Both the position numbers and the translations under genes were made by a program. Positions 1 through 64,000 of a stretch of 64,000 nt of DNA are shown piece after piece. The notes below the pieces were generated by a model. That model was not told the origin of the DNA. It saw nothing but the letters and a program-made list of their open reading frames with translations, and did no database searches. This DNA comes from Candidatus Zambryskiibacteriota bacterium. Lineage in GTDB: Bacteria > Patescibacteriota > Minisyncoccia > Phycocordibacterales > WO2-35-19. The stretch is taken from positions 33,947 to 97,946 of the forward strand of contig CAWJAC010000006.1 of assembly GCA_963840745.1 (NCBI GenBank), read 5' to 3'. The stretch's first letter is position 1. Every line of letters starts with the position of its first letter.

Positions 1-672
1 GGCCAATTCTTTCATTACCGACTTTCTGAATTTTTCCAACTTTTCCAATTTTTCATTGTAGCTTTTTTTAAAGACTGAAGATATTTCATCGTAACCTTCT
101 TTGTCAGCGTAAGGGAAGGAGAGATCTTCTAATTCACGGGCGAGTTTTCTTATACCAAGCCGGTTGGCGATGGGGGCATAGATTTCAATCGTTTCTTTGG
201 CGATTCTTTTTTGTTTTTCGGGCGGAATGAAAGCTAGCGTTTTTATGTTATGCAACCTATCGCAGAGCTTGACGATGAGCACTCTCAAATCTTTGGATGT
301 GGCTAAGAGTAGCTTGCGCAATGATTCATTGTAACGGTCGGCGCCGTGGTATTTGAGTGTGCCTAGTTTAGAAACTCCTTCTACTATAAACAGCACCTCC
401 TTGCTGAATTCTTTTTCTATAGTTTTGGCTTCAGTCTTCGTGTCTTCTAATATGTCATGCAAGAAGCCGGCGGCAACAGTCGTCGCATCCATGCCCAGCT
501 CGGCTATATTTTTGGCAGTTTCAAATAAGTGATTGAAATATGGTTCACCACTAAGTCTCGTCTGTTCATCGTGTGCCCTTTTGGCAAAATCATAGGCCTT
601 TTTTACAAGTTCTTTGTCTTCAACACTTGTATCTGTCAAAAGAGATAATATCTTTTCAACGTCGTTTTCCAT
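1..672 (-). CDS. RelA/SpoT-family protein, N-terminal HD (ppGpp hydrolase) domain; 3' part lies outside the window
   Basis: Own minus-strand translation from ATG (plus cat 670-672): MENDVEKILSLL...AYDFAKRAHDEQTRLSGEPYFNHL...AAGFLHDILEDT...LIVKLCDRLHNIKTL. This is the HD-domain pattern of RelA/SpoT homologs. Absent from the ORF track because it is open to the window edge. Confidence 0.8.
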   Translation of the reverse strand, partial: MENDVEKILSLLTDTSVEDKELVKKAYDFAKRAHDEQTRLSGEPYFNHLFETAKNIAELGMDATTVAAGFLHDILEDTKTEAKTIEKEFSKEVLFIVEGVSKLGTLKYHGADRYNESLRKLLLATSKDLRVLIVKLCDRLHNIKTLAFIPPEKQKRIAKETIEIYAPIANRLGIRKLARELEDLSFPYADKEGYDEISSVFKKSYNEKLEKLEKFRKSVMKELA

Positions 673-674
673 TT

Positions 675-2849
675 TTATTTTTTCTTTTGCCATCTGCCAC
701 GGCTGACTTTTTTGGGCTCGCGCAAGATTTCGAGAGCGCGGGGGAAAGTGATGGTGTAGACATCATCTGTTTTGAGCGAGCGAAAATCTTTTTGATGCAC
801 AATGTAAGGGCCGAAGCGGCCGATATTTGCTGAAATCATTTCGTGAGTTTCAGGATGTTTACCCAATTCTCTCGGCAAGCTCAAATATTTGACAGCTTCT
901 TCAAGTGTCACTGATTTTGGATCTTTGTCTTTGGGTATGCTAGACCGGCTCGGTTTTTTATTTTTTTCATCTTTAACCCCGAGCTGTACATAAGGCCCAA
1001 ACCTTCCATCCATCACAAATATCGGCAATCCTGTGGCGGGATCTGCACCGATCGTCTCAGCTTCTTTTATTTCACTGCCATCTATATTTCTCATACCTTT
1101 ACAGTCAGGAAATTTTTCGCAACTCAGAAACTTTCCTCCTCTGCCGAGTTTTATTATCATATCTGATCCACAGATTGGACACTTAATTTTGGGATCAGCA
1201 TCACCCAACGTAGTGAGCTTAGCGGTTTTTTCTTTTTCTTTAACATCTTTCAAAAAAGGTTTGTAAAATTCGCGCAGTGTCGGCTCATACTCCCTCTTGC
1301 CGTCGGCGATTTGGTCAAGCTCATCTTCCATTTCGGCAGTGAAAGTGTCGCTTATGTAATTCTCAAAATTATTTTCCAAAAATGTAGACACCACATCGCC
1401 GACATCTGTCGGCTTGAGAGTCCGGCCGTCTTTTTCTACATAACCTCGCTCTACGATAGTGCCGATGATGGAAGCATAAGTGGAGGGTCGGCCGATGCCT
1501 CTTTTCTCCAATTCTTTTATAAGCCCGGCTTCGCTGTATCTGTTTGGCGGCTCGGTTTGCTTTTTTTCATTATTTAAATTAAGTAAAGATAGAGGATCGT
1601 TTGCTTTAACTTTTGGCAACAAAACATCTTCACCTTTGGCTTGCGGATCTGCCAAAAGCCAACCGCTTTTTATAACGCGCGATCCGTTGGCGACGAAATC
1701 GGGAATCGTATCAACAGCTGCGATAATTTTAGTCCTCATTATCTCAGCATCCTTCATTTGAGAGGCGACGGCTCTCTGCCAAATGAGAGCATAAACCCTT
1801 TTTTGGTCATCGGTTGTGCCGCAATTTTCTTTATCGAAATGTGTTGGGCGAATAGCCTCGTGCGCTTCCTGCGCATTTTTAGATTTAGTTTTGTAAGTGC
1901 GGAATTGATGCATTTCTTCTCCGAACTTTTTTACCACTGCACCTTTGATTTGCCCCAAGGCCACAGACGCCATATTTAAGCTGTCGGTACGCATATAAGT
2001 AATATGTCCGGCTTCATAAAGTTTCTGGGCTGTCATCATTGTGCGTTTTGGTGAAAAGCCAAGCCGAGTGGAAGCCGCTTGTTGCAAAGTGGAAGTAGTA
2101 AATGGCGCATAAGGAGCCCTTTTGGCCGCCGTCTCTACCACGTCTTTGACAGACCATTTCCCGTTTTTTGCCACATTATAAATTTCATCTGCCTCTTTTT
2201 TTGTTTTTGGTTTTTCTTCGCACTCAACTATAATTTTTTCTTTTTTTTCTGTCTCAACATCTGCGCTTATTACAAAAAAAGTTTCCGGTTTAAAGGCTCT
2301 GATTTCTCTTTCTCTTTCCATTAATATTCTCAGAGCGGGGGATTGAACCCGGCCGGCCGAAAGCCCGTATCTAACTTTTTTCCAGATCAGTCCCAGACGA
2401 GATCATAACCCACCAAGTCGGTCCAAAACTCTCCTGGCCTCCTGAGCCTTTCTCAAATTTTGGTCAATGGCGCGAGGGTGTTTGAGCGCTTCTTCAATCG
2501 CTTCTTTGGTTATCTCATGATAAGTAACTCTTTGGGGTTTTATATCAGAATCTTTTTTTAAAATTTCGGCTAAGTGCCAGGCAATAGCTTCTCCTTCTCG
2601 ATCGGGGTCAGTGGCAAGCAGTATTTCGTCAGCCTTCTTGGCTAACTGTCTTATTTCTGCCACCACTCTTTCTTTGCCTTTTGAAATTTCATAATGGGGA
2701 ATAAAACCGCCTTCTATATCGATGGCCTTTTTGTTTGACTTGGGCAAATCGCGGACATGGCCAACACTGGCGACCACGGTATAATCGCTACCGACATACT
2801 TGCCGATAGTTTTGGCTTTGGCTGGTGATTCAACGATCAGTAATTTCAT
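675..2849 (-). CDS. topA: DNA topoisomerase I, interrupted by one in-frame TGA as assembled
   Basis: ORF 2403-2849 has the TOPRIM domain (MKLLIVESPAKAKTIGKY, DPDREGEAIAWH). ORF 675-2321 has the core plus C-terminal zinc ribbons (KCPICGS, FLSCEKFPDC). Both are in the same frame. The gap 2322-2402 is open and reads SRLGLIWKKVRYGLSAGRVQSPALRIL. Confidence 0.9.
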
Positions 2850-2892
2850 AATTGACTAAGCATAATGAAAAATAAAATAAAAAGCAAAAACC

Positions 2893-3780
2893 TCACCCCA
2901 AACGGATTTCACCGAGGGTTTCTTTGATAAGGCCTTTAAGTTCAAGGAGGGAAAGTAAAGTTTGGGTTTCGCCTATGGAAATTTGATGCTCCAAATTTGC
3001 CCGACGTAAAATTTCGTCGCGAGGAAGAGGCTCAATCAAAAGTTTTATAATAAACATCTCCTTTGGGGAGCAGTCAAAATATTTTTTCTCTTCATCTTCT
3101 TCACTTTCTTCGCCATTTTCTTTTTCCAAATGCAAAGCTTCCAAGATATCATAGCTATCGCGAATGGGTGTTGCGCCGAGACGAATGAGCATATGGGGCC
3201 CCTGACTTGTCGTATTGAATATACTTCCGGGAAGGGCAAGAACATCCCTGTTGTATTCAGTGGCAAGTCGCGCAGTAATTAAAGTGCCGGACTTTTTCTC
3301 AGCTTCTATTATAAGTGTGGCATGGCACATACCGGCCATAATTCTATTTCTTTGTGGGAAGCTCCATTGAGTCGCTTTAAATTCAGGATCAAATTCGTTC
3401 ATGATCATGCCGCCTTTTTCTACAATTTCTTGCGCTAGACGAGTATGAGATTGGGGATGCAAAACTTCTAGAGAAATTCCCGAGCCTGGCACTGAAATAG
3501 TAGGTAGATTATTTTTTAAAGCGGCTCTATGAGCAACGGAATCAATTCCAAGAGCTAGGCCGGAGATAATTGTTATGGGATAACCGCGCAAGCCGTCTAT
3601 GAAAGTTTCCACAGCTTCTTTGCCATAACTTGTATTTTTGCGAGCGCCGACTATGCAAAGAAGTTTTCTTGACCAATCAGCGATTTTGCCGGCATAAAAC
3701 AGTTGTTTTGGCAACTGATTTATTTCTTCGAGCAAAGGCGGCCAATCTTTTCTTGCTAGTTTTTTTATTTCATATTTCAT
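2893..3780 (-). CDS. dprA: DNA processing protein DprA/Smf
   Basis: 295 aa; SGLALGIDSVAHRAAL and the Rossmann-like DprA core. Confidence 0.85.
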   Translation of the reverse strand: MKYEIKKLARKDWPPLLEEINQLPKQLFYAGKIADWSRKLLCIVGARKNTSYGKEAVETFIDGLRGYPITIISGLALGIDSVAHRAALKNNLPTISVPGSGISLEVLHPQSHTRLAQEIVEKGGMIMNEFDPEFKATQWSFPQRNRIMAGMCHATLIIEAEKKSGTLITARLATEYNRDVLALPGSIFNTTSQGPHMLIRLGATPIRDSYDILEALHLEKENGEESEEDEEKKYFDCSPKEMFIIKLLIEPLPRDEILRRANLEHQISIGETQTLLSLLELKGLIKETLGEIRLG

Positions 3781-3827
3781 TTGTTTGTGGCACTCGCATT
3801 TATTGTAGCATTTGATATTATTTAAGC

Positions 3828-5099
3828 ATGCTAGATATTAAGTTTATAAGAGAAAACGCTGAGCTGGTGGCCGAAGGAGCCAAAAAGAAACACATAGAAT
3901 TTGATGTGCAAAAACTTATAGAAGTTGACGATAAGAGAAAAGCTATAAGTTTAAAACTTGATTTAAGAGAAGAGAGCAAGCAGAACGAAGCAAGCCAAAA
4001 AATTCCTCAGACGGTCAGACACCGGAAGAAAAAGAGCATTAATAAAAAAGATGCATGCCTTTTAAAGAAGAGATGCAAAAACTGGAAGAAGAGCTTAAGG
4101 GGGTGATGATTGAATGGCAAAAATTGATGGTATGCGGTGCCTAACATTCCGGATGTTTCGGTACCCGAAGGAAGTGAGGATAAAGATAACAAAGAGGTTA
4201 AAGTATGGGGAAGTATTCCAAAATTTGATTTTAAGCCCAAAAGCCATATTGAAATTATGCAAAATTTGGATATGGTTGATCTGGAAAGGGGGACAAAGGT
4301 TGCCGGGTTTAGGGGATATTTTTTGAAAAACGACGGAGTGCTTCTATCATTTGCCATTTGGCAGCATGCTCTCAGTCATTTTTTGAAAAAAGGTTTTACG
4401 CCTATGATAGTGCCATCGCTTGTCCGCCGAGAACCCTTTGTTGGTTCCGGATATTTGCCGCAAGGGGAAGAAGATTTATACAAAACTCAAGATGGAGAAT
4501 ATCTCTCCGGCACAGCGGAGGTGGCAACCATGGCTTTTCATATGGATGAAATTTTGGACAAAAAAAGTTTGCCTAAAAAGTTTTTATCATTTTCCCCGTG
4601 TTTTAGAAGAGAAGCGGGCGCATACAGTAAAGATGTTAAAGGTCTGATCAGGGTCCATGAATTTTATAAAGTGGAGCAAGTTATTTTGTGTGAGGCCAGC
4701 CACGAAGAATCAGTTAAATACCATGAATTTTTGCATCGCAACACAGAAGAATTCATCGAAACTCTCGGTATTCCTTATCACACAGTAATCAATTGTGCCG
4801 GTGATCTCGGTTTGGGCCAAGTTAAAAAATATGACATTGAATTATGGGTGCCTCTTGAAGAAAAGTATCGTGAGATAGGTTCAACATCATATTTTCATGA
4901 TTTTCAAACACGCAGATTGGGAATCCGTTATAAAGACGATGATGGTAAAATGAAATATACTCACTCTCTCAATAGTACGGCCATTCCAACACCACGCATA
5001 CTTGTGTCCTTAATTGAAAACTATCAACAGGCTGATGGCTCCATAATCATTCCGGAAGTTTTGAGGCCTTATATGGGTGGAAAAAGCAAAATAGAATAA
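3828..5099 (+). CDS. serS: Seryl-tRNA synthetase, at least two frame changes between about 3990 and 4137 as assembled
   Basis: The N-terminal arm (MLDIKFIRENAELV...) loses sense after about 3990. KEEMQKLEEELKGVMIEWQKLMV is readable in a second frame. The class II core is in ORF 4137-5099 (FSPCFRREAG, GLIRVHEF). Confidence 0.85.
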
Positions 5100-5120
5100 C
5101 ACCCCCGGACTTCGTCTCGA

Positions 5121-5141
5121 CCCCTCTTATGTTAAGAGGGG
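5121..5141. repeat. CCCCTCTTA-N3-TAAGAGGGG palindrome (family copy a)
   Basis: Perfect 9-bp arms read directly: cccctctta tgt taagagggg. Located just after serS. Confidence 0.8.
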
Positions 5142-5182
5142 TAAAAAAGATAGAAAAATAAAAATTCTCCACTTAATATTTC

Positions 5183-5590
5183 ATGAAAATCAGCGAATAT
5201 ACAAAAGAATATACTGCTGGTAAACCGATCACATTTTACAACGTAATCATGGAGGCAAATGAACTAATAGTAGAAATTGTAAATATAAGATGGGATGGTA
5301 TGAAGGAAGAATTTGAAGATGTATTTCATTTCTTGCAGTTATGGTTATATTCGAAATTTGGAGTAGATGGGGAAATATGGAAAATTACAAAACATTCTGT
5401 AAAGAAATTTATGGACAGAAAACTGATTTGGAATAAGATTTATGTATTTGTTGGATTGTCAGAAAATATTTCAGGTTTTGTTGGAAACTACAAGAAGATA
5501 GAAAAAGTGGTAAACCATCTTCAAAAATTCGGGATAGACAGAACAAAAGCTGAGGAAGCTTATGGTAAAATTGTGGCAAATAAACAGTAA
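5183..5590 (+). CDS. Hypothetical protein, possibly MazG-like all-alpha NTP pyrophosphohydrolase fold
   Basis: 135-aa ORF; the acidic helix pattern ANELIVEIV...MKEEFEDVFHFLQLW is weakly MazG-like. No firm motif. Confidence 0.4.
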   Translation: MKISEYTKEYTAGKPITFYNVIMEANELIVEIVNIRWDGMKEEFEDVFHFLQLWLYSKFGVDGEIWKITKHSVKKFMDRKLIWNKIYVFVGLSENISGFVGNYKKIEKVVNHLQKFGIDRTKAEEAYGKIVANKQ

Positions 5591-5603
5591 GATCCCCAAT
5601 TTA

Positions 5604-5990
5604 ATGAATTCAAAATTTCTTTACAATAATAAAGTCTTGAAAGATCGCAGGAAGGAATTAAGAAATAACTCAACTGAAACGGAAAAGATTCTTTGGGATA
5701 ATTTGAAACACAGCAAGCTTGGAGGTTTGAAATTTGTGAGGCAATACAGTGCTGGGCCATATATTTTAGATTTTTATTGCCCGAAACTTAGATTGGCGAT
5801 AGAATTAGATGGTAGACAGCATGGTGAGATAGAAGCCGTTTTGTATGATAAAGATAGAGAAGATTATTTAAATACTGTGCATATAGAAACTATTAGATTT
5901 TGGAACAAAGAAATAATAAATGATATAAAAGGATCGCTTAATAGAATTTTAATTCAAGCTATGAAAATGGCGAACCCCCTCTTAAGATAA
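5604..5990 (+). CDS. DUF559 endonuclease-domain protein (Vsr-like fold)
   Basis: FVRQYSAGPYILDFYCPKLRLAIELDGRQH...DKDREDYL...IRFWNKEI matches the DUF559 pattern. Start chosen at MNSKF to avoid overlap with the upstream gene. Confidence 0.75.
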   Translation: MNSKFLYNNKVLKDRRKELRNNSTETEKILWDNLKHSKLGGLKFVRQYSAGPYILDFYCPKLRLAIELDGRQHGEIEAVLYDKDREDYLNTVHIETIRFWNKEIINDIKGSLNRILIQAMKMANPLLR

Positions 5991-5997
5991 GAGGGGG
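5975..5997. repeat. CCCCCTCTTA-N3-TAAGAGGGGG palindrome (family copy b)
   Basis: Perfect 10-bp arms; overlaps the 3' end of the DUF559 gene. Confidence 0.8.
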
Positions 5998-6008
5998 TAG
6001 GGGGTGAT

Positions 6009-6833
6009 ATGAAAACAAGTAGATACAAAAAAGCATCTTCTAGAATTTCTAAACGGCAGAAAACAAGAAAATATGCCGGCATGTTTTTGAAGATAGCATT
6101 GCCGGTTGTTGTCTTGGTCGGCTTCGTTTTTCTCCTGCGGGCTAATTTTTTGCAGATAAAAAATTTTGAAATTCAGGGAACCGAAACCATACCACAGGAA
6201 AATATAAAAAATACAGCCTTAAGCTTTGCTTCTGGCACCAATTTTTTGGTTATACCAAAATCAAATATATTCTTTTTAAGTGAGAGCGGATTGGCAAACG
6301 CTTTGCTCGCTTCCAACCCAAGAATAGAAAAAGTTGATGTTGGTAAAAACTTTTTCAGTCAAAGCGTTGAGTTGTCGGTAGTTGAGAGGAAAGGAGATTT
6401 TCTGTGGTGCTCTGCGGATGGTAGTTGTTATTTTATGACCAAAGAGGGATTGGTATTCGAGAAATTAGACAGTAATTCGCCCAACTTCGCTGAAGCTTCG
6501 CTGGGTAAAATTCACTTCACAGGAATTTTAGACGGAAATCCCATTATGAAAAGTTTTGCCACTCCGGCAGAAATCCAAAATTATTTGAAACTGGTTGATG
6601 TTTTTAAAAATGCCAAGATTACTGTTACTGAAATAAATATTGAGTTAATAGATAAGGCTACGGCCAAAACGGATGTGGGCGACATAATATTTAATCCTGA
6701 AGATTCCGACCTATCAGTTGCGGCCCAAAATGCCATTCTCCTTATAAACGACGTGAAGAGTAAAAATGCTTCCGCTCGTTTCAATTATGTTGATGTCCGC
6801 TTCGGCAACAAAATGTTTTATAAGCTGATATAA
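6009..6833 (+). CDS. ftsQ: Cell division protein FtsQ-like (N-terminal TM segment plus POTRA domain)
   Basis: Basic N-terminus, one TM segment, then LQIKNFEIQGTETIPQENIKN, typical of the FtsQ POTRA start. Confidence 0.65.
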   Translation: MKTSRYKKASSRISKRQKTRKYAGMFLKIALPVVVLVGFVFLLRANFLQIKNFEIQGTETIPQENIKNTALSFASGTNFLVIPKSNIFFLSESGLANALLASNPRIEKVDVGKNFFSQSVELSVVERKGDFLWCSADGSCYFMTKEGLVFEKLDSNSPNFAEASLGKIHFTGILDGNPIMKSFATPAEIQNYLKLVDVFKNAKITVTEINIELIDKATAKTDVGDIIFNPEDSDLSVAAQNAILLINDVKSKNASARFNYVDVRFGNKMFYKLI

Positions 6834-6840
6834 TAAATAC

Positions 6841-7242
6841 ATGTCTGAAGCTTATGAGAGAGAACCGTTTTTTTTGGCTTATATAAAATGGCACTACGGA
6901 GAAGGGCTGAGGGAATTCTTCGGCGTAGTCGGAAATTTTTTGTGGTTTGTTACGAATTTTTTCTCATTCAAGCTTCTGCTCAAAACTTTATTTGCCCCTT
7001 GGAAAAGGATGGGCGAACATTATGAGGGCGGTCTTGATTTTGGCGCTCTTGCCTCAACACTTATAATCAACACTCTGATGAGAATAGTCGGCTTCTTGAC
7101 CAAAGTTGTGGTTTTACTGGTTGGGCTCGTCTCTTATATTTTGGTTTTGATCTTTTCATTCTTTCTTTCCGTCATTTGGATTTTCGCGCCCGCAATCCTT
7201 TTGGGATGCATCGTTCTTTCAGCCACATTTTTTGTTGTATAA
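6841..7242 (+). CDS. Small integral membrane protein, unknown function
   Basis: 133 aa with several hydrophobic segments. Confidence 0.5.
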   Translation: MSEAYEREPFFLAYIKWHYGEGLREFFGVVGNFLWFVTNFFSFKLLLKTLFAPWKRMGEHYEGGLDFGALASTLIINTLMRIVGFLTKVVVLLVGLVSYILVLIFSFFLSVIWIFAPAILLGCIVLSATFFVV

Positions 7243-7246
7243 AGCT

Positions 7247-9664
7247 ATGACTTTTAAAAAACTCAAAGAAACATCAAGACCGCATTATTACTGCCTTTTT
7301 CTGGATAAGTTTTTTCCGAGAAAACTGCGCAGCTCTTTAAGGGGTGCCTCGGCCCTTTTTGCTCTTATCTCTTTTGCTCTTTCTTTTAATGTCCTGCCGC
7401 TTTATTTCGGAGGTGCCGATGGTTTCTTTTTCCTTTTCATTTTTATTTATATGGCTCTTTCTTTCCTTGAATTTTTCTACCGCTCAATGGCCAATGAAGG
7501 CCTGCGGGTCAGAATAAACGAAAGCCTCCTTAGTAAAAACAAAAATATAGATTATGCTCTTTCAAGCATATTATTTGTTACAGACGAAATTAATATCACT
7601 TCAGCCTTGTTTGAATCAAAAGTCGGTGCAGAAGTTCTCGTGAGGTCTGGTATATTGCCTGAAAATTTCAAAAATTTTATATATTCGGAGAAGTCGCCCA
7701 TTATGTCTTCATCTTTAAATCTTGACAGCGATTTCGTCGATCTTTCTTTTTACCTGAGTGCTCTCTATGATGCCGATAAATCTTTAGAATCCTTCCTTTC
7801 TCAAAATTCTGTGAATAAAGAAGAGTTTGTCGGCGCGGCCGCTTGGGTTATGAATATGGAGGAACAGAAGCTTCGCAAAGAGAGATTTTGGAGCCGGGAA
7901 AATTTGGGGGCGATACCATCTATCGGCACCAGCTGGTCTTATGGAGTGTCTACCGATCTCGGCAAATTTGGAGTCTCATTCGAAAAGCTGACCAACATAT
8001 CTTCTCTTGATGTTGAAAATGGTTATCGAAGCAAAGAGGTGGCAGCTCTGGAAGGAATTCTTGAAAGGAGAGAAGAAGCCAACGCTATAATAATTGATGA
8101 TGACGAAGCGATAGCCAAAGACATCATCGGCCGGTTTTTAAAAAGAATTGACTTGGGTATTTCCCCTCCATCCCTTGAACATAAAAATGTCATTGAACTC
8201 GATTGGAATGCTCTGGCCGCTTTCTATAAAAACAAAGGCGAGCTTGAGAGTGAACTTCTGAAAATATTGAACCAATCGGTTTCTGCCGGCAATGTCATTC
8301 TATATATGAGAGATTTGTCGGGATTTATATCGAGTGTCAAATCTTTGGGTGTAAACTTGCCGTCACTTTTGTCTCCTTATCTTGCTTCCAGGAATTTGCA
8401 AGTCATAGCTTCGGCCACTAACACGGATTTTCATTTCTTTATTGAGCAAAGCCCGACTCTTCTGGAAAGGTTTGAAAGGATCATTCCTGACCCAGCAGGG
8501 GCTAATGCCTCAATGGGCGTCCTTTTGGAGCAGGCACCTTCTTTGGAAAGCCAATACGGCTTTTATTTTTCTTTCCCAAGTATTTTGGCGATTGCAAATA
8601 GTGCTGATCGTTTCGTCACTTATGGCGAGATGCCGGGCAAAGCGCTTGATATGATGACGGAGATCGCTCCTTGGGCGGCGGAGAGGAAAATATTTATTCT
8701 GAAGGAAAATGACGTTTCAATCTTTGTTTCGGAAAAGACAGGCATTACTACCGGAGCCATCAAAGAAAAAGAAGCGGAAAAAATCGAACATCTGGAAGAA
8801 TTGTTGCACCAAAGAGTGGTCGGCCAAGATGAAGCGGTCAGTGGCATTGCCAATGCCATAAGGAGGGCTCGCTCGGGCATAGACAATCCAAAGCGGCCGC
8901 TTTCTTCTTTCCTTTTCATTGGTCCAACCGGAGTGGGCAAAACAGAAGTGTCAAAAGCTTTAGCTGAAAGTTTTTTTGGCGACGAAAAGAAGATGATCCG
9001 ATTTGATATGACCGAATACAACGGACCGGATGCTCTCTCGCGTCTTATTGGAGATTTTGCTATGAGCAGAAGCGGCCTTTTGGCCAGTAAGATAAGAGAT
9101 AATCCATATAGCGTTCTTCTTTTGGATGAATTTGAAAAAGCGGCGCCGGATGTTTTGGATTTGTTCTTGCAAATATTGGACGAAGGCATTTTTACCGATG
9201 CTCTCGGCAGGCAAGTGGGGTGCCGCAATCTTATCATTATCGCTACCTCGAACGCCGGCAGTTCGCTTATTTGGGAGATAATTAAATCAGGCAAAGATTT
9301 GGTTCAATCAAAAGACTTGATTATCAATTCAATTATAAAAGATAAAATATTCAGGCCGGAACTTTTGAACCGTTTTGACGGCGTTATACTTTTTCATCCT
9401 CTGCAAAATAAGGAACTTGAGGATATCGCTAAACTTGAACTTGAAAAATTGGCGGGGAGGCTCAAAGGGCAAAATATTGATCTGATTATTAACGACGAAG
9501 TGATAAATTTCTTGGTAGAAAAGGGGAGCGACCCCCAATTTGGCGGCCGCTCTATCAATCGTGCTATTCAAAATGACATAGAAAATATAATTGCTCGCAA
9601 AATTGTCAGCGGGCAAGCCAAGCCGGGAAGCAAAATTGAAATAAAAAGAGAAGAACTTGTGTGA
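7247..9664 (+). CDS. Clp/Hsp100-family AAA+ ATPase with hydrophobic N-terminus and degenerate first ATPase module
   Basis: The D2 module is intact: VVGQDEAV...FLFIGPTGVGKTE...LLLDEFEKA...ATSN. The D1-like region keeps LQVIASATNTDFHFF...LLERFERI but has IIDDDEAIAKDIIG where a Walker A would sit. The N-terminus is hydrophobic (LFALISFALSF...FFFLFIFIYMALSF). Confidence 0.8.
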   Translation: MTFKKLKETSRPHYYCLFLDKFFPRKLRSSLRGASALFALISFALSFNVLPLYFGGADGFFFLFIFIYMALSFLEFFYRSMANEGLRVRINESLLSKNKNIDYALSSILFVTDEINITSALFESKVGAEVLVRSGILPENFKNFIYSEKSPIMSSSLNLDSDFVDLSFYLSALYDADKSLESFLSQNSVNKEEFVGAAAWVMNMEEQKLRKERFWSRENLGAIPSIGTSWSYGVSTDLGKFGVSFEKLTNISSLDVENGYRSKEVAALEGILERREEANAIIIDDDEAIAKDIIGRFLKRIDLGISPPSLEHKNVIELDWNALAAFYKNKGELESELLKILNQSVSAGNVILYMRDLSGFISSVKSLGVNLPSLLSPYLASRNLQVIASATNTDFHFFIEQSPTLLERFERIIPDPAGANASMGVLLEQAPSLESQYGFYFSFPSILAIANSADRFVTYGEMPGKALDMMTEIAPWAAERKIFILKENDVSIFVSEKTGITTGAIKEKEAEKIEHLEELLHQRVVGQDEAVSGIANAIRRARSGIDNPKRPLSSFLFIGPTGVGKTEVSKALAESFFGDEKKMIRFDMTEYNGPDALSRLIGDFAMSRSGLLASKIRDNPYSVLLLDEFEKAAPDVLDLFLQILDEGIFTDALGRQVGCRNLIIIATSNAGSSLIWEIIKSGKDLVQSKDLIINSIIKDKIFRPELLNRFDGVILFHPLQNKELEDIAKLELEKLAGRLKGQNIDLIINDEVINFLVEKGSDPQFGGRSINRAIQNDIENIIARKIVSGQAKPGSKIEIKREELV

Positions 9665-9676
9665 TAGAATGGCAGG

Positions 9677-10737
9677 ATGAATTTTTGGCAAAAAATGAAG
9701 AAACCCATTTTGTGTTTGGCGCCCATGGCCGATGTCACTGACGTGGCTTTTAGATTTATTATTGCTAAGTATTCGAAAGAATTGCAGAAGGTGCCCTTCT
9801 GCAATTATGTAACTTACACAGAATTTGTTTCGGCTGATGGGCTGGTGAGAGCGCCGGAGGCAGGTCGCAAGAAACTTTTGAAAGATTTGGAATATTCTGA
9901 AATTGAAAGACCTATTGTAGCTCAGTTTTTTACAAGCAAACCTGAAATGATGGAAAAGGCGGCGGCCTTGGCGGTTGAGCTTGGTTTTGACGGCATTGAT
10001 ATAAATATGGGCTGCCCAGATAAAAGTATTGAAAAGCAAAATGCCGGCGCGGCCTTAATGAAGAACTCTGAATTGGCTAGAGAAATAATTTTGGCGGCAA
10101 AACAGGGCGCCGGTAAATTACCGGTGTCGGTCAAGACTAGGGTTGGCTATAACAAAGATGAATTAGAAACATGGTTGCCAGAATTACTTGCTGAAAATCC
10201 GGCGGCGATAATTATTCATGCCCGCACTCGCAAAGAGATGTCTAAAGTGCCGGCTCAGTGGGCGCGCATAGCGCGGGCAGTTGAAATTCGTAATGATATA
10301 CAGAATTCAGAAAAATCAGAAAACATTGTTCCTGCGTCGGGTCTAAGGATAAGGCTCTTGAAACAATATTTTCTGATTTTTCTTTTCGAACTTTAATAAT
10401 AGGAAACGGTGATGTTGAAAATGTTGAAGATGCGATTAAAAAATGCGAAGAGAGCGGAGCCGATGGGGCAATGCTTGGTAGAGCAGTTTTTGGCAACCCG
10501 TGGTTATTTGCGGATTATCAGCCTACACTCGAAGAAAGGATTAAAGTTCTGTTGGAACATACCAAAACTTTTGAAGAAAAATTCAGCGGAGTAAAAAGTT
10601 TTGCTATTATGAAAAAGCATTTCAAAGAGTATTTGAAAGATTCTAACCTGAGAGACTTGAGATTTAAGCTCATGAAAGCCGAAAATTCTAAAGAAGTTGA
10701 GGAAATAATTTCAAATTTTGGGTTTCCAACTGAGTAG
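9677..10737 (+). CDS. dus: tRNA-dihydrouridine synthase, reading frame broken by an 80-nt hairpin insert
   Basis: ILCLAPMADVTD, GIDINMGCP, VKTRVG in ORF 9677-10396. IIGNGDVENVEDA...GADGAMLGRAVFGNPWLF is in a different frame (open from 10285). Removing 10310-10389 joins them in frame. Confidence 0.85.
10310..10382. other. Hairpin element copy 1: 21-bp stem (10310-10330 / 10362-10382) with a 31-nt conserved loop
   Basis: Arms gaaaaatcagaaaacattgtt / aacaatattttctgatttttc are complementary except one C/A, which is a G-U on the minus strand. The loop contains ctgcgtcgggtctaaggataaggctcttga. Confidence 0.75.
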
Positions 10738-11262
10738 CTTTCTTGTTTTTCTGTCTACAATGATGCCTATGAGTATCCAAATCAGCCCTACTATATATCC
10801 GGCTAAAACATCTGATAAATAATGCACTCCCAAATATAATCTACTCACTCCTACCATAATAATTAAAATAGATAGAAAAATAATAAAAGGATTTTTCAAA
10901 TGATGTTTGTCTGCACGCCAAATGGCATAAATCAGAAATCCGTATAATGCCATTGCTGCCGTGGCGTGGCCGCTTGGGAAAGATGGATCGGTTTCGAGAT
11001 AAAGCATATCTGCAAAAGGCGGCCTGCCGCGGTTCACGATGATTTTAAGTATGGCAGTTGTCACCGCGGCTCCTCCGACGGAAATAATAAGGGGAAGTAT
11101 TTTTATATAGTGCTTATGGATGTAAAAAGAAATTGCTGAAAGAAAAGTCAGACCGGAGACTATAAGATAACTACCTGAATATGTGATAACGAGCATTACA
11201 AAAGTAAGCCATTCAAATCTGTTATTTACAAAAAAATTTAAAACAGCTTGATCAATGTTCAT
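10711..11262 (-). CDS. PAP2-family phosphatase (undecaprenyl-diphosphatase-like)
   Basis: RGRPP...PSGHATAA...SRLYLGVHYLSDV are the three PAP2 motifs. Multiple TM segments. Confidence 0.8.
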   Translation of the reverse strand: MNIDQAVLNFFVNNRFEWLTFVMLVITYSGSYLIVSGLTFLSAISFYIHKHYIKILPLIISVGGAAVTTAILKIIVNRGRPPFADMLYLETDPSFPSGHATAAMALYGFLIYAIWRADKHHLKNPFIIFLSILIIMVGVSRLYLGVHYLSDVLAGYIVGLIWILIGIIVDRKTRKLLSWKPKI

Positions 11263-11299
11263 AAAAATTATTATATCACTTTTCCTAACCTCTCCCTAT

Positions 11300-11322
11300 C
11301 CCCCTCCTTATATTAAGGGGGG
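11300..11322. repeat. CCCCCTCCTTA-N3-TAAGGGGGG palindrome (family copy c, imperfect)
   Basis: Read directly. Part of a larger imperfect inverted repeat spanning 11285-11405. Confidence 0.7.
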
Positions 11323-11365
11323 TAACTATAACCTGAATTAATTGTTGAGTGTTAAATGTGAGATA

Positions 11366-11390
11366 CCCCTCCCTTAAAGTAAGGGAGGGG
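11366..11390. repeat. CCCCTCCCTTA-N3-TAAGGGAGGGG palindrome (family copy d)
   Basis: Perfect 11-bp arms. Confidence 0.8.
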
Positions 11391-11428
11391 AAAGGGGTGG
11401 GTTAGTAATATGCTAATATAATAAAATT

Positions 11429-12161
11429 ATGGAAGGCATTATGCGCTGCAGCAGGTATTCATTTGGACCCAACCGCCTTCATTATTGCGGACCGGATGCC
11501 AATAGGGAACTGCGGGAACTCATAGAAAAAGACGGAGATAATTTTGGCCTCTCACATATTCTCAAACAATTTAAAACTCTTTTTCCTTACCTGCGTTATA
11601 TTGCTCACATAAATAATATAAAAGATCCTTTTAACAGTAGGGTAGTCGAGGCTTATTGGCTCGGCAATGATCTTTTGGAAAAAGTGGAACAAAGGACTCT
11701 TTTTGATTTTTTGATTGATGATTTGAAAGTTAAAGATAAACTTAGAAGCAAAGAATTCAATTGGCTGGAGGAAAAAATAAAAAATGGAGCAGTGCCTCAC
11801 CATTCATTTCATGTTTTAAATATCTGGCAGCAAGCCGGTCATAACGATTTGCTCGACGATCTAGTGAGGATGGATGAATGCCGGATTTCTTCAGGCATGG
11901 TGACTGAAGTGAAAGGACCTGAAATTAATGTATCAACAGAACCACTGGTTTATACGAATGGTAAATTTGCTTTGGGTGCTCGCCATTTCAAAAACTTTGA
12001 TTCGCCAATTAGAATCTGAGTACGATATCGAGCAAATCAAACCCGGGCAAATCGTATCCATCCACTGGAGCGTGCCGTGTGAAGTCATCACTCTCGCTCA
12101 AGCCTCGACTCTCCGCAAATATACTCTCCAAAACATCGCCTTCGCCAATCTCACTGTTTAA
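11429..12161 (+). CDS. Conserved hypothetical protein (DUF6390-like), one frame change near 11975-11985
   Basis: MRCSRYSFGPNRLHYCGPD...VVEAYWLGNDLL in ORF 11429-12019. It continues as ISKTLIRQLESEYDIEQIKPGQIVSIHWSVPCEVIT in ORF 11928-2161's frame (ORF 11928-12161). Family name given from memory. Confidence 0.5.
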
Positions 12162-12165
12162 AACT

Positions 12166-12210
12166 ACAATCCACAAAATCGCTTGGCAGATGTTTTTGTG
12201 AGTATATACT
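12166..12210 (+). promoter_or_regulatory. Island module copy A (partial): TTGGCA-16-TATACT promoter
   Basis: caatccacaaaatcgcttggcagatgtttttgtgagtatatact aligns with copy C (14009-14063). -35 at 12183-12188, -10 at 12205-12210. Confidence 0.6.
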
Positions 12211-12237
12211 TTATATGTAACTAAGAAAGAGACCCTT

Positions 12238-12702
12238 ATGCAGATACGTCTGCATTGGGGGCTCTTTCATTTTATCTGGAGAAATAATACAATTTATTGC
12301 TTAATGAATGAAGCTGAAATTATTTTATTAAACCGTCATTATCGCCGTGTTCGTTTTTATGTAAAACTTGAAAAGCTTGGATATCATCTGGTACTTAAAC
12401 CAGTCAAAACCTTTGACGACCCTGAGGGCAACCCAGTGCGTAAGGCAAATTGCGATGTTGATATGACACTTATGCTAGCCACAAAGAAAAATGATTTTGA
12501 CCGAGCTATCATTCTTTCGGGGGATGGTGATTTTCTGCCAGTTCTCAAATATTTGAAAGAGAGTGGAAAAGAGGTTTTGGTTTTGGCCAGAGGTCCGAGA
12601 ACCGCGAAGGAAATAAAACAATTTGCTGGGAATAAGTTTATGGACTTTGAATACTTACGGGAAAGGTTGAAACGAACTGACATAAGCGGACAGGAGATAT
12701 AA
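12238..12702 (+). pseudogene. NYN/LabA-like (PIN-like RNase fold) domain protein, N-terminally truncated
   Basis: KANCDVDMTLML...AIILSGDGDFLPVLKYLKESGKEVLVLA matches the NYN core. The N-terminal FIDGxN segment seen in the paralog at 14108-14631 is missing and replaced by module A plus a hairpin. Confidence 0.6.
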
Positions 12703-12807
12703 AAGCGAACGGCACCCATATAGGATGCCGTTCAGGTCTGATATGGAAAGTATATCAAACTGAAAATGAAAGTCAAATGAAGTATTGTGTATAAATGATG
12801 GTTTTCT

Positions 12808-12895
12808 TAACAAAATCATTTTCCACAGCAAAAACACGGCTAGAATAAGGGCTAAAATGACAATCCACAAAAAGACCCAAAATTGCTTTCAATAA
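12808..12895. repeat. Island module copy B (promoter part degenerate)
   Basis: cacagcaaaaacacggctagaataagggctaaaatgacaatccacaaaaag aligns with copies C and D. Confidence 0.7.
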
Positions 12896-12919
12896 AAAAT
12901 GACCGCAGAGAAACAAATC

Positions 12920-13093
12920 TCAGCGGCCGACTCTCCTTAGTGACAAGAGGAAAGCGAGAGTGAAGAACGCACCCATCAGTCCATACAATGGATAATGTGG
13001 TACGTCTCCGTCAATAAAAGCGTTTGATTTTAGCGTAGCCATCACGGCCATTATTGCTAAGACCAGAGACAAGACGGTTATCCTGGTTTTCAT
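12920..13093 (-). CDS. Small membrane protein (57 aa), below the ORF-track cutoff
   Basis: Own translation: MKTRITVLSLVLAIMAVMATLKSNAFIDGDVPHYPLYGLMGAFFTLAFLLSLRRVGR. GAGG lies 8 nt upstream of the ATG. Visibly GC-richer than its surroundings. Confidence 0.5.
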   Translation of the reverse strand: MKTRITVLSLVLAIMAVMATLKSNAFIDGDVPHYPLYGLMGAFFTLAFLLSLRRVGR

Positions 13094-13177
13094 ATGTCTT
13101 AACCTCTAATTTAGATAATAACCAAAATTATGGCTGTTGTACAGAATAAAATTCTTCTGCATTTATTGTCAAAAATT

Positions 13178-13576
13178 TTATATGTTTTCCAATATTACTT
13201 TTTCGTAATTTTTATTTATTCTATGATCTCCTTTGGGCACGATAATCATTTTTACATTTTTTTTGCATAATGGTTTGAATATTTTTTGCAAAAATTTTTC
13301 TTTTTCACCGATTATAAAAATTACTTGTTTAGCTTTGCATTTACCTAATGATTCAAATGGTGTCGGTGAACAAAGAATAAGTTTTTTTAGTTTTCTTTTC
13401 AGAGATATTTCAAGAGAAAAAACAGCTCCGAGAGAAAAACTAACAACCGTATCGCAGTTTTTTGATGATGTCGCTTTTCCCGTATTCCAATCAATATCAG
13501 CCACAATTAAATGCTTGGATAATGATTTATAATTTTCTTTTGTTTCTCCTAATCCTGGATAAAATATTGTTTTCAT
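13178..13576 (-). CDS. Small alpha/beta-hydrolase-like protein
   Basis: Start at MKTIFYPGLGE. Possible nucleophile elbow SFSLG and late GDH. The upstream part of ORF 13178-13672 overlaps the DUF397 gene and looks spurious. Confidence 0.45.
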   Translation of the reverse strand: MKTIFYPGLGETKENYKSLSKHLIVADIDWNTGKATSSKNCDTVVSFSLGAVFSLEISLKRKLKKLILCSPTPFESLGKCKAKQVIFIIGEKEKFLQKIFKPLCKKNVKMIIVPKGDHRINKNYEKVILENI

Positions 13577-13623
13577 AAATAAAAATAAATAGTGATGGGG
13601 AGCTCCGAGAACTCCCCATTGGA

Positions 13624-13824
13624 CTAGACATCGAACTCGCCCGCTTTGACGCCGCTGACGAACGCTTTCCACTCGGCTCGAGTGAAGAACGCCGTGGTTT
13701 TAGTCGGATCGTTGCTGTTGCGGACAGCTACGCCATTTGTCTTCACTGCCACAGCAACGCAGGTTTTGGGATTGTTTTTGGACCAAGACGAAACCCTGAA
13801 GTCCTGGTCTCGTACTTCAAACAT
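13624..13824 (-). CDS. DUF397 domain protein
   Basis: FRVSSWSKNNPKTCVAVAV...VAVRNSNDPTKTTAFFTRAEWKAFVSGVKAGEFD fits the DUF397 pattern typical of actinobacteria. GC-richer by eye. Strong SD (gaggaaaggtgg). Confidence 0.75.
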   Translation of the reverse strand: MFEVRDQDFRVSSWSKNNPKTCVAVAVKTNGVAVRNSNDPTKTTAFFTRAEWKAFVSGVKAGEFDV

Positions 13825-13954
13825 ATTTTTCCACCTTTCCTCAAGGAATGTCTAGCTAGAAACACTCCTATCCAAAGTACAAGTTGCCTTGTCTGATTTA
13901 AATATACGCCTTGGATTATTGTTGTCAATTTTTAAAATCAAAAGGTGAACAAGA

Positions 13955-14063
13955 CGAACAATTTTATTTTCAACAGCAAAAATACGGCTAAGATAATGGA
14001 TAAAATGGTAATCCACAGGAAAACATCAAAAATCGCTTGACAGAATTTTTAGTGCATATATAC
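13955..14063 (+). promoter_or_regulatory. Island module copy C (complete): conserved block plus TTGACA-16-TATACT promoter
   Basis: -35 at 14036-14041, -10 at 14058-14063. The upstream block aacagcaaaaatacggctaagataatggataaaatggtaatccaca is shared with copies B and D. Confidence 0.65.
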
Positions 14064-14107
14064 TATAGGAGTACTATTACGAAAAAGGAACCAAACGGTG
14101 TTAGTGC

Positions 14108-14631
14108 CTAAGGTCCCTTTTTCTTTTTATGCAGATATTCTATTTTTGATTTTATATCAACGGTGTCTAAATAATCAAAAAATCTTACGGTTAGGTGTTT
14201 ATACAAAGAAGAGGCTGATTTTTTATCGGGGAAAAGTATTTTAATAAATAAATTTTTACCCATCAAATAATCAACCAGTTTTCTATAATCTCCATCACCA
14301 GACACCAAAACAATTTTATCAAAATCTTTGTTATCAACAATATTTTTCATCACTTCAAAAACAATATCCGTATCAACATTTCCTTTTTTCTCCGTTATCA
14401 AATTTAAACTATGATATTTAAATATAATAACAAAACCAGCTTGTTGCAGGTTTTTGTATAAATCGTTTTGTGTTTCGGATGTAAACCCTAGAAAATAATA
14501 TGCTTCTCTGACTTTATACTTATCTTTCAAATAAATCCTAAATTTTTTAAAATCCACTTTCCAATTATTTTGAGTTGTTCCAAAGGTAGGTTTTGCCCGT
14601 CTATAAAGGCGAGATTATTTTCTTTTTTCAT
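14108..14631 (-). CDS. NYN/LabA-like domain protein, one frame change near 14575-14590
   Basis: ATG at 14631 gives MKKENNLAFIDGQNL. A frame switch then gives TFGTTQNNWKVDFKKFRIYL...GNVDTDIVFEV...IVLVSGDGDYRKLVDYL. Confidence 0.7.
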
Positions 14632-14761
14632 GATTTAAAGTATATCAAATTGTTGACAAAAATATTTTAAGTAATACCATTAAATACAGACAGAGTTTGT
14701 AAAATCTGTACTTTGGATAGGAGAGCCACTCAGAGCTTTCCTTGAGGAAAGGTGGAAAAGT

Positions 14762-14896
14762 ATGTATATACCATCAGGCGAAATTCGGGAACCCGATGTT
14801 CTCTGTACCGTCTATCGCGCCGGGGACGACGACTCGGTTTCTTCCGATGACTATGGTGAAGACAGCGATGCCGACAGCGGCGAACAGGATTGCTAA
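14762..14896 (+). CDS. Candidate 44-aa acidic peptide
   Basis: MYIPSGEIREPDVLCTVYRAGDDDSVSSDDYGEDSDADSGEQDC. It has the same leader, SD and ATG context as the DUF397 gene. Followed by the hairpin aagacccctc...gaggggtctt. An overlapping minus-strand ORF is an alternative reading. Confidence 0.35.
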   Translation: MYIPSGEIREPDVLCTVYRAGDDDSVSSDDYGEDSDADSGEQDC

Positions 14897-14919
14897 CAGC
14901 ACACCCAAGACCCCTCGCA

Positions 14920-15511
14920 TTTAGAGGGGTCTTAATTTGTCTCTAAAAAATTTTAGTATATTTTCGTAAGGTTCAGAAAGCTTGTAAGCCTTTTTGTAAT
15001 CTTCGCTGTATTTTATATCAGCAACTATTTTAAGCATATCAGGTTCATCTTCAAAAACTTTACGAAGTACGGCGAATACCAATATATGAGAGTTAACCGT
15101 ATCGCTATCTCCTTTTACAAGTAAAAAATCGTTATTTATTTTAAATAAATCTTTATTGGAAGCTAAAAGTCTGTGAGTAAGTTCGTGGGTGAGAAGTGAC
15201 TATAAAATTTTTAGGACCTTTGTGAGAACTAATTATTAATGGATTAGACATATCGCGATTAACTCCAGCAACTGCATAAACATTAATATCTTCCTTAAAG
15301 GACAAGTCCAGAGCAGAACAAATTCCATTTAGAACTTTCTCTTCATATTTAGCCCATATATCTTTATAAGCCTGTATCCTTTTCTCCATTTTTTCTTTAT
15401 CTGGAGGAACCCACCTTTCCATCCAGAACTTTTTACGTCAGGACTATTTTTTACATAAAAGTTAAAAAATGGTTCTAAAAGTTTGCCGTGTTGTATTATA
15501 ATCTTTACCAT
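14920..15511 (-). pseudogene. HExxH (HELTH) metallopeptidase-like gene with two frame changes
   Basis: MVKIIIQHGKLLEPFF... then FWMERWVPPDKEKMEKRIQ... then LTHELTHRLLASNKDL...KFFRDKLRPL, read in three frames. Confidence 0.5.
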
Positions 15512-15574
15512 CTTTATATTATAACAGAAATTTTTATATTTTAAAAATAGGGAACACGTTTTGAATAAAAAACA

Positions 15575-15650
15575 GAACAAAATTATTTTGATAGTCTAAA
15601 ATACGGCTAAGATAATGGATAAAATGGCAATCCACAAAAAGGGTTCAAAA
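15575..15650. repeat. Island module copy D, left part (separated from its promoter part by the IS)
   Basis: ctaaaatacggctaagataatggataaaatggcaatccacaaaaag. The promoter part resumes at 16673 (cttgacag...). Confidence 0.7.
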
Positions 15651-16672
15651 TGTTTTAGGCACACACATATGGCGGATTGATTAACTGATAATTTCTTAGG
15701 AATTCGTTGGGCGTTTTGCCGTTTAATCCGCAATGTTCTAGATCATTGTAATACATCATTCCACACTTTCATTTAATTTGCAAATCTGTTGAAGTTTTTG
15801 AATTTGTATTTTTCGTAGAATTTTTCTTGATCTTCCCTATGACTTCTCTCCACAGTTCCGTTTTGAGCCGGTTTTCCCGGATCAATCAGATAATGGAGAA
15901 TATTGTGTTTGGCAGAAAATTCATCAAGGGAATGGAGGTTTCTTGAAGAAAGATCGGATCGTCTGTATGACCGAAATATTAGTTTGTGAAAATCTGACCA
16001 TTGTCTGTTTTAATGGCTTGGATTTTGTATTTGAATATTCTCCATCACATTTTCAGAAAAACAACCGAATGAAAATTTGATTTCTTCGTCGAATATACTG
16101 CCAGATGTCTCCAGCGAGAAGCGGTATCAATAGCGGTATATTGGTAATATCTTTTGTTTTCAACACGTCCTGGAACGTATTTAACATCAATTTCGACTAA
16201 TTCTCCCGGCTTGTCTCTAGTGCTTTGATGTATTTGTATGAAATCTTTCTTGACTCGGTATTTGTGTACCAAATTTTCTTTTTCAAAATCTTGCCGATAG
16301 TTCGTAGGTGAATTTAAAGTTCCTTCTTTTTTTAATTGCCAGTGTATTTTGAGAGCACACTTTTTGGTTTTCTTTCTGATCAAATGACTCTTTCCTTGAT
16401 CCATATCGGAGTCTCTCTGGTCTGAGTCTTGGGTTCAGTTGATTTGGGTTCCAAGTGACCAATCTCCATGCTTCTTGCACTTAGCCAGCCATCTCTCGAG
16501 ACTGCGTTTGCTGTGTGGACAGACCTTTACCACATCCACTAATCTTAACTGTCTGTATGCGATGGGGAGCACCCATCTCAATCTCTCTTCTTTGATTGTT
16601 TTTGCCATATGTATTGCCATTGCCCCATTCTAGGGGAAAACCGCCAAAAGAGTGTACACATTACCTAAAACA
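15651..16672 (-). mobile_element. IS481-like insertion sequence, decayed
   Basis: Terminal inverted repeats TGTTTTAGG at 15651-15659 and its reverse complement at 16664-16672. HTH fragment in ORF 16435-16620. rve core DVKYVPG...YYQYTAIDTASRW in ORF 16045-16404. Further fragments down to about 15660 carry stops and frame changes. Confidence 0.75.
15660..16620 (-). pseudogene. IS481-family DDE transposase, multiple frameshifts and stops
   Basis: As above. The C-terminal part (KTDNGQ..., YNDLEHCGLNGKTP) is readable only across broken frames. Confidence 0.7.
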
Positions 16673-16673
16673 C

Positions 16674-16701
16674 TTGACAGTATTTGTGGGTTTGATATAT
16701 T
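16674..16701 (+). promoter_or_regulatory. TTGACA-16-TATATT promoter (right part of module D) for the downstream secreted-protein gene
   Basis: cttgacagtatttgtgggtttgatatatt aligns with the module C promoter. AAGGAG SD lies 5 nt before the ATG at 16763. Confidence 0.6.
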
Positions 16702-16762
16702 TGTGGACGGAGAGAAATAAACGGATCTTTGAATTTTGAATTTTTGGTTTCAAGGAGCAGTT

Positions 16763-17674
16763 ATGACCACGACGACTCGAATTTTCGTGTTGTGCATGGT
16801 GGCCGTTGTGGTCACCGTGAGTGCGGTCGCGCAAGCACCGCAAAACTTCAATCGGCCGACGGCCGACGAACTCTTCAACCGCGCCGGCCTCACGGGTCCG
16901 CGCCACATCGCGTCTGCCATAGCGTCTGTCATGGCCGAAGTTAATGTCGCTGGGCAACCGCAGTTGGTGGAGCCCATTGCTGTTCTTCGCTCGCCGGGTA
17001 ACATCGTGTCGACGTCAACGGCACCGATTAACATTGACGTGAAGAAGGACTATGGGAGGTCAGTGTGGGTAGCTGGGGAGGTATACCGCAACGGCCAAAA
17101 GATCGGCGAAGCGGCATACGCGAACAAGAAGTACGCGCAGACCGCTTTCGGGCCCGGGTATTACACTTCCCTTACCGGCGGCGGCATCATTCCCTTTGAC
17201 GATGTGTCTACCGGCAACGCTGGGGACTGCACCATCGTGATCGTCCAGCTTTTTGACAGCGAGAACGGCGGCGCGCCCATTGGGCCGCCTATGACTACCA
17301 CGTTCTGGAATCGCGTCAAGCCCGTGTCTGCTGTTGCCCCGATGGTCGTGAACTCCGCCAGCATTTTGGCGGACGGCGCTTCCATGCAGGTGAACGGCAA
17401 CGGTTTTCCGACCGGCGGTCAGGCGATCATCGTCGAAACCGGGGATCCGGAGTGGGACAGCGGTTTTGTCGCCACCACCTCGGCCGACGGCAAGACCCTG
17501 CGTTTCGCAATCCCGACCGGCAAAACCGGCAACTTCCTCTATCCGAGGATGTGGGCGGCCCAGTCCAATTGGACTGTAGTCGTGACCACCCTGGACGGCA
17601 CGAGTGTAACCGCCCCCAACCTGCTCCAGGTTCAGGGCAACAGTCGCGACCTGACAGTCGCCCAAGTTCCATAA
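16763..17674 (+). CDS. Secreted protein with signal peptide and C-terminal IPT/TIG-like beta domain
   Basis: MTTTTRIFVLCMVAVVVTVSAVAQAP signal. Visibly GC-rich. Followed by a hairpin terminator (aaaacctcga...tcgaggtttttt). Confidence 0.7.
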   Translation: MTTTTRIFVLCMVAVVVTVSAVAQAPQNFNRPTADELFNRAGLTGPRHIASAIASVMAEVNVAGQPQLVEPIAVLRSPGNIVSTSTAPINIDVKKDYGRSVWVAGEVYRNGQKIGEAAYANKKYAQTAFGPGYYTSLTGGGIIPFDDVSTGNAGDCTIVIVQLFDSENGGAPIGPPMTTTFWNRVKPVSAVAPMVVNSASILADGASMQVNGNGFPTGGQAIIVETGDPEWDSGFVATTSADGKTLRFAIPTGKTGNFLYPRMWAAQSNWTVVVTTLDGTSVTAPNLLQVQGNSRDLTVAQVP

Positions 17675-17835
17675 CTTTCTCGCGCCAAACGGCGCTCGCT
17701 AACCAAAACCTCGATAGTATGGATTGTCTACGGACAGTTCATACCGTCGAGGTTTTTTCTTTATCCACTTTTTTTGTTGACCTCCAACCCGAACACTTAT
17801 ATAATATTTGTATATTTAATTTTATAAAATAATTT

Positions 17836-18369
17836 ATGGAAAATATTGAAAATAATCCATATCCTACTTCTTCCACTTCTCCTCGCAAAACAAACAAACG
17901 ACTAATTATTCTTGTTTGCATTTTGATAATTGCGGCTGCGGGCTGGGCTTATTATGCCTATAAAATCAAAAGTAAAAATAATGCAAGCCAACATCTGCCT
18001 CAAACTTTCTCGTTTACTGCCGAAACCAAACTTGCTTCTTCCCAGCTTCCCTCCGGATTTCCCAAAGATTTTCCGGCAAATAACGAAGTGGCATACGTTC
18101 TTTATAACTACAATGGCGAAACTAACGACAAGCTTGCGGGCGTGAGGGAATTTACCACCACAAGGTCGGTGCAGGAAGCTTACCAATTTTACCATAGTTA
18201 TTTTTCACAATTGGGATGGACAATGGACCCCTCCCAGCAACTGTCCACTAACCACATAGATACCTATGCGACGAATGGTTCATTTTACGCTTCCATCAAA
18301 ATCGACTCTTATCCCCAAGCTTCCAAACATGTGAAGGCACTGGTATTAATAGTCATTACTTCCGATTAA
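17836..18369 (+). CDS. Membrane-anchored hypothetical protein
   Basis: 177 aa; one TM segment (LIILVCILIIAAAGWAYYAY) after a polar N-terminus. Confidence 0.55.
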   Translation: MENIENNPYPTSSTSPRKTNKRLIILVCILIIAAAGWAYYAYKIKSKNNASQHLPQTFSFTAETKLASSQLPSGFPKDFPANNEVAYVLYNYNGETNDKLAGVREFTTTRSVQEAYQFYHSYFSQLGWTMDPSQQLSTNHIDTYATNGSFYASIKIDSYPQASKHVKALVLIVITSD

Positions 18370-18387
18370 AAGTAACTTATTTTTGCC

Positions 18388-20872
18388 ATGAAAAAATTTC
18401 AGTGGTTTCGCATAGCTGTTGGTTTTAGCCTATTTTTTAGCCTATTTTTATTTTTTGGCGCCAAGAGCCTGCATGCTGACAGCATTTGCAGCAACCCCAC
18501 TTGCAATACTGATTATTATTGCGACAACGGTACTTGCGTATGCAGCAGTCAATCGTTGTGCGGCAACAATTGCGATAACGGCAACGGCGTTTTATGCTCC
18601 GACGGCACTTGCGTTTCTGATGTTGCGGATTGTGGAGCCGGTCATGGGTGTCCGCAAGAAGCGCCGTGCTATGATAGCGGTAGCGGTACTTGTTGCGCTG
18701 CTGATCCCAACGGTTCCATTGGCTGTAGTCTAGGGTGCGGAGGAAGCACTGGAGGCGGTACGTGCACCGGCGATTCGGATTGCACCGGCGGCGCGCGTTG
18801 CGTAAACGGGGGTTGTACCACTGCTTGTACTGTGACGTGCAACAACAATTCGGATTGCGGGACGGATGAGTGGTGTGATGATCCGGGCGCTTGCGGAGCC
18901 TATTGCGTGTCTAATTTTGAACACAGCGTATGTGAAGGCTCTTCCTGTAGGACATATTCAGGCCCCGGTGACATGGACTGCGGTTCCGATGCCGATTGCG
19001 CTCCCAGTCCAACTTGCGTCAACGACGGCACTTGCCACAGCGGGGAAACCTGCAATCTTTGCCCCGTTGATTGCGGCGCCTGCATTGTTAACGGAGCCTG
19101 CCAAAATCCTCCCAACGGCAACATCTATGTTACGGCTCCGACCGGGACTTTATGCAGTAGCGGCATCGCTAGCCCTTCCACCCTTAGCGGCAGCGGCCCC
19201 TGGTCTTGGCAATGTACCAGCCCTAACGGTGGCACCACTGCTTCCTGTTCCGCCTCCGTTCCCAATCAGCCCACGCCCACATTACCGCTACCCCGGACTT
19301 CCTGCCAAGCACAGGAGGCGCCACCCAAGTTTACGCGGCTTCTACCAATGCCAATAATTGTTATGTGACTTCCAGCCCCACTGTGGACGCGGGGTTCTGG
19401 ACAACGCTTGGGCCATACACATACAATCCTTACATAAACATCTCCGATGTAACCCAAACTACCGTTTTTACCGAAACCTGCACCTATAACAGCCCGGCTT
19501 ATCCCTACTACATTCTTGGCCCCGTGACCAGTTCCGTGACGGTCAGTGTCGGTACAATCATTGGAACTTTAACCCCCTGCGAAACCGATATGTGTGCCAT
19601 GACTTATTATGGCGACGGGACAAATCCGGCCAACGCCACCTATCTTTACTATCCGTCCCATGATCAAATGATTTCCAGTTATTGTATTCCAGTATACGAC
19701 AATTGCAGCAGCCCGGCTTACAACATCAACGGCACGAATTATTGGATTAGGGAAGGCGGCAAAGACACCACGACTTGTTTAAACCTGCAAACGCCGGTTC
19801 CGGCTTGCGTGGTTCCTCCTCCGACCGGTCTTACCGGCACTTGTCCTTCTCCGAACACCACGGCCAACTTGAGTTGGACTGCTCCTTCGGGCTACAATAC
19901 TTTTTATGTTCGCTTAAATTCCACTGAAATGGCGGTTATACATGGCCGATTCCGAGCGGAATATCCACGTCAGTCACTGGTACCACATGGAATCCTCCAA
20001 CCACCGCGGGTCAAACTTACTCTTGGTGGGTGAGTACCGCCGGCCCAAGTGGAACTTACAGCAGCGATGCTGTTGGAAGTATCAGTTGTATCACTATCCC
20101 CACCACTCCCACCGGCCTCTCGGTCACTCCCAGCACCTGCGGCAACAACTGGCTCAACATTTCTTGGAACGCTTCTGCCGGAGCCACTTCATATCAGGTC
20201 TATCGCGATGGAGGACCTTTTCCTGTCTACAACGGATCAAGTCTGGCTTTCTCTGACACCGGACTTGCTTTAGGATCAAATCATTCATATACAGTTAAAG
20301 CTACAAACGCGCAAGGTTCTTCATCTTTAAGTGCTTCGGTGTCTAATACAGTAGCGTCTGCCTGTGCGGTTGCCACTGCCAATATAAGTGCTGATTCAAA
20401 TAGTATTCCATACAATACCTCTACCACTTTGCATTGGTCATACTCCAATGCCACTTCCTGCACCATTACTCCACCGGCTACTATCGGAGGTTATCCAAGC
20501 GGTTCGGGCAGTGTTTCCACCGGCAATTTAACAGTTAGCAGAACGTACACCATTTCTTGCAACCCCGGGAATACAAATTCCAGCGCTACAATTAATGTTA
20601 CAGGCGGGTCAAATGATTTATGTATTACAAAGTCAGGGCAAGGGACGGTTACTCTTAATCCTGTGGGAACACCGGATTCAACTTGTTGGAGTTATGGTTC
20701 AGGCGCTACAGTTCAACTTACTGAAAATCCTGGATCAGGCAGGGTATTTACCGGGTGGGGAGGTGACTGTGCTTCCTTTGCTAAAAGTGTAAGCTGTAAT
20801 TTAATAATGAATACCTCCAAAAGTGTTATTGCCAACTTCATGGTAATAGATCCTAATTACAAGGAGTTTTAA
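18388..20872 (+). CDS. Large secreted cysteine-rich protein with FN3-like and InlB B-repeat-like C-terminal domains; two frame changes as assembled
   Basis: Signal peptide, then dense Cys repeats (CDNGTCVC, CTGDSDCTGGARCVNGGC). FN3-like segment LSVTPSTCGNNWLNISWNASAGATSYQVYRDG. C-terminal GRVFTGWGGDC...VIANF. Frame switches near 19260-19285 and 19926-19930 (gaaatgg, an A-run). Confidence 0.7.
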
Positions 20873-20877
20873 ACTTC

Positions 20878-21243
20878 GTGAATGTTTTTGTATTTGGAAA
20901 TATAAATTTAGACAATGATTCGCTGCCATTGCGAATTTTGCCGCGGCTGCAGGAGAAGTTTCCCGATATTGAGTTTGAAATTAGGGATCCAAACGAAGAG
21001 TGGGAGGTACCGGAAGAGTTTGTCATTATTGACACCGTTATTGGTATAAAAGGAGTAAGGGTTTTTAAAACTTTGGATAAATTTTTGTCTGCGCCTCGGG
21101 TCTCAATGCACGACTTTGATTTTTTAACTAATCTGCAATATCTATCCAAGCTCGGCAAAATTAAAAAAATAAAAATCATCGGCGTGCCGCCGGATATGAA
21201 AGAATCAGAAGCTATAAAAAAAGTGAGCGCTATCTTGCGATAG
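20878..21243 (+). CDS. Hydrogenase maturation endopeptidase-like protein
   Basis: VFVFGNINLDNDSLPLRI...EFVIIDTV...SMHDFD resembles the HycI/HoxW pattern. Adjacent to hydrogenase genes. Confidence 0.55.
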   Translation: MNVFVFGNINLDNDSLPLRILPRLQEKFPDIEFEIRDPNEEWEVPEEFVIIDTVIGIKGVRVFKTLDKFLSAPRVSMHDFDFLTNLQYLSKLGKIKKIKIIGVPPDMKESEAIKKVSAILR

Positions 21244-21646
21244 CGCCCTGCTCGACTTTTTCTATGGGGATTAGTTTGTGCAGATAAACTCTGTCCCCTT
21301 TTTTGAGATCCAAATTGTAAATGTTTGGTTTGTAAAGTCTTGTGCCTTCACAATCCATTAAGACACTCAGAGTTATTTTGTTGGCAGAAACTACAAAGGC
21401 AACTTTCGTCGCACAATCGCCACCGGAGCCCTGGTGTTGATGCCAATATTCAGCGACAGTCGGAAAATTAAGCGATTCCCGAAAAGCTTTCGGAAAACAA
21501 CGTTCCAGAAGCTCTGGGGCCGGCTTCATTTTATTTTCTACCAGCCATTTCAAGTTCCCGAAATCTTCCTGGCTTATTTTACCAGCTCGTAACTTGTTTT
21601 CGGCACAAACCCAGGCATAACGCATAAAAAGCAAACCATTGCTCAT
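21230..21646 (-). CDS. Hypothetical protein; C-terminal part resembles the 11429-12161 protein
   Basis: AAAGGAG SD. EYWHQHQGSGGDCATKV / KKGDRVYLH loosely parallel NIWQQAGHNDLL...CRISSG / KPGQIVSIHW. By-eye similarity only. Confidence 0.45.
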   Translation of the reverse strand: MSNGLLFMRYAWVCAENKLRAGKISQEDFGNLKWLVENKMKPAPELLERCFPKAFRESLNFPTVAEYWHQHQGSGGDCATKVAFVVSANKITLSVLMDCEGTRLYKPNIYNLDLKKGDRVYLHKLIPIEKVEQGAIAR

Positions 21647-21659
21647 GACGAACTCCTTT

Positions 21660-22969
21660 CTATTTCCACTTTACCTTAAGAAAATGCGAAGCGCAAGACA
21701 TACAGGGGTCGTAAGCACGGATTAATTTTTCCATTTCAAAAGTAGATTTTATTTTTGTCCTCAACATATTCTGGTTTTTCTATCAAACTCTGAACCAAAA
21801 CACCAATATCTCTTTCTATATTTATTTGATTTTGACCGGTCGGCACCACCACTTCGCCTTCTTTGATTTTACCATTGCTTCCCAAAACAATTTTGTGATA
21901 AAGAGTGCCGCGCGGCGCTTCCACTACGCCTATTCCAACCGCATTTTTCTTGGCCTCGCCTTTTATAATATCTTCGTGTACAAATTTATTATTTGAAAGA
22001 ATATCAATCGATTCATCTACGCTGTGCAATATTTCAATGGCTTGAGCTAAGTTGTTGTAATAAATGTCTGTTGACGGAAAAAGTTTGAGAGATTCGGCGG
22101 CTGATTCCTTTGTTTTGGCATGCAATTTGTCTTTTGTAAATTGAGTACGAGCCAAAGCTGCCCACCATATATCCTTCACCTTCGTATGTATAGCCCATAG
22201 CTTCGGAATAAGGTATGACGGTGTTTTCCAAATGAAAGCGGAAATCTTTTTCTTCTATTTTTTTCCCATCACTTGCTTCAATAATACCTTGTATATATCC
22301 AAAAGAATTTTCCGGCACTAGGGCGATATATTTGGTCTTGCGGTCAAAATGGTTGGGTGCGTTTTTAAAAATTTCTATAAGTCTCAAGACTGCCGGCCTT
22401 ATATTTTGCAATTTACTAATCGCTTCATTTACACCGGTCTTGATCGGGGAAATGCAAAAAGCCGCCTATGACAGGGTTGGTGGCATGAACGCTTCCGCCC
22501 GGCAATAAGGGTTGCCAGGAAGTTGCCGGCAGACTTGGTGTCAAAGCCGTCATGAAGGAGCTGGTGCTCTACCGGATTATTTTCGTCGAAATCAAGAAAA
22601 GCATCTTTGCCAAAAATATCTGGCATGGAAAATAAATATAAGTGCAGAGCATGATCACGAATCATAAGCCCGTGCATAACCAGAGTTCGCAGGAGCATTG
22701 TTTGCGGAGAAGGAGTGATATTAAGCGCATTTTCACAAGCTTCTATACTGCACATGATGTGGGCGTTGGAGCAGGTGCCGCAAATGCGCGCCAGGTGGGC
22801 GGGGAATGGCGGCGATATCTTTGCCTTTCATGGCCTCAGTAAAAAATCTTTTGTATTCAGTGATGGCAAATTTAACGTCAGTCACTTTGCCGTCAACCAC
22901 TTTCAAATTGAGGGTGGCGTTGCCCTCGATTTTGGTTATATGTTCAAGCGATAAATCAAATGTGTGCAT
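21660..22969 (-). pseudogene. [NiFe]-hydrogenase large subunit, eroded (at least five frame changes)
   Basis: N-terminal ITKIEGNATLNLKVVDGKV. RICGTCSNAH motif (read from the underlying sequence) in a second frame, beginning just upstream of ORF 22429-22755 and ending at that ORF's M. Then SVHATNPVIGGF, LARTQFTKDKL...VEAPRGTLYH, and the C-terminal DPCMSCASH, each in a different frame. Frames of the pieces run 1,0,x,1,0,2. Confidence 0.8.
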
Positions 22970-23453
22970 GTTGTGGTCGTAATTCTGCTACTAATGCGTT
23001 AACTTTTTCCAAAAAAACCTCTGGGCTCATGGGACAGCCGGGTATTTCAACATCAACTTTGATCACGTCTGAAACTTTTTTGACTTCGGCAGACAAGCCG
23101 AATTTGGTAACCAAAAAATCAATATTTTCTTTTTGTTCTGGTGTAAAATTATTTCTCTGGCTGGCCGGAAGCCCAGAAACGGCGCAAGCGCCGACGGCCA
23201 CAACTTTTTTTGAAATATTCCTGATTTCTTTTATTTTATCTTCCTGCTCTTGCGAAGCGACAGCTCCCTCGATAAAAGCAATATCAAACTCATCAAAAGT
23301 ATTTTTTGACTGAAAAATACGCACATGGCGGAAATCAAAAATCTTTTTCCACTCCTGCCAATGGTCGTTGAGCACCTCTGTCATCACAATAGTATTATCC
23401 TCGCAGCAACTAAACGAAAACCATCCGATTTTGATTTTATCATTTTCCATCAT
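22956..23453 (-). CDS. [NiFe]-hydrogenase small subunit, cytoplasmic (group 3-like, HoxY/delta type)
   Basis: 165 aa with no signal peptide. FSFSCCEDN...GACAVSG...EIPGCPMSPE cysteine pattern of the NuoB-like small subunit. Confidence 0.7.
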   Translation of the reverse strand: MMENDKIKIGWFSFSCCEDNTIVMTEVLNDHWQEWKKIFDFRHVRIFQSKNTFDEFDIAFIEGAVASQEQEDKIKEIRNISKKVVAVGACAVSGLPASQRNNFTPEQKENIDFLVTKFGLSAEVKKVSDVIKVDVEIPGCPMSPEVFLEKVNALVAELRPQHAHI

Positions 23454-23475
23454 TTTTATTATATCACGTCAAAAA

Positions 23476-24144
23476 TTAATCAAGAGTGTCAAAGGTTCCC
23501 TTTGACACTATCCTTTTATATAATTTTGTGTTTTCATTTATGAAATTTTTGGTGCCCCCAAATATTTCGGTTAGAAATTGTTTGTGAACTATATGGTTTT
23601 TTCTATCAAAAATAAAATCATTATAACTGCTCCATTTGTATTCTTGCGGTTCATTCACAACTTTATCTTTTACTGGGTTCATATGAATATAGGAAGAGAT
23701 GAGCATCAATTGCGGATCAGTTTTTATTGGTACAGCTTTGAAAGCATCTTGAAAAACATGCCCAACTCTTTTGTGTTTTAGGTTTATGTATTTGGAGAAA
23801 CTGGTAAATACTTTTAATACAAGTTTTGAAATTGATTCCTCCCCACATTGTTCTATTAAAAGATGTATGTGATTTGGCATTAAACAGAAAGCATGTAATT
23901 TAAAACTTTTTGATTCTAAACTTTCTATTCTTATCCTTGATTTGGGGGATTTGGTTATTTCACTTTTATTTAAATCTCCTTTTTCAATCCCAAGACCCAA
24001 CCCTAATCTGAAAAGGAAAGCTCGATAGTCCTGTTCATCGCGGAATATGATCTCCTTGTTATTCCCACGGTTATAAAGATGATATATAGAACCTTTGGCA
24101 AAGTTTTTATAATCTCTGTTTCCCATACCATAGTTATACCACAA
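23476..24144 (-). CDS. IS200-like Y1 transposase of the REP-associated (RAYT) type
   Basis: FCLMPNHIHLLIE (HUH motif) and SSYIHMNPVK (catalytic Tyr region). Flanked on both sides by the same hairpin. Confidence 0.8.
   Translation of the reverse strand: MWYNYGMGNRDYKNFAKGSIYHLYNRGNNKEIIFRDEQDYRAFLFRLGLGLGIEKGDLNKSEITKSPKSRIRIESLESKSFKLHAFCLMPNHIHLLIEQCGEESISKLVLKVFTSFSKYINLKHKRVGHVFQDAFKAVPIKTDPQLMLISSYIHMNPVKDKVVNEPQEYKWSSYNDFIFDRKNHIVHKQFLTEIFGGTKNFINENTKLYKRIVSKGTFDTLD
23485..23509. repeat. REP hairpin, left of RAYT: agtgtcaaagg ttc cctttgacact
   Basis: Perfect 11-bp arms. Overlaps the RAYT stop region (codes VSKGTFDTL). Confidence 0.85.
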
Positions 24145-24150
24145 ATAGAA

Positions 24151-24172
24151 GTGTCAAAGGTTCCCTTTGACA
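24151..24172. repeat. REP hairpin, right of RAYT: gtgtcaaagg ttc cctttgacat
   Basis: Same core as 23485-23509; 9-10 bp arms. Confidence 0.85.
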
Positions 24173-24229
24173 TCTTTCGGTTATAGCAAATCTTGTGCTT
24201 GGGCGCACAGTTAGTGTTATAATAATTTT

Positions 24230-25684
24230 ATGTCTGAGAATATACATAGTGAAATATTTACCATAGGCGTCGGCGGGGCGGCCGGAGATGGTGTCAAAAG
24301 GATTGGCGGCAATATAGGGTCGCTTTTGCGCGATATGGGATTTGAAGTTTATTTGTCAGTGGAATATCCATCGCTTATTCGTGGTGGCCACAATTTTGTC
24401 CGCTTGAGTTGTAGTAAAAATAAGGTTTGGAATGACTATTCTAAACTGGATATTTTGGTCTGCTTGAACGAAGAAACTAAAGAAATTCATAAAGATGAAT
24501 TAAAAGAGGGCGCGTGGGTTCTTTCCGGTTTAACTCCAGAAGAAATTTCTGTAAAAATTAAAGAATTTTTAAATGAAAAAGGATTAACCGCCTCCGCTCT
24601 AAGCTTCGGCACGTCGAAGGAACTAATAGATGGCAACAAAGCTTTTAGCAAAGGTCTTATGGCGGCTGGTCTTGATTTTTATATCGCTTATCCTATGACT
24701 CCGGCCACTTCTATTTTGCATTATCTGGCAAGCAAGCAGACACCGGGCGGACTTAAAGTAATTCAGCCGGAGAATGAAATCTCTGTTATAAACATGGCTC
24801 TTGGTGCAGTTTATGCAGGCAAAAGAACGGCGGTCGGATCTGCAACGGGTGGTTTTGCTTTGATGCAGGAAGCTTTTAGTTTTGCGGGTCAGGCTGAGCT
24901 ACCGCTCGTGGTGGCTGTTTGCCAAAGACAGGCGCCGGCGACAGGTGTGCCGACCCGTTCTTCCCAATCAGATTTGAGATTTGTTATACACGCCGGTCAT
25001 GGCGAGTTTCCTAGAATTGTTATTGCCCCCGGAGATCCGGAGGAATGTTTCAGGGCCGGCGCTGATGCTCTAAACCTGGCTTGGAAATTCCAAACTCCAG
25101 TAATTGTTTTGCTTGATAAAATTTTATCCGAACATATGATGAGTCTTCCCGCTGCCGATATTGCAGGTGCTTTGCAAGCAGACCCTCCAAGTCCAATGGT
25201 TTTTCCGGGCACTCCCAATGTGGTGGTCAAAGTAACGAGTTATGAACATGACGAGGAAGGTCTGACTACCGACAGAGCTGAGGATGTAAAGAAAAATGTA
25301 GAAAAAAGATTTGAAAAGATGGCAAAGATTGAAGAAGAAATGAAAAATAAAGATAGCGTAAAAATTTACGGAGATGCAGATAGTGAAAATGTTATTGTCT
25401 TTTTTGGCTCTACTAAAAGTCCGGTTCTTGAAGCATCAAAATATTTTGATAAGCCAACCAAACTTTTGCAGATTGTTTGGCTTGAGCCATTTGATACAGA
25501 AAGAGTTAAAAAAGAACTTGAGGGCAAGCGGATGATTTGTGTTGAAGGAAATCACAATGGCCAACTAGCCTCACTTATTCGTGAAAAAACAAGTATTGAA
25601 ATAAAAGATAAAATTTTGAAGTACGATTCATCGCCTTTTGATCCATTGGAATTAGCCAAACAAATAAACATAATATGGAACTAA
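24230..25684 (+). CDS. 2-oxoacid:ferredoxin oxidoreductase, fused gamma-alpha subunit
   Basis: 484 aa. N-terminal gamma-like FTIGVGGAAGDGV, then the alpha domain (AYPMTPATSIL). Confidence 0.8.
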   Translation: MSENIHSEIFTIGVGGAAGDGVKRIGGNIGSLLRDMGFEVYLSVEYPSLIRGGHNFVRLSCSKNKVWNDYSKLDILVCLNEETKEIHKDELKEGAWVLSGLTPEEISVKIKEFLNEKGLTASALSFGTSKELIDGNKAFSKGLMAAGLDFYIAYPMTPATSILHYLASKQTPGGLKVIQPENEISVINMALGAVYAGKRTAVGSATGGFALMQEAFSFAGQAELPLVVAVCQRQAPATGVPTRSSQSDLRFVIHAGHGEFPRIVIAPGDPEECFRAGADALNLAWKFQTPVIVLLDKILSEHMMSLPAADIAGALQADPPSPMVFPGTPNVVVKVTSYEHDEEGLTTDRAEDVKKNVEKRFEKMAKIEEEMKNKDSVKIYGDADSENVIVFFGSTKSPVLEASKYFDKPTKLLQIVWLEPFDTERVKKELEGKRMICVEGNHNGQLASLIREKTSIEIKDKILKYDSSPFDPLELAKQINIIWN

Positions 25685-26467
25685 AAGATCTGACAACAAA
25701 AGTAAAAATAACGTGGTGCCCGGGTTGCCCAAACTCGCAGATTTTGGTTGCTTTCAGGCAAGCCGTCAAAGAGTTGGTTGAAAATGGTAATTTAAATATT
25801 GAGAATCTGGTGGCTTTCGCTGGTATAGGCTGTCATGGCAAAATTTCAGATTATATAAATATCAATTCTTTCACATCTCTCCATGGTCGGCTCATTCCGG
25901 CTATGACAGGCGCCAAATGCGCCAATCGGAACCTGACCATTGTCGGCTTTTCCGGTGATGGCGATTCTTACGACGAAGGCATTGAACATTTGATTCACGC
26001 CGCTAAAAGAAATTCAGATATAAATCTTTTTGTTCATGACAATCGTGTTTTTGCTCTGACTACCGGCCAATTTGATGCCATGAGTCCCAAGGGATTTAAA
26101 AGCAAATCAACCCCATTTGGCAGTATTGAAGAGCCATTTAACCCGCTGCTCCTCATGCTTGCCTCTGGAGCCACATTTGTGGCGCGCACTTATGCTGGAG
26201 ATATTTCCGGCACAAAAAAAATAATGCAGGCCGCTATTGCTCACAAAGGATTTTCATATGTGGATATTATTCAGCCTTGTCTTACTTTTTACGATACTCG
26301 AGATTATTTTAAGAAAAAGGTTTATTGGCTGCACGGAAGATTTTCCCAAATACGATCTGAAAGCGGCAATGGAAAAAGTGCAGGAAAATGAGGACGAGAA
26401 AGTTCCGCTGGGAATATTTTATGAAGTACAAAAACCGACATTTGAAGAAGAATTATGGAAAATTTAG
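25675..26467 (+). CDS. 2-oxoacid:ferredoxin oxidoreductase beta (TPP-binding) subunit, one frame change near 26320-26340
   Basis: WCPGCPNSQIL, GIGCHGK, GDGDSYDEG. The C-terminus EDFPKYDLKAAMEKV...FEEELWKI continues in the frame of ORF 26237-26467. Confidence 0.8.
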
Positions 26468-28470
26468 AAAAATTTTTTAATCCTAAATCGGTCGCAGTTA
26501 TCGGAGCAAGTTCTGATAAAAATAAAGTTGGCTTTGCTTTGATGGCGAATCTGCTTGCCGGCAAGAAGAGGGAAATTTATCCTATTACTCTGGGCGAAAA
26601 AGAAATACTCGGCATTCCTGCTTTTGTCTCGGTTTTAGATGTATCTGAAAAAATTGATTTGGCTATTATTGCCGTCCGGGCCGATATTGTGCCTCAAGTG
26701 TTGTCCGACTGTGGTAAAAAGGAAATACCAAATATCATTGTTGTCTCGTCAGGTTTTAAAGAAATAGGTCCGGCAGGCAAAAAGCTTGAAAATCAAATTG
26801 CAGCCATAGCCAAGCAAAACAACATGACAATTTTAGGGCCAAATTGTCTTGGAGTTATTGATACAAAAAATGATTTGAATGCCTCCTTTTCTCCGCAAAA
26901 ACCACTTGCCGGAAAAATCGCTCTTTTGTCTCAATCGGGCGCTTTGGGCACGGCAATGCTCGACTGGGCTATCGGCGAAGGGGTCGGTTTTTCAAAATTT
27001 GTAAGTTTGGGCAATGAGGCACAGCTGACAGAAATAGATTTCCTTAAGTTTTTGAAAGATGACGACGATACGGATTCCATTTTAATTTATTTGGAAAAAG
27101 TTAGCGATGGTCCGGAATTAATGCGTCTTTTAAAATCAATAACACCAAAAAAGCCGGTTGTCATACTCAAAGCCGGAGTGAGCGATTATGGAGCTTCTGC
27201 CATTATGTCCCACACTGGCTCTTTAGCGCCGGAATCCAGAGTTTTTACTGCTGCTTGTCAGCAAGCCGGTGCCATTATGGTGCCTTCGCTCCGCAAGTTT
27301 TTTAATATTTCCAAACTCTTATCACTTGGAGTCAAGGTAAACGCGCCCATTTCGCGCCTCATAGTTTTGACCAATGGAGGCGGACCATCCGTCATTGCTG
27401 CCGATGAGATCGGACTTTCCCGTTCCTTGTCTTTGGTTTCAATTCATGAAGATGTCAAAGAGAAATTAAGAGGGGTTCTACCGAGCATGGCGGCGGTCGG
27501 CAATCCTGTCGATATAATAGGCGATGCCTTGGCGGAACGATACGAAAAGGCTCTCGATATTTTATGCGGTGTCAAAGATGCAGACGGCATTATCGTAATG
27601 CTCACTCCGCAAATGATGACCGAGGCGGAAGCGACGGCTCATTTGCTTTCAAAATATAAAAATAAGAAAAAAATATTTCCAGTATTTATTGGCGGTCCAT
27701 CTATACAAGCTGGCCGTAGTGACTTGCTGCAGTCTGGCCTTGTTAATTTTGCTTTTTCAAAAGATGTGGTTTATGGGTTGGACAGCTTGGCAAACTATGC
27801 TCCAAAAATTTTGCTGTCAAAGACGGCCTTTGTCTTTGACAGTGTCTCTCAGATGCCATTTGAAGATATGACTAAAATTTTAGGTGAATATAATATTTCA
27901 ATAAAAGGAAAATTCATAAACAGAAAAGAAGATTTAGAAAACGCTCTCAGAGAATGCGGAGAAGGTCCTTATGCTATGAAAGCCATATCAAATAATATAG
28001 TTCACAAAATTGATGTTGGTGCTGTCAAGTTAAATATTTCAAATTTGGAAGAAGCTAATGTTGTTTGGGAAGAAATGTGGCAAAAATTTGTGCAGCTGGA
28101 TGGCATATTGATTCAAAAAATGGCTGAGGGCAAGGAAGTTATAATTGGTATGAAAAGAGATGCAACATTTGGCCCAACAATTCTTTTTGGTTTGGGTGGC
28201 ATTTTGGCAGAAGCTATAAAGGATACCGCTTTGCGAATTGCTCCTATAGAAAAAGAAGAAGCCTTTAAAATGATGCAAGAAATAAAAGGCATCAAAATAT
28301 TACAAGGTATGCGTGGCGAGCCGCCCGTAAATTTTGATTTGCTTGCTGATATTATCATAAATCTCTCTCGCCTCGCTCTTGACCATCCCGAAATAAAAGA
28401 AATAGACCTCAATCCCGTCATAGCCGCCGAATCTTCTGCGGCTATTGTTGATGTTAGATTAATGATTTAA
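26455..28470 (+). CDS. ADP-forming acetyl-CoA synthetase (fused alpha/beta; CoA-binding plus ATP-grasp)
   Basis: 671 aa. FNPKSVAVIGAS, SQSGALG, HTGSLA, then the C-terminal ATP-grasp part. Confidence 0.8.
   Translation: MENLEKFFNPKSVAVIGASSDKNKVGFALMANLLAGKKREIYPITLGEKEILGIPAFVSVLDVSEKIDLAIIAVRADIVPQVLSDCGKKEIPNIIVVSSGFKEIGPAGKKLENQIAAIAKQNNMTILGPNCLGVIDTKNDLNASFSPQKPLAGKIALLSQSGALGTAMLDWAIGEGVGFSKFVSLGNEAQLTEIDFLKFLKDDDDTDSILIYLEKVSDGPELMRLLKSITPKKPVVILKAGVSDYGASAIMSHTGSLAPESRVFTAACQQAGAIMVPSLRKFFNISKLLSLGVKVNAPISRLIVLTNGGGPSVIAADEIGLSRSLSLVSIHEDVKEKLRGVLPSMAAVGNPVDIIGDALAERYEKALDILCGVKDADGIIVMLTPQMMTEAEATAHLLSKYKNKKKIFPVFIGGPSIQAGRSDLLQSGLVNFAFSKDVVYGLDSLANYAPKILLSKTAFVFDSVSQMPFEDMTKILGEYNISIKGKFINRKEDLENALRECGEGPYAMKAISNNIVHKIDVGAVKLNISNLEEANVVWEEMWQKFVQLDGILIQKMAEGKEVIIGMKRDATFGPTILFGLGGILAEAIKDTALRIAPIEKEEAFKMMQEIKGIKILQGMRGEPPVNFDLLADIIINLSRLALDHPEIKEIDLNPVIAAESSAAIVDVRLMI
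27814..27842. repeat. REP-like palindrome inside the acetyl-CoA synthetase ORF: ctgtcaaagac ggccttt gtctttgacag
   Basis: Perfect 11-bp arms. Core TGTCAAAG shared with the RAYT-flanking REPs. Translated in frame as LSKTAFVFDS. Confidence 0.75.
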
Positions 28471-29698
28471 GGTCAAAGTTTGGATCGGACAATTCTGATT
28501 CGTGGCCGGAGACTTTGAAGTTGGATTCAATCAGTTTGTTTACGATAGACATATCTTGTGTGCGGTTGATAAATGTGGCGCCTATGATTTCGTCATTGCT
28601 ATCCACAATAATCCGCGCGAACCCGCCTTCGCCAAGCTTCGGCGAGGCAAGGCCGCGTTTTATTACTTTTTTTGAAGAGTCAACTCTCACGTCTCCAGAC
28701 ATAGCAATATTCAAACCAAAGCCCATGGCCGTGTAAAAAGAAACCATCCTAAATTGATTTATTTGGCCAAGCATATTTAAGGCAGCAGTACGGCCTTGCA
28801 TCTGGGCATTAACCCAATTGCCAAGCTGGACTCTTTCGCCCAACACAAGATCATTAAATTCAGCTACATCGCCAGCGGCATAAATATTCGGAATATTTGT
28901 TGCTAAATACTCGTTGGCTAAAATACCTTTGTTTGTTTCAATGCCGGCTTGCTTTAACCAATCCAAATGGCAAATTAATCCTATGCCGACGAGAGCCAAC
29001 TGGCAGGGAATCTGAGTGCTATCTTTTAAAACAACACCTTCAATTTTTTGGTCTCCCAAAATTTCAGAAACTTCAGCTTCACGCAAAATTTTAATACCAC
29101 CATTTTCCATGCCGGATTCAATCATTTTGGCAGACTCTTCATCCAAAAGTGGATACCAATAATATGGCTCGCGCATGATAAGAGTCACAGGAAGTCCGGC
29201 CAGACGCATCATCTCGCACATTTCAAAACTGACAAATCCTGAGCCGATAGCGATGGCTTGTTTTGCTGTTTTAATATTTTCCATAAGCACTTCAGCCTCA
29301 CTCAAGTCGCGCAAGTAACAAATACCTTTTTTGTCAGATCCGGGAATTTGCCAAGGTCTGGCTTCGCCACCGGTAGCGAGTAAAAGCTTTTCGTATTTTA
29401 AGATTTTACTGTTATTAAGTTCAATAGTTTTCAATTTTATATCTAACTTATTAGCCACTACGCCTTCAATAAATTCAATTTTGTTTTCTTCATACCATTC
29501 TTTTTTGCGCAGCCAAACGGAATCAAATGGAATTTTACCTAAAAAGAAATTTGGTTTGGAGAGCATAATGCGTGAATAAAAACGCGGCTCATCGGAAACT
29601 ATGGCGATACTTCCGTCTTTATCATTTTGGCGCAAAGTTTCAGCGGCCGTCGTACCGGCCACTCCACCGCCTATTATGAGATATTTATATTCACTCAT
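28454..29698 (-). CDS. FAD/NAD(P)-dependent pyridine nucleotide-disulfide oxidoreductase
   Basis: YLIIGGGVAGTTAAE and AIGSGFVSFE dinucleotide folds, AAGDVAEF. Confidence 0.75.
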   Translation of the reverse strand: MSEYKYLIIGGGVAGTTAAETLRQNDKDGSIAIVSDEPRFYSRIMLSKPNFFLGKIPFDSVWLRKKEWYEENKIEFIEGVVANKLDIKLKTIELNNSKILKYEKLLLATGGEARPWQIPGSDKKGICYLRDLSEAEVLMENIKTAKQAIAIGSGFVSFEMCEMMRLAGLPVTLIMREPYYWYPLLDEESAKMIESGMENGGIKILREAEVSEILGDQKIEGVVLKDSTQIPCQLALVGIGLICHLDWLKQAGIETNKGILANEYLATNIPNIYAAGDVAEFNDLVLGERVQLGNWVNAQMQGRTAALNMLGQINQFRMVSFYTAMGFGLNIAMSGDVRVDSSKKVIKRGLASPKLGEGGFARIIVDSNDEIIGATFINRTQDMSIVNKLIESNFKVSGHESELSDPNFDLKSLI

Positions 29699-29713
29699 AT
29701 TTTGATTATAACA

Positions 29714-29787
29714 AAAAACAACAGAAACATCATTTCTGCGTTAGGTCGCAAGGATAAGGCTCTTGAAATGATATTTCTGTTGTTTTT
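29714..29787. other. Hairpin element copy 2: 23-bp stem (29714-29736 / 29765-29787) with a 28-nt conserved loop
   Basis: aaaaacaacagaaacatcatttc / gaaatgatatttctgttgttttt with one C/A (a G-U on the minus strand). Loop tgcgttaggtcgcaaggataaggctctt. Intergenic, within a minus-strand operon. Confidence 0.75.
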
Positions 29788-29794
29788 CTCCTCT

Positions 29795-30055
29795 CTATTT
29801 GGGAAAAACTTGCACGCCTGATTTATCAAACAAAAGAATAGCTTTGGTTGGGCAGGATTCGGCTGACATAAGAAGGGCGGCATCATCTGCCGCGTCCGCA
29901 TGGGTTACTACTACTTTGTTTTCACCATCAAGTTCGTAAGTTTCGCCGGAAACAGCGATGCAAGAAGCGGCGCCGATGCACAAACCTCTATCAATCACAA
30001 TTTTACCAATATTTGATCCTTCTTTGTTGCGAGCGTATTCTTTTAAATCTGCCAT
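29795..30055 (-). CDS. Small ferredoxin
   Basis: 86 aa; DRGLCIGAASC...AESCP cluster ligands. Confidence 0.7.
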   Translation of the reverse strand: MADLKEYARNKEGSNIGKIVIDRGLCIGAASCIAVSGETYELDGENKVVVTHADAADDAALLMSAESCPTKAILLFDKSGVQVFPK

Positions 30056-30072
30056 GTTATTTAAATTAATTA

Positions 30073-30294
30073 CTAATTTTCTATAATAATTTGTTTTATT
30101 TCCGGAACTTCTTCTTTAATCATTCCGCCAATCATTTCATTGAATGTCTCATCGGAGAAAGAACAACCAACGCAAGCCCCTGACACCTTAAGTTTAACAA
30201 CTCCCTCTTTAATGTCCACCAAAGAAACATCCCCGCCGTGCATAACTATGTATGGCCGCATTTTTTCTATTATTTTTTTAATTTTGTTTTCCAT
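30073..30294 (-). CDS. NifU C-terminal-domain (Nfu-type) Fe-S assembly protein
   Basis: MRPYIVMHGGDVSLVDI...LKVSGACVGC. Confidence 0.75.
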   Translation of the reverse strand: MENKIKKIIEKMRPYIVMHGGDVSLVDIKEGVVKLKVSGACVGCSFSDETFNEMIGGMIKEEVPEIKQIIIEN

Positions 30295-30943
30295 AATACT
30301 TCTCCGTATAAAATCTTATTAATTCTTCTACTTTTGGCAGACATTCAGGATAGCCTATGCCGACTTTGGTGCGTTTTTGGACAGCGAGAAGGGTAGTGGC
30401 GCCTTCCAAAACCGCTTCTTCAATGTCGGCTTCTGTGGTTTTGGTATTTGGGTCTATAATTTGGGTGCCTTCTACAATAATTCTACTAAATTGCTTCGTT
30501 TTTTTGAACCAATCATTTATAGCGGCCCGCAATGCTTTGTCGCCCAGGACTGAGCAATGAATTTTCCTGTCAGGCAATCCTCCCAATCTTTTAATAATAT
30601 CCTGCGGTTTTATTTTAAGCGCTTTATCAATTTTCATGCCACCTTTTTCAGTAACCATGATCGAGAGCATTGAAGTTGAGGCTATGGCCGAAGCGCAGCC
30701 GAAGGTGCGCCATTTGAAATCAGTGACTGTGTCATTTTTTAAATTTATGTTGAGCCAGACTCGCATTACGTCACCGCAGGCGGGGGAGCCGACAATGCCC
30801 TCAGCATCATATTTAGCCTCCTTTGGATTTTCCCACAAGATATTTTTAGGTTTAAAAAAATGCTCCTTTACTTCTTTTGAGTAAGCCCAAGTATTGCCGG
30901 TAAACTTGTTTACTACATCTATTTTTTTATTTTGTTTTGCCAT
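30278..30943 (-). CDS. IscU/NifU N-terminal scaffold protein with C-terminal extension
   Basis: GSPACGDVMRVWL, FGCASAIASTS, KIHCSVLG. Confidence 0.8.
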   Translation of the reverse strand: MAKQNKKIDVVNKFTGNTWAYSKEVKEHFFKPKNILWENPKEAKYDAEGIVGSPACGDVMRVWLNINLKNDTVTDFKWRTFGCASAIASTSMLSIMVTEKGGMKIDKALKIKPQDIIKRLGGLPDRKIHCSVLGDKALRAAINDWFKKTKQFSRIIVEGTQIIDPNTKTTEADIEEAVLEGATTLLAVQKRTKVGIGYPECLPKVEELIRFYTEKYYGKQN

Positions 30944-32127
30944 TTTTTTCTGTTTGATGAAAAATCAAGGGAAGAAATTTGACGCAATTTTTTAACGACA
31001 ACGGGAAGATGCTTTAAAACATATTTTACATCTGCCATTGAGTTTCCAAGACCCAAAGTAAATCGGAGACTGCCGTGTATGTACTCATAAGAATTGCCTA
31101 AAGCCGCTAGAATATATGACGGCTCCAAATTCTGAGAGTTACAGGCCGAACCGGTGGCAACCATTATACCAAGTTCATCCAAATGCAAAAGCATGGCCTC
31201 ACCTTCAACATCTAAAATAGAAATATTCAAAAAATTTGGCAGACGTTTCTTTGGATGGCCGTTTAAAACTACTTTGGGAATAGATTTAAAAATACCTTTC
31301 TCTAAAGTGTCGCGTAGTTTTTTAATTTTAAAGGCTTGTGTCTTTTTATTTATTTCGCAGAGGCTTAAAGCCTTTGCGAAACCAACAATAGCCGGCACAT
31401 TTTCTGTGCCGCTCCGTAATTGTCCTTGCTGGCCGCCGCCGTAAATTATTGGATTTATTTTTGTGCCGTGCCTGACATATAAACCGCCAATGCCTTTGGG
31501 CCCGTAAATTTTGTGAGCTGATAAAGTCATCAGATCAACGCCGAGTTTATCTACATTTACATCCAAATATCCGGCCGCCTGGCTTGTGTCGGTGTGGAGG
31601 TAAGGAGCCCCACCCTTAAAATTTTTTATTATTTCTGAGATTTCCGGAATAGGCTGAATGGTGCCGGTTTCGCTGTCGGCCATAGTAATGGAAACTAAAA
31701 TTGTATTTTCACTCAATTCTTTTTTTAATTCATTTAAATCAACCAGACCATTTTTTAAAACATGCAATCTGGCAATTTCAAATCCCTCCTTTTCTAACAC
31801 ATCACAGACGGCCAAAATGCCTTTGTGCTCAATACTGGAGACGATTATTTTTCCTTTGTTTTTGTTGGCTCTTGCCACCCCCAAAATAGCCAAATTATCG
31901 GCTTCGGTGGCTGAGCCGGTATAAATAAATTCTTCTGGTCGGCAGCCTAAAATTTTGGTAATTGTTTTTGTCGCCTCCGATACCGCTCTGCCAGCATTTC
32001 TTCCCATTTCATATAAATTGGACGGATTGCCAAAATCATTTTTGAAATAGGGAAGCATGGCTAAAAAAACCTTTGAATCTAAAGGTGTAGTGGCAGCATA
32101 ATCAAAATAGCATTGCTTTTTTGACAT
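30919..32127 (-). CDS. Cysteine desulfurase (NifS/IscS class)
   Basis: FTGSATEADN, SAHKIYGPKG (PLP lysine), SGTENV, GSAC. Confidence 0.85.
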   Translation of the reverse strand: MSKKQCYFDYAATTPLDSKVFLAMLPYFKNDFGNPSNLYEMGRNAGRAVSEATKTITKILGCRPEEFIYTGSATEADNLAILGVARANKNKGKIIVSSIEHKGILAVCDVLEKEGFEIARLHVLKNGLVDLNELKKELSENTILVSITMADSETGTIQPIPEISEIIKNFKGGAPYLHTDTSQAAGYLDVNVDKLGVDLMTLSAHKIYGPKGIGGLYVRHGTKINPIIYGGGQQGQLRSGTENVPAIVGFAKALSLCEINKKTQAFKIKKLRDTLEKGIFKSIPKVVLNGHPKKRLPNFLNISILDVEGEAMLLHLDELGIMVATGSACNSQNLEPSYILAALGNSYEYIHGSLRFTLGLGNSMADVKYVLKHLPVVVKKLRQISSLDFSSNRKKWQNKIKK

Positions 32128-32165
32128 GGGCATATCTTACCATAAAAAAGAACGACGTTGACTTT

Positions 32166-32729
32166 TCAGTCAACGTCACTAGTCTTACCAACCCACTTGA
32201 TATTGATTCCCAGCAATTTCTTTTGATTAGGACTATGCCAGGCTTCTCCTCGGAGAATCTCATTTTTATGTTCATCGCCGAAAAGTGCCGGAACCCAAAA
32301 GCGATCTGATGGAGGCATTTCTTTTATCGGCAGTCTATAAGTCTTGTACCACCTGGGGTCTATTACCTCACTCTTTTTGAGTTTTGGTTTACCCCTCCAT
32401 TTATTCAGAATGAAGATGTAAACCCTGACTATGAACCAACCACCGCCTTCTTTCTTTTCTCTCTGGTTGTGGAAGGTCATGACTCCCTTAAACTCGAGAT
32501 CTTTCTTTAGGGCTACCAGACCGGATTCTTCATAGAGCTCTCTCATCGCGCAAGTCCGAGGGGTTTCTCTTTTGTCCAATGAACCGCCTAACCCGGTGCG
32601 GCGGCGAACTATTAACTTTTTAACTTTTCTTGGTAGAAAAGTTTTTTGTTTTCCACCCTCTCCTTTGACAAGAAAAACTAAAGTGGCGTCGATTTTGTTT
32701 TTGCTCAGATCCATAATGTTCTTCTCCAT
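32166..32729 (-). CDS. NUDIX hydrolase
   Basis: GLGGSLDKRETPRTCAMRELYEESGL is a Nudix box. Confidence 0.75.
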   Translation of the reverse strand: MEKNIMDLSKNKIDATLVFLVKGEGGKQKTFLPRKVKKLIVRRRTGLGGSLDKRETPRTCAMRELYEESGLVALKKDLEFKGVMTFHNQREKKEGGGWFIVRVYIFILNKWRGKPKLKKSEVIDPRWYKTYRLPIKEMPPSDRFWVPALFGDEHKNEILRGEAWHSPNQKKLLGINIKWVGKTSDVD

Positions 32730-32831
32730 GTTTAAAATATACTTTTTTCAAAATATTGCAACAACGTTAATTTTTGGTACAATAATCAAATCATTGAAAA
32801 TAAGTATTATAAGTGAGATAAAGTGGCTGGC

Positions 32832-32906
32832 TCCGCGGTGGCGCAGCGGTAGCGCAGTCGCCTGTTAAGCGATTGGTCGTTGGTTCGAATCCAACCCGCG
32901 GAGCCA
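32832..32906 (+). tRNA. tRNA-Asn (anticodon GUU), CCA encoded
   Basis: Hand-folded cloverleaf: acceptor tccgcgg/ccgcgga, D stem gcgc/gcgc, anticodon stem gtcgc/gcgat with loop cuGUUaa, T arm gttgg-ttcgaat-ccaac, discriminator g, cca. Confidence 0.9.
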
Positions 32907-33032
32907 GCCACTTTATCAAAAGCAAGAGTTAATTCAGGGAATTTAATTTAAATCAAAATTAATTTGCAACAATAGAAATATTATGGTTAAATCACATCAG
33001 GTCTGATCTTTGACCTAGAAAGGATGTGGTGT

Positions 33033-34406
33033 ATGAGACTCAAACAGAGTCCGTTTTTGCATATTGTCCCTGTTGGGGAGGGTTATGTTGCCCTTTACAA
33101 CAGCCTAAGTCTTGAGGTTGCATTCCTTGATGAAGGTTTTATTCAGAAACACAGCAGAGGACAGTTCTTTGAACCGTCTGATACTGATTCTGAGCAAACT
33201 CTCGAACAACTCCAAAATCTAGGATTTCTTATCGAAGAAACATCCGATGGTAATGAGTTGTACAAGCAGTACCAAACCGCACTTGGCAAACCAGCGATCA
33301 ATATTCTTTACCTTCTGCTCTCTGATGCTTGTAACATTAGGTGCCGGTATTGTTATTTCTTGGCTCCGATGCCAATTGGTTATCGACCGTCTTTGATGAC
33401 AAAAGAAATAGCAATTAAAGCACTTGATTTGTTCGCTCGGTGCGTACGGCGAAGTGTTGAGAAGGGGCACAAGGAACAACATATCGTGCTTTATGGCGGA
33501 GAACCAACCACGAATAAAAAAGTGTTGGTTGAAGCACTTCGATACATCGATGTGCTAAAAAGAAAAGACGAGCTCCTAAAAGAGATCGGGGTTACTCTAA
33601 ATACCAACGGGCTCCTTCTTGATAAAGCTATTCTCGAACAGTGCAAGATTTCAGGAGCAACTGTGGCGATTTCCATTGACGGCCCACAGGAAATTCACGA
33701 CAAAATGCGTGTGTTCGCATCCGGTGCTGGCACTTTCGATCAGGTTATTCGTGGATATCGGTTTGCGAAAGAAAAAGGAGTTAAGACCGGCGTTTGCGTG
33801 ACTGTAGACCACCACAATTTGTTCAAGATGAAGGAGATTGTGAAATGGCTATCAATCGAGCTTGGGGCCAAGGGATTGGGTTTTAATATCCTCATCGACA
33901 ACAAGTGCCAACATCCAATGGGTGACGCTGTAAACTACTCCGAGGTTATTGCGGAACAACTCATCGAGAGTTTTAAGGTGGCTCGTGAACTCGGTGTTTA
34001 TGAAGATCGAATTATGCGTCGTGTGAAAAATTTTCTCGAAAAGACACCTGTTCTGAGCGATTGCGGAGCTTGCGGTCTTCAAATTGTTGTGAGCCCAGAC
34101 GGCAAGATTGGCGTATGCCAAGCTTTCTGTGGGAGTAAGGAGTTTTTTGTCACAGAACAATTTGAGACGTTTGAGCCCGAGAGCCACCCATTTTGGAAAC
34201 AGTGGCGAGGGCGATCACCTTTCAGTAATAAGACTTGCAGGGAGTGCATTGCTCTTGGAAACTGTGGCGGTGGTTGTCCATACAACGCATATCAAACAAA
34301 TGGGTCAATTAATGCTCTTGATGAACGGTTCTGTACTCATGCGAAAGCCACCACCTTGTTTCTGATTAAGGATTTGTGGGAAAAACAGACAGAGGAAAAG
34401 GTGTAA
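33033..34406 (+). CDS. Radical SAM / SPASM-domain peptide maturase (SCIFF-maturase-like)
   Basis: LLLSDACNIRCRYCYF (CX3CX2C). C-terminal auxiliary-cluster cysteines CGACGL...GVCQAFCG...CRECIALGNCGGGCPYNAY. 457 aa from MRLKQ, with an AAGGA SD. Confidence 0.8.
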   Translation: MRLKQSPFLHIVPVGEGYVALYNSLSLEVAFLDEGFIQKHSRGQFFEPSDTDSEQTLEQLQNLGFLIEETSDGNELYKQYQTALGKPAINILYLLLSDACNIRCRYCYFLAPMPIGYRPSLMTKEIAIKALDLFARCVRRSVEKGHKEQHIVLYGGEPTTNKKVLVEALRYIDVLKRKDELLKEIGVTLNTNGLLLDKAILEQCKISGATVAISIDGPQEIHDKMRVFASGAGTFDQVIRGYRFAKEKGVKTGVCVTVDHHNLFKMKEIVKWLSIELGAKGLGFNILIDNKCQHPMGDAVNYSEVIAEQLIESFKVARELGVYEDRIMRRVKNFLEKTPVLSDCGACGLQIVVSPDGKIGVCQAFCGSKEFFVTEQFETFEPESHPFWKQWRGRSPFSNKTCRECIALGNCGGGCPYNAYQTNGSINALDERFCTHAKATTLFLIKDLWEKQTEEKV

Positions 34407-34448
34407 TGAATTAGCGGGAATGGGGGAGGTTGTTGCCTTCCCCCTTTT

Positions 34449-35147
34449 TTATTTAACGATTGATAATGTTCTCAAAATAAAATCTTTTGCGTTTTTAGAT
34501 TTTTTAAATTCTTTCTCAAATTGATTGAGATATTTCTTATGATCAGGATACGGCCTGACGTTTTTTTTATCAATAATCTTTCCATACAAAGAAGAACGCA
34601 AAACAATCACATTAAAAATCTCGGACAAAGCCCATAACTGGTCCTCGGTTAAATTTTGGGTCTCCTTTTTGATTTTTTTGTTAACAAAATCATAGAAAAT
34701 GAAGTGGAGTAATTCATGAGCTATCGTGTGAATTGTATCTGGTACAGACTTCTTATAATAAAATTGAAAAGTCTTCGACTCTAGAAATCTTGGGTTACAG
34801 TTAATAATCGAAGCATAGGCAACATACATACCGTCTGGAAACCTGTAGCCATTAAAATATTGTTCCGTTATGCGGACATAATCACTCTCAATTTTTTGCC
34901 AATTATGTTTTACCAATTGAACTTTTTTTTGAATTGGCTCCTGGTTCGTTTTGTAATAATTTGTAAAATATTTCTTTATAATTGCTTTTTTTATAGTAGT
35001 ATTTTCCGCGAGAGCCGTCTTTTTTAAATTTGGGTGTGTTTTGATTATACCTGCTCCAAAGTCTACTCCACCACCTTTTATATTAAGAAATTGGTCAGTC
35101 ATCAATTCATCCAATCCTTTATTAATATTAAATCTTAGCTTTTTCAT
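34449..35147 (-). CDS. HExxH-motif protein (putative metallopeptidase), unknown family
   Basis: 232 aa; TIHTIAHELLHFIFYDF. Immediately downstream of the Cys-rich peptide gene on the same strand. Confidence 0.5.
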   Translation of the reverse strand: MKKLRFNINKGLDELMTDQFLNIKGGGVDFGAGIIKTHPNLKKTALAENTTIKKAIIKKYFTNYYKTNQEPIQKKVQLVKHNWQKIESDYVRITEQYFNGYRFPDGMYVAYASIINCNPRFLESKTFQFYYKKSVPDTIHTIAHELLHFIFYDFVNKKIKKETQNLTEDQLWALSEIFNVIVLRSSLYGKIIDKKNVRPYPDHKKYLNQFEKEFKKSKNAKDFILRTLSIVK

Positions 35148-35211
35148 AAATATTTATATAAAAAATTTGAGCAGTTTTCGGACATGCTCAGGTCTTTGGT
35201 GGTTCGCGGTG

Positions 35212-35355
35212 TTACTTACAAGGCGTGCAGCGACACGAGTTACAAGCGGTGCAGTCGCATGGTTTGGAATTGGCGGCATTCTGCCAATCGATCTGGCCAG
35301 CGATTCTCGCCTTTGCTTTTAGGTCAGGAATTAGGAGGGTTCTTAGATTTTTCAT
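35212..35355 (-). CDS. Six-cysteine RiPP precursor candidate (SCIFF/ranthipeptide-like), 47 aa
   Basis: MKNLRTLLIPDLKAKARIAGQIDWQNAANSKPCDCTACNSCRCTPCK. AGGAG lies 8 nt upstream of ATG 35355. TTGCAT-17-TATATT upstream. The longer ORF-track version (to 35451) has no SD. Confidence 0.65.
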   Translation of the reverse strand: MKNLRTLLIPDLKAKARIAGQIDWQNAANSKPCDCTACNSCRCTPCK

Positions 35356-35515
35356 ACCCTCTCTCCTTTCTAGATCCTGATAAACAGGTCTACTGGAAAA
35401 TATAACAGAATTATCTGATATATGCAAATATTTAAACTCAAATAATCCCATTTATTCAATTAATACATGTTCTAACTTCGTTCGGCATGCGGAGCAAATT
35501 TTTATAAGTTTTTAA

Positions 35516-35743
35516 TTAATGATCTAATTTTGCATTTGCCACTTTTTCTTCGCTCTTCTTTTCTAATGCTTCTTTTTGGGCGGTCTCACTTTTGGTGTGC
35601 GCATGATCAGCCTCTTCTTGGAGTCGTTTTCTTTCCGCATCTGTTTTTCTATTTTGTTCTTCTTGCAGATGTGATCTTTCGTCGGCTTGTTTTTTTTCAA
35701 GATCTCTTTGTTCTCTTGCCTGACCATCGTTTGATGTACTCAT
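35516..35743 (-). CDS. Small highly charged coiled-coil-like protein
   Basis: 75 aa, E/K/R/Q-rich (EQRDLEKKQADERSHLQEEQNRKTDAERKRLQEE). Confidence 0.4.
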   Translation of the reverse strand: MSTSNDGQAREQRDLEKKQADERSHLQEEQNRKTDAERKRLQEEADHAHTKSETAQKEALEKKSEEKVANAKLDH

Positions 35744-35954
35744 AATTTTATTTTTTTAACTAATAATATACTAATAATATAATGTAACACACAATAAGCC
35801 GGTGTGGTGTGTGTTTAATTACATACACCAAGTTTTATCATCTATCAGACATAACTAGCTTGGGACAAGCTTCTTTTATCTATCAACAGTTTATACACTT
35901 AATATACAGATAAGTATAGTTGACTATATAAAATATAGGGTGCTATACTCTCCG

Positions 35955-36514
35955 ATAGACAGATCGATCAGGTACTAAAAGACTGTATTGATTAGGGGGC
36001 GTGAGGGAATATCTCGCTCCTAAGGTTAAAAGCCAATAATCAGTGGAGAAGAAATTCTCCTTCAAAGGGTTCATCGTAAGGTGAATCCGAAACACGAGCA
36101 GTCCTGCGTATCATATTTGACTAACCGAAAAATTATTTCTGTAGGGTTAATCTCCAAATCCAAAGAGATTCTTGCAGAAATAAATGTCCCTGAAACGCGA
36201 GTAAGGATAAATCGCGTTTGGTTTAAAGCCAAAAGCTTAAAACCAACAGAAGACTAGGAAGCCAAAAGTATCCTCATCCTGGGAGCCGAAGGCAAAAACC
36301 CACTTGCCGATGGTACAAGGGATATCTTTGGGCGTTCAACAGAACGACCAACGGATGCGAAAGTATCAGGAGGTTGGGGAAACCCACCAAAATGTAGCCA
36401 AACAGTTAACATCTGAATGGTCAACATTAGGTGGAATAACCCACCCCCTGATCTGAGCGAGAAGTCTCGAAAGAACAAAGCCCCCAAGGAGTAAAAATCC
36501 TGGGGACTTTTTTG
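35955..36514 (+). ncRNA. Unclassified structured RNA of about 560 nt
   Basis: TTGACT(35920-35925)-18-TATACT(35944-35949) promoter. No credible ORF. Many local stems, including GNRA hairpins GGAGAA-GAAA-TTCTCC (36045-36060) and TGGG-GAAA-CCCA (36375-36386). 5'/3' closing helix gatcagg (35966-35972) / cctgatc (36447-36453). Terminator hairpin plus T-run at 36481-36513. Confidence 0.6.
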
Positions 36515-36606
36515 TTAAAATTGAAATGAATACTACGTATTATTGACAAAAACCAAAAAATGATTATAGTCAAGGGCTCTGGCATTTAGAATGCCCGAGT
36601 TTTTAT

Positions 36607-37608
36607 ATGAAAAATAAACTTATTAAATTGCTTGAAAAACCTAAAATAGTTATTCCTGCAGTTTTCATTATTGCAGTTATCATCGGAGCGATATCATATA
36701 GGTTTATCGGCCAAGCTCCGGTTGCAATGCTTTCTAATGATGTAAATCTTGCTTCTTCATCAGTTGGCTCCACAGACAATTCAGTCGATTTGGCTTTCTC
36801 CAAAACCGGACGTTTGGGAGCAATAGGAGTAAGTGTCGGCAGTCTGGTAAAGAAAGGTGATATTCTCGCATCGCTTGATGCGGGTGATTCTCTAGGTGCT
36901 GTTAATCAGGCAAAGGGCGCGCTTGAGCTTGCCAAAGCTCAGTATGCTTCAATGAATGTTCAATATGCAAATACCAAAACACAACAAGATGTGCTTGTTG
37001 CAAATGCTTATCGGACGCTTCTGTCAAGCAATCTTGTTGCAGTTTCGAAAGACAATTCAGTTAATGTTGATAGCAGTCAGGCCCCGCAAATTAGCGGCAC
37101 CTATACATGCAGTAAAGAAGGCAGTTATGAAATAGACCAGTATGCTTCTGGGGTTTCATCCGGCTATTCATTTACTTTAAGTGGTCTTGAAAATGGGACT
37201 GGCAATGTAGTATATAATACTCCTCAACCGCTTGGATCATGCGGGTTATTTATTCAATTTCCGGCCGGATATTCTTATGGATTCGTACGATGGATAATTA
37301 ATATACCAAACACAAGATCGCCGGGCTATGTCGCAAATAAAAATGCCTATGATTTAGCAGTAGCAACTCGTGATCAGGTTTTAAAACAGTTTGAAGCTAA
37401 TCTCGGTGAAAACGGATCATATAATGCTAACATCGCCCAAGCGGCAGTTGATTCCGCGCAGGGTGCGTACGAAACGGCTCTGGCTGCATATCGCAATAAT
37501 CTTATTGTGGCCCCCATAGATGGAGTAGTAACCTTTGTTGACTCTGATCTTAAAATCGGGCAATCGGTTAATGCAAACAAAACCGTCATAACTATCGTTA
37601 AGAAATGA
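36607..37608 (+). CDS. HlyD/membrane-fusion-family periplasmic adaptor-like protein
   Basis: N-terminal TM segment, lipoyl-like GDILASLD, coiled-coil region, C-terminal APIDGVVTFVD. Confidence 0.6.
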   Translation: MKNKLIKLLEKPKIVIPAVFIIAVIIGAISYRFIGQAPVAMLSNDVNLASSSVGSTDNSVDLAFSKTGRLGAIGVSVGSLVKKGDILASLDAGDSLGAVNQAKGALELAKAQYASMNVQYANTKTQQDVLVANAYRTLLSSNLVAVSKDNSVNVDSSQAPQISGTYTCSKEGSYEIDQYASGVSSGYSFTLSGLENGTGNVVYNTPQPLGSCGLFIQFPAGYSYGFVRWIINIPNTRSPGYVANKNAYDLAVATRDQVLKQFEANLGENGSYNANIAQAAVDSAQGAYETALAAYRNNLIVAPIDGVVTFVDSDLKIGQSVNANKTVITIVKK

Positions 37609-38250
37609 TTATGGAAGATGATAAATCAAAAAAAAGTTTCCTCAGAAAACCTTGGGTACAAAGTCTTGCGGGTATTGTTTTAATAGTGGTCGCTCTTTTT
37701 GGGATCCTCTATTGGAAATCAACTTCATCTTATGTCGCTATCGACATGTCCCAAATTTCAGCTCCGATTATTGCTGTTGGCCCCGAATCAGAGGGGGTGC
37801 TTTCTGAAGTGTATGTGAAGCCGGGTGACACGGTTGTCTCCGATGAGCCTCTCGCGCGGGTTGGCGGAGAAACTCTTTCAGCTAAAACTTCCGGTGATTA
37901 TTATCAGTACGGAAAATATGCCTGGCCAAATTTTTATGCCGGGAAGCCCGGTGGTGTCCATGATTGACCCAAATCAACTCCGAGTGGTGGGAAAAATTGA
38001 CGAGAACAAAGGTTTATCCAGTATCAAAATCGGAGACCCGGCAACGTTTACGGTGGATGCGTTTGGCGGGACGGAATTTACCGGTATTGTCGATGAAATC
38101 AGTCCCACCTCGGACCAGTCAAGCGTGGTGTTCAGCATTTCCGATAAGCGCGAGATTAAACAGTTTGACTTAAAAGTTCGTTACGACATTGCGCTCCATC
38201 CTGAATTTAAAAACGGCATGTCCGCAAAGTTAAGGATTTATGCAAGATAA
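37605..38250 (+). CDS. HlyD/EmrA-family adaptor, one frame change near 37880-37890
   Basis: ORF 37605-37967 (TM segment, VKPGDTVVSDEPLARV) continues as VIISTENMPGQIF...VVGKIDENKG...FTVDAFGG in the frame of ORF 37825-38250. Confidence 0.65.
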
Positions 38251-39730
38251 ACACGGCAAAGGAGAAAACCTGCGATGGTGGATATTGCTTACCGTCATCA
38301 TTGGCACTTTTCTCGGCAGGCTGGATCAGACAATTGTTAATTTAGCATTACCAAAAATCATTACTGATTTCGGTATTACCGTTTCTGCCGCCGGGTGGAT
38401 CGCCACCGCTTATATATTGGCTAACGCCGTTTTTGTCCCCATTTGGGGTAAGCTTGGAGACACCCTTGGCCGAAAGAAAATTTATATTTTGGGTTTTTCC
38501 ATTTTTATTTTCGGTTCAGTTTTGGCCGGTATTTCATGGAACCTTTCATCACTTATTGTTTTTCGCATAATTCAAGCGATTGCGGGATCGGCAGATTATC
38601 CTACGGCGATGGCGATACTTGCCGTAACATTCAAAGAAGGCAAAGAACGCGCCCAAGCACTCGGAATTTGGTCGTCATCATTTGCGGCAGCGATAGTGTT
38701 TGGACCATTACTCGGCGGACCGCTTATTGATAACTTCGGCTGGCGATCTGTTTTTCTTGTAAATTTGCCGATTGGAATTTTAGGTATTTTCATGGCGCTT
38801 CGTTTTATTAACGAATCACGCTCGGAAATAAAAACAAGATTCTTTGATTGGTGGGGCGCACTCACTTTGGGAGGCATGCTCTCTGCCCTCGTTTTGGTTT
38901 TGGATCAAGGGTCTAGCTGGGGGTGGCTCTCGGTGGCAAGTTTGATATGCTATTTCTTAATCGTTACGCTTCTCGGACTTTTTATTAAAATTGAACAGAA
39001 GGTTCCTGAACCGATCGTTGACCTTAAATTTTTCAAAATTCCGGCATTCGTCAACGCTCTTGTAAATAACTTTGTGGTATTCATGGGCATGATGGGTGGC
39101 GTCTTTTTAATACCGGTCTTTGCCCAAACTTTTCTTGGATACTCTGCGACAGAGTCGGGATATCTTTTCATGCCAATGGCAGCAGCCATGATGCTTGCTG
39201 CTCCGCTCGGTGGAACGCTTACTGGAAAAGTAAAATCCAAGTACATAATATTTGCGAGTACCATCGTTGCCTCAATAGGCATTTTTCTTTTTACCGGACT
39301 TGATCCAAAATCAACTGCGCTTGATATTATAATTCCTTTGACGATTATGGCATTCGGAATCGGATTCGGTATGGCCCAGCGCACCAATATTATTGCGTCC
39401 GTTGTTCCTCAAAGCGAGATTGGCATTGCTTCATCTATCCTTGCTCTGGTGCGAAATATAGCGGGTGCATTCGGTATAGCTATCTTTGCGACCATATTGA
39501 ATAACAGGATTACCACCAATGTTCTTTCCATCAACAGGCTAAGCCAGCTTTACAGCCACAACCCGCTTGACGTTGCAAAATACATTTCACTCATAACTCT
39601 GAAAGCTCAGATAGACGCTTATGATTATGTTTTCCTGATTGCCTCCATCATAATCTTTATCGGCTCGTTCACCATACTTTTCCTTAAAGTGAAAAACGAA
39701 CGCATTGATATCAAAGTACAAGTTGAGTAG
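38240..39730 (+). CDS. MFS drug:H+ antiporter, DHA2 (EmrB/QacA, 14-TMS) type
   Basis: 496 aa. LDQTIVNLALP, GKLGDTLGRKK, about 14 hydrophobic segments. Confidence 0.8.
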   Translation: MQDKHGKGENLRWWILLTVIIGTFLGRLDQTIVNLALPKIITDFGITVSAAGWIATAYILANAVFVPIWGKLGDTLGRKKIYILGFSIFIFGSVLAGISWNLSSLIVFRIIQAIAGSADYPTAMAILAVTFKEGKERAQALGIWSSSFAAAIVFGPLLGGPLIDNFGWRSVFLVNLPIGILGIFMALRFINESRSEIKTRFFDWWGALTLGGMLSALVLVLDQGSSWGWLSVASLICYFLIVTLLGLFIKIEQKVPEPIVDLKFFKIPAFVNALVNNFVVFMGMMGGVFLIPVFAQTFLGYSATESGYLFMPMAAAMMLAAPLGGTLTGKVKSKYIIFASTIVASIGIFLFTGLDPKSTALDIIIPLTIMAFGIGFGMAQRTNIIASVVPQSEIGIASSILALVRNIAGAFGIAIFATILNNRITTNVLSINRLSQLYSHNPLDVAKYISLITLKAQIDAYDYVFLIASIIIFIGSFTILFLKVKNERIDIKVQVE

Positions 39731-39787
39731 TTATTGACTAATATATTTGCTTATTATATGATCCTTGTCGGGAAAGGAGTAATTCTC

Positions 39788-40129
39788 ATGTTCAAAATGC
39801 TGTGTTTGCCGGTTCTTTTAATTGTCGGTTTGGTATTTGGCCAAGAGAAAGTGATGCCGCGGGTTGCCTCGGTTGGACCAGCCAGTGGCCAGGCTGGAGA
39901 CACATTAACTGCGTCGGGGGAGAACCTCGACCAAACTAATGTAGCCGAGCTTCGTCTGACTGATGGCACTAATGACTTCAAGATTGTCATTGTCAGTCAG
40001 ACGACAACTACCATCAAGTTTAAGATTCCGGATGAAATCAAACCGGGTCGGTACGGTCTCGTGACCATATCAGCCAAGAGGACTCCTCCTCTTGAGATCG
40101 AGCAACCTGTTAAGGTTACGGTCAAATGA
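39788..40129 (+). CDS. Small secreted IPT/TIG-like domain protein
   Basis: Signal MFKMLCLPVLLIVGLVFG. SVGPASGQAGDTLTASGENL...IKFKIPDEIKPGRYGLV. AAAGGAG SD. GC-richer by eye. Confidence 0.6.
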   Translation: MFKMLCLPVLLIVGLVFGQEKVMPRVASVGPASGQAGDTLTASGENLDQTNVAELRLTDGTNDFKIVIVSQTTTTIKFKIPDEIKPGRYGLVTISAKRTPPLEIEQPVKVTVK

Positions 40130-40291
40130 GGTGTTACCCATATGCCTGAAAACACCATCCACCACTCAACGAAAAGCCACTTTTTGTTTGAGTGGTTTTC
40201 GTTTTTATTTTTATAAAAAATAATAAAAAAAGAGTCTGTGGCTTGAGAAGCTACAGACTCGCAAATCAATGACAACTATTAGTTATCATCT

Positions 40292-40783
40292 TTACTTCGG
40301 AACAAGTTCCTCAGGAATGCTTTTTATGGGGATGCCTTTGGCGTGGGCAAATCCCAGTTTCCACTGCACATTGAGCGACCTCTCTGAACTAGGCATGAGA
40401 CACAATGTGTCAATTTTCCCGGATTGGAAAATCGGCGCGTAAAGTTTGTCTCGTAACCGCTCCTGTAGTTTATATTCCTCCATCTTTGACAACTTTCTGT
40501 ATCCAAATTCTCTCTTCAGGATTTTGGTTGCCTGTTTCTGTAAAAGGAGGTGGTTAATAACGGTTACCCCTTTTATCTTGAAGCGTTCTATAGTGTCGCG
40601 CAGCCTCTTTCTATTTTCTTCGTTTGTTCTTGAGCCGGACGTGATGGGTCCGGCTACCCAAAACACGGGTTTGGGCATACGAGATAGTACAGTCAGAGCT
40701 ATTCGTACAAGTTCTTCCAGCGTCTGAGCATTCGAGATGTCAATGAGATCATCTTCCCCGTAATAACTCAATGGTTTTTTCAT
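40292..40783 (-). CDS. Hypothetical protein, possibly DUF4406 / nucleoside 2-deoxyribosyltransferase-like fold
   Basis: PVFWVAGPITSGS resembles the IAGPMTG motif of that fold. Weak evidence. Confidence 0.35.
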   Translation of the reverse strand: MKKPLSYYGEDDLIDISNAQTLEELVRIALTVLSRMPKPVFWVAGPITSGSRTNEENRKRLRDTIERFKIKGVTVINHLLLQKQATKILKREFGYRKLSKMEEYKLQERLRDKLYAPIFQSGKIDTLCLMPSSERSLNVQWKLGFAHAKGIPIKSIPEELVPK

Positions 40784-40909
40784 TTCACTCCTGATTTCTG
40801 TTTGTATTGTATCAGTAAAGATAATGTCGTCAACACGAATAAAATATTATTGTATTATTTGAAATAACCGCGCAGAAATGGTAAGATTTTGGTATTAAAT
40901 AAAAAACAT

Positions 40910-42365
40910 ATGTCAAAAATATTTAAATCGAAAATAACGATCAGTATCATAGTTGCGCTTGTTGTCTGTGTGGGCGGGTACTTTTTATTTTTTCACAAAA
41001 GTCCGACCTATCAATTCGTCATTGTAAAGCGCGGATCTATCACTGAATCAGTCTCTATTACTGGCAATACCACACCCTCACAAAGCGTTTCTCTCTCATT
41101 TGGCAGTAGCGGCATAATTTCTCACACCTACTCCGATCTTGGAAAGAAAGTGCAGGCCGGAGAGGTGCTGACAGAGCTTAACATAAATGACCTTACGGCG
41201 GGGCTTCACCAAGCGCAAGCCAATGTAGACCAGCAGCAGGCCAAGCTCAACTCGCTTCAAAGCGGCTCTCAGCCGTCTGACGCTTCTTCTGCATTTATTA
41301 TTTCCATGCGCGATGCATATCTCCAAACCGAAAGCTCGGTTCTCCGTTATGCCGATATTCTCTTCACTAATGCCGTTTCAGTTATCCCGATTATTAATAT
41401 CAGGACTCAGAGCCAAGATGAAAAGCAAGCCATAGATGCGGAACGTCTTGTTGTTGGTGAAAAAATTAAAAAATGGAAAGATGCCCTGGCAAATCTAAGC
41501 GCTTCATCTGATAATAAAACCATATCCGATGCTGGTTTGATTGGAAAAGATACCACAGTTTCAGTTTCAGATTTTCTCGACTATCTTGGCACCATAACCG
41601 GAAATCTGGATACGAGCAATTCTGGCTTGTCGCAGGATCAGATTGATACTTACAGGCAAACTGTAAATACTGCGGCCCAGGCTGCAAGCGCTGCAGCGTC
41701 CGCCGAGCAAAGCGCCTACGATGCTTGGACTTCAGCACCCCAAAATATTGATGCTCAAGAAGCCGCTGTTGAAGCGGCACAAGCCAGCGTCGAGAGCGCC
41801 AAAGGTGAAGATAGTGAACGCTCAAATCATTGCTCCCATAAGCGGCACTATTACTCAATTTGACGCGAAAGTAGGACAATCAGCTTCTCCGAATGTACCT
41901 CTTGTTTCCATAATGTCGGATGCCGGTTATGAAGTGGATGCCGGTGTTTCTGAAACTGATGTCGGCAAGGTCTCAGTCAATGATACTGTCACCATGACAC
42001 TTGATGCCTTCCAGAACGAAATTTTTTCCGGGTCGGTCTTTTATATTGCGCCGGCGGAAACCAATACTCAAGGAGTGGTCAATTATCTAATCAAAATTTC
42101 ATTCAGCAAATCCGATCCGCGGCTCAAGAGCGGATTGACGGCAAATATTGATATTCAAACAAAACATAAGGACAATGTACTGATTCTTCCGCAATATGCC
42201 ATTTTGCAAAATGACTCGGGAACGTTCGTGGAGACACTTGAAAATAATACAGTCAAACAAAATCCGGTGACTTTAGGTATTGCCGATCAGAAGGGGAATG
42301 TCGAGATAATCTCCGGCGTGACCGAGGGCGAGCAAGTTCTCAATATCGGACTGAAAGCGCAATAA
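40910..42365 (+). CDS. Efflux periplasmic adaptor (MacA/HlyD family), one frame change near 41800-41815
   Basis: TM segment, lipoyl GEVLTELN, long coiled coil, then IIAPISGTITQFDAKVGQ... in the frame of ORF 41721-42365. The change lies at gccaaaggtg. Confidence 0.7.
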
Positions 42366-43072
42366 TGATTGAGGTAAATGATTTAAAAAAAGAATATATT
42401 GAAGAAGAAACGCCGACCCAAGCTCTGCGGGGCGTTACTTTTAGTATTGATAAAGGCGAATTTGTTTCCATCATGGGGCCTTCGGGCTCGGGCAAATCAA
42501 CACTCCTTCATATATTGAGTTTTCTCGATCGACCTAGCGGCGGCTCTTACAAATTTCAAGGCAAAAGCATTGACGATATGACAGACAAAGAACTGGCGCG
42601 CGTTCGCAACAAAGATATGGGTTTCGTTTTTCAATCATTCAACCTGCTCTCCCGGCTGGATGTATATGATAATGTCGAAATACCTCTGCTTTATTCAGAT
42701 GTTCCTTCGGGCAAGCGTGAGGCATTGGTAATTGAAGCTGTCCGAGCGGTCGGGCTGGAAGAAAAACTGCGTGTTGAAGCCGGCAAACTTTCCGGCGGCC
42801 AAAAACAAAGAGTCGCTATCGCCCGAGCTTTGGTAACCGACCCGAATGTTATTTTTGCCGATGAACCCACCGGCAATCTTGATTCAGAGTCTGGCTTGCA
42901 GGTTATGGAAATATTGGAATCACTTAATAGCAAGGGTCGCACGGTGGTTTTGGTGACCCACGAAACTCAAACTGCCGAATTTGCCAATCGCATTATTAGA
43001 ATAAAAGATGGAAAAGTAGAAAGTGATAAAGCCATCACCCCCAATCGCATCCATCAGGGCAATCTTAAATAA
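42365..43072 (+). CDS. ABC transporter ATP-binding protein (MacB/LolD type)
   Basis: [35 protein letters not shown]. Confidence 0.85.
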
Positions 43073-43087
43073 TTATGCAATAAAAAA

Positions 43088-44338
43088 ATGATAGTTAGAG
43101 ACGCATTCAAAACCGCCACTCGCAGCCTCACGCATGGCAAAATGCGTTCTATTTTGACGATGCTCGGCATTGTCATCGGCATCGCTTCAGTCATAATTCT
43201 TATGTCCATCGGCCAGTCGGCTCAAGATTTGATTTTAGGACAAGTGCAAAGCATCGGTTCCAATCTTATTATCATAATACCGGGCGCGCCGAGCAATGGA
43301 AGATTCAGTTCTCCCGCCTCTGCTCAAGGCATAGTTATCACCAGTTTACAGCAAAGAGATGTTGATGCCCTAGAACGCGAGCCTTCGGTTAATCTCGCCG
43401 TGCCGGAAGTGCGCGGGCAAGCCGATGCCGTTTATGGTAATAATAATGTGACGGTCGGCTTCACCGGCTCTACCGCGGATTTTTTTCAAGTCAGCAATCT
43501 GGCAAAAGTTTCAGTGGGCCAAACCTTTTCAAAAAGCGATGTTGATTCCGGAAATCACGTGATAGTCATAGGTCCTGATTTGGCAAATACTTTATTTGGG
43601 CCAAATATAAATCCGATTGATAAAACCGTTCATCTAAAAGGCGTTTCCTTCCGTGTTATCGGTGTTTTGGCTAAAGGAGGAACGGGCGCCTTCGGTGTTG
43701 ACATAGGCAATCTGGTAGTGATGCCTTTGAGTGTCGCACAGAAACAGCTTTTGGGCATTGATTATTTTAACGTGATCATTGTCCAAGCCAATTCAAACTA
43801 TGATGTAAATTTTGTAAAAACCCGCATGACTTTTGCTTTGCGCCAAGATCATGGCATAACCGATCCCAAAAAAGACGACTTTAGCATACAAACACAAGCA
43901 GATATCCTCTCTATTTTGGGCAGCATCACTTCAATCCTGACGCTCTTTCTGGCGGCTATTGCTTCCATATCACTTATTGTCGGCGGCATAGGCATCATGA
44001 ACATTATGCTTGTTTCTGTCACAGAACGGACACGTGAGATCGGACTTCGCAAAGCAGTCGGGGCAACTAATGGCGATATTTTGCAGCAATTTCTAATTGA
44101 ATCGGTCTTGCTGACTTTTGCCGGTGGGGTAGTGGGTATTGCTATAGGCGCAGGCGCTGTGACTCTAGTCTATTTTATTCTCTCAACTTTCTTTTCTATA
44201 GGCTGGGTTTTTGCTTTTCCCATCTCGTCTGTAATTCTTGGACTCTTGGTGTCGGGTATCGCTGGTATTGCCTTCGGCATTTATCCGGCGCGCCAAGCTG
44301 CGCGAAAGAACCCCATTGATGCGCTGCGATATGAATAG
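43088..44338 (+). CDS. ABC transporter permease (MacB/FtsX-like)
   Basis: 416 aa. N-terminal TM segment, large periplasmic domain, C-terminal FtsX 3-TM bundle (TERTREIGLRKAVGA). Confidence 0.8.
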   Translation: MIVRDAFKTATRSLTHGKMRSILTMLGIVIGIASVIILMSIGQSAQDLILGQVQSIGSNLIIIIPGAPSNGRFSSPASAQGIVITSLQQRDVDALEREPSVNLAVPEVRGQADAVYGNNNVTVGFTGSTADFFQVSNLAKVSVGQTFSKSDVDSGNHVIVIGPDLANTLFGPNINPIDKTVHLKGVSFRVIGVLAKGGTGAFGVDIGNLVVMPLSVAQKQLLGIDYFNVIIVQANSNYDVNFVKTRMTFALRQDHGITDPKKDDFSIQTQADILSILGSITSILTLFLAAIASISLIVGGIGIMNIMLVSVTERTREIGLRKAVGATNGDILQQFLIESVLLTFAGGVVGIAIGAGAVTLVYFILSTFFSIGWVFAFPISSVILGLLVSGIAGIAFGIYPARQAARKNPIDALRYE

Positions 44339-44375
44339 TTTCGGGAGATTTCTGTTTTTGTGCTAGGATTATCTT

Positions 44376-45233
44376 ATGGCAGAAAAAAACCGTAAATACG
44401 AAAAACAAACTTTTATCGCTGTTTTGGTTATAGCTATTTTAGGGTTTTCGGCTGGCGGATACATTTATTATGGAATTGCTAAAAACATAGTTCAAAATAC
44501 AACAGATCTTGAGGGGAAAGTATTGGAGCTTCAGGATAAAAATATTACTCTAGCCCAGACACTTAAAGCAGAACAGCAAAAAAATGGAGCGTTTGAATAT
44601 CAGATCGGACAAATAGCCAGCACCGTAGGCACTCTTGATAAATTGTCCAAAACAGATAAAGAGCTTTTGCAGAAATATTCCAAAGTATATTTTTTAAACG
44701 AAAATTATGTGCCGGAAAGTCTTACAGATATACCGTCGAAATATCTTTATGATAAAAGCAAAGAAACCAAGATACACACAAAAGTGCTTCCTTATCTTGA
44801 AGATCTTATGGCAGAGGCTCAAAGAAACGGCATAAATTTGCAGATAATTTCAGCTTACCGCTCATTTGGAGAACAAAGCACTTTGAAGAGCACTTATATT
44901 GTGACTTATGGCAGCGGAGCCAATGCCTTTTCGGCTGACCAGGGATATTCCGAACACCAATTGGGCACGGCGGTTGATTTTACCACTTCAGAACTCGGAG
45001 CCGGATTTTCCGATTTCAAAAATACCGATGGTTATAAATGGCTCCTTCAAAATGCGTATTTATACGGATTTATTCTTTCTTATCCGGAAGGGAACTCTTA
45101 CTATCAATTTGAACCATGGCACTGGCGTTTTGTCGGCAAAAGCTTGGCTAATATGCTTCACCAGGAAAACAAGAATTTTTATGATGAGGACCAGCGTACT
45201 ATAGATAGTTATTTAATAAATATTTTTGATTAG
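44376..45233 (+). CDS. D-alanyl-D-alanine carboxypeptidase, M15B (VanY-like)
   Basis: SAYRSFGEQ, SEHQLGTAVDF, EPWHWRFVG. Confidence 0.8.
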   Translation: MAEKNRKYEKQTFIAVLVIAILGFSAGGYIYYGIAKNIVQNTTDLEGKVLELQDKNITLAQTLKAEQQKNGAFEYQIGQIASTVGTLDKLSKTDKELLQKYSKVYFLNENYVPESLTDIPSKYLYDKSKETKIHTKVLPYLEDLMAEAQRNGINLQIISAYRSFGEQSTLKSTYIVTYGSGANAFSADQGYSEHQLGTAVDFTTSELGAGFSDFKNTDGYKWLLQNAYLYGFILSYPEGNSYYQFEPWHWRFVGKSLANMLHQENKNFYDEDQRTIDSYLINIFD

Positions 45234-45234
45234 T

Positions 45235-45633
45235 ATGAAAATAAATATAAAAGCGACCGGCACAACACTTACTCCGTCCATATCCGAATATATCAATAAA
45301 AAAGTTGATATGCTGGATAAATTTTTTGAGGGAAAAGAAGTTTTGGTGAACGTGGAAGTCGGTAAAATATCCAAACATCACAAATCAGGAGATATATTTA
45401 GAGCCGAGATTCATATTGCCGATGGCGGACAAGAATACTATGCAGTGGCGGAGGCGGAGGATCTTTATGCCGCTATTGATGAAGTAAAAGATGAAATTGT
45501 CCATGAGCTGACATCAAAAAGAAGAAAATCCTTGCATCTTTTCAGACGCGGTGGCGCTCAAATAAAAAACTTAATGAAAGGCATAATAAATATAGGGGAC
45601 AGAAGCTGGCGGAGGTTCAGGAAAAAGAAATAA
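45235..45633 (+). CDS. hpf: Ribosome hibernation promoting factor / RaiA family
   Basis: MKINIKATGTTLTPSISEYINKKV...VNVEVGK...FRAEIHI. Confidence 0.8.
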   Translation: MKINIKATGTTLTPSISEYINKKVDMLDKFFEGKEVLVNVEVGKISKHHKSGDIFRAEIHIADGGQEYYAVAEAEDLYAAIDEVKDEIVHELTSKRRKSLHLFRRGGAQIKNLMKGIINIGDRSWRRFRKKK

Positions 45634-45706
45634 AATCCAAAAAATCAATCTATTGACAAAATGGAGTGTTTAGGGGTATAATCCACAACAGAAAGGATAG
45701 TTGTTT

Positions 45707-46192
45707 ATGAATTTACCAAAGACCCAACCTGAAAGCCTAAAAGCCGACTGGTTTAGGCTGACAATTATTATTGTTTTTGTATGTGTCCTTGTTGGATTCA
45801 TTGTTGCTGTGGTGTGGAATGGGGTTAACGGAGCTAAACGAGAAAAAGAAGCTCGGTTGACACGTAATATGCTTGAGCAGCGATTCCAGCAGGACATTGA
45901 TCGGGCCAAGCGAGCAACCGCCGACCCGTGCGCGACTGTGCCATTTGATTTCGCAAAGCCGGCGGCAGAGATTGGAGAATCAACCAAACTGTTTATTTTT
46001 GGGAACGAAATTCCTTTCTCTGCTGGATCTTTTGACCCCGCGATGTATCAATTTCGCCCCAACAAAGATCGCACCGAACTTTGGGTCAACGTTATAGCTG
46101 CGCAACGATACGGCGAGGCATCACACACATGGATGAAAATTGGTGAGAAGATTTGGCCACCGGACAACAATCCAGCCTGTAAGGGCAAGTAA
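45707..46192 (+). CDS. Membrane-anchored hypothetical protein
   Basis: Consensus TTGACA-18-TATAAT promoter upstream. One TM segment. Terminator hairpin plus T-run near 46213-46250. Confidence 0.5.
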   Translation: MNLPKTQPESLKADWFRLTIIIVFVCVLVGFIVAVVWNGVNGAKREKEARLTRNMLEQRFQQDIDRAKRATADPCATVPFDFAKPAAEIGESTKLFIFGNEIPFSAGSFDPAMYQFRPNKDRTELWVNVIAAQRYGEASHTWMKIGEKIWPPDNNPACKGK

Positions 46193-46308
46193 TCTTCTCG
46201 ACCAGACACTCTGGACCCGTTTGCTTAGGCAGGCGGGCCCTTTCTTTTTTTAAATTAATGTACACATCATTATTGCTATCGCTATATTTGCGTGTATAAT
46301 TAATAATT

Positions 46309-46908
46309 ATGGAAAAGATGTCAAAATTAAAATCAGAATCAAAAATCAGTCTCGAAAGGGAATCAGCAAAACGCAGCAAAAGAAGCAATTTGCGTAAAAT
46401 GATTTTAGAAACGGTAAAAGTTACCGGGTTAATCGGAGTAGCACTTCTTGCTCCGAATATGATTTGGGCCATGAAAAAACTTGGCATCATGCCACGGCTT
46501 AGAGAAAGGGAACTCATATTAAGGTCAAGAGATCGCCTTATTAAGAAAGGTTTTTTGAAATATGAAAAAGGAATGCTAATGATTACAAATGACGGTAAAA
46601 GATTCCTCATGAAAGAAACTTTATTTGAAAAATTAAAAGATGATAAAAATAAAAAATGGGATGGTAAATGGCGAGTTTTAATATTTGATATACCGGAAAA
46701 AAGAAAAATTGACCGGGAGCATATCAGATATATTTTAATTTCAATAGGGTTTATGTGTTTACAAAAAAGCGTTTGGATTTATCCTTATGATTGTGAAGAT
46801 TTGATCACTTTACTCAAGGCAGATCTTAAAATAGGGAAAGATGTGCTTTATATGATAGTAGATGCATTAGAATATGACAAACCGGTAAAAAAACATTTTA
46901 ATCTCTAA
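46309..46908 (+). CDS. PaaX-like / Cas2-fold DNA-binding protein
   Basis: KWDGKWRVLIFDIPEKRKIDREHIRYILISIGFMCLQKSVWIYPYD is the PaaX C-terminal-type signature. The ATG lies 8 nt after a TATAAT box. Confidence 0.6.
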   Translation: MEKMSKLKSESKISLERESAKRSKRSNLRKMILETVKVTGLIGVALLAPNMIWAMKKLGIMPRLRERELILRSRDRLIKKGFLKYEKGMLMITNDGKRFLMKETLFEKLKDDKNKKWDGKWRVLIFDIPEKRKIDREHIRYILISIGFMCLQKSVWIYPYDCEDLITLLKADLKIGKDVLYMIVDALEYDKPVKKHFNL

Positions 46909-46959
46909 TACACACAAACATTGCTATCACCATATACACGTGTATTTAAAAATGGATAA

Positions 46960-47851
46960 TTATTTTTGGCCACGGAGGAAATCTTCAAAAGGCATTTCTT
47001 TTTTACCTTCAGGTATAACTGAAAGTATTTTTAGTGAATCATTTTCCAAAGTTGCATCTGTAATAATCACCCTCATTTTTTTTCCATTTCTTTCAAGGAA
47101 AAAATAAGCCGTCGGCCACTCTTCAAAAGCTTTTATTTTTAAAAGATTTTGATAAGCGTCTTTTTCTAGATTACTCAAATCAATTTGAAGCTCACCGTCT
47201 TCTTTTTCTACTTTTTTGCATAAGGTTGCCTTGCTTTCATCCTGCGCTGTTAGTTTAATTTTCCCATCTAACCATTCTGGCAAAATTTGAGCGAATAATT
47301 TTGCACCTTCTATGGCCAATATTTTTTCGAGTTCTTTTCTATTTGGAATTTGGAATTTGTCATTTGAAATTTCCAGTTGTCGTGCAACGACAACTGGTCC
47401 TGTATCCATCCCCTCATCAATTTGCATAATGGTTACTCCAATCTCTTTTTCATCATTCAAAATTTGGCTTTGAATGGGGGAGGCGCCGCGATATTTTGGC
47501 AGGAGGGAAGGATGAATGTTTAAAGTTTTATGCTCAGGGATTTCAAAAATTTCTTTGGGAATTATTTTACCGTATGAGGCAACAAGGAAAAGATTATAGT
47601 TATTTGGATGACAGATTATAGATAAGAGAAGCGTTATCTTTTTTTAGAGAGACAGGATTGATAACTTCAATATTGTTATTTTGTGCCCAGACTTTTACTG
47701 GTGTCGGAGTGAGCACCAATTTTCTTCCTTTTGGTTTATCTGGCGTAGTAATAACAAGCTCAGGCAAAATACCACGAGCTCTTAATTCATCTAGAACATA
47801 AACACTAAATTGTGAACCTCCAAAAAATACCCAGTTTATTTTATTTGTCAT
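46960..47851 (-). CDS. fmt: Methionyl-tRNA formyltransferase, one frame change near 47610-47645
   Basis: N-terminal VFFGGSQFSV. After a frame switch: LFLVASYGKIIP...LNIHPSLLPKYRGASPIQ...IMQIDEGMDTGPV. Confidence 0.85.
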
Positions 47852-48423
47852 TTTATTTTTTCTTTTGATGGAACCATTTCTTTCAAATCAATTGCTTTGT
47901 CTGTAAAAAGAATTCCGTTAAGATGATCGGTTTCGTGCTGGAATGCCTGAGAGAGTAGGCCCGAACCGCCCATAGTAAACAATTTACCGTTTTCATCATA
48001 AGCCCTAATTAAAGTTTTTTTGGGCCTTTCTACTTTACCGTAAAGCCAACGCACCGAAAGGCAGCCTTCATCGGTCAACATTTTCTTTTTTGAAGTTTTT
48101 ATTATTTCCGGATTTATGAAAACCATATCTTTATATTCCGGTTTTTCTTTTGCAAATTGCTCCAAATCTTCTCTTTTGGAACCTTTGCCTTTTGTTTTTT
48201 CCTCATCCATTATTTCAAATATTTTTTTGGACACCACGAAAATCCTCAAATTTTCACCGATTTGCGGAGCGGCGATAGCTACGCCGTCTTCCTGACTATC
48301 CAGAGCTTTTATCATTCTTCTTATTATGGTTTCTATTTTGCGACTGTTAATATCTTCAATAGATACCGGCTTAGCCACTTTCCTCAAAATCTTATTTTCT
48401 TTTTGCACAATCTCGTTTGCCAT
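47848..48423 (-). CDS. def: Peptide deformylase (with internal insertion)
   Basis: GVAIAAPQIG, EGCLS, HETDHLNG. Start taken at MANEIVQ. Confidence 0.85.
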   Translation of the reverse strand: MANEIVQKENKILRKVAKPVSIEDINSRKIETIIRRMIKALDSQEDGVAIAAPQIGENLRIFVVSKKIFEIMDEEKTKGKGSKREDLEQFAKEKPEYKDMVFINPEIIKTSKKKMLTDEGCLSVRWLYGKVERPKKTLIRAYDENGKLFTMGGSGLLSQAFQHETDHLNGILFTDKAIDLKEMVPSKEKIK

Positions 48424-48464
48424 AAGCGTATTATACAATAAAATCCTTCTAAAATCTATTAAAA

Positions 48465-50390
48465 TCACAATAAATTATTGGGGTCTACTTTTAGTTCAAA
48501 GTGGGGAGGGAGAGATTTTAAAATTGCTAGCAAATTTTGATCTACCCATTTTTCTTTAGGCAATTTTATGACAGCATTAACGGCTGATTGCTCACCTCGT
48601 TTTTCGTGAGTAGAGGGAAAGATAGCTGGGTTGTAATCTTTAAAAATATTTTTTAAATTTTCAGATTCTTTAGCCACGAAATTTCTAGTACCCCTGACTG
48701 TTATTTTTATAAAAATACCGAATGGCGGATAGCCCAAAACTTCTCGGTCCTCTATTTCTTTTTTATAAAATTCTATAAGGTTGCCACTTACAGCAAATTC
48801 CACAGTAGGATCATTTGGATTGCGAGTTTGTATTAAAAAATTTTCTTTGGCTATATTTTTGGTCTGTACAATTAGGCGAAATATTTTTTCTCTGATGCAA
48901 AAGTCTGGGATAGAGAAAAGGGAATCAAAAGAAGCTATAGCAGTAGTCGCCACTTTTTTTCGGAGGAATGAGAAAGCCATTTCAGTGCCCAAAAGCACTC
49001 CGCCTCTGTTTTCATAAAACTTTTCCGCAGTGGCAGATGCTTTAGTATCGGTTGGAGTGATGTCTTTGTGGATTTCAAAAAGATTTATGTTTGGAATGCT
49101 TTTCCTTATCTCATCAGCTACTCGGTCTAGCCCCGCGCCAAAGGCCGCCAGTTTCCAGCTGCCGCAATTTTGGCAGACCTCGGCTGCATCGCGCATCTCT
49201 CCGCATTGATGGCATTTAAAAGCGCCACCGTCCCTTGTCTTATATAAAATCATAGGCGACGAGCAGTTGTTGCATTTGACTTGCTCGCCGCAATCGCGGC
49301 AGACAGTGACAGAAGAGAGACCTTTCCTAGCGGCAAAAATAAACATATTAGAGCTTTTTTCCGTGTTTTCTTTTATCATATTCAGCAATTCCGGAGATAA
49401 AGTTTTAAATTCTTTTCCTTGCCCTGAACTTGTCGAAGGGTCTTTCTTGCTTGATTCTCTCAAATCCACTACCTCTGTTTTAACTTCAGACGGCAGTCTC
49501 CATTTGACGCTTTCAAACTCTCCGACTTCTCCTTGTTTGTATCTATACAAAGTTTCTGTTCGGAGGAATGAATCCCCAATTACTGCGCGTATATTTTTTT
49601 TGTTCGCCAAAATCTCGGCAAAAAATCGCAGATCCATGAACGGCCGTGATAAAGTTTTCCAACCGTTTTCATTTTCTTTGTCTATAATCACAGTGCCAAA
49701 ATCATTTCTTGGCAAAAATAGCCATTTAGCGGTGGCGATGACGAGTATCGGATGCGGAGTCAAACAAGCTTTTTTCCATTCCTCTTTCAGTTCTTTTTTG
49801 TTCATTTCATTATGGAAAGAGCAGACGAATAATTCTATGCCGCGTTCCAAGTTTTCTTTGATGAGTTTGACGTCTTCATTTTGCGGCAGGCAGAGAAAGA
49901 CCGATCTTTTTTTAGCAAACTCTTCTCTGATAAGCGATCTGTAGAGAGACAGTCTTTCTTCGTCCGGAGCCTGAAGCACAGTCACTTCGTTTTTGGTGTT
50001 GTCAAAGACGGTCTTTGACAGTTGTCCCGAAAAGACTGTCTTTGACAACACGCTTGGATTTTCCAAAACAAAAGAAGGAATTAATTGGGACAAAACGCTT
50101 CCTTGGTTGGTAGCAAAATATTCTGCCGTTTCTTTGACTACCTCCAAAAATTCTTTTTGCAAAAATGGTTTGGCTGTGACGGCTGAAATTTTTTTGAGCT
50201 GGAAATCGGCTGACTTTATTTCAGATTTTGCTTCTGTGACATCTCGGCTCTCTAAAACCAGTGCTGATACTGCTTTGCTTCTAATATTTATTTTGACGAG
50301 AGAACCTGGTTCCAAATATTTTGGTCCGAAGTAGGAGAGTGATTCCTTATTCAACCCCTTTGAAAATGGGAGACATTCGATAATAAACAT
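48465..50390 (-). CDS. priA: Primosomal protein N' (PriA helicase)
   Basis: 641 aa. Cys-rich zinc region CRDCGEQVKCNNCSSPM...CHQCG...CQNCGS and helicase-like core. Confidence 0.8.
   Translation of the reverse strand: MFIIECLPFSKGLNKESLSYFGPKYLEPGSLVKINIRSKAVSALVLESRDVTEAKSEIKSADFQLKKISAVTAKPFLQKEFLEVVKETAEYFATNQGSVLSQLIPSFVLENPSVLSKTVFSGQLSKTVFDNTKNEVTVLQAPDEERLSLYRSLIREEFAKKRSVFLCLPQNEDVKLIKENLERGIELFVCSFHNEMNKKELKEEWKKACLTPHPILVIATAKWLFLPRNDFGTVIIDKENENGWKTLSRPFMDLRFFAEILANKKNIRAVIGDSFLRTETLYRYKQGEVGEFESVKWRLPSEVKTEVVDLRESSKKDPSTSSGQGKEFKTLSPELLNMIKENTEKSSNMFIFAARKGLSSVTVCRDCGEQVKCNNCSSPMILYKTRDGGAFKCHQCGEMRDAAEVCQNCGSWKLAAFGAGLDRVADEIRKSIPNINLFEIHKDITPTDTKASATAEKFYENRGGVLLGTEMAFSFLRKKVATTAIASFDSLFSIPDFCIREKIFRLIVQTKNIAKENFLIQTRNPNDPTVEFAVSGNLIEFYKKEIEDREVLGYPPFGIFIKITVRGTRNFVAKESENLKNIFKDYNPAIFPSTHEKRGEQSAVNAVIKLPKEKWVDQNLLAILKSLPPHFELKVDPNNLL
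49996..50051. repeat. Nested REP-like palindromes inside priA
   Basis: gtgttgtcaaagac (49996-50009) pairs perfectly with gtctttgacaacac (50038-50051). Inner tgtcaaagac / gtctttgaca at 50000-50020. Translated as LSKTVFSGQLSKTVFDNT. Confidence 0.75.
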
Positions 50391-50462
50391 ACAAAGATTG
50401 TGGCAGAGATTTATACAAAGCTCAAGATTGCCGAATGTCGGAGTGTCTTGTAGTATTTGAGC

Positions 50463-51476
50463 ATGGCATTTTTCTCTAAAAAATTGGGCATTGATCTGGG
50501 TACGGCTAATACTCTAGTTTTCGTGCCGGGCAAGGGGGTGGTTTTAAACGAGCCTTCGGTGGTCGCTATTTCTCTTGAAGACAACAAAATTTTGGCGGTT
50601 GGCAATGAGGCAAAAACAATGATAGGCCGTACACCAAAAGCCATAGTCGCTTACAGGCCGATGAAAGATGGCGTGATCGCTGATTATAAAGTAACGGAGG
50701 TGATGCTTTCTTATTATATGAAAAAAGCCTTGGGCGGCTGGCAGTTTATAAAACCGGAAGTGCTGATTTCAGTGCCGGCGGGAGTGACTTCTACCGAACG
50801 GCGAGCGGTGATAGAAGCAGCCATGAAAGCGGGAGCCAAGAACGCTTATGTGGTTAAAGAGCCAATACTGGCTGCCATCGGAGCCGGCATTCCCATTTAT
50901 GAAGCCAAAGGTCACATGGTGGCCGATATTGGCGGAGGCACTACCGATGTGGCGGTGATATCGCTCGGCGGCATTGTTTCGGCCACTTCAGTAAAATGCG
51001 CCGGCAACAAAATTGACGAAAGCATAACTGATTACGTAAAAAAAACTTTCAATCTGGCCATTGGAGATAAAACAGCTGAAGATATAAAAATTAAAATAGG
51101 ATCAGCTTTGCCTATAGACGAAGAACTCTCCATTGTCATAAAAGGCCGGGATCTTATTTCGGGTCTGCCGCGATCGGTTGAAATAAAAACCAACGAAATT
51201 GTGAAAGCAATTTCAAGAGAATTGAGGGAAATAATAAAAGCAATCAAAGACGTCTTGCAGGAAACACCGCCGGAATTGGCGTCAGATATAATGGACGAAG
51301 GACTCATTATGACCGGAGGAACTTCTGCTCTTCGAAACCTTCCTGAACTGGTTTTCAGAAGGGTTGGGGTAAAAGCCATCATGGCAGAAAATCCTCTTTA
51401 TTGTGTTGCCAAAGGCACCGGTATTGCTCTAGAGCATCTGAATGCTTATAAAAGAGTGATTGTCGCCAAAAGATAA
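50463..51476 (+). CDS. mreB: Rod shape-determining protein MreB (paralog 1)
   Basis: LGIDLGTANTLV, DIGGGTTDVAVISLGG, MTGGTSALRNL. Confidence 0.9.
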   Translation: MAFFSKKLGIDLGTANTLVFVPGKGVVLNEPSVVAISLEDNKILAVGNEAKTMIGRTPKAIVAYRPMKDGVIADYKVTEVMLSYYMKKALGGWQFIKPEVLISVPAGVTSTERRAVIEAAMKAGAKNAYVVKEPILAAIGAGIPIYEAKGHMVADIGGGTTDVAVISLGGIVSATSVKCAGNKIDESITDYVKKTFNLAIGDKTAEDIKIKIGSALPIDEELSIVIKGRDLISGLPRSVEIKTNEIVKAISRELREIIKAIKDVLQETPPELASDIMDEGLIMTGGTSALRNLPELVFRRVGVKAIMAENPLYCVAKGTGIALEHLNAYKRVIVAKR

Positions 51477-51482
51477 ATAAAA

Positions 51483-52115
51483 ATGCATCACGCCAATATC
51501 ATAATAAACAAAGGGAGTTGCAAAGATTTTGTTTTTGATATTTTAGAAAAAGATTTAAATTTTAATGTTAAAGCCAATCCGGATTTTTTACTCTTTGAAA
51601 ATGAATCTTTTGGCATTGATGATGCTCGGGATTTGGCGCTGTGGACGATCGGCAAACCCCTAGTTGGCGAGATGAAAGTTTCTCTGCTCATAATAAAATC
51701 GATCACCCCAGAGGCCCAAAACGCTTTGCTTAAAGTTTTGGAGGAGCCGCCGCCGGGGACTTATATTTTTATCAATTTAGAAAGTTTAGGCGGCATTTTA
51801 CCAACTTTTCTTTCCAGAGTGAGGATTTTAGATTTGATCGGGATTTCTGAAAAATCCGACGTATCGTCGAGTAAAGACATCGGCTCCAAATTTCTTCATT
51901 CCGATATAAAAGAGAAGTTCTCAATTGCTCGTTCTCTTTCAAAAAAAGAAGATAAGAATGAAATGAAGGAGCTGATCAAAAATTTTGAGGAAATTGCTTA
52001 TAAAAATAATTTTAAACCGACAGATTTGAAAAATATTCTCACCGCCAAAATTTTTGCTTCCACTAGAGGCTCTTCTCCCAAAATGCTTATTGAATGGCTC
52101 TCGTGTGTGATATAA
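51483..52115 (+). CDS. holB: DNA polymerase III delta-prime-like subunit
   Basis: SITPEAQNALLKVLEEPPPGTYIF...LPTFLSRVR. Confidence 0.65.
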   Translation: MHHANIIINKGSCKDFVFDILEKDLNFNVKANPDFLLFENESFGIDDARDLALWTIGKPLVGEMKVSLLIIKSITPEAQNALLKVLEEPPPGTYIFINLESLGGILPTFLSRVRILDLIGISEKSDVSSSKDIGSKFLHSDIKEKFSIARSLSKKEDKNEMKELIKNFEEIAYKNNFKPTDLKNILTAKIFASTRGSSPKMLIEWLSCVI

Positions 52116-52122
52116 TTTACAT

Positions 52123-52671
52123 ATGTTTGATTTTTCAGATTTAAAAGAAAAAAGCAAAGATATTGAAAATTGGCTAGCCAAAGAACTGTCGGTTATTCGT
52201 ACCGGCAGAGCGACTTCGGCTATTCTCGATTTTGTACAGATAGAAGCTTACGGCTCAAAAATGGCTATTAAAGAATTGGCTAATATTACGGTGGAAGATG
52301 CCAAAACAATAAGAATAGAACCGTGGGATCTAAGTATTGGTAAAAGCATTGAGAAAGCCATAATTTCTTCCAATTTGGGACTCTCGGTTTCGCCGTTTGA
52401 TAAGGGTTTGAGAATTATTTTTCCTGATCTGACTGCTGAAAGGCGAGAGCAATTTATAAAAGTATCCAGACAAAAATTTGAAGAAGCCAAAGTGTCACTG
52501 CGAAATTTGCGGGACAAAACCTGGAAAGCAATAGAAGAAAAAGAAAAAAGCGGTGGCATGGGCGAAGATGATAAATTCAGATTGAAAGAAGAAATGCAGA
52601 AAATAATAGATGAGAGTAATAAAAAACTGGAAGAATTAACTGCGAGAAAAGAAACAGAGATTAAAATTTAA
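52123..52671 (+). CDS. frr: Ribosome recycling factor
   Basis: 182 aa. LSVIRTGRATSAILD...IRIEPWD...IFPDLTAERREQ. Confidence 0.9.
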   Translation: MFDFSDLKEKSKDIENWLAKELSVIRTGRATSAILDFVQIEAYGSKMAIKELANITVEDAKTIRIEPWDLSIGKSIEKAIISSNLGLSVSPFDKGLRIIFPDLTAERREQFIKVSRQKFEEAKVSLRNLRDKTWKAIEEKEKSGGMGEDDKFRLKEEMQKIIDESNKKLEELTARKETEIKI

Positions 52672-52675
52672 ATAA

Positions 52676-53785
52676 ATGGCCTTTATAATTTTTTTGATTG
52701 TTTTGGGTGTTCTTGTGTTTGTCCACGAGCTCGGGCATTTTTTGGTTGCCAAAAGGGCGGGAGTGAAGGTGGATGAATTCGGATTTGGCTATCCGCCTAG
52801 AGCTTGGGTAATCGGCGAGAAATGGGGGACTTTGTTTACTTTGAACTGGGTTCCATTTGGCGGCTTTGTAAAAATTGTTGGGGAAGATTATGAGCCGCCT
52901 TCGCCAGAAGAATCTGGCTTCGGCGAGCCAAAGGAAAATCTTTCCTTTACTCAAGTTTCCAAAAAATGGCAGGCGGCAATGCTTGTGGCTGGAATCACTT
53001 TCAATATTCTTTTTGCTTGGCTGCTTTTTTCTTTGGGTTTTATGATTGGGTTGCCGACTCCGGTAGATAATAATTTCGGTGGAGAAGTCAAAAATCCGGC
53101 CCTAACTATAACTGGTCTTCTCGATAGCTCTCCGGCTCAAAAAGCGGGTCTCAAAACCGGTGATAAAATCAAAAATATTTCTTTAGCAAACGGAAAAGTG
53201 CTTCAGGCATTAAATCCCGAAGATGTTTCAAATTTTATAAATAACTCTTTAGGTCAAGTTGATGTGGAGGTTCTTCGCGGAGGAAAAATTTTGGATTTCA
53301 AACTCACACCGGAAATGGAGATAGAAAATGGTAGAAAAATAATAGGCATCAGTATGGATATGGTTGGCACCCTCTATTTGCCGATTCACAAAGCTATTTA
53401 CGAAGGAGGCAAAACCACTTTAAGACTCTCTTATCTGACAGTTGCGGGAATTGCAAATTTAATCAAAGATGCGGTGAGGGGTCATGCGGATATTTCTCAA
53501 GTAGCCGGTCCAGTTGGTATTATTGGTTTAGTGGGGGATGCATCAAAGCTCGGCTTCGCATATCTGCTTACTTTCACGGCTCTTATTTCTGTGAATTTAG
53601 CAATAATAAATTTAATACCATTCCCGGCTCTCGACGGCGGCCGCATTCTTTTCGTCGCCATTGAGGGCATCACCAAAAGAAAAATCAATCCTAAAGTGGC
53701 CCACACTTTAAACACCATCGGCTTCGCTCTCCTTATCGTTGTTATGCTTATAGTCACCTATCGTGATGTTTTAAGATTGTTTTAA
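52676..53785 (+). CDS. rseP: Site-2 (M50) intramembrane metalloprotease RseP with PDZ domain
   Basis: VFVHELGHFLVAK (HExxH), PDZ GLKTGDKI, NLIPFPALDGG. Confidence 0.85.
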   Translation: MAFIIFLIVLGVLVFVHELGHFLVAKRAGVKVDEFGFGYPPRAWVIGEKWGTLFTLNWVPFGGFVKIVGEDYEPPSPEESGFGEPKENLSFTQVSKKWQAAMLVAGITFNILFAWLLFSLGFMIGLPTPVDNNFGGEVKNPALTITGLLDSSPAQKAGLKTGDKIKNISLANGKVLQALNPEDVSNFINNSLGQVDVEVLRGGKILDFKLTPEMEIENGRKIIGISMDMVGTLYLPIHKAIYEGGKTTLRLSYLTVAGIANLIKDAVRGHADISQVAGPVGIIGLVGDASKLGFAYLLTFTALISVNLAIINLIPFPALDGGRILFVAIEGITKRKINPKVAHTLNTIGFALLIVVMLIVTYRDVLRLF

Positions 53786-53814
53786 AATACTTGTTTTTGG
53801 AGTATTATAAGAAT

Positions 53815-55053
53815 ATGAGACAATCGCAACTTTTTACTAAAACTAGGCGCGAAGCGCCGGCAGATGAGACGGCCAAAAATGCGCAACTTTTGGTTAGAGG
53901 GGGGTTTATTCATAAAGAAATGGCAGGAGCATATGATTTTCTGCCGCTTGGACTTCTGGTTTTGAAAAAAATTGAAAATATTATACGCGAAGAAATGAAT
54001 GCTATCGGCGGACAGGAAATACTGATGACTTCTCTTCAAGATCCGGAAATTTGGAAGGCGACCAATAGATGGGATATTGAAAAAGTAGACACTTGGTTTA
54101 AAACAAAACTTCAAAACAATACGGAACTCGGTTTGGCATTTACTCACGAAGAGCCGATCACGCGGATTATGGTCAATCAAATTCGTTCGTACAAAGATTT
54201 GCCTTTTTCGGCCTATCAATTTCAAACTAAATTCAGAAATGAATCAAGGGCCAAGAGCGGCATTTTGAGAGTAAGAGAATTCATCATGAAAGATTTGTAT
54301 TCTTTTGATAAAGATGAAGAAGGTCTCAATGATTTTTACGAAAAAGCCTCTGATGCTTATATCAAAATTTTCAACAGGGTTGGCTTGGGCGATAAAACAT
54401 ATAAAACATTTGCCTCCGGCGGAGTATTTTCAAAATACAGCCATGAATTTCAAACTCTTTGCGAAACTGGCGAGGACATTATTTTTGTAAATGAAAACAA
54501 AAAATTTGCGGTCAATAAAGAAGTATTCACTGACGAAGTTCTAGTTGACTTAGGTGTTTCCAAGAATGAATTTGTAGAAAAGAAAGCGATTGAAGTCGGA
54601 AATATTTTCAAACTTGGCGCCAGATTTTCTGAAGCTCTGGGTTTATTTTATATTTCTGAAAATGGAGAAAAATTACCGGTGGTCATGGGTAGCTATGGCA
54701 TTGGTCCATGCAGAGTCATGGGCACTATCGTGGAGTTGTTCGCAGACGAGAAAGGAATTGTCTGGCCAGAGTCTGTGGCACCGTTTAAATTGCATTTGAT
54801 TGAAATTACTTCGGATAAACCTGAAGTTAAAGAAATGACGGAAAAGATTTATAAAGAAATAGGTGAAAGCAATGTTTTGTATGATGACCGCGATCTGCGC
54901 GCCGGAGAAAAATTCGCCGATGCAGATCTTTTGGGTATGCCTTACCAGATTATTGTAAGCGAGAAAAACATAGCTCAAGGAAAATTGGAATTGAAAACCA
55001 GAAAGACAGGTGAGACAAAAATGGTCTCTGAAGCCGAAATTTTTTGTCTGTGA
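53815..55053 (+). CDS. proS: Prolyl-tRNA synthetase (short form)
   Basis: MRQSQLFTKTRREAP...AGAYDFLPLG...QFQTKFRNESRAKSGILRVREF. Confidence 0.85.
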   Translation: MRQSQLFTKTRREAPADETAKNAQLLVRGGFIHKEMAGAYDFLPLGLLVLKKIENIIREEMNAIGGQEILMTSLQDPEIWKATNRWDIEKVDTWFKTKLQNNTELGLAFTHEEPITRIMVNQIRSYKDLPFSAYQFQTKFRNESRAKSGILRVREFIMKDLYSFDKDEEGLNDFYEKASDAYIKIFNRVGLGDKTYKTFASGGVFSKYSHEFQTLCETGEDIIFVNENKKFAVNKEVFTDEVLVDLGVSKNEFVEKKAIEVGNIFKLGARFSEALGLFYISENGEKLPVVMGSYGIGPCRVMGTIVELFADEKGIVWPESVAPFKLHLIEITSDKPEVKEMTEKIYKEIGESNVLYDDRDLRAGEKFADADLLGMPYQIIVSEKNIAQGKLELKTRKTGETKMVSEAEIFCL

Positions 55054-55084
55054 CGAACTCCTAAATTTATGCTAGATTATCCGT

Positions 55085-56152
55085 ATGTTCAAAGAGAAAT
55101 TGGAGCAATGGAAACGCGTTTTGCGCAATGATATAGGTATTGATTTGGGAACGGCCAATATGCTGGTTTATGTGCGCGGCAAAGGCATCATCTTAAACGA
55201 GCCCTCGGTGGTTGCCGTCAATCAAAAAACCGGTCAGGTCGTCGCTGTCGGAGCGGAAGCAAAAAATATGCTCGGCCGAACGCCGCCGCACATTATCGCG
55301 GTGCGGCCCATTGTTGATGGAGTTATTTCTGATTTTGAAGTAACGGAAGAAATGATTCATTACCTTTTAAACAAAGCTCAAGCGATATCAAAAAAAATAT
55401 TAGGACCGAGAGTGGTAGTAGGAGTGCCTTCCGGTATTACCAATGTGGAGACAAGAGCAGTCAGAGATGCTACCAGAAATGTTGGGGCCAGCGAAGTGCA
55501 CATAGTAGAAGAGCCTATGGCGGCTGCTATTGGCATGCACTTGCCAATAAACGAACCTATTGGCAATATGGTTATTGACATAGGGGGCGGCACGGCTGAT
55601 ATTGCCGTCATATCTTTGGGGGGTGTTGTCAGTTCTAAAAATGTGCGCATCGCCGGAGACAAATTAAATAATGACATTGCTTCTTATATAAGAAGCGAAT
55701 TTAAAATAGTTATTGGAGAAAAAACGGCTGAAAGCATTAAAATAGCCATCTGCTCTCTTTTGCCGGAAGAATCTCCGCTCGAGACATCTGCCAGAGGTCG
55801 GGATCTTATCACCGGACTGCCGCGGGAAGTGGTGGTCACTGATTCCGATGTGAGAGATGCAGTTTCGCGTTCAATTGAAAGGCTGGTTGAAGCTACCAAA
55901 GAAGTACTGGAAATCACTCCGCCGGAAATACTTTCTGATATTATGCATCGCGGCATTTATCTTGCCGGCGGGGGTGCTCTTATAAAAGGGTTTTCCAAAG
56001 TTTTGGAACAAGAAATAAAAATACCGGTTTATATTGCAGATGATCCTCTAACTTGTGTGGTTCGCGGTACCGGCATAATTTTGGAAAAACTTGAGAAGTT
56101 CAAAGAAATATTAATTACTGATGAAAATGACATTTCTAATAAAGCATACTAA
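55085..56152 (+). CDS. mreB: Rod shape-determining protein MreB (paralog 2)
   Basis: IGIDLGTANMLV, DIGGGTADIAVISLGG, LAGGGALIKG. Confidence 0.9.
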   Translation: MFKEKLEQWKRVLRNDIGIDLGTANMLVYVRGKGIILNEPSVVAVNQKTGQVVAVGAEAKNMLGRTPPHIIAVRPIVDGVISDFEVTEEMIHYLLNKAQAISKKILGPRVVVGVPSGITNVETRAVRDATRNVGASEVHIVEEPMAAAIGMHLPINEPIGNMVIDIGGGTADIAVISLGGVVSSKNVRIAGDKLNNDIASYIRSEFKIVIGEKTAESIKIAICSLLPEESPLETSARGRDLITGLPREVVVTDSDVRDAVSRSIERLVEATKEVLEITPPEILSDIMHRGIYLAGGGALIKGFSKVLEQEIKIPVYIADDPLTCVVRGTGIILEKLEKFKEILITDENDISNKAY

Positions 56153-56933
56153 ACAAAACTTATTTGAAAGAAGTTTTTTTAAAATACTCATAATATTTTT
56201 ACTGATTTTAATATTTGTTTTTACATTCGGTTTTTCTAATACGGTCCGTTCTTTGGCATTAAACACTCTGTCTCCTTTATTTTCTACCGGTGATTATTTT
56301 TATAAAAATCTAGATCAAATACCAAATTTCTTTTCTGACAAAAATAAACTAATGGAAGAAAATACGGCATTATCGTCAGAATTAGAAAATTTACGTATTA
56401 GTATTGCCGATTATGAATCCATAAAATCTGAAAACCAAGTTTTACGCGAAGAGCTTAAAATAAAGCCGGCAGAAAATTCTATAACAGCTGCAGTTTACGC
56501 CAGACCTCCACAAATACCGCTCGATTCCTTGCTTTTAGATAAGGGTATGGCGGATGGATTAAATAACGGTGATCTGATTTTGGCCGGTGAAAGAGTTTTG
56601 ATCGGCAAAATTGTCAAAGTTTCCAAAAACAGAGCAACGGCAGCTCTCAATTCTTTTGTCGGAGCCACTACTTATGGTTATATAGCCAGAACCAATGAAC
56701 CAATAGAAGTGAGTGGGGTAGGTGGCGGCGGCATAGAAGCCAAAGTACCCATCGATTTTGATATCGCAGTCGGAGATCAAATAATGACAACTGGTTCTGT
56801 TCGATATCTAACTGCAGTTGTCGGATCAATCGAAGAAGATCGTTCATCTGGTATTAAAAATGTTTTGATGTCTTTGCCGGTCAACGTCTCAGAAGTTAAC
56901 ATTGTATTCATCTCTCCCCTTATTAGCGAGTAA
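56121..56933 (+). CDS. mreC: Rod shape-determining protein MreC
   Basis: TM segment, coiled coil (ENTALSSELENLR), beta-rich C-terminus. Position between mreB and mreD. Confidence 0.7.
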   Translation: MKMTFLIKHTKQNLFERSFFKILIIFLLILIFVFTFGFSNTVRSLALNTLSPLFSTGDYFYKNLDQIPNFFSDKNKLMEENTALSSELENLRISIADYESIKSENQVLREELKIKPAENSITAAVYARPPQIPLDSLLLDKGMADGLNNGDLILAGERVLIGKIVKVSKNRATAALNSFVGATTYGYIARTNEPIEVSGVGGGGIEAKVPIDFDIAVGDQIMTTGSVRYLTAVVGSIEEDRSSGIKNVLMSLPVNVSEVNIVFISPLISE

Positions 56934-56946
56934 TTTTAATTAAATA

Positions 56947-57207
56947 ATGTACAGAGTTTTATTTTTTATCGCTATTATAATTATTCCGGTTATTTTCAGC
57001 TGGTGGCTTTTTATACCGATGGCTTTGCTTTATGTTTATCTCGCCAAATTGCCGTATGAAATGATATTGGCCGGAATCATACTTGACTCTGTTTATTATT
57101 TTGGCAATGGATTTTGGGCTAAATACCCATTAACCATATTTTCTCTAATCCTCATTATTTTAGCTTTCTTTTTGAGCAAAAGAATCCATTGGTCGGAAGT
57201 TATATAA
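56947..57207 (+). CDS. mreD: MreD-like small membrane protein
   Basis: 86 aa, 3 hydrophobic segments. Call rests on synteny after mreC. Confidence 0.5.
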   Translation: MYRVLFFIAIIIIPVIFSWWLFIPMALLYVYLAKLPYEMILAGIILDSVYYFGNGFWAKYPLTIFSLILIILAFFLSKRIHWSEVI

Positions 57208-57219
57208 TACAAAATAAAC

Positions 57220-58935
57220 ATGATCGGGACTTTTAAAAGGATTACACACAAGTTTAAGAAGAGGAATTACAAGGACATAGATCCCGATGAAATTTTTCTT
57301 GACTCAAAAAATCTGCCGGAGTTTGATGCTAATCAGTTTGAAGGCCGATTGGAAAAGCCGATTTCTCCAAAAGCCTTTACGATTTTTGGTGTCGTCTGCC
57401 TTTTTGTAGTTACTGTTTTTTTGATAAAATTCGGATCTTTACAAATAGTTCAAGGTTCTGAATATAGAGAAAGAAGCGAAAATAATATGTTGAAGCAGAT
57501 CTTGATAGTGGCCCCAAGGGGCGCCATATATAGTCGAGACGGAGTTGAACTTGCCTGGAACAAACAATCCGAAATTGGAGATGATTATCCATTGCGCGAG
57601 TATATTGGGGTCTCGGGTTTTGGGAGTCTTCTAGGATTTGTAAAATATCCGGCTAAGGACAAGTCAGGATTTTATTACGAAGAAGAAATTTTACCAAAAG
57701 ACGGAGCGGAACTTTATTTGAATGAAATACTTGCCGGCAAAAATGGCTCAAAGCTCACCGAGACTTCTGTTAGCGGAGAAATAATTTCTCAAAGCGTTGC
57801 AGAGCCTCCTCAAAATGGTGAGAACGCGACTCTTTCAATAGACAGTCGGGTTCAGCAAAAATTTTACGAAATAATGAGCGGCTTGGCTGGTCAAGTCGGT
57901 TTCCAGGGCGGAGCCGGAGTGATTATGGACGTGAATTCAGGAGAAATATTGGCCATGAGCAGCTTTCCTAGTTATGATTCTGCGACAATGACTCTCGGCA
58001 GCGATGTGCAGAAAATAGAAAGTTATTACAATGACCCGAGTAATCCATTTTTAAACAGGGTGATATCGGGACTTTATGCTCCGGGTTCAATAGTCAAACC
58101 ATTTTTGGCTTTGGCCGCTCTGCAGGAAAAAGTTATTACTCCGGAAAAGATAATAATCAGCACCGGCCAAATTGAAGTACCCAACCCGTATGATTCTAGT
58201 AAGCCTTCTATTTTTAAGGACTGGAGAGTCAATGGTCCGGTGGATATGAGACGCGCTATCGCTGTTTCTTCAGATGTTTATTTTTATGAAATTGGCGGCG
58301 GATTTGGCGACCAGCCCGGGCTTGGTATAGACAGAATTAAAAAATATTTGGAAGCTTTTGGTTTTACTAAAAAAACAGGATTTGATACCCAAAAAGAGGC
58401 GACTGGTGTAATTCCCGATCCGGCCTGGAAAGCAAAAACTTTCCCGGGTGATATGTGGCGAATTGGGGATACTTACAATACCGCTATCGGTCAATATGGC
58501 GTTCAGATCACTCCCATCCAGGCGGTGGTTGCCGTCTCTGCCATCGCCAATGGGGGAACATTGCTGACTCCGTCGATGCTTTTTACTTCCACTTCTACAG
58601 TTGCAACAGGAACAAAAGTTCCCATAGACCAAGCAAATTTTCAAATAGTGAGAGAAGGAATGCGACAAGGTGTGACTGAAGGCGGCACAGCTGCCGGTTT
58701 AAATACCAGCGGCGTTGATGTTGCCGGTAAAACCGGTACGGCGGAGTTGGGTTCAAAAAAGCAATTTGTAAATTCTTGGGTCATAGGCTTTTTCCCTTAC
58801 GAAAAACCCAAATATGCTTTTGCAGTTGTTATGGAAAAGGGCCCGGTCACAAATCTTCTTGGCGGCACCTACGTCATGCGCACTCTCCTCGACTGGATGG
58901 CGATCAACACGCCGGAGTATTTGAAGAATGAATAA
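57220..58935 (+). CDS. mrdA: Penicillin-binding protein 2 (class B transpeptidase)
   Basis: APGSIVKP (SxxK), SSDVYF (SxN-like), GKTGTAE (KTG). Confidence 0.85.
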   Translation: MIGTFKRITHKFKKRNYKDIDPDEIFLDSKNLPEFDANQFEGRLEKPISPKAFTIFGVVCLFVVTVFLIKFGSLQIVQGSEYRERSENNMLKQILIVAPRGAIYSRDGVELAWNKQSEIGDDYPLREYIGVSGFGSLLGFVKYPAKDKSGFYYEEEILPKDGAELYLNEILAGKNGSKLTETSVSGEIISQSVAEPPQNGENATLSIDSRVQQKFYEIMSGLAGQVGFQGGAGVIMDVNSGEILAMSSFPSYDSATMTLGSDVQKIESYYNDPSNPFLNRVISGLYAPGSIVKPFLALAALQEKVITPEKIIISTGQIEVPNPYDSSKPSIFKDWRVNGPVDMRRAIAVSSDVYFYEIGGGFGDQPGLGIDRIKKYLEAFGFTKKTGFDTQKEATGVIPDPAWKAKTFPGDMWRIGDTYNTAIGQYGVQITPIQAVVAVSAIANGGTLLTPSMLFTSTSTVATGTKVPIDQANFQIVREGMRQGVTEGGTAAGLNTSGVDVAGKTGTAELGSKKQFVNSWVIGFFPYEKPKYAFAVVMEKGPVTNLLGGTYVMRTLLDWMAINTPEYLKNE

Positions 58936-58950
58936 AGTATAATTAAAAAT

Positions 58951-60156
58951 ATGAAATCTGTTTTTAAAAATATTTTAGTTAAAATTTTGGGATGGCAGGT
59001 CAGGAGGTTAAGAAAGAAAAATGATTTTAAAATTATAGGAGTGGTAGGGAGCATAGGAAAGACGAGTACCAAATTGGCTATTGCCAAAGTTTTGGAATCG
59101 GGGAAGAAGGTGAGATATCAGGAGGGAAATTACAATGAGATAATAAGCGTACCCCTGATATTTTTTGGCCACAAAATGCCGGAGATTTGGAATATTTTTG
59201 AATGGATAAAAATTATTTTTCAAAATGAGTGGCAAATATGGAGAGAATTTCCTTTTGATGTTGTAGTGACAGAACTTGGTACTGACGCGCCGGGGCAGAT
59301 AAGCCAATTTAGAAAGTATTTACTTTTGGATATTGCTGTTATTACTGCTATCGCTCCGGAGCATATGGAATTTTTTAAAACTATTGAAAATGTTGCTGAA
59401 GAAGAGTGGTCCGTGAGATATTTTAGCGATCTCACCTTTGTAAACAGGAATTTATGTCGGATTTTACCTAAAGATTTTGACCACAGCAATGTAATTTTTT
59501 ACGGCAAAGATTTTGACCCTATTTATAAATATGAAGCAGTCTCTCCGGTGCAATTATATTCTATAAGTATAGCTATTATTATTGCCAAAAATTTAAATAT
59601 TTCTAATGACAAAATTATAAAAGCTGTGAGCGAAATAAAAAGTTTTTCAGGCAGAATGGCTAAACTGAAAGGAATAAAAAATTCCACAATAATAGACGAC
59701 ACTTATAATGCCAGCCCCGATGCAGTCAAAATGGCTCTTGATACTCTCTATAATTGGCCAGCTTCGCAGAGAATAGCCATTTTGGGAATGATGAATGAGC
59801 TTGGCGCTGTATCGGAAGAAGAACACAAAAAAGTGGGGCAATATTGCAATCCTAAATTTTTGGATTTTGTCGTGACAGTTGGCAAAGATGCAGATCTATT
59901 TTTAGCCAAGGCAGCAAAAGAAAACGGCTGTTTAGTTTACGAAGCAAAAAACTCTACTGATGCCGGCAAATTTGTAGCGGAAAAAATAAAAGAAGGCGCC
60001 GTCATTTTAGCCAAGGGTTCCCAAAATGGGGTTTTTACCGAAGAAGCTCTTAAACCTCTACTTGCCGACAAATCAGACATTTCCAAGCTCGTCCGCCAAG
60101 ACAAATATTGGATGGACAAAAAACAGTTGACCCCACTCAGCGAGGTTGACTTTTAA
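58951..60156 (+). CDS. murF: Mur ligase family protein (MurF-like)
   Basis: IIGVVGSIGKTSTK P-loop, GNYNEIISVPL, DDTYNASPDA. Confidence 0.6.
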   Translation: MKSVFKNILVKILGWQVRRLRKKNDFKIIGVVGSIGKTSTKLAIAKVLESGKKVRYQEGNYNEIISVPLIFFGHKMPEIWNIFEWIKIIFQNEWQIWREFPFDVVVTELGTDAPGQISQFRKYLLLDIAVITAIAPEHMEFFKTIENVAEEEWSVRYFSDLTFVNRNLCRILPKDFDHSNVIFYGKDFDPIYKYEAVSPVQLYSISIAIIIAKNLNISNDKIIKAVSEIKSFSGRMAKLKGIKNSTIIDDTYNASPDAVKMALDTLYNWPASQRIAILGMMNELGAVSEEEHKKVGQYCNPKFLDFVVTVGKDADLFLAKAAKENGCLVYEAKNSTDAGKFVAEKIKEGAVILAKGSQNGVFTEEALKPLLADKSDISKLVRQDKYWMDKKQLTPLSEVDF

Positions 60157-60201
60157 CTCTAACCGCCTATAATACTGATTCCATTATTTTAATTTAATAA
60201 C

Positions 60202-60666
60202 ATGGAGGAAAAAGAATACCTGACAAAAGAAAAATATAAGACTCTTTCTGAAGAGTTTGATTATTTGAGGAAAACAAAGCGCAGAGAAGTAGCTGAGCAA
60301 TTGGAATACGCCAAATCTTTGGGCGATCTTTCCGAAAATGCCGAGTACCACGAGGCACGCGATATGCAGGGGGTGGTGGAAGACAGGATTCAAAAATTGG
60401 AAGATATCCTTAAAAATGCCGTCATAATATCTTCCCATGGAACCGAAGCTGTTGTCATCGGATCTGAAGTGACGGTAACTAAAAACGAGAATAAAGATGA
60501 AAAAATATACACAATAGTCGGGGGTGAAGAGTCGGATCTTTTTTTGGGCAAAATATCAGTACATTCTCCGTTCGGGGAAGCTATAATGGGTAAGAAAAAA
60601 GGCGAGTCTTTCACCTATAATGCACCTTCCGGCCCTATCACTTATAAAATAATTGAGATAAAATAG
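60202..60666 (+). CDS. greA: Transcription elongation factor GreA
   Basis: GDLSENAEYHEARD, C-terminal VHSPFGEAIMGKKKGE. Confidence 0.9.
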   Translation: MEEKEYLTKEKYKTLSEEFDYLRKTKRREVAEQLEYAKSLGDLSENAEYHEARDMQGVVEDRIQKLEDILKNAVIISSHGTEAVVIGSEVTVTKNENKDEKIYTIVGGEESDLFLGKISVHSPFGEAIMGKKKGESFTYNAPSGPITYKIIEIK

Positions 60667-60670
60667 AAGC

Positions 60671-62152
60671 ATGGCTTCTTTGGAAGAAATCCGTGCCGCT
60701 AGGTTAAAAAAACTAGAGACTCTTAAAGGAATGGGTGTTGATCCTTATCCCGCAAAAACAGAGAGGGATTTTGAAATTGGGAAATTAGTAGAAAACTTTG
60801 AAAAATTACTGAACGAAAATAAAAAAGTAACCATTGCCGGCAGAATAATGGCTCTGCGGGCCCAGGGGGCGATTATCTTTTGCGATCTTTTTGACGGTAC
60901 CCATTTGACAGGCTCAGGGCAAGTGGGTAAGTTCCAAATATTATTAAAAAAAGGCGAGGGGGTTGATGAAAAAAGTTTTGATTTATTTTTGGAGGTGGTT
61001 GATATAGGAGACTTCATTCAGGCGACTGGCACTCTTTTTACCACCAAAAGGGAAGAAAAGACTCTCCAAGTTTCCAGTTGGAAAATGCTGACCAAAAGCT
61101 TGCGGCCGCTGCCCGAGAAATGGCACGGTCTTACCGATATAGAAGAACGTTATCGTAGAAGATATTTGGATTTTTTGATGGATAGCGAATTGCGGGATTT
61201 GATCGTCAAAAAATCCAAATTTTGGGATGTGACACGCGAGTTTATGAAAAAAGAAGGATTTTTGGAAGTGGAAACACCAACACTGGAACTGACAACCGGC
61301 GGGGCAGAGGCAGAACCGTTCAAGACGCATCACAACGATTTTGATTTGGATATGTATCTGCGCATTTCGGTCGGTGAGCTATGGCAAAAAAGGCTCATGG
61401 CGGCCGGTTTCCCCAAGACTTTTGAAATAGGCAGAATTTATAGAAACGAAGGCAGCAGCCTGGAACATTTGCAAGAATTTACCAATATGGAATTTTACTG
61501 GGGCTATGCTGACTACCGCGACGGCATGGAACTGGTAAAAAGACTTTATAGAAAAGTAGCTCAGGAGGTTTTTGGTAAAACAAAATTTACCACTCGCGGA
61601 CACACTTTTGATTTGGCGGATGAATGGGTTTTGATTGATTATACCGAAGAAATGAAAAAACAAATAAGCATCGATATAAATACCGCTACTGTAAAAGAAA
61701 TGGAGAAAAAGTTGGATGAACTTCATATAAAATACGAAGGTGAAAATAAAGAACGCCTGACAGATTCGCTTTGGAAATATTGCCGTAAAAATATTTCAGG
61801 CCCGGCCTTTTTGATCAATCACCCTGTTCTTATTGCACCTTTGGCAAAATCAAATCCAGATGGAAAGACTGTCCAAATGTTTCAGCCGATAATAGCCGGA
61901 AGTGAAATGGGCAGGGGATATTCGGAACTCAATGACCCAATGGACCAAAAATTGCGTTTTGAAGCTCAGCAAAAATTGATTGATTCGGGAGACAAAGAAG
62001 CCATGATGCCCGACTGGGAATTTGTAGAAATGCTCGAACATGGTATGCCTCCCACATGTGGATTTGGTTATCCAGAGAGACTCTTTGCTTTTCTCGCGGA
62101 CAAACCCGTCCGTGAACTGCAAACTTTCCCTCTCATGCGTCCGAAAGAATAA
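60671..62152 (+). CDS. lysS: Lysyl-tRNA synthetase (class II)
   Basis: 493 aa. ERYRRRYLD, FLEVETP, IGRIYRNEG, PPTCGFG. Confidence 0.9.
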   Translation: MASLEEIRAARLKKLETLKGMGVDPYPAKTERDFEIGKLVENFEKLLNENKKVTIAGRIMALRAQGAIIFCDLFDGTHLTGSGQVGKFQILLKKGEGVDEKSFDLFLEVVDIGDFIQATGTLFTTKREEKTLQVSSWKMLTKSLRPLPEKWHGLTDIEERYRRRYLDFLMDSELRDLIVKKSKFWDVTREFMKKEGFLEVETPTLELTTGGAEAEPFKTHHNDFDLDMYLRISVGELWQKRLMAAGFPKTFEIGRIYRNEGSSLEHLQEFTNMEFYWGYADYRDGMELVKRLYRKVAQEVFGKTKFTTRGHTFDLADEWVLIDYTEEMKKQISIDINTATVKEMEKKLDELHIKYEGENKERLTDSLWKYCRKNISGPAFLINHPVLIAPLAKSNPDGKTVQMFQPIIAGSEMGRGYSELNDPMDQKLRFEAQQKLIDSGDKEAMMPDWEFVEMLEHGMPPTCGFGYPERLFAFLADKPVRELQTFPLMRPKE

Positions 62153-62269
62153 TTTAAAAAAATCTAAACTCAAAAATCCGCTCTAAAATATGGCGGATTT
62201 TTGTTTTATAGAAAAGAAAATAAGTTATCCACTTATCCACAGGTGGAAGTGGTAGACGAGTATAGTGAG

Positions 62270-62309
62270 GTGGTATAAGATGGAACCAAGTGGGAAGAAG
62301 TGGATAACG
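62270..62309 (+). promoter_or_regulatory. Candidate MraZ operator: four (G/A)TGG boxes at 10-bp spacing
   Basis: GTGGTATAAG ATGGAACCAA GTGGGAAGAA GTGGATAACG, with boxes at 62270, 62280, 62290 and 62300. Two more GTGG at 62243 and 62249. Directly upstream of the mraZ ATG at 62334. Confidence 0.5.
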
Positions 62310-62333
62310 TGTTTTGGGGTAAATTTTAATCCA

Positions 62334-62771
62334 ATGCTCATAGGAGAATATACACACAGTATAGATGACAAGAACAGAGTTTCTCTGCCATCTAAGTTTC
62401 GTTCTCTTATGGGCAAGAAGATTGTAGTTACTCCAGGCTTGGATCAATGTTTGTTTGTCTTCACGGTTAAAGAGTGGGAAAAAATTTCAGAGAGGATGTC
62501 GGAGAATTCTTCAATGCTTAGTGCCGACATGAGGAGCTTCACCAGATATATGTTCGGTGGAGCAAGCGAAGTTGAAGTGGATAATATCGGACGAGTTCTA
62601 GTTCCGGATTTCCTGCGGGAGCGCGCCAATCTCAAAACCAAAGTGGTTTTGATTGGAGTGCAGAACCGGGTGGAAATATGGAACGAGAAGTCGTGGACCG
62701 ATTACAAGAAGCAAGTGGAGAAGGGAGCTGATAGTTTGGCAGAAAAATTATCAGGTCTGGGCATCATGTAA
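62334..62771 (+). CDS. mraZ: Transcriptional regulator MraZ
   Basis: MLIGEYTHSIDDKNRVSLPSKFR...LVPDFLRE (two SpoVT-AbrB halves). The ORF-track start at 62265 reads through the operator repeats and is unlikely. Confidence 0.85.
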   Translation: MLIGEYTHSIDDKNRVSLPSKFRSLMGKKIVVTPGLDQCLFVFTVKEWEKISERMSENSSMLSADMRSFTRYMFGGASEVEVDNIGRVLVPDFLRERANLKTKVVLIGVQNRVEIWNEKSWTDYKKQVEKGADSLAEKLSGLGIM

Positions 62772-62781
62772 GGATACACTT

Positions 62782-63681
62782 ATGGCTCACGAAAGTGTTC
62801 TTTTAAAAGAAACAATAGACGGACTCTCTCTTGTTGATGGAGACATCTACTTGGATGCTACTGTTGGTTCCGGCGGCCATATGGAGGAAGTTTGGAGAAG
62901 GATGAAAGATAGAGTGGTGATTTCTGGGATCGATGCGGATGAAATGTCCATTTCGATAGCCAAAGAAAAACTAGACCTATCCGGAGCCAAACCAAAACTT
63001 GCGGTGCTTAACTTTAGAAATATTGATAAAGCGCCTGAAATTCTTGGCATTCAAAATCCAACCAAAATTTTATTTGATCTTGGTTGGAGCACCGACCAAT
63101 TTGATGAAGGTGGAAGAGGTTTCAGCTTCCAAAAAGATGAGCCGCTCATCATGACTTTCAAAAGCAATGCTGGAGATGAAGACACGACCGCTTACGATGC
63201 AGTGAATTTTTGGAGTGAAGAAAATCTGGCGAGTGTTTTGTACGGATATGGAGAGGAAAGATATGGGAGGAGAATTGCCAAGGCCATTGTAGAGAGGAGG
63301 AGAGAGAAAGCCATTGAAACCTCAAGTGAGCTGTCTGAAATTGTGAAAAACGCGGTACCCATATTTTATCGCTTCGGCAGAATTAATCCGGCTACCAAGA
63401 CTTTTCAAGCCATACGAATAGCGGTTAACGACGAATTGCGCGCCTTGGAGGAAGGCATTAAAAAAGGCTTTGAAATTTTAGGGAATGGCGGGCGGATGGC
63501 GGTGATTTCATTTCATAGTTTGGAGGACAGAATAGTTAAGAATTCTTTCAAATCGTTAGCGGTAGAAAATAAAGGAGAAATTATAAATAAAAAGCCAATT
63601 ACGCCAAGCATTGATGAAATAAACAGAAATCCAAGATCTCGAAGCGCCAAACTGAGGATCCTTCAAAAAATTTCAGGATAA
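62782..63681 (+). CDS. rsmH: 16S rRNA (cytosine1402-N4)-methyltransferase RsmH
   Basis: MAHESVLLKETIDGL...YLDATVGSGGH...DLGWSTDQ...ISFHSLEDR. Confidence 0.9.
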   Translation: MAHESVLLKETIDGLSLVDGDIYLDATVGSGGHMEEVWRRMKDRVVISGIDADEMSISIAKEKLDLSGAKPKLAVLNFRNIDKAPEILGIQNPTKILFDLGWSTDQFDEGGRGFSFQKDEPLIMTFKSNAGDEDTTAYDAVNFWSEENLASVLYGYGEERYGRRIAKAIVERRREKAIETSSELSEIVKNAVPIFYRFGRINPATKTFQAIRIAVNDELRALEEGIKKGFEILGNGGRMAVISFHSLEDRIVKNSFKSLAVENKGEIINKKPITPSIDEINRNPRSRSAKLRILQKISG

Positions 63682-63689
63682 ATAAAAAA

Positions 63690-64000
63690 ATGAACAATAT
63701 TATAATACAAAGAACAAAAGCGCTGGTGATGCATAAAACCTCTAATTATGCATTGATCGCTCTTATTTTTGCTGCTGCTCTCTCTTATGTATATTTTGCA
63801 AATGTGGCTGTTCGCACTCTGACTGTTCTCCAAAAAACCAATGAGCAGGTTCAATCTCTAAGTGTAGAAGTAAGTGAGATGGAATCAGAGCACCTTTCAG
63901 TTGAAAATAATATAAATGCAGCAAAAGCAGTGCAACTCGGTTTTGTGGAGGTTAATAATCCGACCTTTATAATGAAAACTTCTAAAAATACTGCTCTTTC
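63690..64000 (+). CDS. FtsL-like small membrane protein, partial (runs off window)
   Basis: Own translation from ATG 63690: MNNIIIQRTKALVMHKTSNYALIALIFAAALSYVYFANV...QSLSVEVSEMESE. A TM segment plus coiled coil in the dcw position after rsmH. Confidence 0.5.
   Translation, partial: MNNIIIQRTKALVMHKTSNYALIALIFAAALSYVYFANVAVRTLTVLQKTNEQVQSLSVEVSEMESEHLSVENNINAAKAVQLGFVEVNNPTFIMKTSKNTAL

What the first reader, a model, noticed from the sequence alone, without database searches (positions are those of the whole stretch)
27814..27842. REP-like 11-bp palindrome embedded in frame in the acetyl-CoA synthetase inter-domain region
**Seen in the sequence**
- ctgtcaaagac-ggccttt-gtctttgacag has perfect 11-bp arms.
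- It lies inside an intact 671-aa ORF and is translated as LLSKTAFVFDSV.
- It falls between the CoA-ligase part and the ATP-grasp part.
- The core TGTCAAAG / CTTTGACA is the same as in the RAYT-flanking REPs. The two innermost stem positions are changed on both arms (GG/CC to AC/GT).

**Inference**
A REP-family element appears to have been inserted and tolerated as coding sequence in a linker. Alternatively the structure has a regulatory role, such as a translational pause or an RNase site, inside the mRNA.
Basis: partly seen in the sequence, partly recalled or inferred. Interest (0 to 1): 0.55.

Follow-up and report, generated by a model that had tools for sequence, protein, structure and literature searches.

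The report
Decayed REP hairpin translated as enzyme linker
The palindrome is a worn-down copy of a small mobile hairpin repeat (REP) that sits next to its own transposase-like gene 4 kb away, and here it is read through as the floppy linker of an acetyl-CoA synthetase; in this bacterial group such repeats lie inside genes more often than not, always in one reading frame.

Summary
Observation confirmed. CTGTCAAAGAC-ggccttt-GTCTTTGACAG lies at 27814-27842, in frame (L454-S463) in a 671-aa ADP-forming acetate-CoA ligase, at the junction of its alpha-like and beta-like halves. This is the only pLDDT<50 segment of the model.

It is a REP-family element. The same core flanks a RAYT-like gene (23476-24144) and recurs inside PriA (49996-50051). 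The "AC/GT" variant is the canonical 21-nt REP (TGTCAAAGAC-S-GTCTTTGACA) of many Patescibacteria, where it flanks RAYT homologues 55-81% identical to this one.

It does not add about 10 residues. This linker ties for shortest of 60 orthologues. Orthologue DNA shows an older REP doublet at the same site (L001), of which the window copy is an internal-deletion remnant. No evidence supports a regulatory role.

Wider context:
- 45 of 81 exact copies in related genomes lie well inside long ORFs, at 31 independent sites.
- All of them use the frame that reads x-SKTVFD-x.
- Several replace native codons with no length change, which simple insertion does not explain.

Intragenic REPs are already described (Di Nocera 2013; Rickettsia RPEs). 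I therefore call this a new variant of a known kind, of moderate interest.

The parts
27814..27842 (+). The 29-nt palindrome: perfect 11-bp arms CTGTCAAAGAC / GTCTTTGACAG with spacer GGCCTTT. It encodes L454-S463 (LSKTAFVFDS). I read it as REP1's left 18 nt (CTGTCAAAGACGGCCTTT) fused to REP2's right 11 nt after an internal deletion.
   Evidence: Sequence. Alignment with the L001 and L002 ACD linkers. Predicted RNA hairpin -18.7 kcal/mol (z -3.35) and DNA hairpin -12.1 kcal/mol (z -3.8). Identical in an independent assembly.
26455..28470 (+). Host gene: fused ADP-forming acetate-CoA ligase (ACD), 671 aa. The element lies at the junction between its alpha-like and beta-like halves.
   Evidence: ORF. 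Pfam CoA_binding, Succ_CoA_lig, Ligase_CoA_2 and ATP-grasp_5. PDB alpha chains cover residues 1-449 and beta chains 475-670. In the AlphaFold model the only pLDDT<50 segment is 456-462, with no secondary structure between 446 and 466.
23476..24144 (-). RAYT-like Y1 (HUH) transposase gene. Its C-terminus (…YKRIVSKGTFDTLD) runs through the left flanking REP.
   Evidence: Pfam Y1_Tnp E 1.8e-10, above cut-off. NCBIfam REP_Tyr_transpos 67.3 bits, E 1.3e-18, below the cut-off of 80. Aligns to E. coli TnpA-REP 4er8 over the HxH (PNHIHLL) and Tyr (YIHMNPVK) motifs. Homologues 55-81% identical lie between or next to REPs in 8 other Patescibacteria loci. The gene is absent from the syntenic site in L002.
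23485..23509 (.). REP flanking the RAYT on its 3' side: AGTGTCAAAGG-ttc-CCTTTGACACT, a perfect 11-bp inverted repeat.
24150..24174 (.). REP flanking the RAYT on its 5' side, between the RAYT gene and the divergent POR-alpha gene: GTGTCAAAGG-ttc-CCTTTGACAT.
49996..50051 (-). Second intragenic copy: a REP doublet inside the PriA-like ORF (48465..50390, -). It contains one exact 21-mer TGTCAAAGAC-G-GTCTTTGACA (50000-50020) plus a degenerate partner. It encodes VLSKTVFSGQLSKTVFDNT in the hypervariable PriA linker.
   Evidence: (I4: 21-nt arms, 95% complementary).

Best explanation
The palindrome is a decayed member of a REP family, a short hairpin-forming repeat associated with a single-copy RAYT (Y1/HUH transposase). 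The family is spread through Patescibacteria (Paceibacteria, Zambryskibacteria-like).

Proposed history:
- A REP doublet of two inverted roughly 21-nt units, giving about 17-nt arms and a loop of about 14-18 nt, occupied the alpha/beta linker of the fused acetate-CoA ligase. This was before the window's lineage split from those of L001 and L002.
- In the window's lineage an in-frame internal deletion removed the loop and the inner right arm. What remains is CTGTCAAAGACGGCCTTT|GTCTTTGACAG, which still forms a perfect 11-bp stem.

Why it survives:
- It sits in a disordered linker with no length or sequence constraint.
- It lies in the frame that reads L-SKT…VFD-S. This frame is stop-free and is the only one seen for intragenic copies of the family.

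What is shown: family membership, RAYT association, position in the protein, presence in orthologues, and the deletion relationship. What is inferred: that RAYT moved it, and that it is now functionally neutral for DNA, RNA and protein.
For: - Shared core with the two RAYT-flanking REPs and the PriA copy: 4 hits against 0 expected.
About 0.5 exact 21-mers are expected by chance in 596 Gb under uniform base composition (my arithmetic).
- That palindrome lies next to RAYT homologues 55-81% identical to the window's in L175, L134, L209, L146, L172, L159, L170 and L226, as flanking pairs where both sides are in the locus.
- L001 carries CTGTCAAAAACAGCCTT-N18-AAGGCTGTCCTTGACAG at the same codons. 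L002 keeps AAGGCCGTCTTTGACAG. In the alignment the window copy equals the L001 copy minus 43 alignment columns.
- The same doublet architecture is seen in PriA of the window, L249 and L251, and in L163, L164, L178, L191 and L225.
- Quentin et al. [quoted passage not shown]
- The linker is hypervariable in 60 orthologues and hosts other palindromic families. L250 has 15-16-nt arms; L002 has a perfect 13-nt inverted repeat.
- The encoded residues 456-462 are the only pLDDT<50 segment of the model.
Against: - The source genome could be sampled only over 64 kb. There the AC/GT type has just two copies, both intragenic, and the local RAYT is flanked by the GG-ttc-CC type. Activity of this RAYT on this variant is therefore not shown.
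- No empty site exists among ACD orthologues, so insertion as such is not demonstrated for this locus.
- At other loci the family appears by exact 21-for-21-nt replacement rather than insertion. The mechanism of arrival may therefore not be classical transposition.
- The retained perfect 11-bp stem after deletion could also mean that pairing is under selection.
Confidence: 0.72

Rival explanations
1. The palindrome family is a functional DNA motif, for example the binding site of a dimeric protein or a DNA-uptake or recombination signal. On this view it is written into genomes in situ by selection, biased uptake or templated conversion, and the ACD copy is one such site rather than transposon debris.
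For: - At several loci the perfect 21-mer aligns without gaps to native codons of orthologues. Examples are LigA HFVSKTVFD against HFVSKAAFD and HFVSRRVFD, LigA EGEIWMSKTVFDKLN against EGEVWLGKNNFKKLN, an RT-like protein, a methyltransferase, ThrRS and LeuRS.
- At the LigA site two species carry two different but both perfect palindromes, GAC-C-GTC and GGC-A-GCC.
- All 45 copies well inside long ORFs, at 31 independent sites, use one of the two open frames.
- Orthologous sites in different species keep the exact 21-mer while flanking residues diverge.
Against: - Density is low: 4 per 64 kb in the window, and 0 to 2 per locus in five 19-64 kb stretches. Known uptake sequences occur about once per kb (my knowledge).
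- The tight association with RAYT genes in at least 9 genomes is the REP signature.
- In the unbiased orthologue sets, copies decay freely or are absent. This holds for the ACD linker, PriA and LigA, where none of the 55 orthologues that could be parsed have VSKTVFD.
- Conservation at orthologous sites was ascertained by searching for perfect matches, so it is biased.
- The ACD copy itself is truncated.
Confidence: 0.15
2. The hairpin acts in the ACD mRNA as a translational pause between the two halves of the enzyme, or as an RNase or stability element.
For: - The predicted RNA hairpin is stable: -18.7 kcal/mol, z -3.35, with 1 of 200 shuffles folding as well.
- It sits exactly at a domain boundary.
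- Orthologue L001 keeps pairing through a change on both arms, ACGGCC to ACAGCC paired with GGCTGT.
Against: - Most of the 60 ACD orthologues have unrelated linker sequences, and L242 and L243, read at the DNA level, show no copy of this palindrome. A pause hairpin is therefore not a conserved feature of the gene.
- L002 has lost the left arm.
- There is no Rfam match.
- The same element occurs in many unrelated proteins at positions that are not domain boundaries.
- The both-arm change is equally expected if each genome's copies track its own REP master sequence.
Confidence: 0.06
3. The palindrome is a coincidence, produced by codon usage in a low-complexity linker.
For: - One perfect 11-bp inverted repeat per 64 kb is not rare: 0.42 expected.
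- The 11-mer with up to 2 mismatches is only weakly enriched: 26 hits against 15.35 expected, and 2 of 100 shuffles reach 26.
Against: - The arms are identical over 10-11 nt to a repeat family that flanks RAYT genes.
- The orthologue L001 has the longer version of the same hairpin.
- The 8-mer core is enriched 6-fold.
Confidence: 0.02

Closest known systems
REP / REPIN - RAYT (TnpA-REP) systems of Proteobacteria (Nunvar 2010; Bertels & Rainey 2011, PMC3116915; Ton-Hoang 2012; Quentin 2018, PMC6006769)
   Same: - Short hairpin-forming palindromes that flank a single Y1/HUH transposase-like gene.
- Inverted doublets (REPIN-like) that form longer hairpins.
- Genome-specific variants that keep stem complementarity.
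- Derivatives made by central deletion of a dimer.
   Different: - There is no GT[AG]G or CGTC tag at the foot of the hairpin.
- The unit is a nearly perfect 21-23-nt palindrome with a 1-3-nt centre.
- More than half of the copies are intragenic rather than extragenic.
- The RAYT scores below NCBIfam's REP_Tyr_transpos cut-off.
- The host phylum is Patescibacteria. My searches of the paper library found no report of this.
Intragenic REPs (Di Nocera et al. 2013, PMC3733652) and Rickettsia palindromic elements (RPE; Ogata 2000, cited from my own knowledge)
   Same: - Palindromic repeats lie in frame inside housekeeping genes and are translated.
- Replication and repair genes and tRNA synthetases are prominent hosts. 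Here the hosts are PriA, UvrA, UvrC, LigA, Pol III delta', LeuRS and ThrRS.
   Different: - The published cases are insertions that add 20-50 residues. Here the unit is 7 codons.
- A single reading frame is used at all 31 independent sites.
- Several copies replace native codons with no change in length.
- RPEs are much longer elements (about 100-150 bp, from my own knowledge).
DNA uptake sequences (Haemophilus USS, Neisseria DUS)
   Same: The motif is found inside genes without indels, in preferred reading frames and in tolerant parts of proteins.
   Different: - Density is roughly 20-50 times lower.
- The motif is a perfect palindrome.
- It flanks a RAYT gene.
- No link to the competence machinery was tested.

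Membership tests
REP-RAYT system (REPtron) | Short (20-40 bp) imperfect palindrome able to form a hairpin | tested here: met
   The 29-nt element has an 11-bp stem. The predicted folds are more stable than those of shuffled sequences. The canonical units are 21-23 nt.
REP-RAYT system (REPtron) | A Y1/HUH transposase-like gene (RAYT) flanked by copies of the repeat | tested here: met
   Window ORF 23476..24144 (-) lies between the REPs at 23485-23509 and 24150-24174. Related RAYT genes (55-81% identical) lie beside copies of the 21-nt repeat in L175, L134, L209, L146, L172, L159, L170 and L226; flanking pairs are seen in six of them.
REP-RAYT system (REPtron) | RAYT protein with an HUH motif and a catalytic Tyr, and membership of the curated RAYT family | tested here: inconclusive
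   Pfam Y1_Tnp scores 41.4 bits, above its cut-off of 23. HxH (NHIHLL) and YIHMNPVK align to 4er8 TnpA-REP, but only at E 0.21. NCBIfam REP_Tyr_transpos scores 67.3 bits, below its cut-off of 80, though far better than transpos_IS200 at 17 bits.
REP-RAYT system (REPtron) | Many dispersed copies within one genome | tested here: inconclusive
   Only 4 palindromes were found in the 64-kb window. The rest of the source genome could not be read.
REP-RAYT system (REPtron) | Conserved GT[AG]G (or CGTC) guide tetranucleotide at the foot of the hairpin | tested here: not met
   The feet read xTGTC…GACAx. CGTC occurs only at the centre of the 21-mer, where the centre base is C or G in 73 of 81 copies. 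It does not occur at the foot.
REP-RAYT system (REPtron) | Extragenic location | tested here: not met
   Two of the 4 window copies, and 45 (or 51 counting ORF edges) of 81 copies in related genomes, lie in ORFs of at least 150 aa.
Rickettsia palindromic elements (RPE) | Palindromic element of about 100-150 bp inserted in frame, adding tens of residues, restricted to Rickettsia | tested here: not met
   The units here are 21-52 nt. The ACD linker is not lengthened. The host is a Patescibacterium. The resemblance is in behaviour only.
DNA uptake signal sequences | Very high genomic density (about 1 per kb) of a short oriented motif | tested here: not met
   There are 4 palindromes per 64 kb, and between 0 and 2 in each of the four roughly 20-kb loci. 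The centre-base orientation is 20:20 on the coding strand.

The most novel reading that the evidence does not exclude
The TGTCAAAG…CTTTGACA palindromes of Patescibacteria may be more than inserted junk. On this reading they are copied into housekeeping genes by a templated, length-preserving process, such as RAYT-dependent conversion of sites whose native peptide already resembles x-SK-x-x-FD-x, or they are selected as a DNA signal.

That would explain three observations:
- All 31 independent intragenic sites use one frame.
- Some copies replace exactly 21 nt of conserved coding sequence (LigA, ThrRS, LeuRS, a methyltransferase).
- Different species hold different but perfectly symmetric variants at the same codon positions.

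The ACD copy would then be a relic of that process.
Probability: 0.2. Interest if true: 0.75.

Novelty: new variant of a known kind. Interest (0 to 1): 0.5.

Why it matters
- For annotation: odd, recurring peptides such as SKTVFD, SKGTF…KVPFD, PRGGLEE…LRPPLR and QGxPFGAGAVQG occur in the variable linkers of Patescibacteria housekeeping proteins. The DNA read here shows that they are translated palindromic repeats, not functional protein motifs.
- For mobile-element biology: the result extends REP-RAYT systems to an ultra-small-genome phylum with almost no intergenic space. There the repeats live mostly inside genes, under a strict one-frame filter.
- For the mechanism of REP spread: the length-preserving copies, if confirmed, bear on the unsolved question of how RAYTs spread REPs.
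- For the ACD gene itself: the consequence is probably nil.

Tried and rejected
Only L057 had a pair of hits, and it has no RAYT.
- The search for related loci on metagenome contigs with the ACD protein returned only two usable orthologues, L242 and L243. Neither holds a copy of this palindrome.
Per-genome copy numbers could therefore not be obtained, and the source genome was not recovered.
- DNA for PriA orthologue P0126 (peptide MSKVPFDS) was unavailable.
- A PDB search with the 122-aa linker fragment alone found nothing.
- Rfam gave only a tRNA in the window and nothing at the site.
- Literature searches for the motif strings, and for REP or RAYT together with CPR or Patescibacteria, found nothing relevant. 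One search was rejected for syntax.
- The solitary 11-mer at 2142-2152 lies in a 548-aa ORF (not annotated here) in a different frame (VKD), and I treat it as chance.
- A bias in the orientation of the centre base relative to transcription was tested and is absent, at 20 C to 20 G.
Full report
**1. The observation**

The sequence at 27814-27842 is CTGTCAAAGAC-GGCCTTT-GTCTTTGACAG, with perfect 11-bp arms. It lies in the 671-aa ORF 26455..28470 (+) and encodes L454-S463, in the context ILLSKTAFVFDSV.

The protein is a fused ADP-forming acetate-CoA ligase:
- Pfam finds CoA_binding, Succ_CoA_lig, Ligase_CoA_2 (303-376) and ATP-grasp_5 (471-671).
- Solved archaeal alpha subunits align to residues 1-449. 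Beta subunits align to 475-670.
- The palindrome therefore sits at the junction where two separate subunits are fused.

An AlphaFold model built on 35 orthologues has mean pLDDT 87.6. Its only segment below 50 is residues 456-462 (KTAFVFD). There is no secondary structure between 446 and 466. An independent assembly holds the identical 29-mer.

**2. Is it more than chance?**

Taken alone, hardly. A Markov-1 model expects 0.42 perfect inverted repeats (arms of at least 11 bp, loop of 10 nt or less) per window. The window has six, so there are other palindromes too.

The core tells a different story:
- TGTCAAAG occurs 16 times against 2.67 expected.
- GTCAAAG-N(1-25)-CTTTGAC occurs four times against 0.00 expected.
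- Two of the four are GTGTCAAAGG-ttc-CCTTTGACA(C/T), flanking ORF 23476..24144 (-).
- One is the finding.
- One lies inside a PriA-like ORF at 49996-50051, where it forms a doublet encoding VLSKTVFSGQLSKTVFDNT.

**3. The flanked ORF is RAYT-like**

- Pfam Y1_Tnp gives E 1.8e-10, above its cut-off.
- NCBIfam REP_Tyr_transpos gives 67.3 bits, E 1.3e-18. That is below the curated cut-off of 80 but far above IS200.
- The HxH and Tyr motifs align to E. coli TnpA-REP 4er8, although weakly.
- In the syntenic locus L002 (hydrogenase, POR alpha/beta, ACD, Pyr_redox, NifU) the hydrogenase and POR genes are 35 bp apart. In the window they are 776 bp apart. The RAYT and its two REPs are therefore an insertion.

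**4. The AC/GT variant is the canonical REP of related genomes**

I scanned one genome per species for TGTCAAAGAC-N(1-31)-GTCTTTGACA. About 16 chance hits are expected in 596 Gb across all gap lengths (my arithmetic).

- 81 matches are the exact 21-mer TGTCAAAGAC-N-GTCTTTGACA. By record title most are in Patescibacteria MAGs (Zambryski-, Nomura-, Paceibacterota); some records are titled 'Saccharibacteria'.
- The centre base is C or G in 73 of 81. The next outer pair is Watson-Crick in 46 of 81.
- Pairs of copies spaced about 640-920 bp bracket RAYT homologues 55-81% identical to the window's. These are in L175, L134, L209, L146, L172, L159 and L226. L170 has a RAYT homologue next to a single copy.
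- The closest RAYT (L175, 81% identical) is flanked by the GAC-S-GTC type. The window's RAYT is flanked by the GG-ttc-CC type.

**5. History of the ACD copy**

The linker is hypervariable in 60 orthologues. The window's linker is tied for shortest: 22 aa between A446 and F469, against a median of 27 and a maximum of 47. It is also shorter than in the solved fused homologue 8wzu_A. No extra residues can be shown.

Two orthologues share the palindrome's peptide, and their DNA explains why:

| Locus | aa identity to window ACD | Sequence at the linker site |
|---|---|---|
| L001 | 75% | CTGTCAAAAACAGCCTT-[18 nt]-AAGGCTGTCCTTGACAG; 17-nt arms, 15/17 complementary |
| L002 | 65% | keeps only AAGGCCGTCTTTGACAG, preceded by a different perfect 13-nt inverted repeat |

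In the alignment, the window copy equals the L001 copy minus 43 alignment columns. The missing part is the loop plus the inner right arm.

The same doublet architecture appears elsewhere. It consists of outer arms TGTCAAAGAC and inner arms GnnCTTT / AAAGnnC. It is seen at the PriA site of the window, L249 and L251, and in L163, L164, L178, L191 and L225. Central deletion of an inverted REP dimer is a route already proposed for other REPs (PMC6006769).

**6. The linkers are landing pads for several palindromic families**

- The PriA region between LIPSFILEN-P and EVAILQAPDEER is hypervariable in 79 orthologues. It carries recurrent peptides such as LSKTVFDN, LSKTPFLGQLSKGVFDN, MSKVPFDS, LSKGTFWDRDSLKVPFDS, PRGGLEENxLRPPLR and QGxPFGAGAVQG.
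- Three of these types were checked in PriA DNA and are palindromes (LSKTVFDN in L248, LSKTPFLGQLSKGVFDN in L249, LSKGTFWDRDSLKVPFDS in L251). The two types shared with ACD linkers (PRG..LEE..LR.PLR in L250, QGxPFGAGAVQG in L002) were checked in ACD DNA and are palindromes as well. MSKVPFDS could not be checked.
- Two types occur in both ACD and PriA linkers of different genomes.
- The closest PriA orthologue (80% identical) lacks the element yet has the same linker length.

**7. Wider pattern, beyond the finding**

Of the 81 exact 21-mers:
- 45 lie well inside ORFs of at least 150 aa.
- 6 lie at ORF edges.
- 30 lie outside long ORFs.

The 45 fall into 31 independent sites, and all are read as x-SKTVFD-x. 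The other open frame, CQR(P/R)SLT, is never used inside a long ORF. The third frame contains TGA.

By sequence features or tblastn alignment to orthologues, the hosts I read as PriA, UvrA, UvrC, LigA, Pol III delta', LeuRS, ThrRS and RNase H; apart from PriA these were not scanned against Pfam. This echoes the published enrichment of intragenic REPs in replication and repair genes and tRNA synthetases (PMC3733652).

Some sites are clean insertions of 6 or 7 residues. Others align without gaps to native codons:

| Protein | With the REP | Orthologue without it |
|---|---|---|
| LigA, site 1 | HFVSKTVFD | HFVSKAAFD, itself a perfect GGC-A-GCC palindrome; and HFVSRRVFD |
| LigA, site 2 | WMSKTVFDKLN | WLGKNNFKKLN |
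| RT-like protein | LSKTVFD | LDRHVED |
| Methyltransferase | KMSKTVFDKW | KLNKNLPKKW |

The native LigA motif in this clade is VSKxAFD, and none of the 55 orthologues that could be parsed have VSKTVFD. Simple transposition does not predict length-preserving replacement. I leave this unexplained. Possibilities are insertion next to a quasi-site followed by collapse, short-patch conversion, or selection on the DNA motif.

**8. Function**

I found nothing that points to a role for the ACD copy:
- There is no Rfam match.
- The element is absent, truncated or different in most orthologues.

The predicted hairpins are stable: RNA -18.7 kcal/mol and DNA -12.1 kcal/mol. Incidental effects on translation or replication therefore cannot be excluded.

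**9. Comparison and verdict**

The element behaves like a REP or REPIN of a RAYT system, and like the intragenic REPs and RPEs already described. As a family member it meets three defining features: the hairpin, the RAYT flanking, and the doublets. It fails two classical ones: the GTAG or CGTC foot tag, and extragenic location.

My searches of the paper library found no description of REP-RAYT systems or translated palindromes in Patescibacteria. I rate it a new variant of a known kind. The ACD copy itself is an ordinary relic. The family's one-frame rule and its in-situ copies are the interesting part.

Noticed in passing
Loci L123-L241 (for example L175:6438-6458, L191, L194:3959-3979, L147:5410-5430, L174:4770-4790): The exact 21-nt REP is read as x-SKTVFD-x at all 31 independent intragenic sites. 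At several sites it replaces native codons with no length change. At one LigA site two species hold different perfect palindromes (GAC-C-GTC and GGC-A-GCC).
   Followed up: partly
window 9780-9806: A perfect 12-bp inverted repeat, AATTGCAGAAGG-tgc-CCTTCTGCAATT, lies inside the Dus-like ORF 9677..10396 (+) and encodes ELQKVPFCNY. Its inner part, GAAGGTGCCCTTC, resembles the PriA hairpin of L251. It is probably another translated REP-like element.
   Followed up: partly
window 5974-5998 and 11366-11390: Two similar perfect 11-bp inverted repeats lie outside long ORFs: ACCCCCTCTTA-aga-TAAGAGGGGGT and CCCCTCCCTTA-aag-TAAGGGAGGGG. They could be a second palindromic family or terminators.
   Followed up: no
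window 47373-47397: A perfect 11-bp inverted repeat, CCAGTTGTCGT-gca-ACGACAACTGG, lies inside the Fmt-like ORF 46960..47460 (-), within a stretch of the protein that looks conserved (GPVVVARQL).
   Followed up: no
window 29714-29787: An inverted repeat with 23-nt arms (96% complementary) and a 28-nt loop lies in the intergenic region between the Pyr_redox ORF (28454..29698, -) and the NifU-like ORF (30278..30943, -).
   Followed up: no
window 23454-24229 compared with L002:7391-7426: The RAYT gene and its two REPs occupy a 776-bp gap between the hydrogenase small-subunit gene and the POR-alpha gene. In the syntenic relative this gap is only 35 bp, so the whole unit was gained (or was lost in the relative).
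   Followed up: yes
L250:about 2960-3010 (ACD linker) and L002:11363-11440: Other palindromic families occupy the same ACD linker in other genomes. One is CCAAGGGGAGACCTT-N14-AAGGTCTCCCCTTAGG, encoding PRGDLEENSLRSPLR. Another is AAGGGCACCCCTT-N17-AAGGGGTGCCCTT, encoding QGHPFGAGAVQGVPL. Similar peptides occur in the PriA linkers of yet other genomes.
   Followed up: partly
window 16000-20900: A block with GC 0.48-0.51, against about 0.40 elsewhere, carries Thr/Ser/Pro-rich ORFs (19365..20872) with repeated 'PTGL…' modules. It may be a surface protein or foreign DNA.
   Followed up: no
L176:6641-6682: A GAC-type REP and a GG-nnn-CC-type REP lie directly adjacent inside one 282-aa ORF, encoding KVPFDMSKTVFD. 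Both variants therefore coexist in one genome.
   Followed up: no

What the first reader, a model, noticed from the sequence alone, without database searches (positions are those of the whole stretch)
29714..29787. Second copy of the same hairpin element: conserved loop, covarying stem, same G-U position
**Seen in the sequence**
- The ferredoxin/oxidoreductase intergenic copy and the dus copy (10310-10382) share a nearly identical loop core: CTGCGT(C/T)(G/A)GGTC(T/G)(A/C)AAGGATAAGGCTCTTGA.
- Their stems differ in sequence but stay complementary.
- Inner stem: TGTT/AACA versus CATTT/AAATG.
- Outer stem: AAAAATCAG/CTGATTTTT versus AAAAACAACAG/CTGTTGTTTTT.
- Both copies have a single C/A opposition at the equivalent stem position (10324/10368 and 29728/29773). 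On the minus strand this becomes a G-U pair.

**Inference**
Compensatory change plus a conserved loop argues for selection on a folded RNA or DNA hairpin, probably read from the minus strand. A simple terminator or a recent MITE copy would not show this pattern.

Copy 2 lies inside a minus-strand operon about 15 nt upstream of the oxidoreductase ATG. Copy 1 is antisense to dus. A 21-23 bp duplex is also a plausible RNase III substrate. I recognise no known ribozyme, riboswitch or sRNA family in it.
Basis: seen in the sequence. Interest (0 to 1): 0.7.

Follow-up and report, generated by a model that had tools for sequence, protein, structure and literature searches.

The report
Palindromic insertion element of Patescibacteria
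The two hairpins are copies of a small, previously undescribed palindromic DNA element that has been inserted between genes, and in frame inside genes, in Patescibacteria (candidate phyla radiation), much like the Rickettsia palindromic elements; it is not a strand-specific regulatory RNA.

Summary
Window 29714-29787 and 10309-10383 are about 75-nt hairpins with near-identical 28-nt loops and different, complementary 22-23-bp arms.

Collection scans found more than 20 further distinct copies, all in Patescibacteria contigs. Twenty-one of 24 arm pairs covary. The loop is 92-98% identical between copies; the arms are 57-59% identical.

The RNA reading is not supported:
- Copies lie in either orientation relative to genes.
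- The loop is flipped between orthologous sites in two cases, including copy 2 against a relative.
- Close relatives have empty sites. For copy 2, the ferredoxin stop overlaps the reductase ATG there.
- The element sits in frame inside dus, polA and an M50 peptidase, adding about 25 residues (..SALGHKDKALE..).

Copy 1 is such an in-frame dus insert. The same Dus loop carries at least five other insert families in homologs. The window's priA carries another in-frame palindrome.

Best reading: a dispersed, RPE-like palindromic insertion element whose loop is its functional core. Resident copies are more conserved than host synonymous sites, which is unexplained. No Rfam family, phage or viral match, or paper was found.

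The parts
29714..29787 (.). Copy 2 of the palindromic element. Arms are 29714-29736 and 29765-29787; the loop is 29737-29764. It is an insertion between the ferredoxin and reductase genes.
   Evidence: Relatives L047 and P0123 have no spacer at this junction. L046 has the same arms and 3' flank but an inverted loop.
10309..10383 (+). Copy 1 of the element, inside dus in the translatable orientation. Its loop carries 3 transitions and a 1-nt deletion (between 10343 and 10344) relative to the intact copy in L039.
9677..10396 (+). dus, N-terminal part (239 codons). It runs into the element and stops out of frame at 10394-10396.
   Evidence: P0048 is this truncated product.
10344..10737 (+). dus, C-terminal part, in the frame shifted by the 1-nt loop deletion. 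It reads ..KDKALETIFSDFSFRTLIIGNGDV..MLGRAVFGNPWLF.. and has no internal stop.
29795..30055 (-). 4Fe-4S ferredoxin gene, upstream of copy 2 in the Fe-S cluster operon (IscS, NifU_N, NifU, ferredoxin).
28454..29698 (-). Pyridine nucleotide-disulphide oxidoreductase (ferredoxin-reductase-like). Its ATG lies 15 nt beyond the hairpin.
29699..29713 (-). Spacer between the hairpin and the ATG. On the minus strand it reads tGTTATAATCAAAAT, a TGnTATAAT-like -10 box 6 nt before the ATG. L046 has the identical sequence; the empty sites lack it.
   Evidence: Promoter function is inferred, not shown, and the scan did not call a full sigma-70 promoter here.

Best explanation
The two hairpins are copies of a dispersed palindromic insertion element of about 76 bp, found in Patescibacteria (Paceibacteria-type genomes such as Zambryskibacteria and Nomurabacteria).

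Anatomy: two arms of 22-24 bp that are A-rich on one side and T-rich on the other, closed by TTTC/GAAA, around a 28-nt loop (TGCGTTAGGTC-NN-AAGGATAAGGCTCTT).

It behaves as DNA, not as an oriented RNA gene. It lands at permissive places, namely gene junctions and surface loops of proteins. When it lands in a protein it must be in the one phase and orientation that is open, and it then adds about 25 residues (..IVSALGHKDKALETxF..).

Copy 2 was inserted into a ferredoxin/reductase junction that was formerly a TAATG stop/start overlap. Copy 1 is an in-frame insert in a Dus surface loop that later lost one loop base, so the window's dus is split. That is either a recent pseudogene or an assembly error.

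Inferred, not shown:
- The arms stay complementary through hairpin-driven DNA processes (template switching at quasipalindromes), possibly with selection for a hairpin.
- The same processes flip the loop in place.
- The loop is the element's functional core, recognised by an unidentified trans-acting factor. That factor could be a hairpin-specific transposition or nicking enzyme, or a host DNA-binding protein. This would explain why the loop stays nearly invariant while the arms drift.
For: Family and distribution:
- Exact-loop scans found 7 true copies in Patescibacteria genomes and 27 more stretches in metagenomes, which reduce to 24 distinct sequences. The model found further diverged copies.

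Insertion behaviour:
- Filled and empty sites occur among close relatives. For copy 2, L047 reads ..CCTAAATAATGG.. with stop and start overlapping, and P0123 has genes ending and starting at the same base. For dus, L041 and about 45 of 120 homologs have the basal 19-residue loop.
- Two copies flank infB in L016. They share the same arms, including the same two mismatches, so both arms are copied faithfully.

In-frame genic copies:
- dus P0001/L039 reads through the element.
- polA L012 and its ortholog L030 carry it between the 5'-nuclease and polymerase domains.
- The M50 peptidase of L029 and P0245 carries it.
- In the Dus model the insert lies between helix 212-227 and strand 257-261, with pLDDT about 57 in a model whose mean is 89. 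It is an insertion relative to PDB 1vhn residues 177-188.

Not an oriented RNA:
- Both orientations occur relative to genes.
- The loop is flipped at two orthologous sites.

General phenomenon:
- The same Dus loop holds at least five other insert families, and the two tested also fold as hairpins.
- The window's priA carries an unrelated in-frame palindrome.

Decay:
- L040 has lost 9 nt of one arm and has 5 loop changes.
- The window's dus copy is frameshifted.
Against: - No transposase, target-site duplication or conserved terminal repeat was found, so mobility is inferred from the distribution alone.
- Resident copies are better conserved than a decaying selfish insert should be. In polA L012/L030 the element is 96% identical, with 25 of 25 third codon positions identical, against 52% in the rest of the gene. 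In dus L039/L040 the figures are 87% against 72.5% nucleotide identity.
- The loop stays conserved after flipping, and in L048 even where the arms have decayed.
- Most copies were found by an exact match to 21 specified loop bases, which inflates apparent loop conservation. However, the 7 loop columns outside the pattern are still 92% identical.
- Copy number is low: 2 in 64 kb here, and 3 exact-loop copies in one genome assembly.
Confidence: 0.7

Rival explanations
1. A host-functional DNA site. On this reading the 28-bp loop is a binding or recognition sequence for a conserved protein, for example in chromosome organisation, replication, recombination or DNA uptake. The arms let it be presented on a hairpin or cruciform. 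Because intergenic space is scarce in these small genomes, some sites sit in frame inside genes.
For: - Nucleotide-level conservation exceeds that of host synonymous sites, even inside coding sequence.
- The loop is conserved regardless of its orientation to genes, and after in-place flips.
- The loop is 92-98% identical across lineages whose housekeeping genes are saturated at third codon positions.
- In L048 the loop is intact although the arms have decayed.
Against: - Presence is patchy among close relatives at the same locus.
- Some copies are decaying (L040, and the window's dus copy).
- A within-genome duplicate pair exists.
- It shares a protein-loop hotspot with several unrelated hairpin inserts.
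- No partner protein is known.
- The copy density of about 1 per 30 kb is far below that of known uptake signals (from general knowledge of Neisseria DUS and Haemophilus USS).
Confidence: 0.15
2. One reading: a structured RNA transcribed from the minus orientation, acting as an sRNA, a cis-regulatory hairpin or an RNase III substrate. The stem would be kept by compensatory selection and the loop by function.
For: - Strong covariation.
- 27 G-U pairs in the minus fold against 6 in the plus fold.
- Very stable folds.
- Copy 2 lies 15 nt upstream of a start codon.
Against: - In 10 of 14 co-oriented or genic loci the minus orientation would be antisense to the surrounding transcription.
- The loop is reverse-complemented at orthologous sites yet stays conserved.
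- Close relatives lack the element and have translationally coupled genes instead.
- Genic copies keep an open frame, which a non-translated RNA element would not need.
- No Rfam family matches.
- No conserved promoter accompanies the element.
- Covariation in a DNA palindrome can arise without selection on RNA (PMC7202029).
Confidence: 0.08
3. A terminator-like spacer element, comparable to SPRITE of pneumococcus. On this reading the A-tract/stem/T-tract hairpin stops transcription in both directions at gene ends. A -10 box just beyond it restarts the downstream gene. The loop would be incidental.
For: - The arms start with an A-run and end with a T-run in nearly all copies.
- Most intergenic copies abut a stop codon.
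- In six loci the hairpin is followed by TGnTATAAT-like boxes 6-8 nt before the next ATG: window copy 2, L046, L019, L022, L038 and L015.
Against: - AU-rich arms of 23 bp with a 28-nt loop do not fit intrinsic terminators, and the scan did not call one.
- The element also sits inside polA, dus and rseP, where termination would be harmful.
- This reading does not explain the conserved loop.
Confidence: 0.07

Closest known systems
Rickettsia palindromic elements (RPE)
   Same: - Dispersed palindromic repeats with no coding capacity of their own.
- Found both between genes and in frame inside unrelated housekeeping genes, where they add a conserved peptide at positions compatible with the fold.
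- Several families co-exist in small, reduced genomes.
- No known transposition machinery.
(The RPE description is taken from PMC10969869. For this element.)
   Different: - Half the size: about 76 bp against about 100-150 bp.
- A different phylum.
- The loop is the conserved part and the arms drift while staying paired.
- The loop flips in place.
- Sequence homology to RPE families was not tested.
Classical bacterial MITEs (for example Correia elements, ERIC)
   Same: Short, non-autonomous, hairpin-forming repeats at gene boundaries, which sometimes fuse in frame with genes and sometimes carry promoter or terminator signals.
   Different: MITEs are defined by conserved terminal inverted repeats and target-site duplications. 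Here the arms are the least conserved part (57-59% identity), and no duplication is visible at filled versus empty sites.
BIME/RIP elements of E. coli and the central IHF site of Correia elements (from general knowledge)
   Same: Inverted repeats flank a conserved central motif that is a protein-binding site. This is the closest known analogue in layout.
   Different: In those elements the arms (REP sequences) are conserved too. The loop here does not match the IHF consensus WATCAANNNNTTR in register (read by eye, not a formal test).
Hairpin substrates of HUH enzymes (rolling-circle origins, IS200/IS605 ends, REP/RAYT) and integron attC sites (from general knowledge)
   Same: The stem is recognised by its shape and may vary and covary. 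A short invariant sequence or extrahelical bases carry the specificity. Use is strand-specific, which would fit the wobble asymmetry.
   Different: No such enzyme gene was linked to the element. No cleavage motif was identified. Loop flips argue against a fixed strand.
Minute loop inversions at hairpins in plastid non-coding DNA
   Same: The loop between short inverted repeats is found reverse-complemented between close relatives while the stem and flanks stay colinear (for example PMC5492656). Searches show the same here.
   Different: Those are unique hairpins in plastid genomes, not a dispersed family with a conserved loop.

Membership tests
RPE-type protein-coding palindromic repeats | Dispersed repeat present in several copies per genome and across related genomes | tested here: met
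   2 copies in the window. 3 exact-loop copies on three contigs of one assembled genome, and 24 distinct sequences overall. Extra diverged copies found with the model.
RPE-type protein-coding palindromic repeats | Palindromic, hairpin-forming sequence | tested here: met
   Folds of -15 to -41 kcal/mol. 89% of cells paired over 24 pairs.
RPE-type protein-coding palindromic repeats | Inserted in frame in unrelated protein-coding genes, adding a conserved peptide | tested here: met
   Dus (P0001, P0002, P0033), PolA (L012, L030) and the M50 peptidase (L029, P0245). All carry ..ALGHKDKAL...
RPE-type protein-coding palindromic repeats | Insert sits at a position compatible with the protein fold (surface or linker) | tested here: met
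   Dus: an insertion relative to 1vhn residues 177-188, and a low-confidence helical excursion in an otherwise confident model. PolA: it lies between the two matched domains, around residues 320-348.
RPE-type protein-coding palindromic repeats | Size of about 100-150 bp and sequence relationship to the Rickettsia families | tested here: not met
   The element is about 76 bp and occurs in Patescibacteria. Sequence comparison with RPE consensus sequences was not done. It is therefore an analogue, not a member of the Rickettsia families.
Classical MITE | Terminal inverted repeats conserved in sequence among copies | tested here: not met
   The arms are 57-59% identical between independent copies, against 92-98% for the loop.
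Classical MITE | Target-site duplication flanking the insert | tested here: inconclusive
   No direct repeat is visible at the boundaries in 20 loci or at the filled versus empty dus and ferredoxin/reductase sites. The A-run and T-run ends make the boundaries uncertain by a few bases.
Classical MITE | A parent insertion sequence with matching ends and a transposase | not tested
   Only fragments of the genomes were available.
REP / REPIN | Conserved REP arms with a GTAG or CGTC tetranucleotide, and an associated RAYT gene | tested here: not met
   The arms have no conserved tetranucleotide and are the variable part. The RAYT gene was not searched for.
Any Rfam RNA family | Score at or above the family's gathering threshold | tested here: not met
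   Only a tRNA passes in the window. In E-value mode there are only generic hairpin (miRNA-precursor) hits at 25-31 bits, against thresholds of 49-100.
Intrinsic (rho-independent) terminator | Short G+C-rich stem, loop of 3-8 nt, followed by a T-run | tested here: not met
   The scan does not call the element. The arms are AU-rich and the loop is 28 nt. A T-run is present.

The most novel reading that the evidence does not exclude
The 28-nt loop is a functional nucleic-acid signal kept by selection at every resident site, even when embedded in frame in housekeeping proteins. It would be read by an unknown, conserved Patescibacteria factor, either a hairpin-specific enzyme that moves the element or a host DNA-binding protein. 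The in-place loop flips would then be an active flip/flop rather than mutational noise. Together with the other hairpin families at the same protein loops, this would make palindromic elements a major and unrecognised source of the protein insertions typical of this radiation.
Probability: 0.25. Interest if true: 0.8.

Novelty: new variant of a known kind. Interest (0 to 1): 0.58.

Why it matters
Patescibacteria have tiny genomes and are known for odd insertions in conserved genes.

This result shows that at least one family of about 76-bp palindromes has been inserted between genes and in frame into housekeeping proteins (Dus, PolA, an M50 peptidase). Judging from the Dus hotspot and the priA insert, several families do this. 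Until now this behaviour was best documented for Rickettsia.

Practical consequences:
- It explains split or lengthened gene calls in these genome assemblies.
- It gives a marker for strain-level variation, through filled or empty sites and flipped loops.

It also leaves a concrete puzzle: a loop sequence conserved far beyond host synonymous sites, with no known reader.

Tried and rejected
- **Known RNA families.** Rfam gave nothing at gathering thresholds or in relaxed mode.
- **Translational bypass or a tiny intron in dus.** Considered because the gene changes frame across the hairpin. Rejected because the closest homolog reads straight through the same element, and the window differs from it only by a 1-nt loop deletion.
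- **Arms derived from the target site, or the loop inserting into pre-existing hairpins.** Rejected. Empty sites contain no arm sequence, and the arms of different copies share a family consensus.
- **Phage or plasmid origin.** The loop has no exact match in viral contigs, and there is only a chance-level phage hit.
- **Peptide profile search of the 5.8-billion-protein database.** It failed: first the query was too short, then only 7 candidates were returned and none scored.
- **Profile search of cluster representatives.** It gave 2 true hits (an M50 peptidase and an RpoB N-terminal fragment) and TPR false positives.
- **Orientation relative to replication.** The GC-skew proxy was suggestive only, at roughly 11 against 4, and it is confounded with gene direction.
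- **Resemblances in the loop.** parS-like, CRISPR-repeat-like, IHF-site, tRNA-anticodon-like and 16S-3'-end-like resemblances were looked at by eye. None held across copies.
- **Chance hits.** The scans' Corynebacterium, Spirochaetales and two metagenome hits (L004, L005, L031, L033) lack both the hairpin and the CTGCGT part of the loop.

Full report
**1. The observation**

Both hairpins exist as described.
- Copy 2 has arms 29714-29736 and 29765-29787 (23 nt, 96% complementary) around a 28-nt loop.
- Copy 1 has arms 10309-10330 and 10362-10383.
- Either strand folds at -27 to -32 kcal/mol, 5.5 to 7.9 standard deviations below shuffled sequence.
- The shared loop 17-mer occurs exactly twice in the window.
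- A covariance model built later scores the two copies at 91 and 85 bits. The next hit (28 bits) is an unrelated plain hairpin, so the window holds two copies only.

One detail was missed. Copy 1 has one base fewer between GGTC and AAGG than copy 2 and every other copy.

**2. It is a family**

Scanning for GGTC-N1-2-AAGGATAAGGCTCTTGA gave 9 stretches in a collection of one genome per species. Seven are true hairpins, all in Patescibacteria assemblies (Zambryskibacteria, Nomurabacteria and unnamed bins). Two are chance matches without a hairpin.

The metagenome collection gave 29 more stretches, two of them chance matches. Together with the window these reduce to 24 distinct sequences, of which 22 were aligned (A2).

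Conservation across the alignment:
- The loop and its closing TTTC/GAAA are almost invariant.
- The arms differ from copy to copy yet pair. 21 of 24 pairs show changes on both sides, 89% of cells are paired against 72% in shuffles, and 0 of 500 shuffles reach the observed values. Sliding the partner by one to three columns drops pairing to 48-59%.
- Between 18 independent loci the arms are 57-59% identical and the flanks 32%.
- The seven loop columns that were not part of the search pattern are 92% identical, so loop conservation is not just ascertainment.
- The arms still share a family consensus (AAAAAnCAGAAAACATTGTTTC), so the whole hairpin is the unit.

**3. Where the copies sit**

Among intergenic copies:
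- 7 loci have both neighbouring genes co-directional with the displayed (plus) orientation.
- 4 have both genes opposite.
- 2 lie between divergent starts.
- 3 lie between convergent ends.

The unexpected result is that several copies lie inside long reading frames without interrupting them:
- polA in L012 and its ortholog L030;
- an M50 (RseP-type) peptidase in L029;
- dus in the window.

In the plus orientation only one frame of the loop is open, and it reads S-A-L-G-H-K-D-K-A-L-E.

**4. Copy 1 and dus**

The dus reading frame enters the element and stops at 10396. The rest of Dus (..RTLIIGNGDV..MLGRAVFGNPWLF..) continues in another frame. Adding one base to the loop gives a 353-residue Dus.

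The closest homolog, P0001 (86% identity), has exactly this..IQNSEKSENIVSALGHKDKALETIFSDFSFRTLIIGNGDV...

At the DNA level, L039 (which encodes P0001) and the window are identical over about 300 nt around the element. The only differences are three transitions and the 1-nt deletion, all within 12 nt of the loop. So copy 1 is a canonical in-frame insert that has recently been damaged, or mis-assembled. The public record annotates only the 239-residue fragment (P0048).

A more distant homolog, L040 (encoding P0002), has a decaying copy with 9 nt lost from one arm and five loop changes. L041 (encoding P0006) and many others have no insert.

Relative to the solved Dus structure 1vhn, the insert falls between residues 177 and 188. 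In an AlphaFold model of P0001 (mean pLDDT 89) it is a low-confidence two-helix excursion between helix 212-227 and strand 257-261.

In PolA the insert lies between the 5'-nuclease and polymerase domains, at the same position in both orthologs.

**5. Copy 2, the finding proper**

It sits in an Fe-S cluster operon on the minus strand (IscS, NifU_N, NifU, ferredoxin, hairpin, ferredoxin-reductase-like oxidoreductase). Among reductase homologs:
- P0123 (83% identity) and L047 (79%) have the ferredoxin stop overlapping the reductase ATG (..AAATAATGG..), with no spacer at all.
- A near-identical strain (L045) has the same hairpin as the window.
- L046 (78% protein identity) has the same arms, with one compensated A:T to C:G change, and the identical 3' flank GTTATAATCAAAATATG. 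Its loop, however, is the reverse complement of the window's.

Copy 2 is therefore an insertion of about 96 nt into a formerly coupled gene pair, and its loop has since flipped in one lineage.

A second flip is seen between L025 and L026, an orthologous junction between a NYN-type gene and a GspE-type gene.

**6. What this excludes and what it supports**

A strand-specific RNA read from the minus orientation does not fit:
- the mixed orientations;
- the sense-strand, translated genic copies;
- the empty sites in close relatives;
- above all, the loop flips, after which the loop sequence remains conserved.

It is confounded by shared ancestry of copies and by flips.

Covariation itself is weak evidence for RNA here. 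Imperfect DNA palindromes are corrected arm against arm by replication template switching (PMC7202029). Loop inversions between short inverted repeats are a known DNA-level event (for example plastid hairpins, PMC5492656).

Evidence for insertion and copying:
- filled and empty sites among relatives;
- different sites occupied within one syntenic neighbourhood (PGK-HIT-RecJ in L015 and L036);
- two copies flanking infB in L016 that share arms, including the same two mismatches. Both arms are therefore copied as they are, not regenerated from one another.

**7. A wider phenomenon**

The Dus loop AVEIRxxxx|KTLIIGNGD is a hotspot.
- Of 120 homologs at 60-86% identity, about 45 have the basal 19-residue spacing.
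- The rest carry inserts of up to 83 extra residues, falling into at least five other recognisable families.
- The two tested at the DNA level (L043, L044) also fold as long hairpins.
- P0033 carries a further family-A copy with different arms at the same site.

The window itself has a second, unrelated case. A palindrome with 21-bp arms at 49996-50051 lies in frame inside the PriA-like gene. It encodes ..LSKTVFSGQLSKTVFDNTK.., which resembles one of the Dus insert families.

This pattern closely parallels the Rickettsia palindromic elements: several families, in small genomes, frequently in frame in housekeeping genes (PMC10969869).

**8. What remains unexplained**

Resident copies are too well conserved for simple decaying inserts.
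- In polA (L012 against L030) the element is 96% identical, with all 25 third codon positions identical. The rest of the gene is 74% identical, with 52% at third positions.
- In dus (L039 against L040, not ascertained by the loop pattern) the figures are 87% against 72.5%.
- In L048, an RpoB N-terminal fragment found with a peptide profile, the loop is intact although the arms no longer pair.

Something reads the loop sequence. I could not identify it. No Rfam family, phage or viral match, or paper was found. The layout recalls two things:
- substrates of hairpin-specific DNA enzymes, which have a variable, covarying stem with an invariant short sequence;
- BIME/RIP-type elements, which have a central protein-binding motif.

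These are analogies from general knowledge, not tests.

**9. Verdict**

It is wrong on the molecule and the strand.

The best-supported reading is a dispersed, RPE-like palindromic insertion element of Patescibacteria, with a conserved loop as its functional core. Copy 2 is an insertion that split a coupled ferredoxin/reductase pair. Copy 1 is an in-frame Dus insert, now frameshifted.

I rate it a new variant of a known kind, of moderate to good interest. That interest rests on two points:
- the behaviour appears general in this radiation;
- the loop's conservation and its flipping remain unexplained.

Noticed in passing
window 49996-50051 (inside ORF 48465-50390, minus strand): A palindrome with 21-bp arms (95% complementary, 14-nt loop) lies in frame inside the 641-residue PriA-like gene. 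It encodes ..LSKTVFSGQLSKTVFDNTK... The peptide resembles the 'SKTVFD' insert family seen at the Dus hotspot in homologs (P0012, P0062). It is a second, unrelated in-frame palindromic insert in this genome.
   Followed up: partly
window 32817-32917: tRNA-Asn(GTT) at 32832-32906 sits inside a perfect 22-bp inverted repeat (32817-32838 and 32896-32917). Fifteen bases of the 5' leader pair with the 3' trailer, extending the acceptor stem. This is unusual for a bacterial tRNA precursor.
   Followed up: partly
Dus homologs P0003-P0120, loop between AVEIR and GNGD (window equivalent about 10290-10410): This one surface loop carries at least five other insert families in closely related proteins, for example ..QKCTDIFLLENSSCSPQSGSQGIS.., ..SPLTPLLxLGEG..SLFPSPDQGEG.. 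and ..RSQDASHISLQELS... Lengths run from 19 to 102 residues. The two checked as DNA (L043, L044) fold as long hairpins.
   Followed up: partly
window 10331-10343 compared with L039: Three transitions and a 1-nt deletion are clustered within 12 nt of the loop, inside a block of about 300 nt that is otherwise identical between two genomes whose dus genes are 88% identical overall. The gene looks mosaic, with blocks of 75-100% identity.
   Followed up: partly
window 29699-29713 (minus strand); also L046, L019, L022, L038, L015: In six loci the hairpin is followed by a TGnTATAAT-like box 6-8 nt before the next ATG. This would give leaderless or near-leaderless transcripts. At copy 2 this stretch is absent from the empty sites.
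   Followed up: partly
L016 4225-4312 and 5816-5905: Two copies of the element, with nearly the same arms and the same two mismatches, flank infB in direct orientation in a Nomurabacteria contig.
   Followed up: partly
P0241, P0243, P0244: A profile of the element-encoded peptide (..SALGHKDKALE..) picks up TPR repeats (..SALGEKQKALEYY..). This is probably a chance resemblance.
   Followed up: no
window 17705-17756: A hairpin with 24-bp arms (83% complementary) and a 4-nt loop, flanked by AAAA/TTTT, lies between ORFs ending at about 17674 and starting at 17836. It looks like a long-stem terminator and may show what ordinary terminators look like in this genome.
   Followed up: no

What the first reader, a model, noticed from the sequence alone, without database searches (positions are those of the whole stretch)
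35920..36514. Orphan ~560-nt promoter-to-terminator structured RNA with no recognisable family signature
**Seen in the sequence**
- Near-consensus promoter: TTGACT-18-TATACT.
- About 560 nt follow without a credible ORF. The only track ORF here is a 77-aa antisense one.
- The unit ends in a hairpin plus T-run at 36481-36513.
- The next operon has its own TTGACA/TATAGT promoter at 36545-36572, so this is a separate transcription unit.
- Many local stems can be read by eye, including two GNRA-capped hairpins (36045-36060, 36375-36386), stem aacgcga/tcgcgtt (36194-36218) and stem ggcaa/ttgcc (36290-36307).
- The 5' segment gatcagg (35966-35972) can pair with cctgatc (36447-36453), closing a domain of about 490 nt.

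**Family signatures I looked for and did not find**
- RNase P: GGAAAGUCC paired with ACAGAAnCCGGCUUA. Only an isolated ACAGAAC is present.
- tmRNA: T-arm plus CCA.
- SRP: GGAA/AGCAG.
- Group II domain V.

Large ornate RNAs of this size are rare. Its position between a RiPP-like locus and efflux genes is unexplained.
Basis: partly seen in the sequence, partly recalled or inferred. Interest (0 to 1): 0.75.

Follow-up and report, generated by a model that had tools for sequence, protein, structure and literature searches.

The report
New large structured RNA, CPR bacteria
This is a stand-alone gene for a roughly 560-nucleotide, intricately folded non-coding RNA that matches no catalogued RNA family yet keeps its fold through compensating base changes in three ultra-small (CPR/Patescibacteria) bacteria; RNAs this large and complex are rare.

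Summary
Window 35920-36513 (+) is a promoter-to-terminator unit with no credible ORF. Its RNA folds far better than shuffled sequence (z = -8.2).

I found two homologues. L011 is a JGI metagenome contig, about 80% identical. L048 is a GTDB lake MAG and more divergent. Homology covers only the RNA gene, and no flanking gene is shared.

On the three-way alignment, 94.8% of pair cells are canonical. 27 of 151 pairs changed on both sides, against 11.2 +/- 2.4 in shuffles (0/500) and 0-4 in slid controls. Folded separately, each homologue gives the same hairpins from different sequence. Invariant bases sit in loops and junctions.

Rfam 15 gives no hit for any of the three, even at E <= 10. RNase P, tmRNA, ROOL, GOLLD, OLE and raiA are therefore not supported. 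A cis-leader role is excluded, because in L048 the gene downstream is convergent.

All three copies lie 0.8-3 kb downstream of a tRNA gene on the same strand, in variable regions. ROOL and GOLLD are also often found near tRNA genes.

Best reading: a new, narrowly distributed family of large, ornate, trans-acting RNA in Paceibacteria-like CPR bacteria. Its function is unknown. I infer that it works as a folded scaffold or self-assembly.

The parts
35881..35899 (+). Conserved upstream box TATCAACAGTTTATACACT, 20 nt upstream of the -35 hexamer
   Evidence: It is identical in L011. Homology between the two loci starts at about 35874. It is absent in L048. Its role as a regulator site or UP element is inferred only.
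35920..35949 (+). Sigma-70-type promoter TTGACT-18-TATACT with an extended TG
   Evidence: scores it 10/12. The -35 hexamer is identical in L011, whose spacer has a 3-nt deletion. L048 has only a -10-like TATATT.
35956..36513 (+). Predicted transcript of about 558 nt. The start is inferred as 7 nt after the -10, and the end is the terminator U-run.
   Evidence: Folding z = -8.2. The homologues give z = -6.2 and -5.0. There is no ORF. The ends are not mapped experimentally.
35972..36111 (+). 5' domain. Helices are 35972-75/36108-11, 35981-86/36098-103 and 35987-94/36037-44. They enclose four hairpins: P4a (35995-36021, invariant loop GAGGGAAUAUCUC at 36003-15), P4b (GGUUAAAAGCC, 36024-34), P5 and P6.
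   Evidence: Helices 1-6 contain 6 pairs changed on both sides. The separate folds agree.
36045..36060 (+). P5, a GAAA-capped hairpin GGAGAA-GAAA-UUCUCC
Evidence: L048 has GGGAA-GAAA-UUCCC.
36068..36088 (+). P6 hairpin
   Evidence: The stem is GGGUUCAUC/GGUGAAUCC in the window, GGUUCAC/GUGAACC in L011 and GUUUCGC/GCGGGAC in L048. The unpaired cells counted here are a MAFFT misalignment of L048.
36133..36183 (+). P7, a 14-bp plus 5-bp stem capped by the invariant 10-nt C-loop CAAAUCCAAA (36155-36164)
   Evidence: Helices 9-10 are 100% paired, with 3 pairs changed on both sides. The loop is identical in all three.
36193..36219 (+). P9 stem AAACGCGA/UCGCGUUU with the invariant D-loop GUAAGGAUAAA (36201-36211)
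Evidence: L048 has GAAUGC/GCAUUU (helix 11).
36220..36244 (+). P10, a variable hairpin and second copy of the GGUUnAAAGCCA module
   Evidence: It is 14 nt shorter in L011 and L048. The repeat of the module is D3.
36276..36323 (+). P11-P12-P13, a three-tier hairpin containing invariant CCUGGGAGCCGAAGG (36278-92) and CGAUGGUA (36308-15)
Evidence: Helices 14-15. It is GGUGA/UCACC in L011 and GGCAAG/CUUGUC in L048.
36324..36356 (+). P14-P15 hairpin
   Evidence: Helix 16 is 100% paired, with 4 pairs changed on both sides. The apex is CGUUC/GAACG, then CACC/GGUG, then CGCA/UGCG.
36357..36461 (+). 3' domain. P16 is AUCAGG.GG.UGGG pairing with CCCA.CC.CCUGAU. Next comes an A-rich 5x5 internal loop, then P17 (CCACC/GGUGG) and a three-tier apex, P18. 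Invariant stretches are CGGAUGCGAAAGUAUCAGG and GGAAUAACCCACCCCCUGAUCUGAGCGAG.
   Evidence: Helices 17-20. The P17 pair changes AU, GU, GC. P18 keeps its 5+4+3/4-bp architecture in L048 with almost wholly different sequence. CM R1, built on this domain, finds only the three copies.
36458..36469 (+). Small hairpin CGAG-AAGU-CUCG before the terminator
   Evidence: It is present in the window and in L011. In L048 a longer insert of about 32 extra nt replaces it.
36477..36513 (+). Intrinsic terminator: a bulged G+C stem (36481-36506) followed by a U-run (36508-36513)
   Evidence: Helix 21 has 3 compensatory pairs. The scan calls the equivalent terminator in L048.
32832..32906 (+). tRNA-Asn(GTT), 3.05 kb upstream on the same strand. 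This is context, not part of the RNA.
   Evidence: L011 has tRNA-Gln 2.4 kb upstream and L048 has tRNA-Glu 0.8 kb upstream, each on the RNA's strand.

Best explanation
This is an independent gene for a trans-acting, highly structured non-coding RNA of about 558 nt. It founds a family that is not in Rfam.

**Shown**
- It has its own promoter and an intrinsic terminator.
- It folds into about 20 helices arranged in five or six domains.
- The fold is kept in three Patescibacteria-type genomes through compensatory substitutions.
- The invariant bases are concentrated in hairpin loops, internal loops and junctions.
- The gene moves as a self-contained cassette among non-syntenic, variable regions. 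Each copy lies downstream of a tRNA gene.

**Inferred**
- The RNA works through its three-dimensional fold rather than by base-pairing to a neighbouring message.
- The invariant loops would be contact surfaces for a protein partner encoded elsewhere, for other copies of the RNA, or for both. These loops are GGGAAUA, CAAAUCCAAA, GUAAGGAUAAA and GGAAUAACCC. OLE, ROOL and GOLLD behave in this way.
- It is an accessory function of a narrow CPR clade, not a housekeeping function.
For: **Transcription unit**
- The promoter is called, and the hairpin plus U-run is seen.
- Both are conserved in L011. A terminator is present in L048.

**Stability**
- z = -8.2, -6.2 and -5.0 for the three copies, with 0 of 100 shuffles as stable in each case.

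**Homologues**
- L011 was found through conserved seeds: tblastn E 3e-15 and blastn 77% identity over 659 nt.
- L048 was found through the two invariant loops: nhmmer E 2e-91.

**Covariation**
- With two sequences, 18 of 151 pairs were compensatory and none was broken.
- With three sequences, 94.8% of cells were paired. 27 pairs changed on both sides, against 11.2 +/- 2.4 in shuffles (0/500) and 0-4 in slid registers.
- Separate folds of each homologue give the same hairpins.

**Strand**
- Several invariant G-U pairs (for example columns 349/379, 352/376 and 209/233) would be A-C mismatches on the other strand.
- The minus-strand z-score is weaker.

**Not coding**
-.

**Not cis-acting**
- The three neighbourhoods share no gene.
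- In L048 the next gene, murF, is convergent.
- In the window, the efflux operon keeps its own promoter in a relative that lacks the RNA.

**Not a known family**
-.

**Accessory and variable context**
- Relatives whose membrane-fusion protein is 66-81% identical lack the RNA upstream.
- Relatives of L048 whose MurF is 47-54% identical lack it.
- tRNA genes lie upstream on the same strand in all three loci.
- A TraD/VirD4-like gene sits beside the L048 locus.
Against: - Only three sequences are available, two of them about 80% identical. The covariation statistics are therefore strong for local helices and weak for long-range closure and pseudoknots (one search was uninformative).
- There are no expression data, so the ends are inferred.
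- The promoter is weak or unclear in L048 and has a 15- or 17-nt spacer in L011.
- No partner protein, oligomerisation signal or catalytic motif has been identified. The scaffold or self-assembly mechanism is an analogy, not a result.
- The apparently narrow distribution may partly reflect my search method, which needed exact seeds, rather than true rarity.
- tRNA proximity in three loci is a post-hoc observation. The rough chance probability is about 0.03 for any side and strand, and about 4e-4 for upstream on the same strand.
Confidence: 0.55

Rival explanations
1. It is a very divergent member of the ROOL or GOLLD lineage. These are phage-associated, tRNA-associated RNAs that form nanocages. 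On this reading it would be homologous to them, not merely analogous.
For: - Its size of about 560 nt is close to the ROOL average of 581 nt (PMC5737381).
- It is ornate, with multiple junctions, and is an orphan.
- It lies near tRNA genes in all three loci. ROOL and GOLLD are 'often located nearby to tRNAs'.
- A gene typical of mobile elements lies next to the L048 copy.
Against: - The ROOL and GOLLD covariance models give no hit, even at E <= 10 on short inputs, for any of the three copies.
- There is no prophage context in the window.
- No copy was found in IMG/VR viral contigs with seven different probes.
- GOLLD members are usually longer than 800 nt.
Confidence: 0.1
2. It is a protein-sequestering sponge RNA, like CsrB/RsmZ or 6S. 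Repeated loop motifs would titrate an RNA-binding protein. Candidate motifs are the GGA-containing loops GGGAAUA, AAGGAU, CGGAUG and GGAAUAA, and the duplicated GGUUnAAAGCCA hairpin.
For: - Several invariant unpaired GGA motifs are present.
- The D-loop GUAAGGAUAAA resembles the CsrA SELEX consensus RUACARGGAUGU. That resemblance is from my own knowledge and is not tested here.
- A hairpin module occurs twice.
Against: - Known sponge RNAs are strings of simple hairpins. This RNA instead has long-range helices and multi-tier domains under covariation.
- Only two or three of the GGA motifs lie in hairpin loops.
- No csrA-like gene was seen in the window, although I did not search for one systematically.
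- CsrB, RsmY/Z and 6S models do not match.
Confidence: 0.1
3. It is a cis-regulatory element: a long 5' leader or riboswitch for the downstream transporter genes, or a 3' UTR of the upstream gene.
For: - In two of the three loci a transporter follows on the same strand. These are the membrane-fusion/MFS operon in the window and an MFS gene in L011.
- The unit ends in a terminator that could act as an expression platform.
Against: - In L048 the downstream gene, murF, is convergent, so there is nothing to regulate.
- The window's efflux operon has its own 11/12 promoter after the terminator. That promoter is retained in a relative without the RNA.
- Upstream genes are divergent in the window and in L011. 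In L048 the upstream gene is separated by its own terminator.
- The two transporters are not homologous.
Confidence: 0.03
4. It is an aberrant CPR version of a universal housekeeping RNA: RNase P RNA, tmRNA, SRP RNA or 6S RNA.
For: - CPR genomes often carry divergent versions of core components.
- The RNA contains short strings reminiscent of RNase P (ACAGAAC, GGGGAAACCCAC).
Against: - No Rfam hit to any RNase P, tmRNA, SRP or 6S model at E <= 10 in any of the three copies.
- ARAGORN finds no tmRNA.
- ACAGAAC lies in the P15 apex, which differs in both homologues.
- Only one of 185,579 species representatives carries both invariant loops. Near relatives lack the gene at the syntenic site. That distribution is far too sparse for a housekeeping RNA.
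Confidence: 0.03
5. The region is protein-coding, through small ORFs or the 77-aa antisense ORF, or it is a decaying remnant of a mobile element rather than a functional RNA.
For: - An antisense ORF of 77 aa in the window and 75 aa in L011 is present in two of the three copies.
- The cassette sits at different genomic places.
Against: - Indels are not multiples of three, and stop codons occur in every frame.
- The antisense ORF is absent in L048.
- Gene callers did not call it.
- The protein searches found no relatives. The single weak hit looks like a repeat-driven match.
- There are no terminal inverted or direct repeats around the unit, and it is single-copy in the window.
- Compensatory changes imply selection on RNA pairing.
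Confidence: 0.02

Closest known systems
ROOL RNA (Rfam RF03087)
   Same: - Similar size: about 560 nt against an average of 581 nt.
- It has many helices and multistem junctions.
- It is a stand-alone gene with no obligatory neighbouring protein gene.
- It occurs sporadically in variable regions and lies close to tRNA genes.
- Its function is unknown.
   Different: - There is no sequence or covariance-model similarity.
- The host is CPR/Patescibacteria, whereas the papers read report ROOL in three unnamed phyla and in phages and prophages.
- No phage or prophage context was found, and no copy in IMG/VR.
- Pseudoknots and oligomerisation are not established here.
GOLLD RNA (Rfam RF01998)
   Same: It is an orphan ornate RNA that often lies downstream of tRNA genes. 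GOLLD env-38 is downstream of a Met-tRNA.
   Different: - Many GOLLD members exceed 800 nt, and the family has a conserved 3' half.
- There is no model match.
- GOLLD is associated with phage lysis.
OLE RNA (Rfam RF01071)
   Same: - It is a highly structured RNA of about 600 nt whose conserved nucleotides lie in loops and junctions.
- It acts in trans as an RNP or dimer scaffold.
- Two of the three copies here lie beside membrane-transporter genes.
   Different: - OLE occurs in Bacillota (extremophiles and anaerobes) and works with the proteins OapA, OapB and OapC (abstracts). No such neighbours are present here.
- There is no model match.
raiA motif RNA
   Same: It is an abundant orphan structured ncRNA of unknown function that was once mistaken for a cis-regulatory element.
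   Different: - raiA is about 200 nt long and occurs in Firmicutes and Actinobacteria.
- There is no model match.
Bacterial RNase P RNA (RF00010/RF00011)
   Same: It is a multi-domain RNA of a few hundred nucleotides containing GNRA loops.
   Different: - The P4 pseudoknot strands (GGAAAGUCC paired with ACAGAAnCCGGCUUA) are absent.
- No model hit was found.
- The distribution is far too sparse for an essential RNA.

Membership tests
ROOL (RF03087) | Scores against the family covariance model | tested here: not met
   There is no ROOL hit at the gathering threshold, nor at E <= 10 on inputs of 600-870 nt for the window, L048 and L011.
ROOL (RF03087) | Length of about 580 nt and an ornate multi-junction fold | tested here: met
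   The RNA is about 558 nt with 21 helices. This feature alone does not establish membership.
ROOL (RF03087) | [quoted passage not shown] | tested here: inconclusive
   Three sequences are too few to call pseudoknots. The ROOL seed alignment was not available for a topology comparison.
ROOL / GOLLD | Frequent location near tRNA genes | tested here: met
   tRNA-Asn, tRNA-Gln and tRNA-Glu lie 3.05, 2.4 and 0.8 kb upstream on the same strand.
ROOL / GOLLD | Frequent location in phages or prophages | tested here: not met
   No phage genes lie around the window copy. There were no true hits in IMG/VR or in INPHARED phages. Only L048 has a neighbouring TraD/VirD4-like gene.
GOLLD (RF01998) | Scores against the covariance model, and is typically longer than 800 nt | tested here: not met
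   No hit was found. The length here is about 560 nt.
OLE (RF01071) | Scores against the covariance model | tested here: not met
   No hit was found.
OLE (RF01071) | Encoded beside oapA and its partner genes in Bacillota | tested here: not met
   The neighbours are a RiPP locus and an efflux operon in the window, an ice-binding-like gene and an MFS gene in L011, and an HExxH protein and murF in L048. The hosts are CPR.
RNase P RNA (RF00010, RF00011, RF00373) | Scores against the covariance model, and has the P4 strands (CR-I and CR-V) | tested here: not met
   No hit at E <= 10. The lone ACAGAAC lies in a variable hairpin apex.
tmRNA | tRNA-like domain with a tag reading frame | tested here: not met
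   ARAGORN finds only tRNA-Asn in the window. There is no Rfam hit.
Riboswitch / cis leader | Lies upstream of, and is co-oriented with, the gene it controls in all members | tested here: not met
   The downstream gene in L048 is convergent. An independent promoter drives the window's operon.
Stand-alone bacterial ncRNA gene (generic) | Own promoter, intrinsic terminator, no ORF, and conserved structure with covariation | tested here: met
   Transcription itself cannot be tested with these tools.

The most novel reading that the evidence does not exclude
This is the first large ornate RNA class specific to CPR/Patescibacteria. On this reading it is evolutionarily unrelated to ROOL, GOLLD and OLE. 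It would fold into a defined tertiary architecture, and perhaps a quaternary or catalytic one. It would serve an accessory role, for example in mobile-element conflict, tRNA-linked processes or host-episymbiont interaction, in organisms whose non-coding RNA repertoire is essentially unexplored.
Probability: 0.35. Interest if true: 0.85.

Novelty: new variant of a known kind. Interest (0 to 1): 0.7.

Why it matters
- Bacterial RNAs longer than 500 nt with complex conserved folds are very few: rRNAs, group II introns, RNase P, tmRNA, OLE, ROOL, GOLLD and a handful of others. Each one that has been understood does sophisticated biochemistry. Recent cryo-EM work showed that three orphan classes form RNA-only assemblies.
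- A further class, from the Candidate Phyla Radiation, would extend this short list into a huge and barely studied part of the bacterial tree. My literature searches found no report of large structured ncRNAs there.
- With three sequences and a covariation-supported secondary structure, the RNA is already a tractable target. It can be used for covariance-model expansion, in-vitro folding and cryo-EM.
- Its recurring position downstream of tRNA genes gives a concrete, testable link to the unexplained tRNA association of ROOL and GOLLD.

Tried and rejected
1. **Synteny route.** I fetched nine loci around homologues of the downstream membrane-fusion protein (66-84% identity). None carries the RNA. 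MarR or other genes abut the operon.
2. **Six-frame pseudo-protein search.** I searched the 5.8-billion-protein database for spurious ORF calls over RNA homologues. There were no hits.
3. **Antisense ORF search.** A full HMMER search of 1.84 billion representatives found one weak hit that looks repeat-driven.
4. **Phage and plasmid collections (blastn).** Nothing relevant was found.
5. **IMG/VR scans.**
   - I used eight scans. Some also served to learn how the seed picker works.
   - There were no true homologues.
   - The two hits to CTGGGAGCCGAAGG..CGATGGTA are coding sequence (DWEPK...) in high-GC phages.
6. **GTDB species representatives.**
   - Six conserved peptide-style seeds gave 274 seed matches, none confirmed by tblastn.
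   - The masked query may have rejected distant hits, so the second scan used the two invariant loops directly. That scan found L048.
7. **Relatives of L048 through MurF (47-54% identity).** Seven loci were fetched and none has the RNA. A gene-free 1.7 kb stretch in L074 turned out to be an uncalled serine-recombinase element.
8. **Covariance model R1 of the 3' domain.** A search of 223 kb of window and CPR loci found only the three known copies. The model did not re-align P18 of L048.
9. **Shared HExxH neighbour hypothesis.** The window's 232-aa protein and L048's 213-aa protein are not detectably homologous.
10. **Pseudoknot search.** Looking for three-way complementary runs gave too many invariant candidates to interpret.
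11. **Terminal repeats.** None surrounds the cassette.
12. **Other intergenic gaps.** A z-score survey of them in the window timed out.
Full report
**1. What is in the window**

Positions 35744-36606 are an 860-nt gap between two genes. On the left is a 75-aa minus-strand ORF, and on the right is a membrane-fusion/MFS efflux operon.

Within the gap, TTGACT-18-TATACT (35920-35949, preceded by TG) matches the sigma-70 consensus at 10 of 12 positions. That match alone is no more than chance gives in this A+T-rich region: 6 sites were found against 7.0 +/- 2.9 expected.

About 558 nt downstream lies a bulged G+C hairpin (36481-36506) followed by six U (36508-36513). A strong 11/12 promoter for the efflux operon follows at 36543-36570.

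No frame holds more than 77 codons.

The plus-strand RNA folds at -190.8 kcal/mol, against -138.8 +/- 6.4 for dinucleotide shuffles (z = -8.2). The minus strand gives only z = -4.8.

The unit is single-copy in the window and has no terminal repeats.

**2. Known families**

- cmscan of the whole window against the 4227 models of Rfam 15 finds only tRNA-Asn at 32832.
- With permissive filters and E <= 10 on 871 nt, there are only sub-threshold matches. Most are minus-strand matches over the terminator and the next promoter, and the rest are short miRNA, snoRNA or leader models. The best E-value is 0.63.
- None is to RNase P, tmRNA, SRP, 6S, ROOL, GOLLD, OLE, raiA, HEARO, introns or riboswitches.
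- ARAGORN finds no tmRNA.
- There is no match in the phage or plasmid collections.

**3. Organism and synteny**

The window is a bacterial chromosome carrying topA, clpB, priA, mrdA, lysS and proS. Neighbouring proteins have their best named relatives in Paceibacteria/Parcubacteria, which belong to the CPR.

The efflux operon is conserved in relatives, but the RNA is not upstream of it in any of nine loci. In L010, whose membrane-fusion protein is 81% identical, only the operon's own promoter is conserved.

The RNA is therefore neither part of that operon nor its leader.

**4. Homologues**

Exact-seed searches were the only route available.

- *L011.* Translating the RNA in one frame and using it as a pseudo-protein query recovered this JGI metagenome contig.
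  - The alignment spans the whole unit, from 45 nt upstream of the -35 hexamer to the terminator, and stops there.
  - blastn gives 77% identity over 659 nt.
  - No flanking gene is shared. L011 has an ice-binding-like gene upstream and a non-homologous MFS gene downstream.
- *L048.* Hairpin loops that stay invariant above covarying stems guided a second pattern, CAAATCCAAAG-N(28-52)-TAAGGATAAA.
  - Among 185,579 GTDB species representatives this hit 28 places. One is a true homologue, with nhmmer E = 2e-91.
  - The record is CAIOTC010000020.1, an uncultured lake bacterium. Its MurF is closest to Paceibacterota.
  - There the RNA follows a 213-aa HExxH protein and that gene's terminator. It is convergent with murF.
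  - Relatives of L048 with MurF 47-54% identical lack the RNA.
- *Negative searches.* A covariance model of the 3' domain found nothing else in 223 kb of CPR loci. Viral contigs, protein-space tricks and a second protein library gave nothing.

**5. Conserved structure**

- With two sequences, RNAalifold predicts 151 pairs. 18 are compensatory and none is broken.
- With three sequences, 27 pairs change on both sides.
- Counting that structure on the alignment gives 94.8% canonical cells.
  - The 27 double-changed pairs compare with 11.2 +/- 2.4 in column shuffles (0 of 500 reach 27).
  - They compare with 0-4 when partners are slid by 1-3 columns.
  - The structure was derived from this same alignment. 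This inflates the percentage paired, but it affects the double-change counts much less.
- Most of the 'unpaired' cells are in P6 and P18 of L048, where MAFFT misaligned divergent hairpins.
- Folding each segment of each homologue on its own gives the same hairpins from different sequences. Examples:
  - P6: GGGUUCAUC/GGUGAAUCC, GGUUCAC/GUGAACC, GUUUCGC/GCGGGAC.
  - P15: CGUUC/GAACG, CACC/GGUG, CGCA/UGCG.
  - P18: keeps its 5+4+3 bp tiers in L048 with nearly all bases changed.
- The homologues also fold better than shuffles, with z = -6.2 and -5.0.
- Invariant G-U pairs fix the strand as plus.

**6. Anatomy (window coordinates)**

| Element | Coordinates | Notes |
|---|---|---|
| 5' domain | 35972-36111 | Four hairpins, including the GAAA-capped P5 |
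| P7 | 36133-36183 | Long stem capped by the invariant loop CAAAUCCAAA |
| P9 | 36193-36219 | Invariant loop GUAAGGAUAAA |
| P10 | 36220-36244 | Variable hairpin |
| P11-P13 | 36276-36323 | Three-tier hairpin |
| P14-P15 | 36324-36356 | Hairpin |
| 3' domain | 36357-36461 | Built on the invariant AUCAGG/CCUGAU helix, with an A-rich internal loop (GAAAC/AAUAA) |
| Small hairpin | 36458-36469 | Precedes the terminator |
| Terminator | 36477-36513 | Bulged stem plus U-run |

Invariant bases cluster in loops and junctions. The hairpin module GGUUnAAAGCCA occurs twice.

- The 490-nt closing helix GAUCAGG/CCUGAUC fails. The 5' strand is not conserved, and its 3' partner is used in P16. A 4-bp invariant CAGA/UCUG pairing may close the molecule instead.
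- The 'GNRA hairpin' at 36375-36386 is better explained by long-range helices.

Pseudoknots cannot be called from three sequences.

**7. What it is not**

- *Not coding.* Indels are 1, 2, 3, 4 and 14 nt, every frame has stops, the antisense ORF is absent in L048, and there are no protein relatives.
- *Not a leader or UTR.* The downstream gene in L048 is convergent, upstream genes are divergent or terminated, and the window's operon has an independent promoter.
- *Not housekeeping.* No model matches, and the gene is absent from near relatives and from all but one GTDB representative, at least in a form that keeps both loops.
- *Not a repeat element.*

**8. Context clue**

In all three loci a tRNA gene lies upstream on the RNA's strand:

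| Locus | tRNA | Distance upstream |
|---|---|---|
| Window | Asn-GTT | 3.05 kb |
| L011 | Gln-TTG | 2.4 kb |
| L048 | Glu-CTC | 0.8 kb |

- Accessory-looking genes lie between the tRNA and the RNA. These are a ranthipeptide-type RiPP locus, Dabb plus ice-binding-like genes, and an HExxH protein.
- In L048 a TraD/VirD4-like ATPase lies just beyond the tRNA.
- In its relatives, murF is followed directly by tRNA-Glu. In L074 a serine-recombinase element comes next. The site is therefore a hotspot for insertions.
- Taking about one tRNA per 20 kb, the chance of this arrangement in three loci is small.
- ROOL and GOLLD are described as often lying near tRNAs and in prophages (PMC5737381; 10.1101/2024.12.08.627333). 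I found no prophage here.

**9. How it most likely works**

Shown: it is a self-contained gene for a large RNA whose fold is under purifying selection. It sits at unrelated positions in three CPR genomes.

Inferred:

- It acts in trans through its three-dimensional fold.
- Its invariant loops serve as contact surfaces for a partner encoded elsewhere, for other copies of the RNA, or for both. OLE (dimer/RNP), ROOL (octamer) and GOLLD (14-mer) work this way.

I put about 0.9 on 'a real, structured, independent ncRNA of a family not in Rfam'. I put about 0.35-0.4 on the scaffold or self-assembly mechanism. The combined statement is scored 0.55.

The rivals are a divergent ROOL/GOLLD homologue (0.1), a protein sponge acting through GGA loops (0.1), a cis element (0.03), a housekeeping variant (0.03), and coding sequence or junk (0.02).

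**10. Novelty and verdict**

No Rfam family and no paper in the searchable library covers it. It belongs to the known kind 'large ornate orphan bacterial RNA'. Within that kind it is a new family, in a phylum-level group where none has been described.

Limits: there are only three members, the searches depended on exact seeds, and there are no expression data. Interest is scored 0.7.

Noticed in passing
window 37605-38250: The second membrane-fusion gene of the efflux operon is split into 120-aa and 141-aa ORFs by a +1 frameshift near 37890. Relatives encode a single 212-aa protein. It is either a pseudogene or an assembly error.
   Followed up: partly
window 33024-35451: This is a ranthipeptide/SCIFF-type RiPP locus. 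It has a radical SAM/SPASM maturase (33024-34406, TIGR04136-like, E 3.5e-84), a 232-aa HExxH protein on the minus strand (34449-35147), and a candidate Cys-rich precursor ending ...CDCTACNSCRCTPCK (minus-strand ORF 35212-35451).
   Followed up: partly
window 35881-35899; L011 2857-2875: A 19-nt box, TATCAACAGTTTATACACT, lies upstream of the RNA promoter. It is identical in the window and L011 but absent in L048. It may be a regulator site or an UP element.
   Followed up: no
window 36024-36036 and 36220-36232: The small hairpin module GGTTAAAAGCCAA / GGTTTAAAGCCAA occurs twice in the RNA. Both copies are kept, with small changes, in L011 and L048. It may be a duplicated binding site.
   Followed up: partly
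L074 2579-4290: A 519-aa large serine recombinase that the gene caller missed (minus strand, 2579-4138). It is flanked by inverted repeats of about 110 bp (roughly 2610-2720 and 4180-4290). It is inserted directly after tRNA-Glu(CTC), downstream of murF.
   Followed up: partly
L048 3812-7154: tRNA-Glu(CTC) is followed by a 920-aa TraD/VirD4-like coupling ATPase that strongly matches phrog_5156 (E 7e-75). The L048 copy of the RNA therefore sits at the edge of a region that looks like a mobile element.
   Followed up: partly
window 13000-16100 and 17000-20000: A low-GC stretch (0.32-0.35) with few long ORFs, including 14557-16045 with no ORF of 110 aa or more, lies next to a high-GC stretch (0.49-0.53). 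This may be an island or further non-coding genes. Rfam finds nothing there, and my z-score survey timed out.
   Followed up: no
L078 2160-2218; L079 8742-8801: Two high-GC phage contigs match the 22-base pattern CTGGGAGCCGAAGG..CGATGGTA. In L078 the match lies in a run that reads as coding sequence (DWEPK...), and neither contig shows any further similarity to the RNA. These are chance matches, not RNA homologues.
   Followed up: yes
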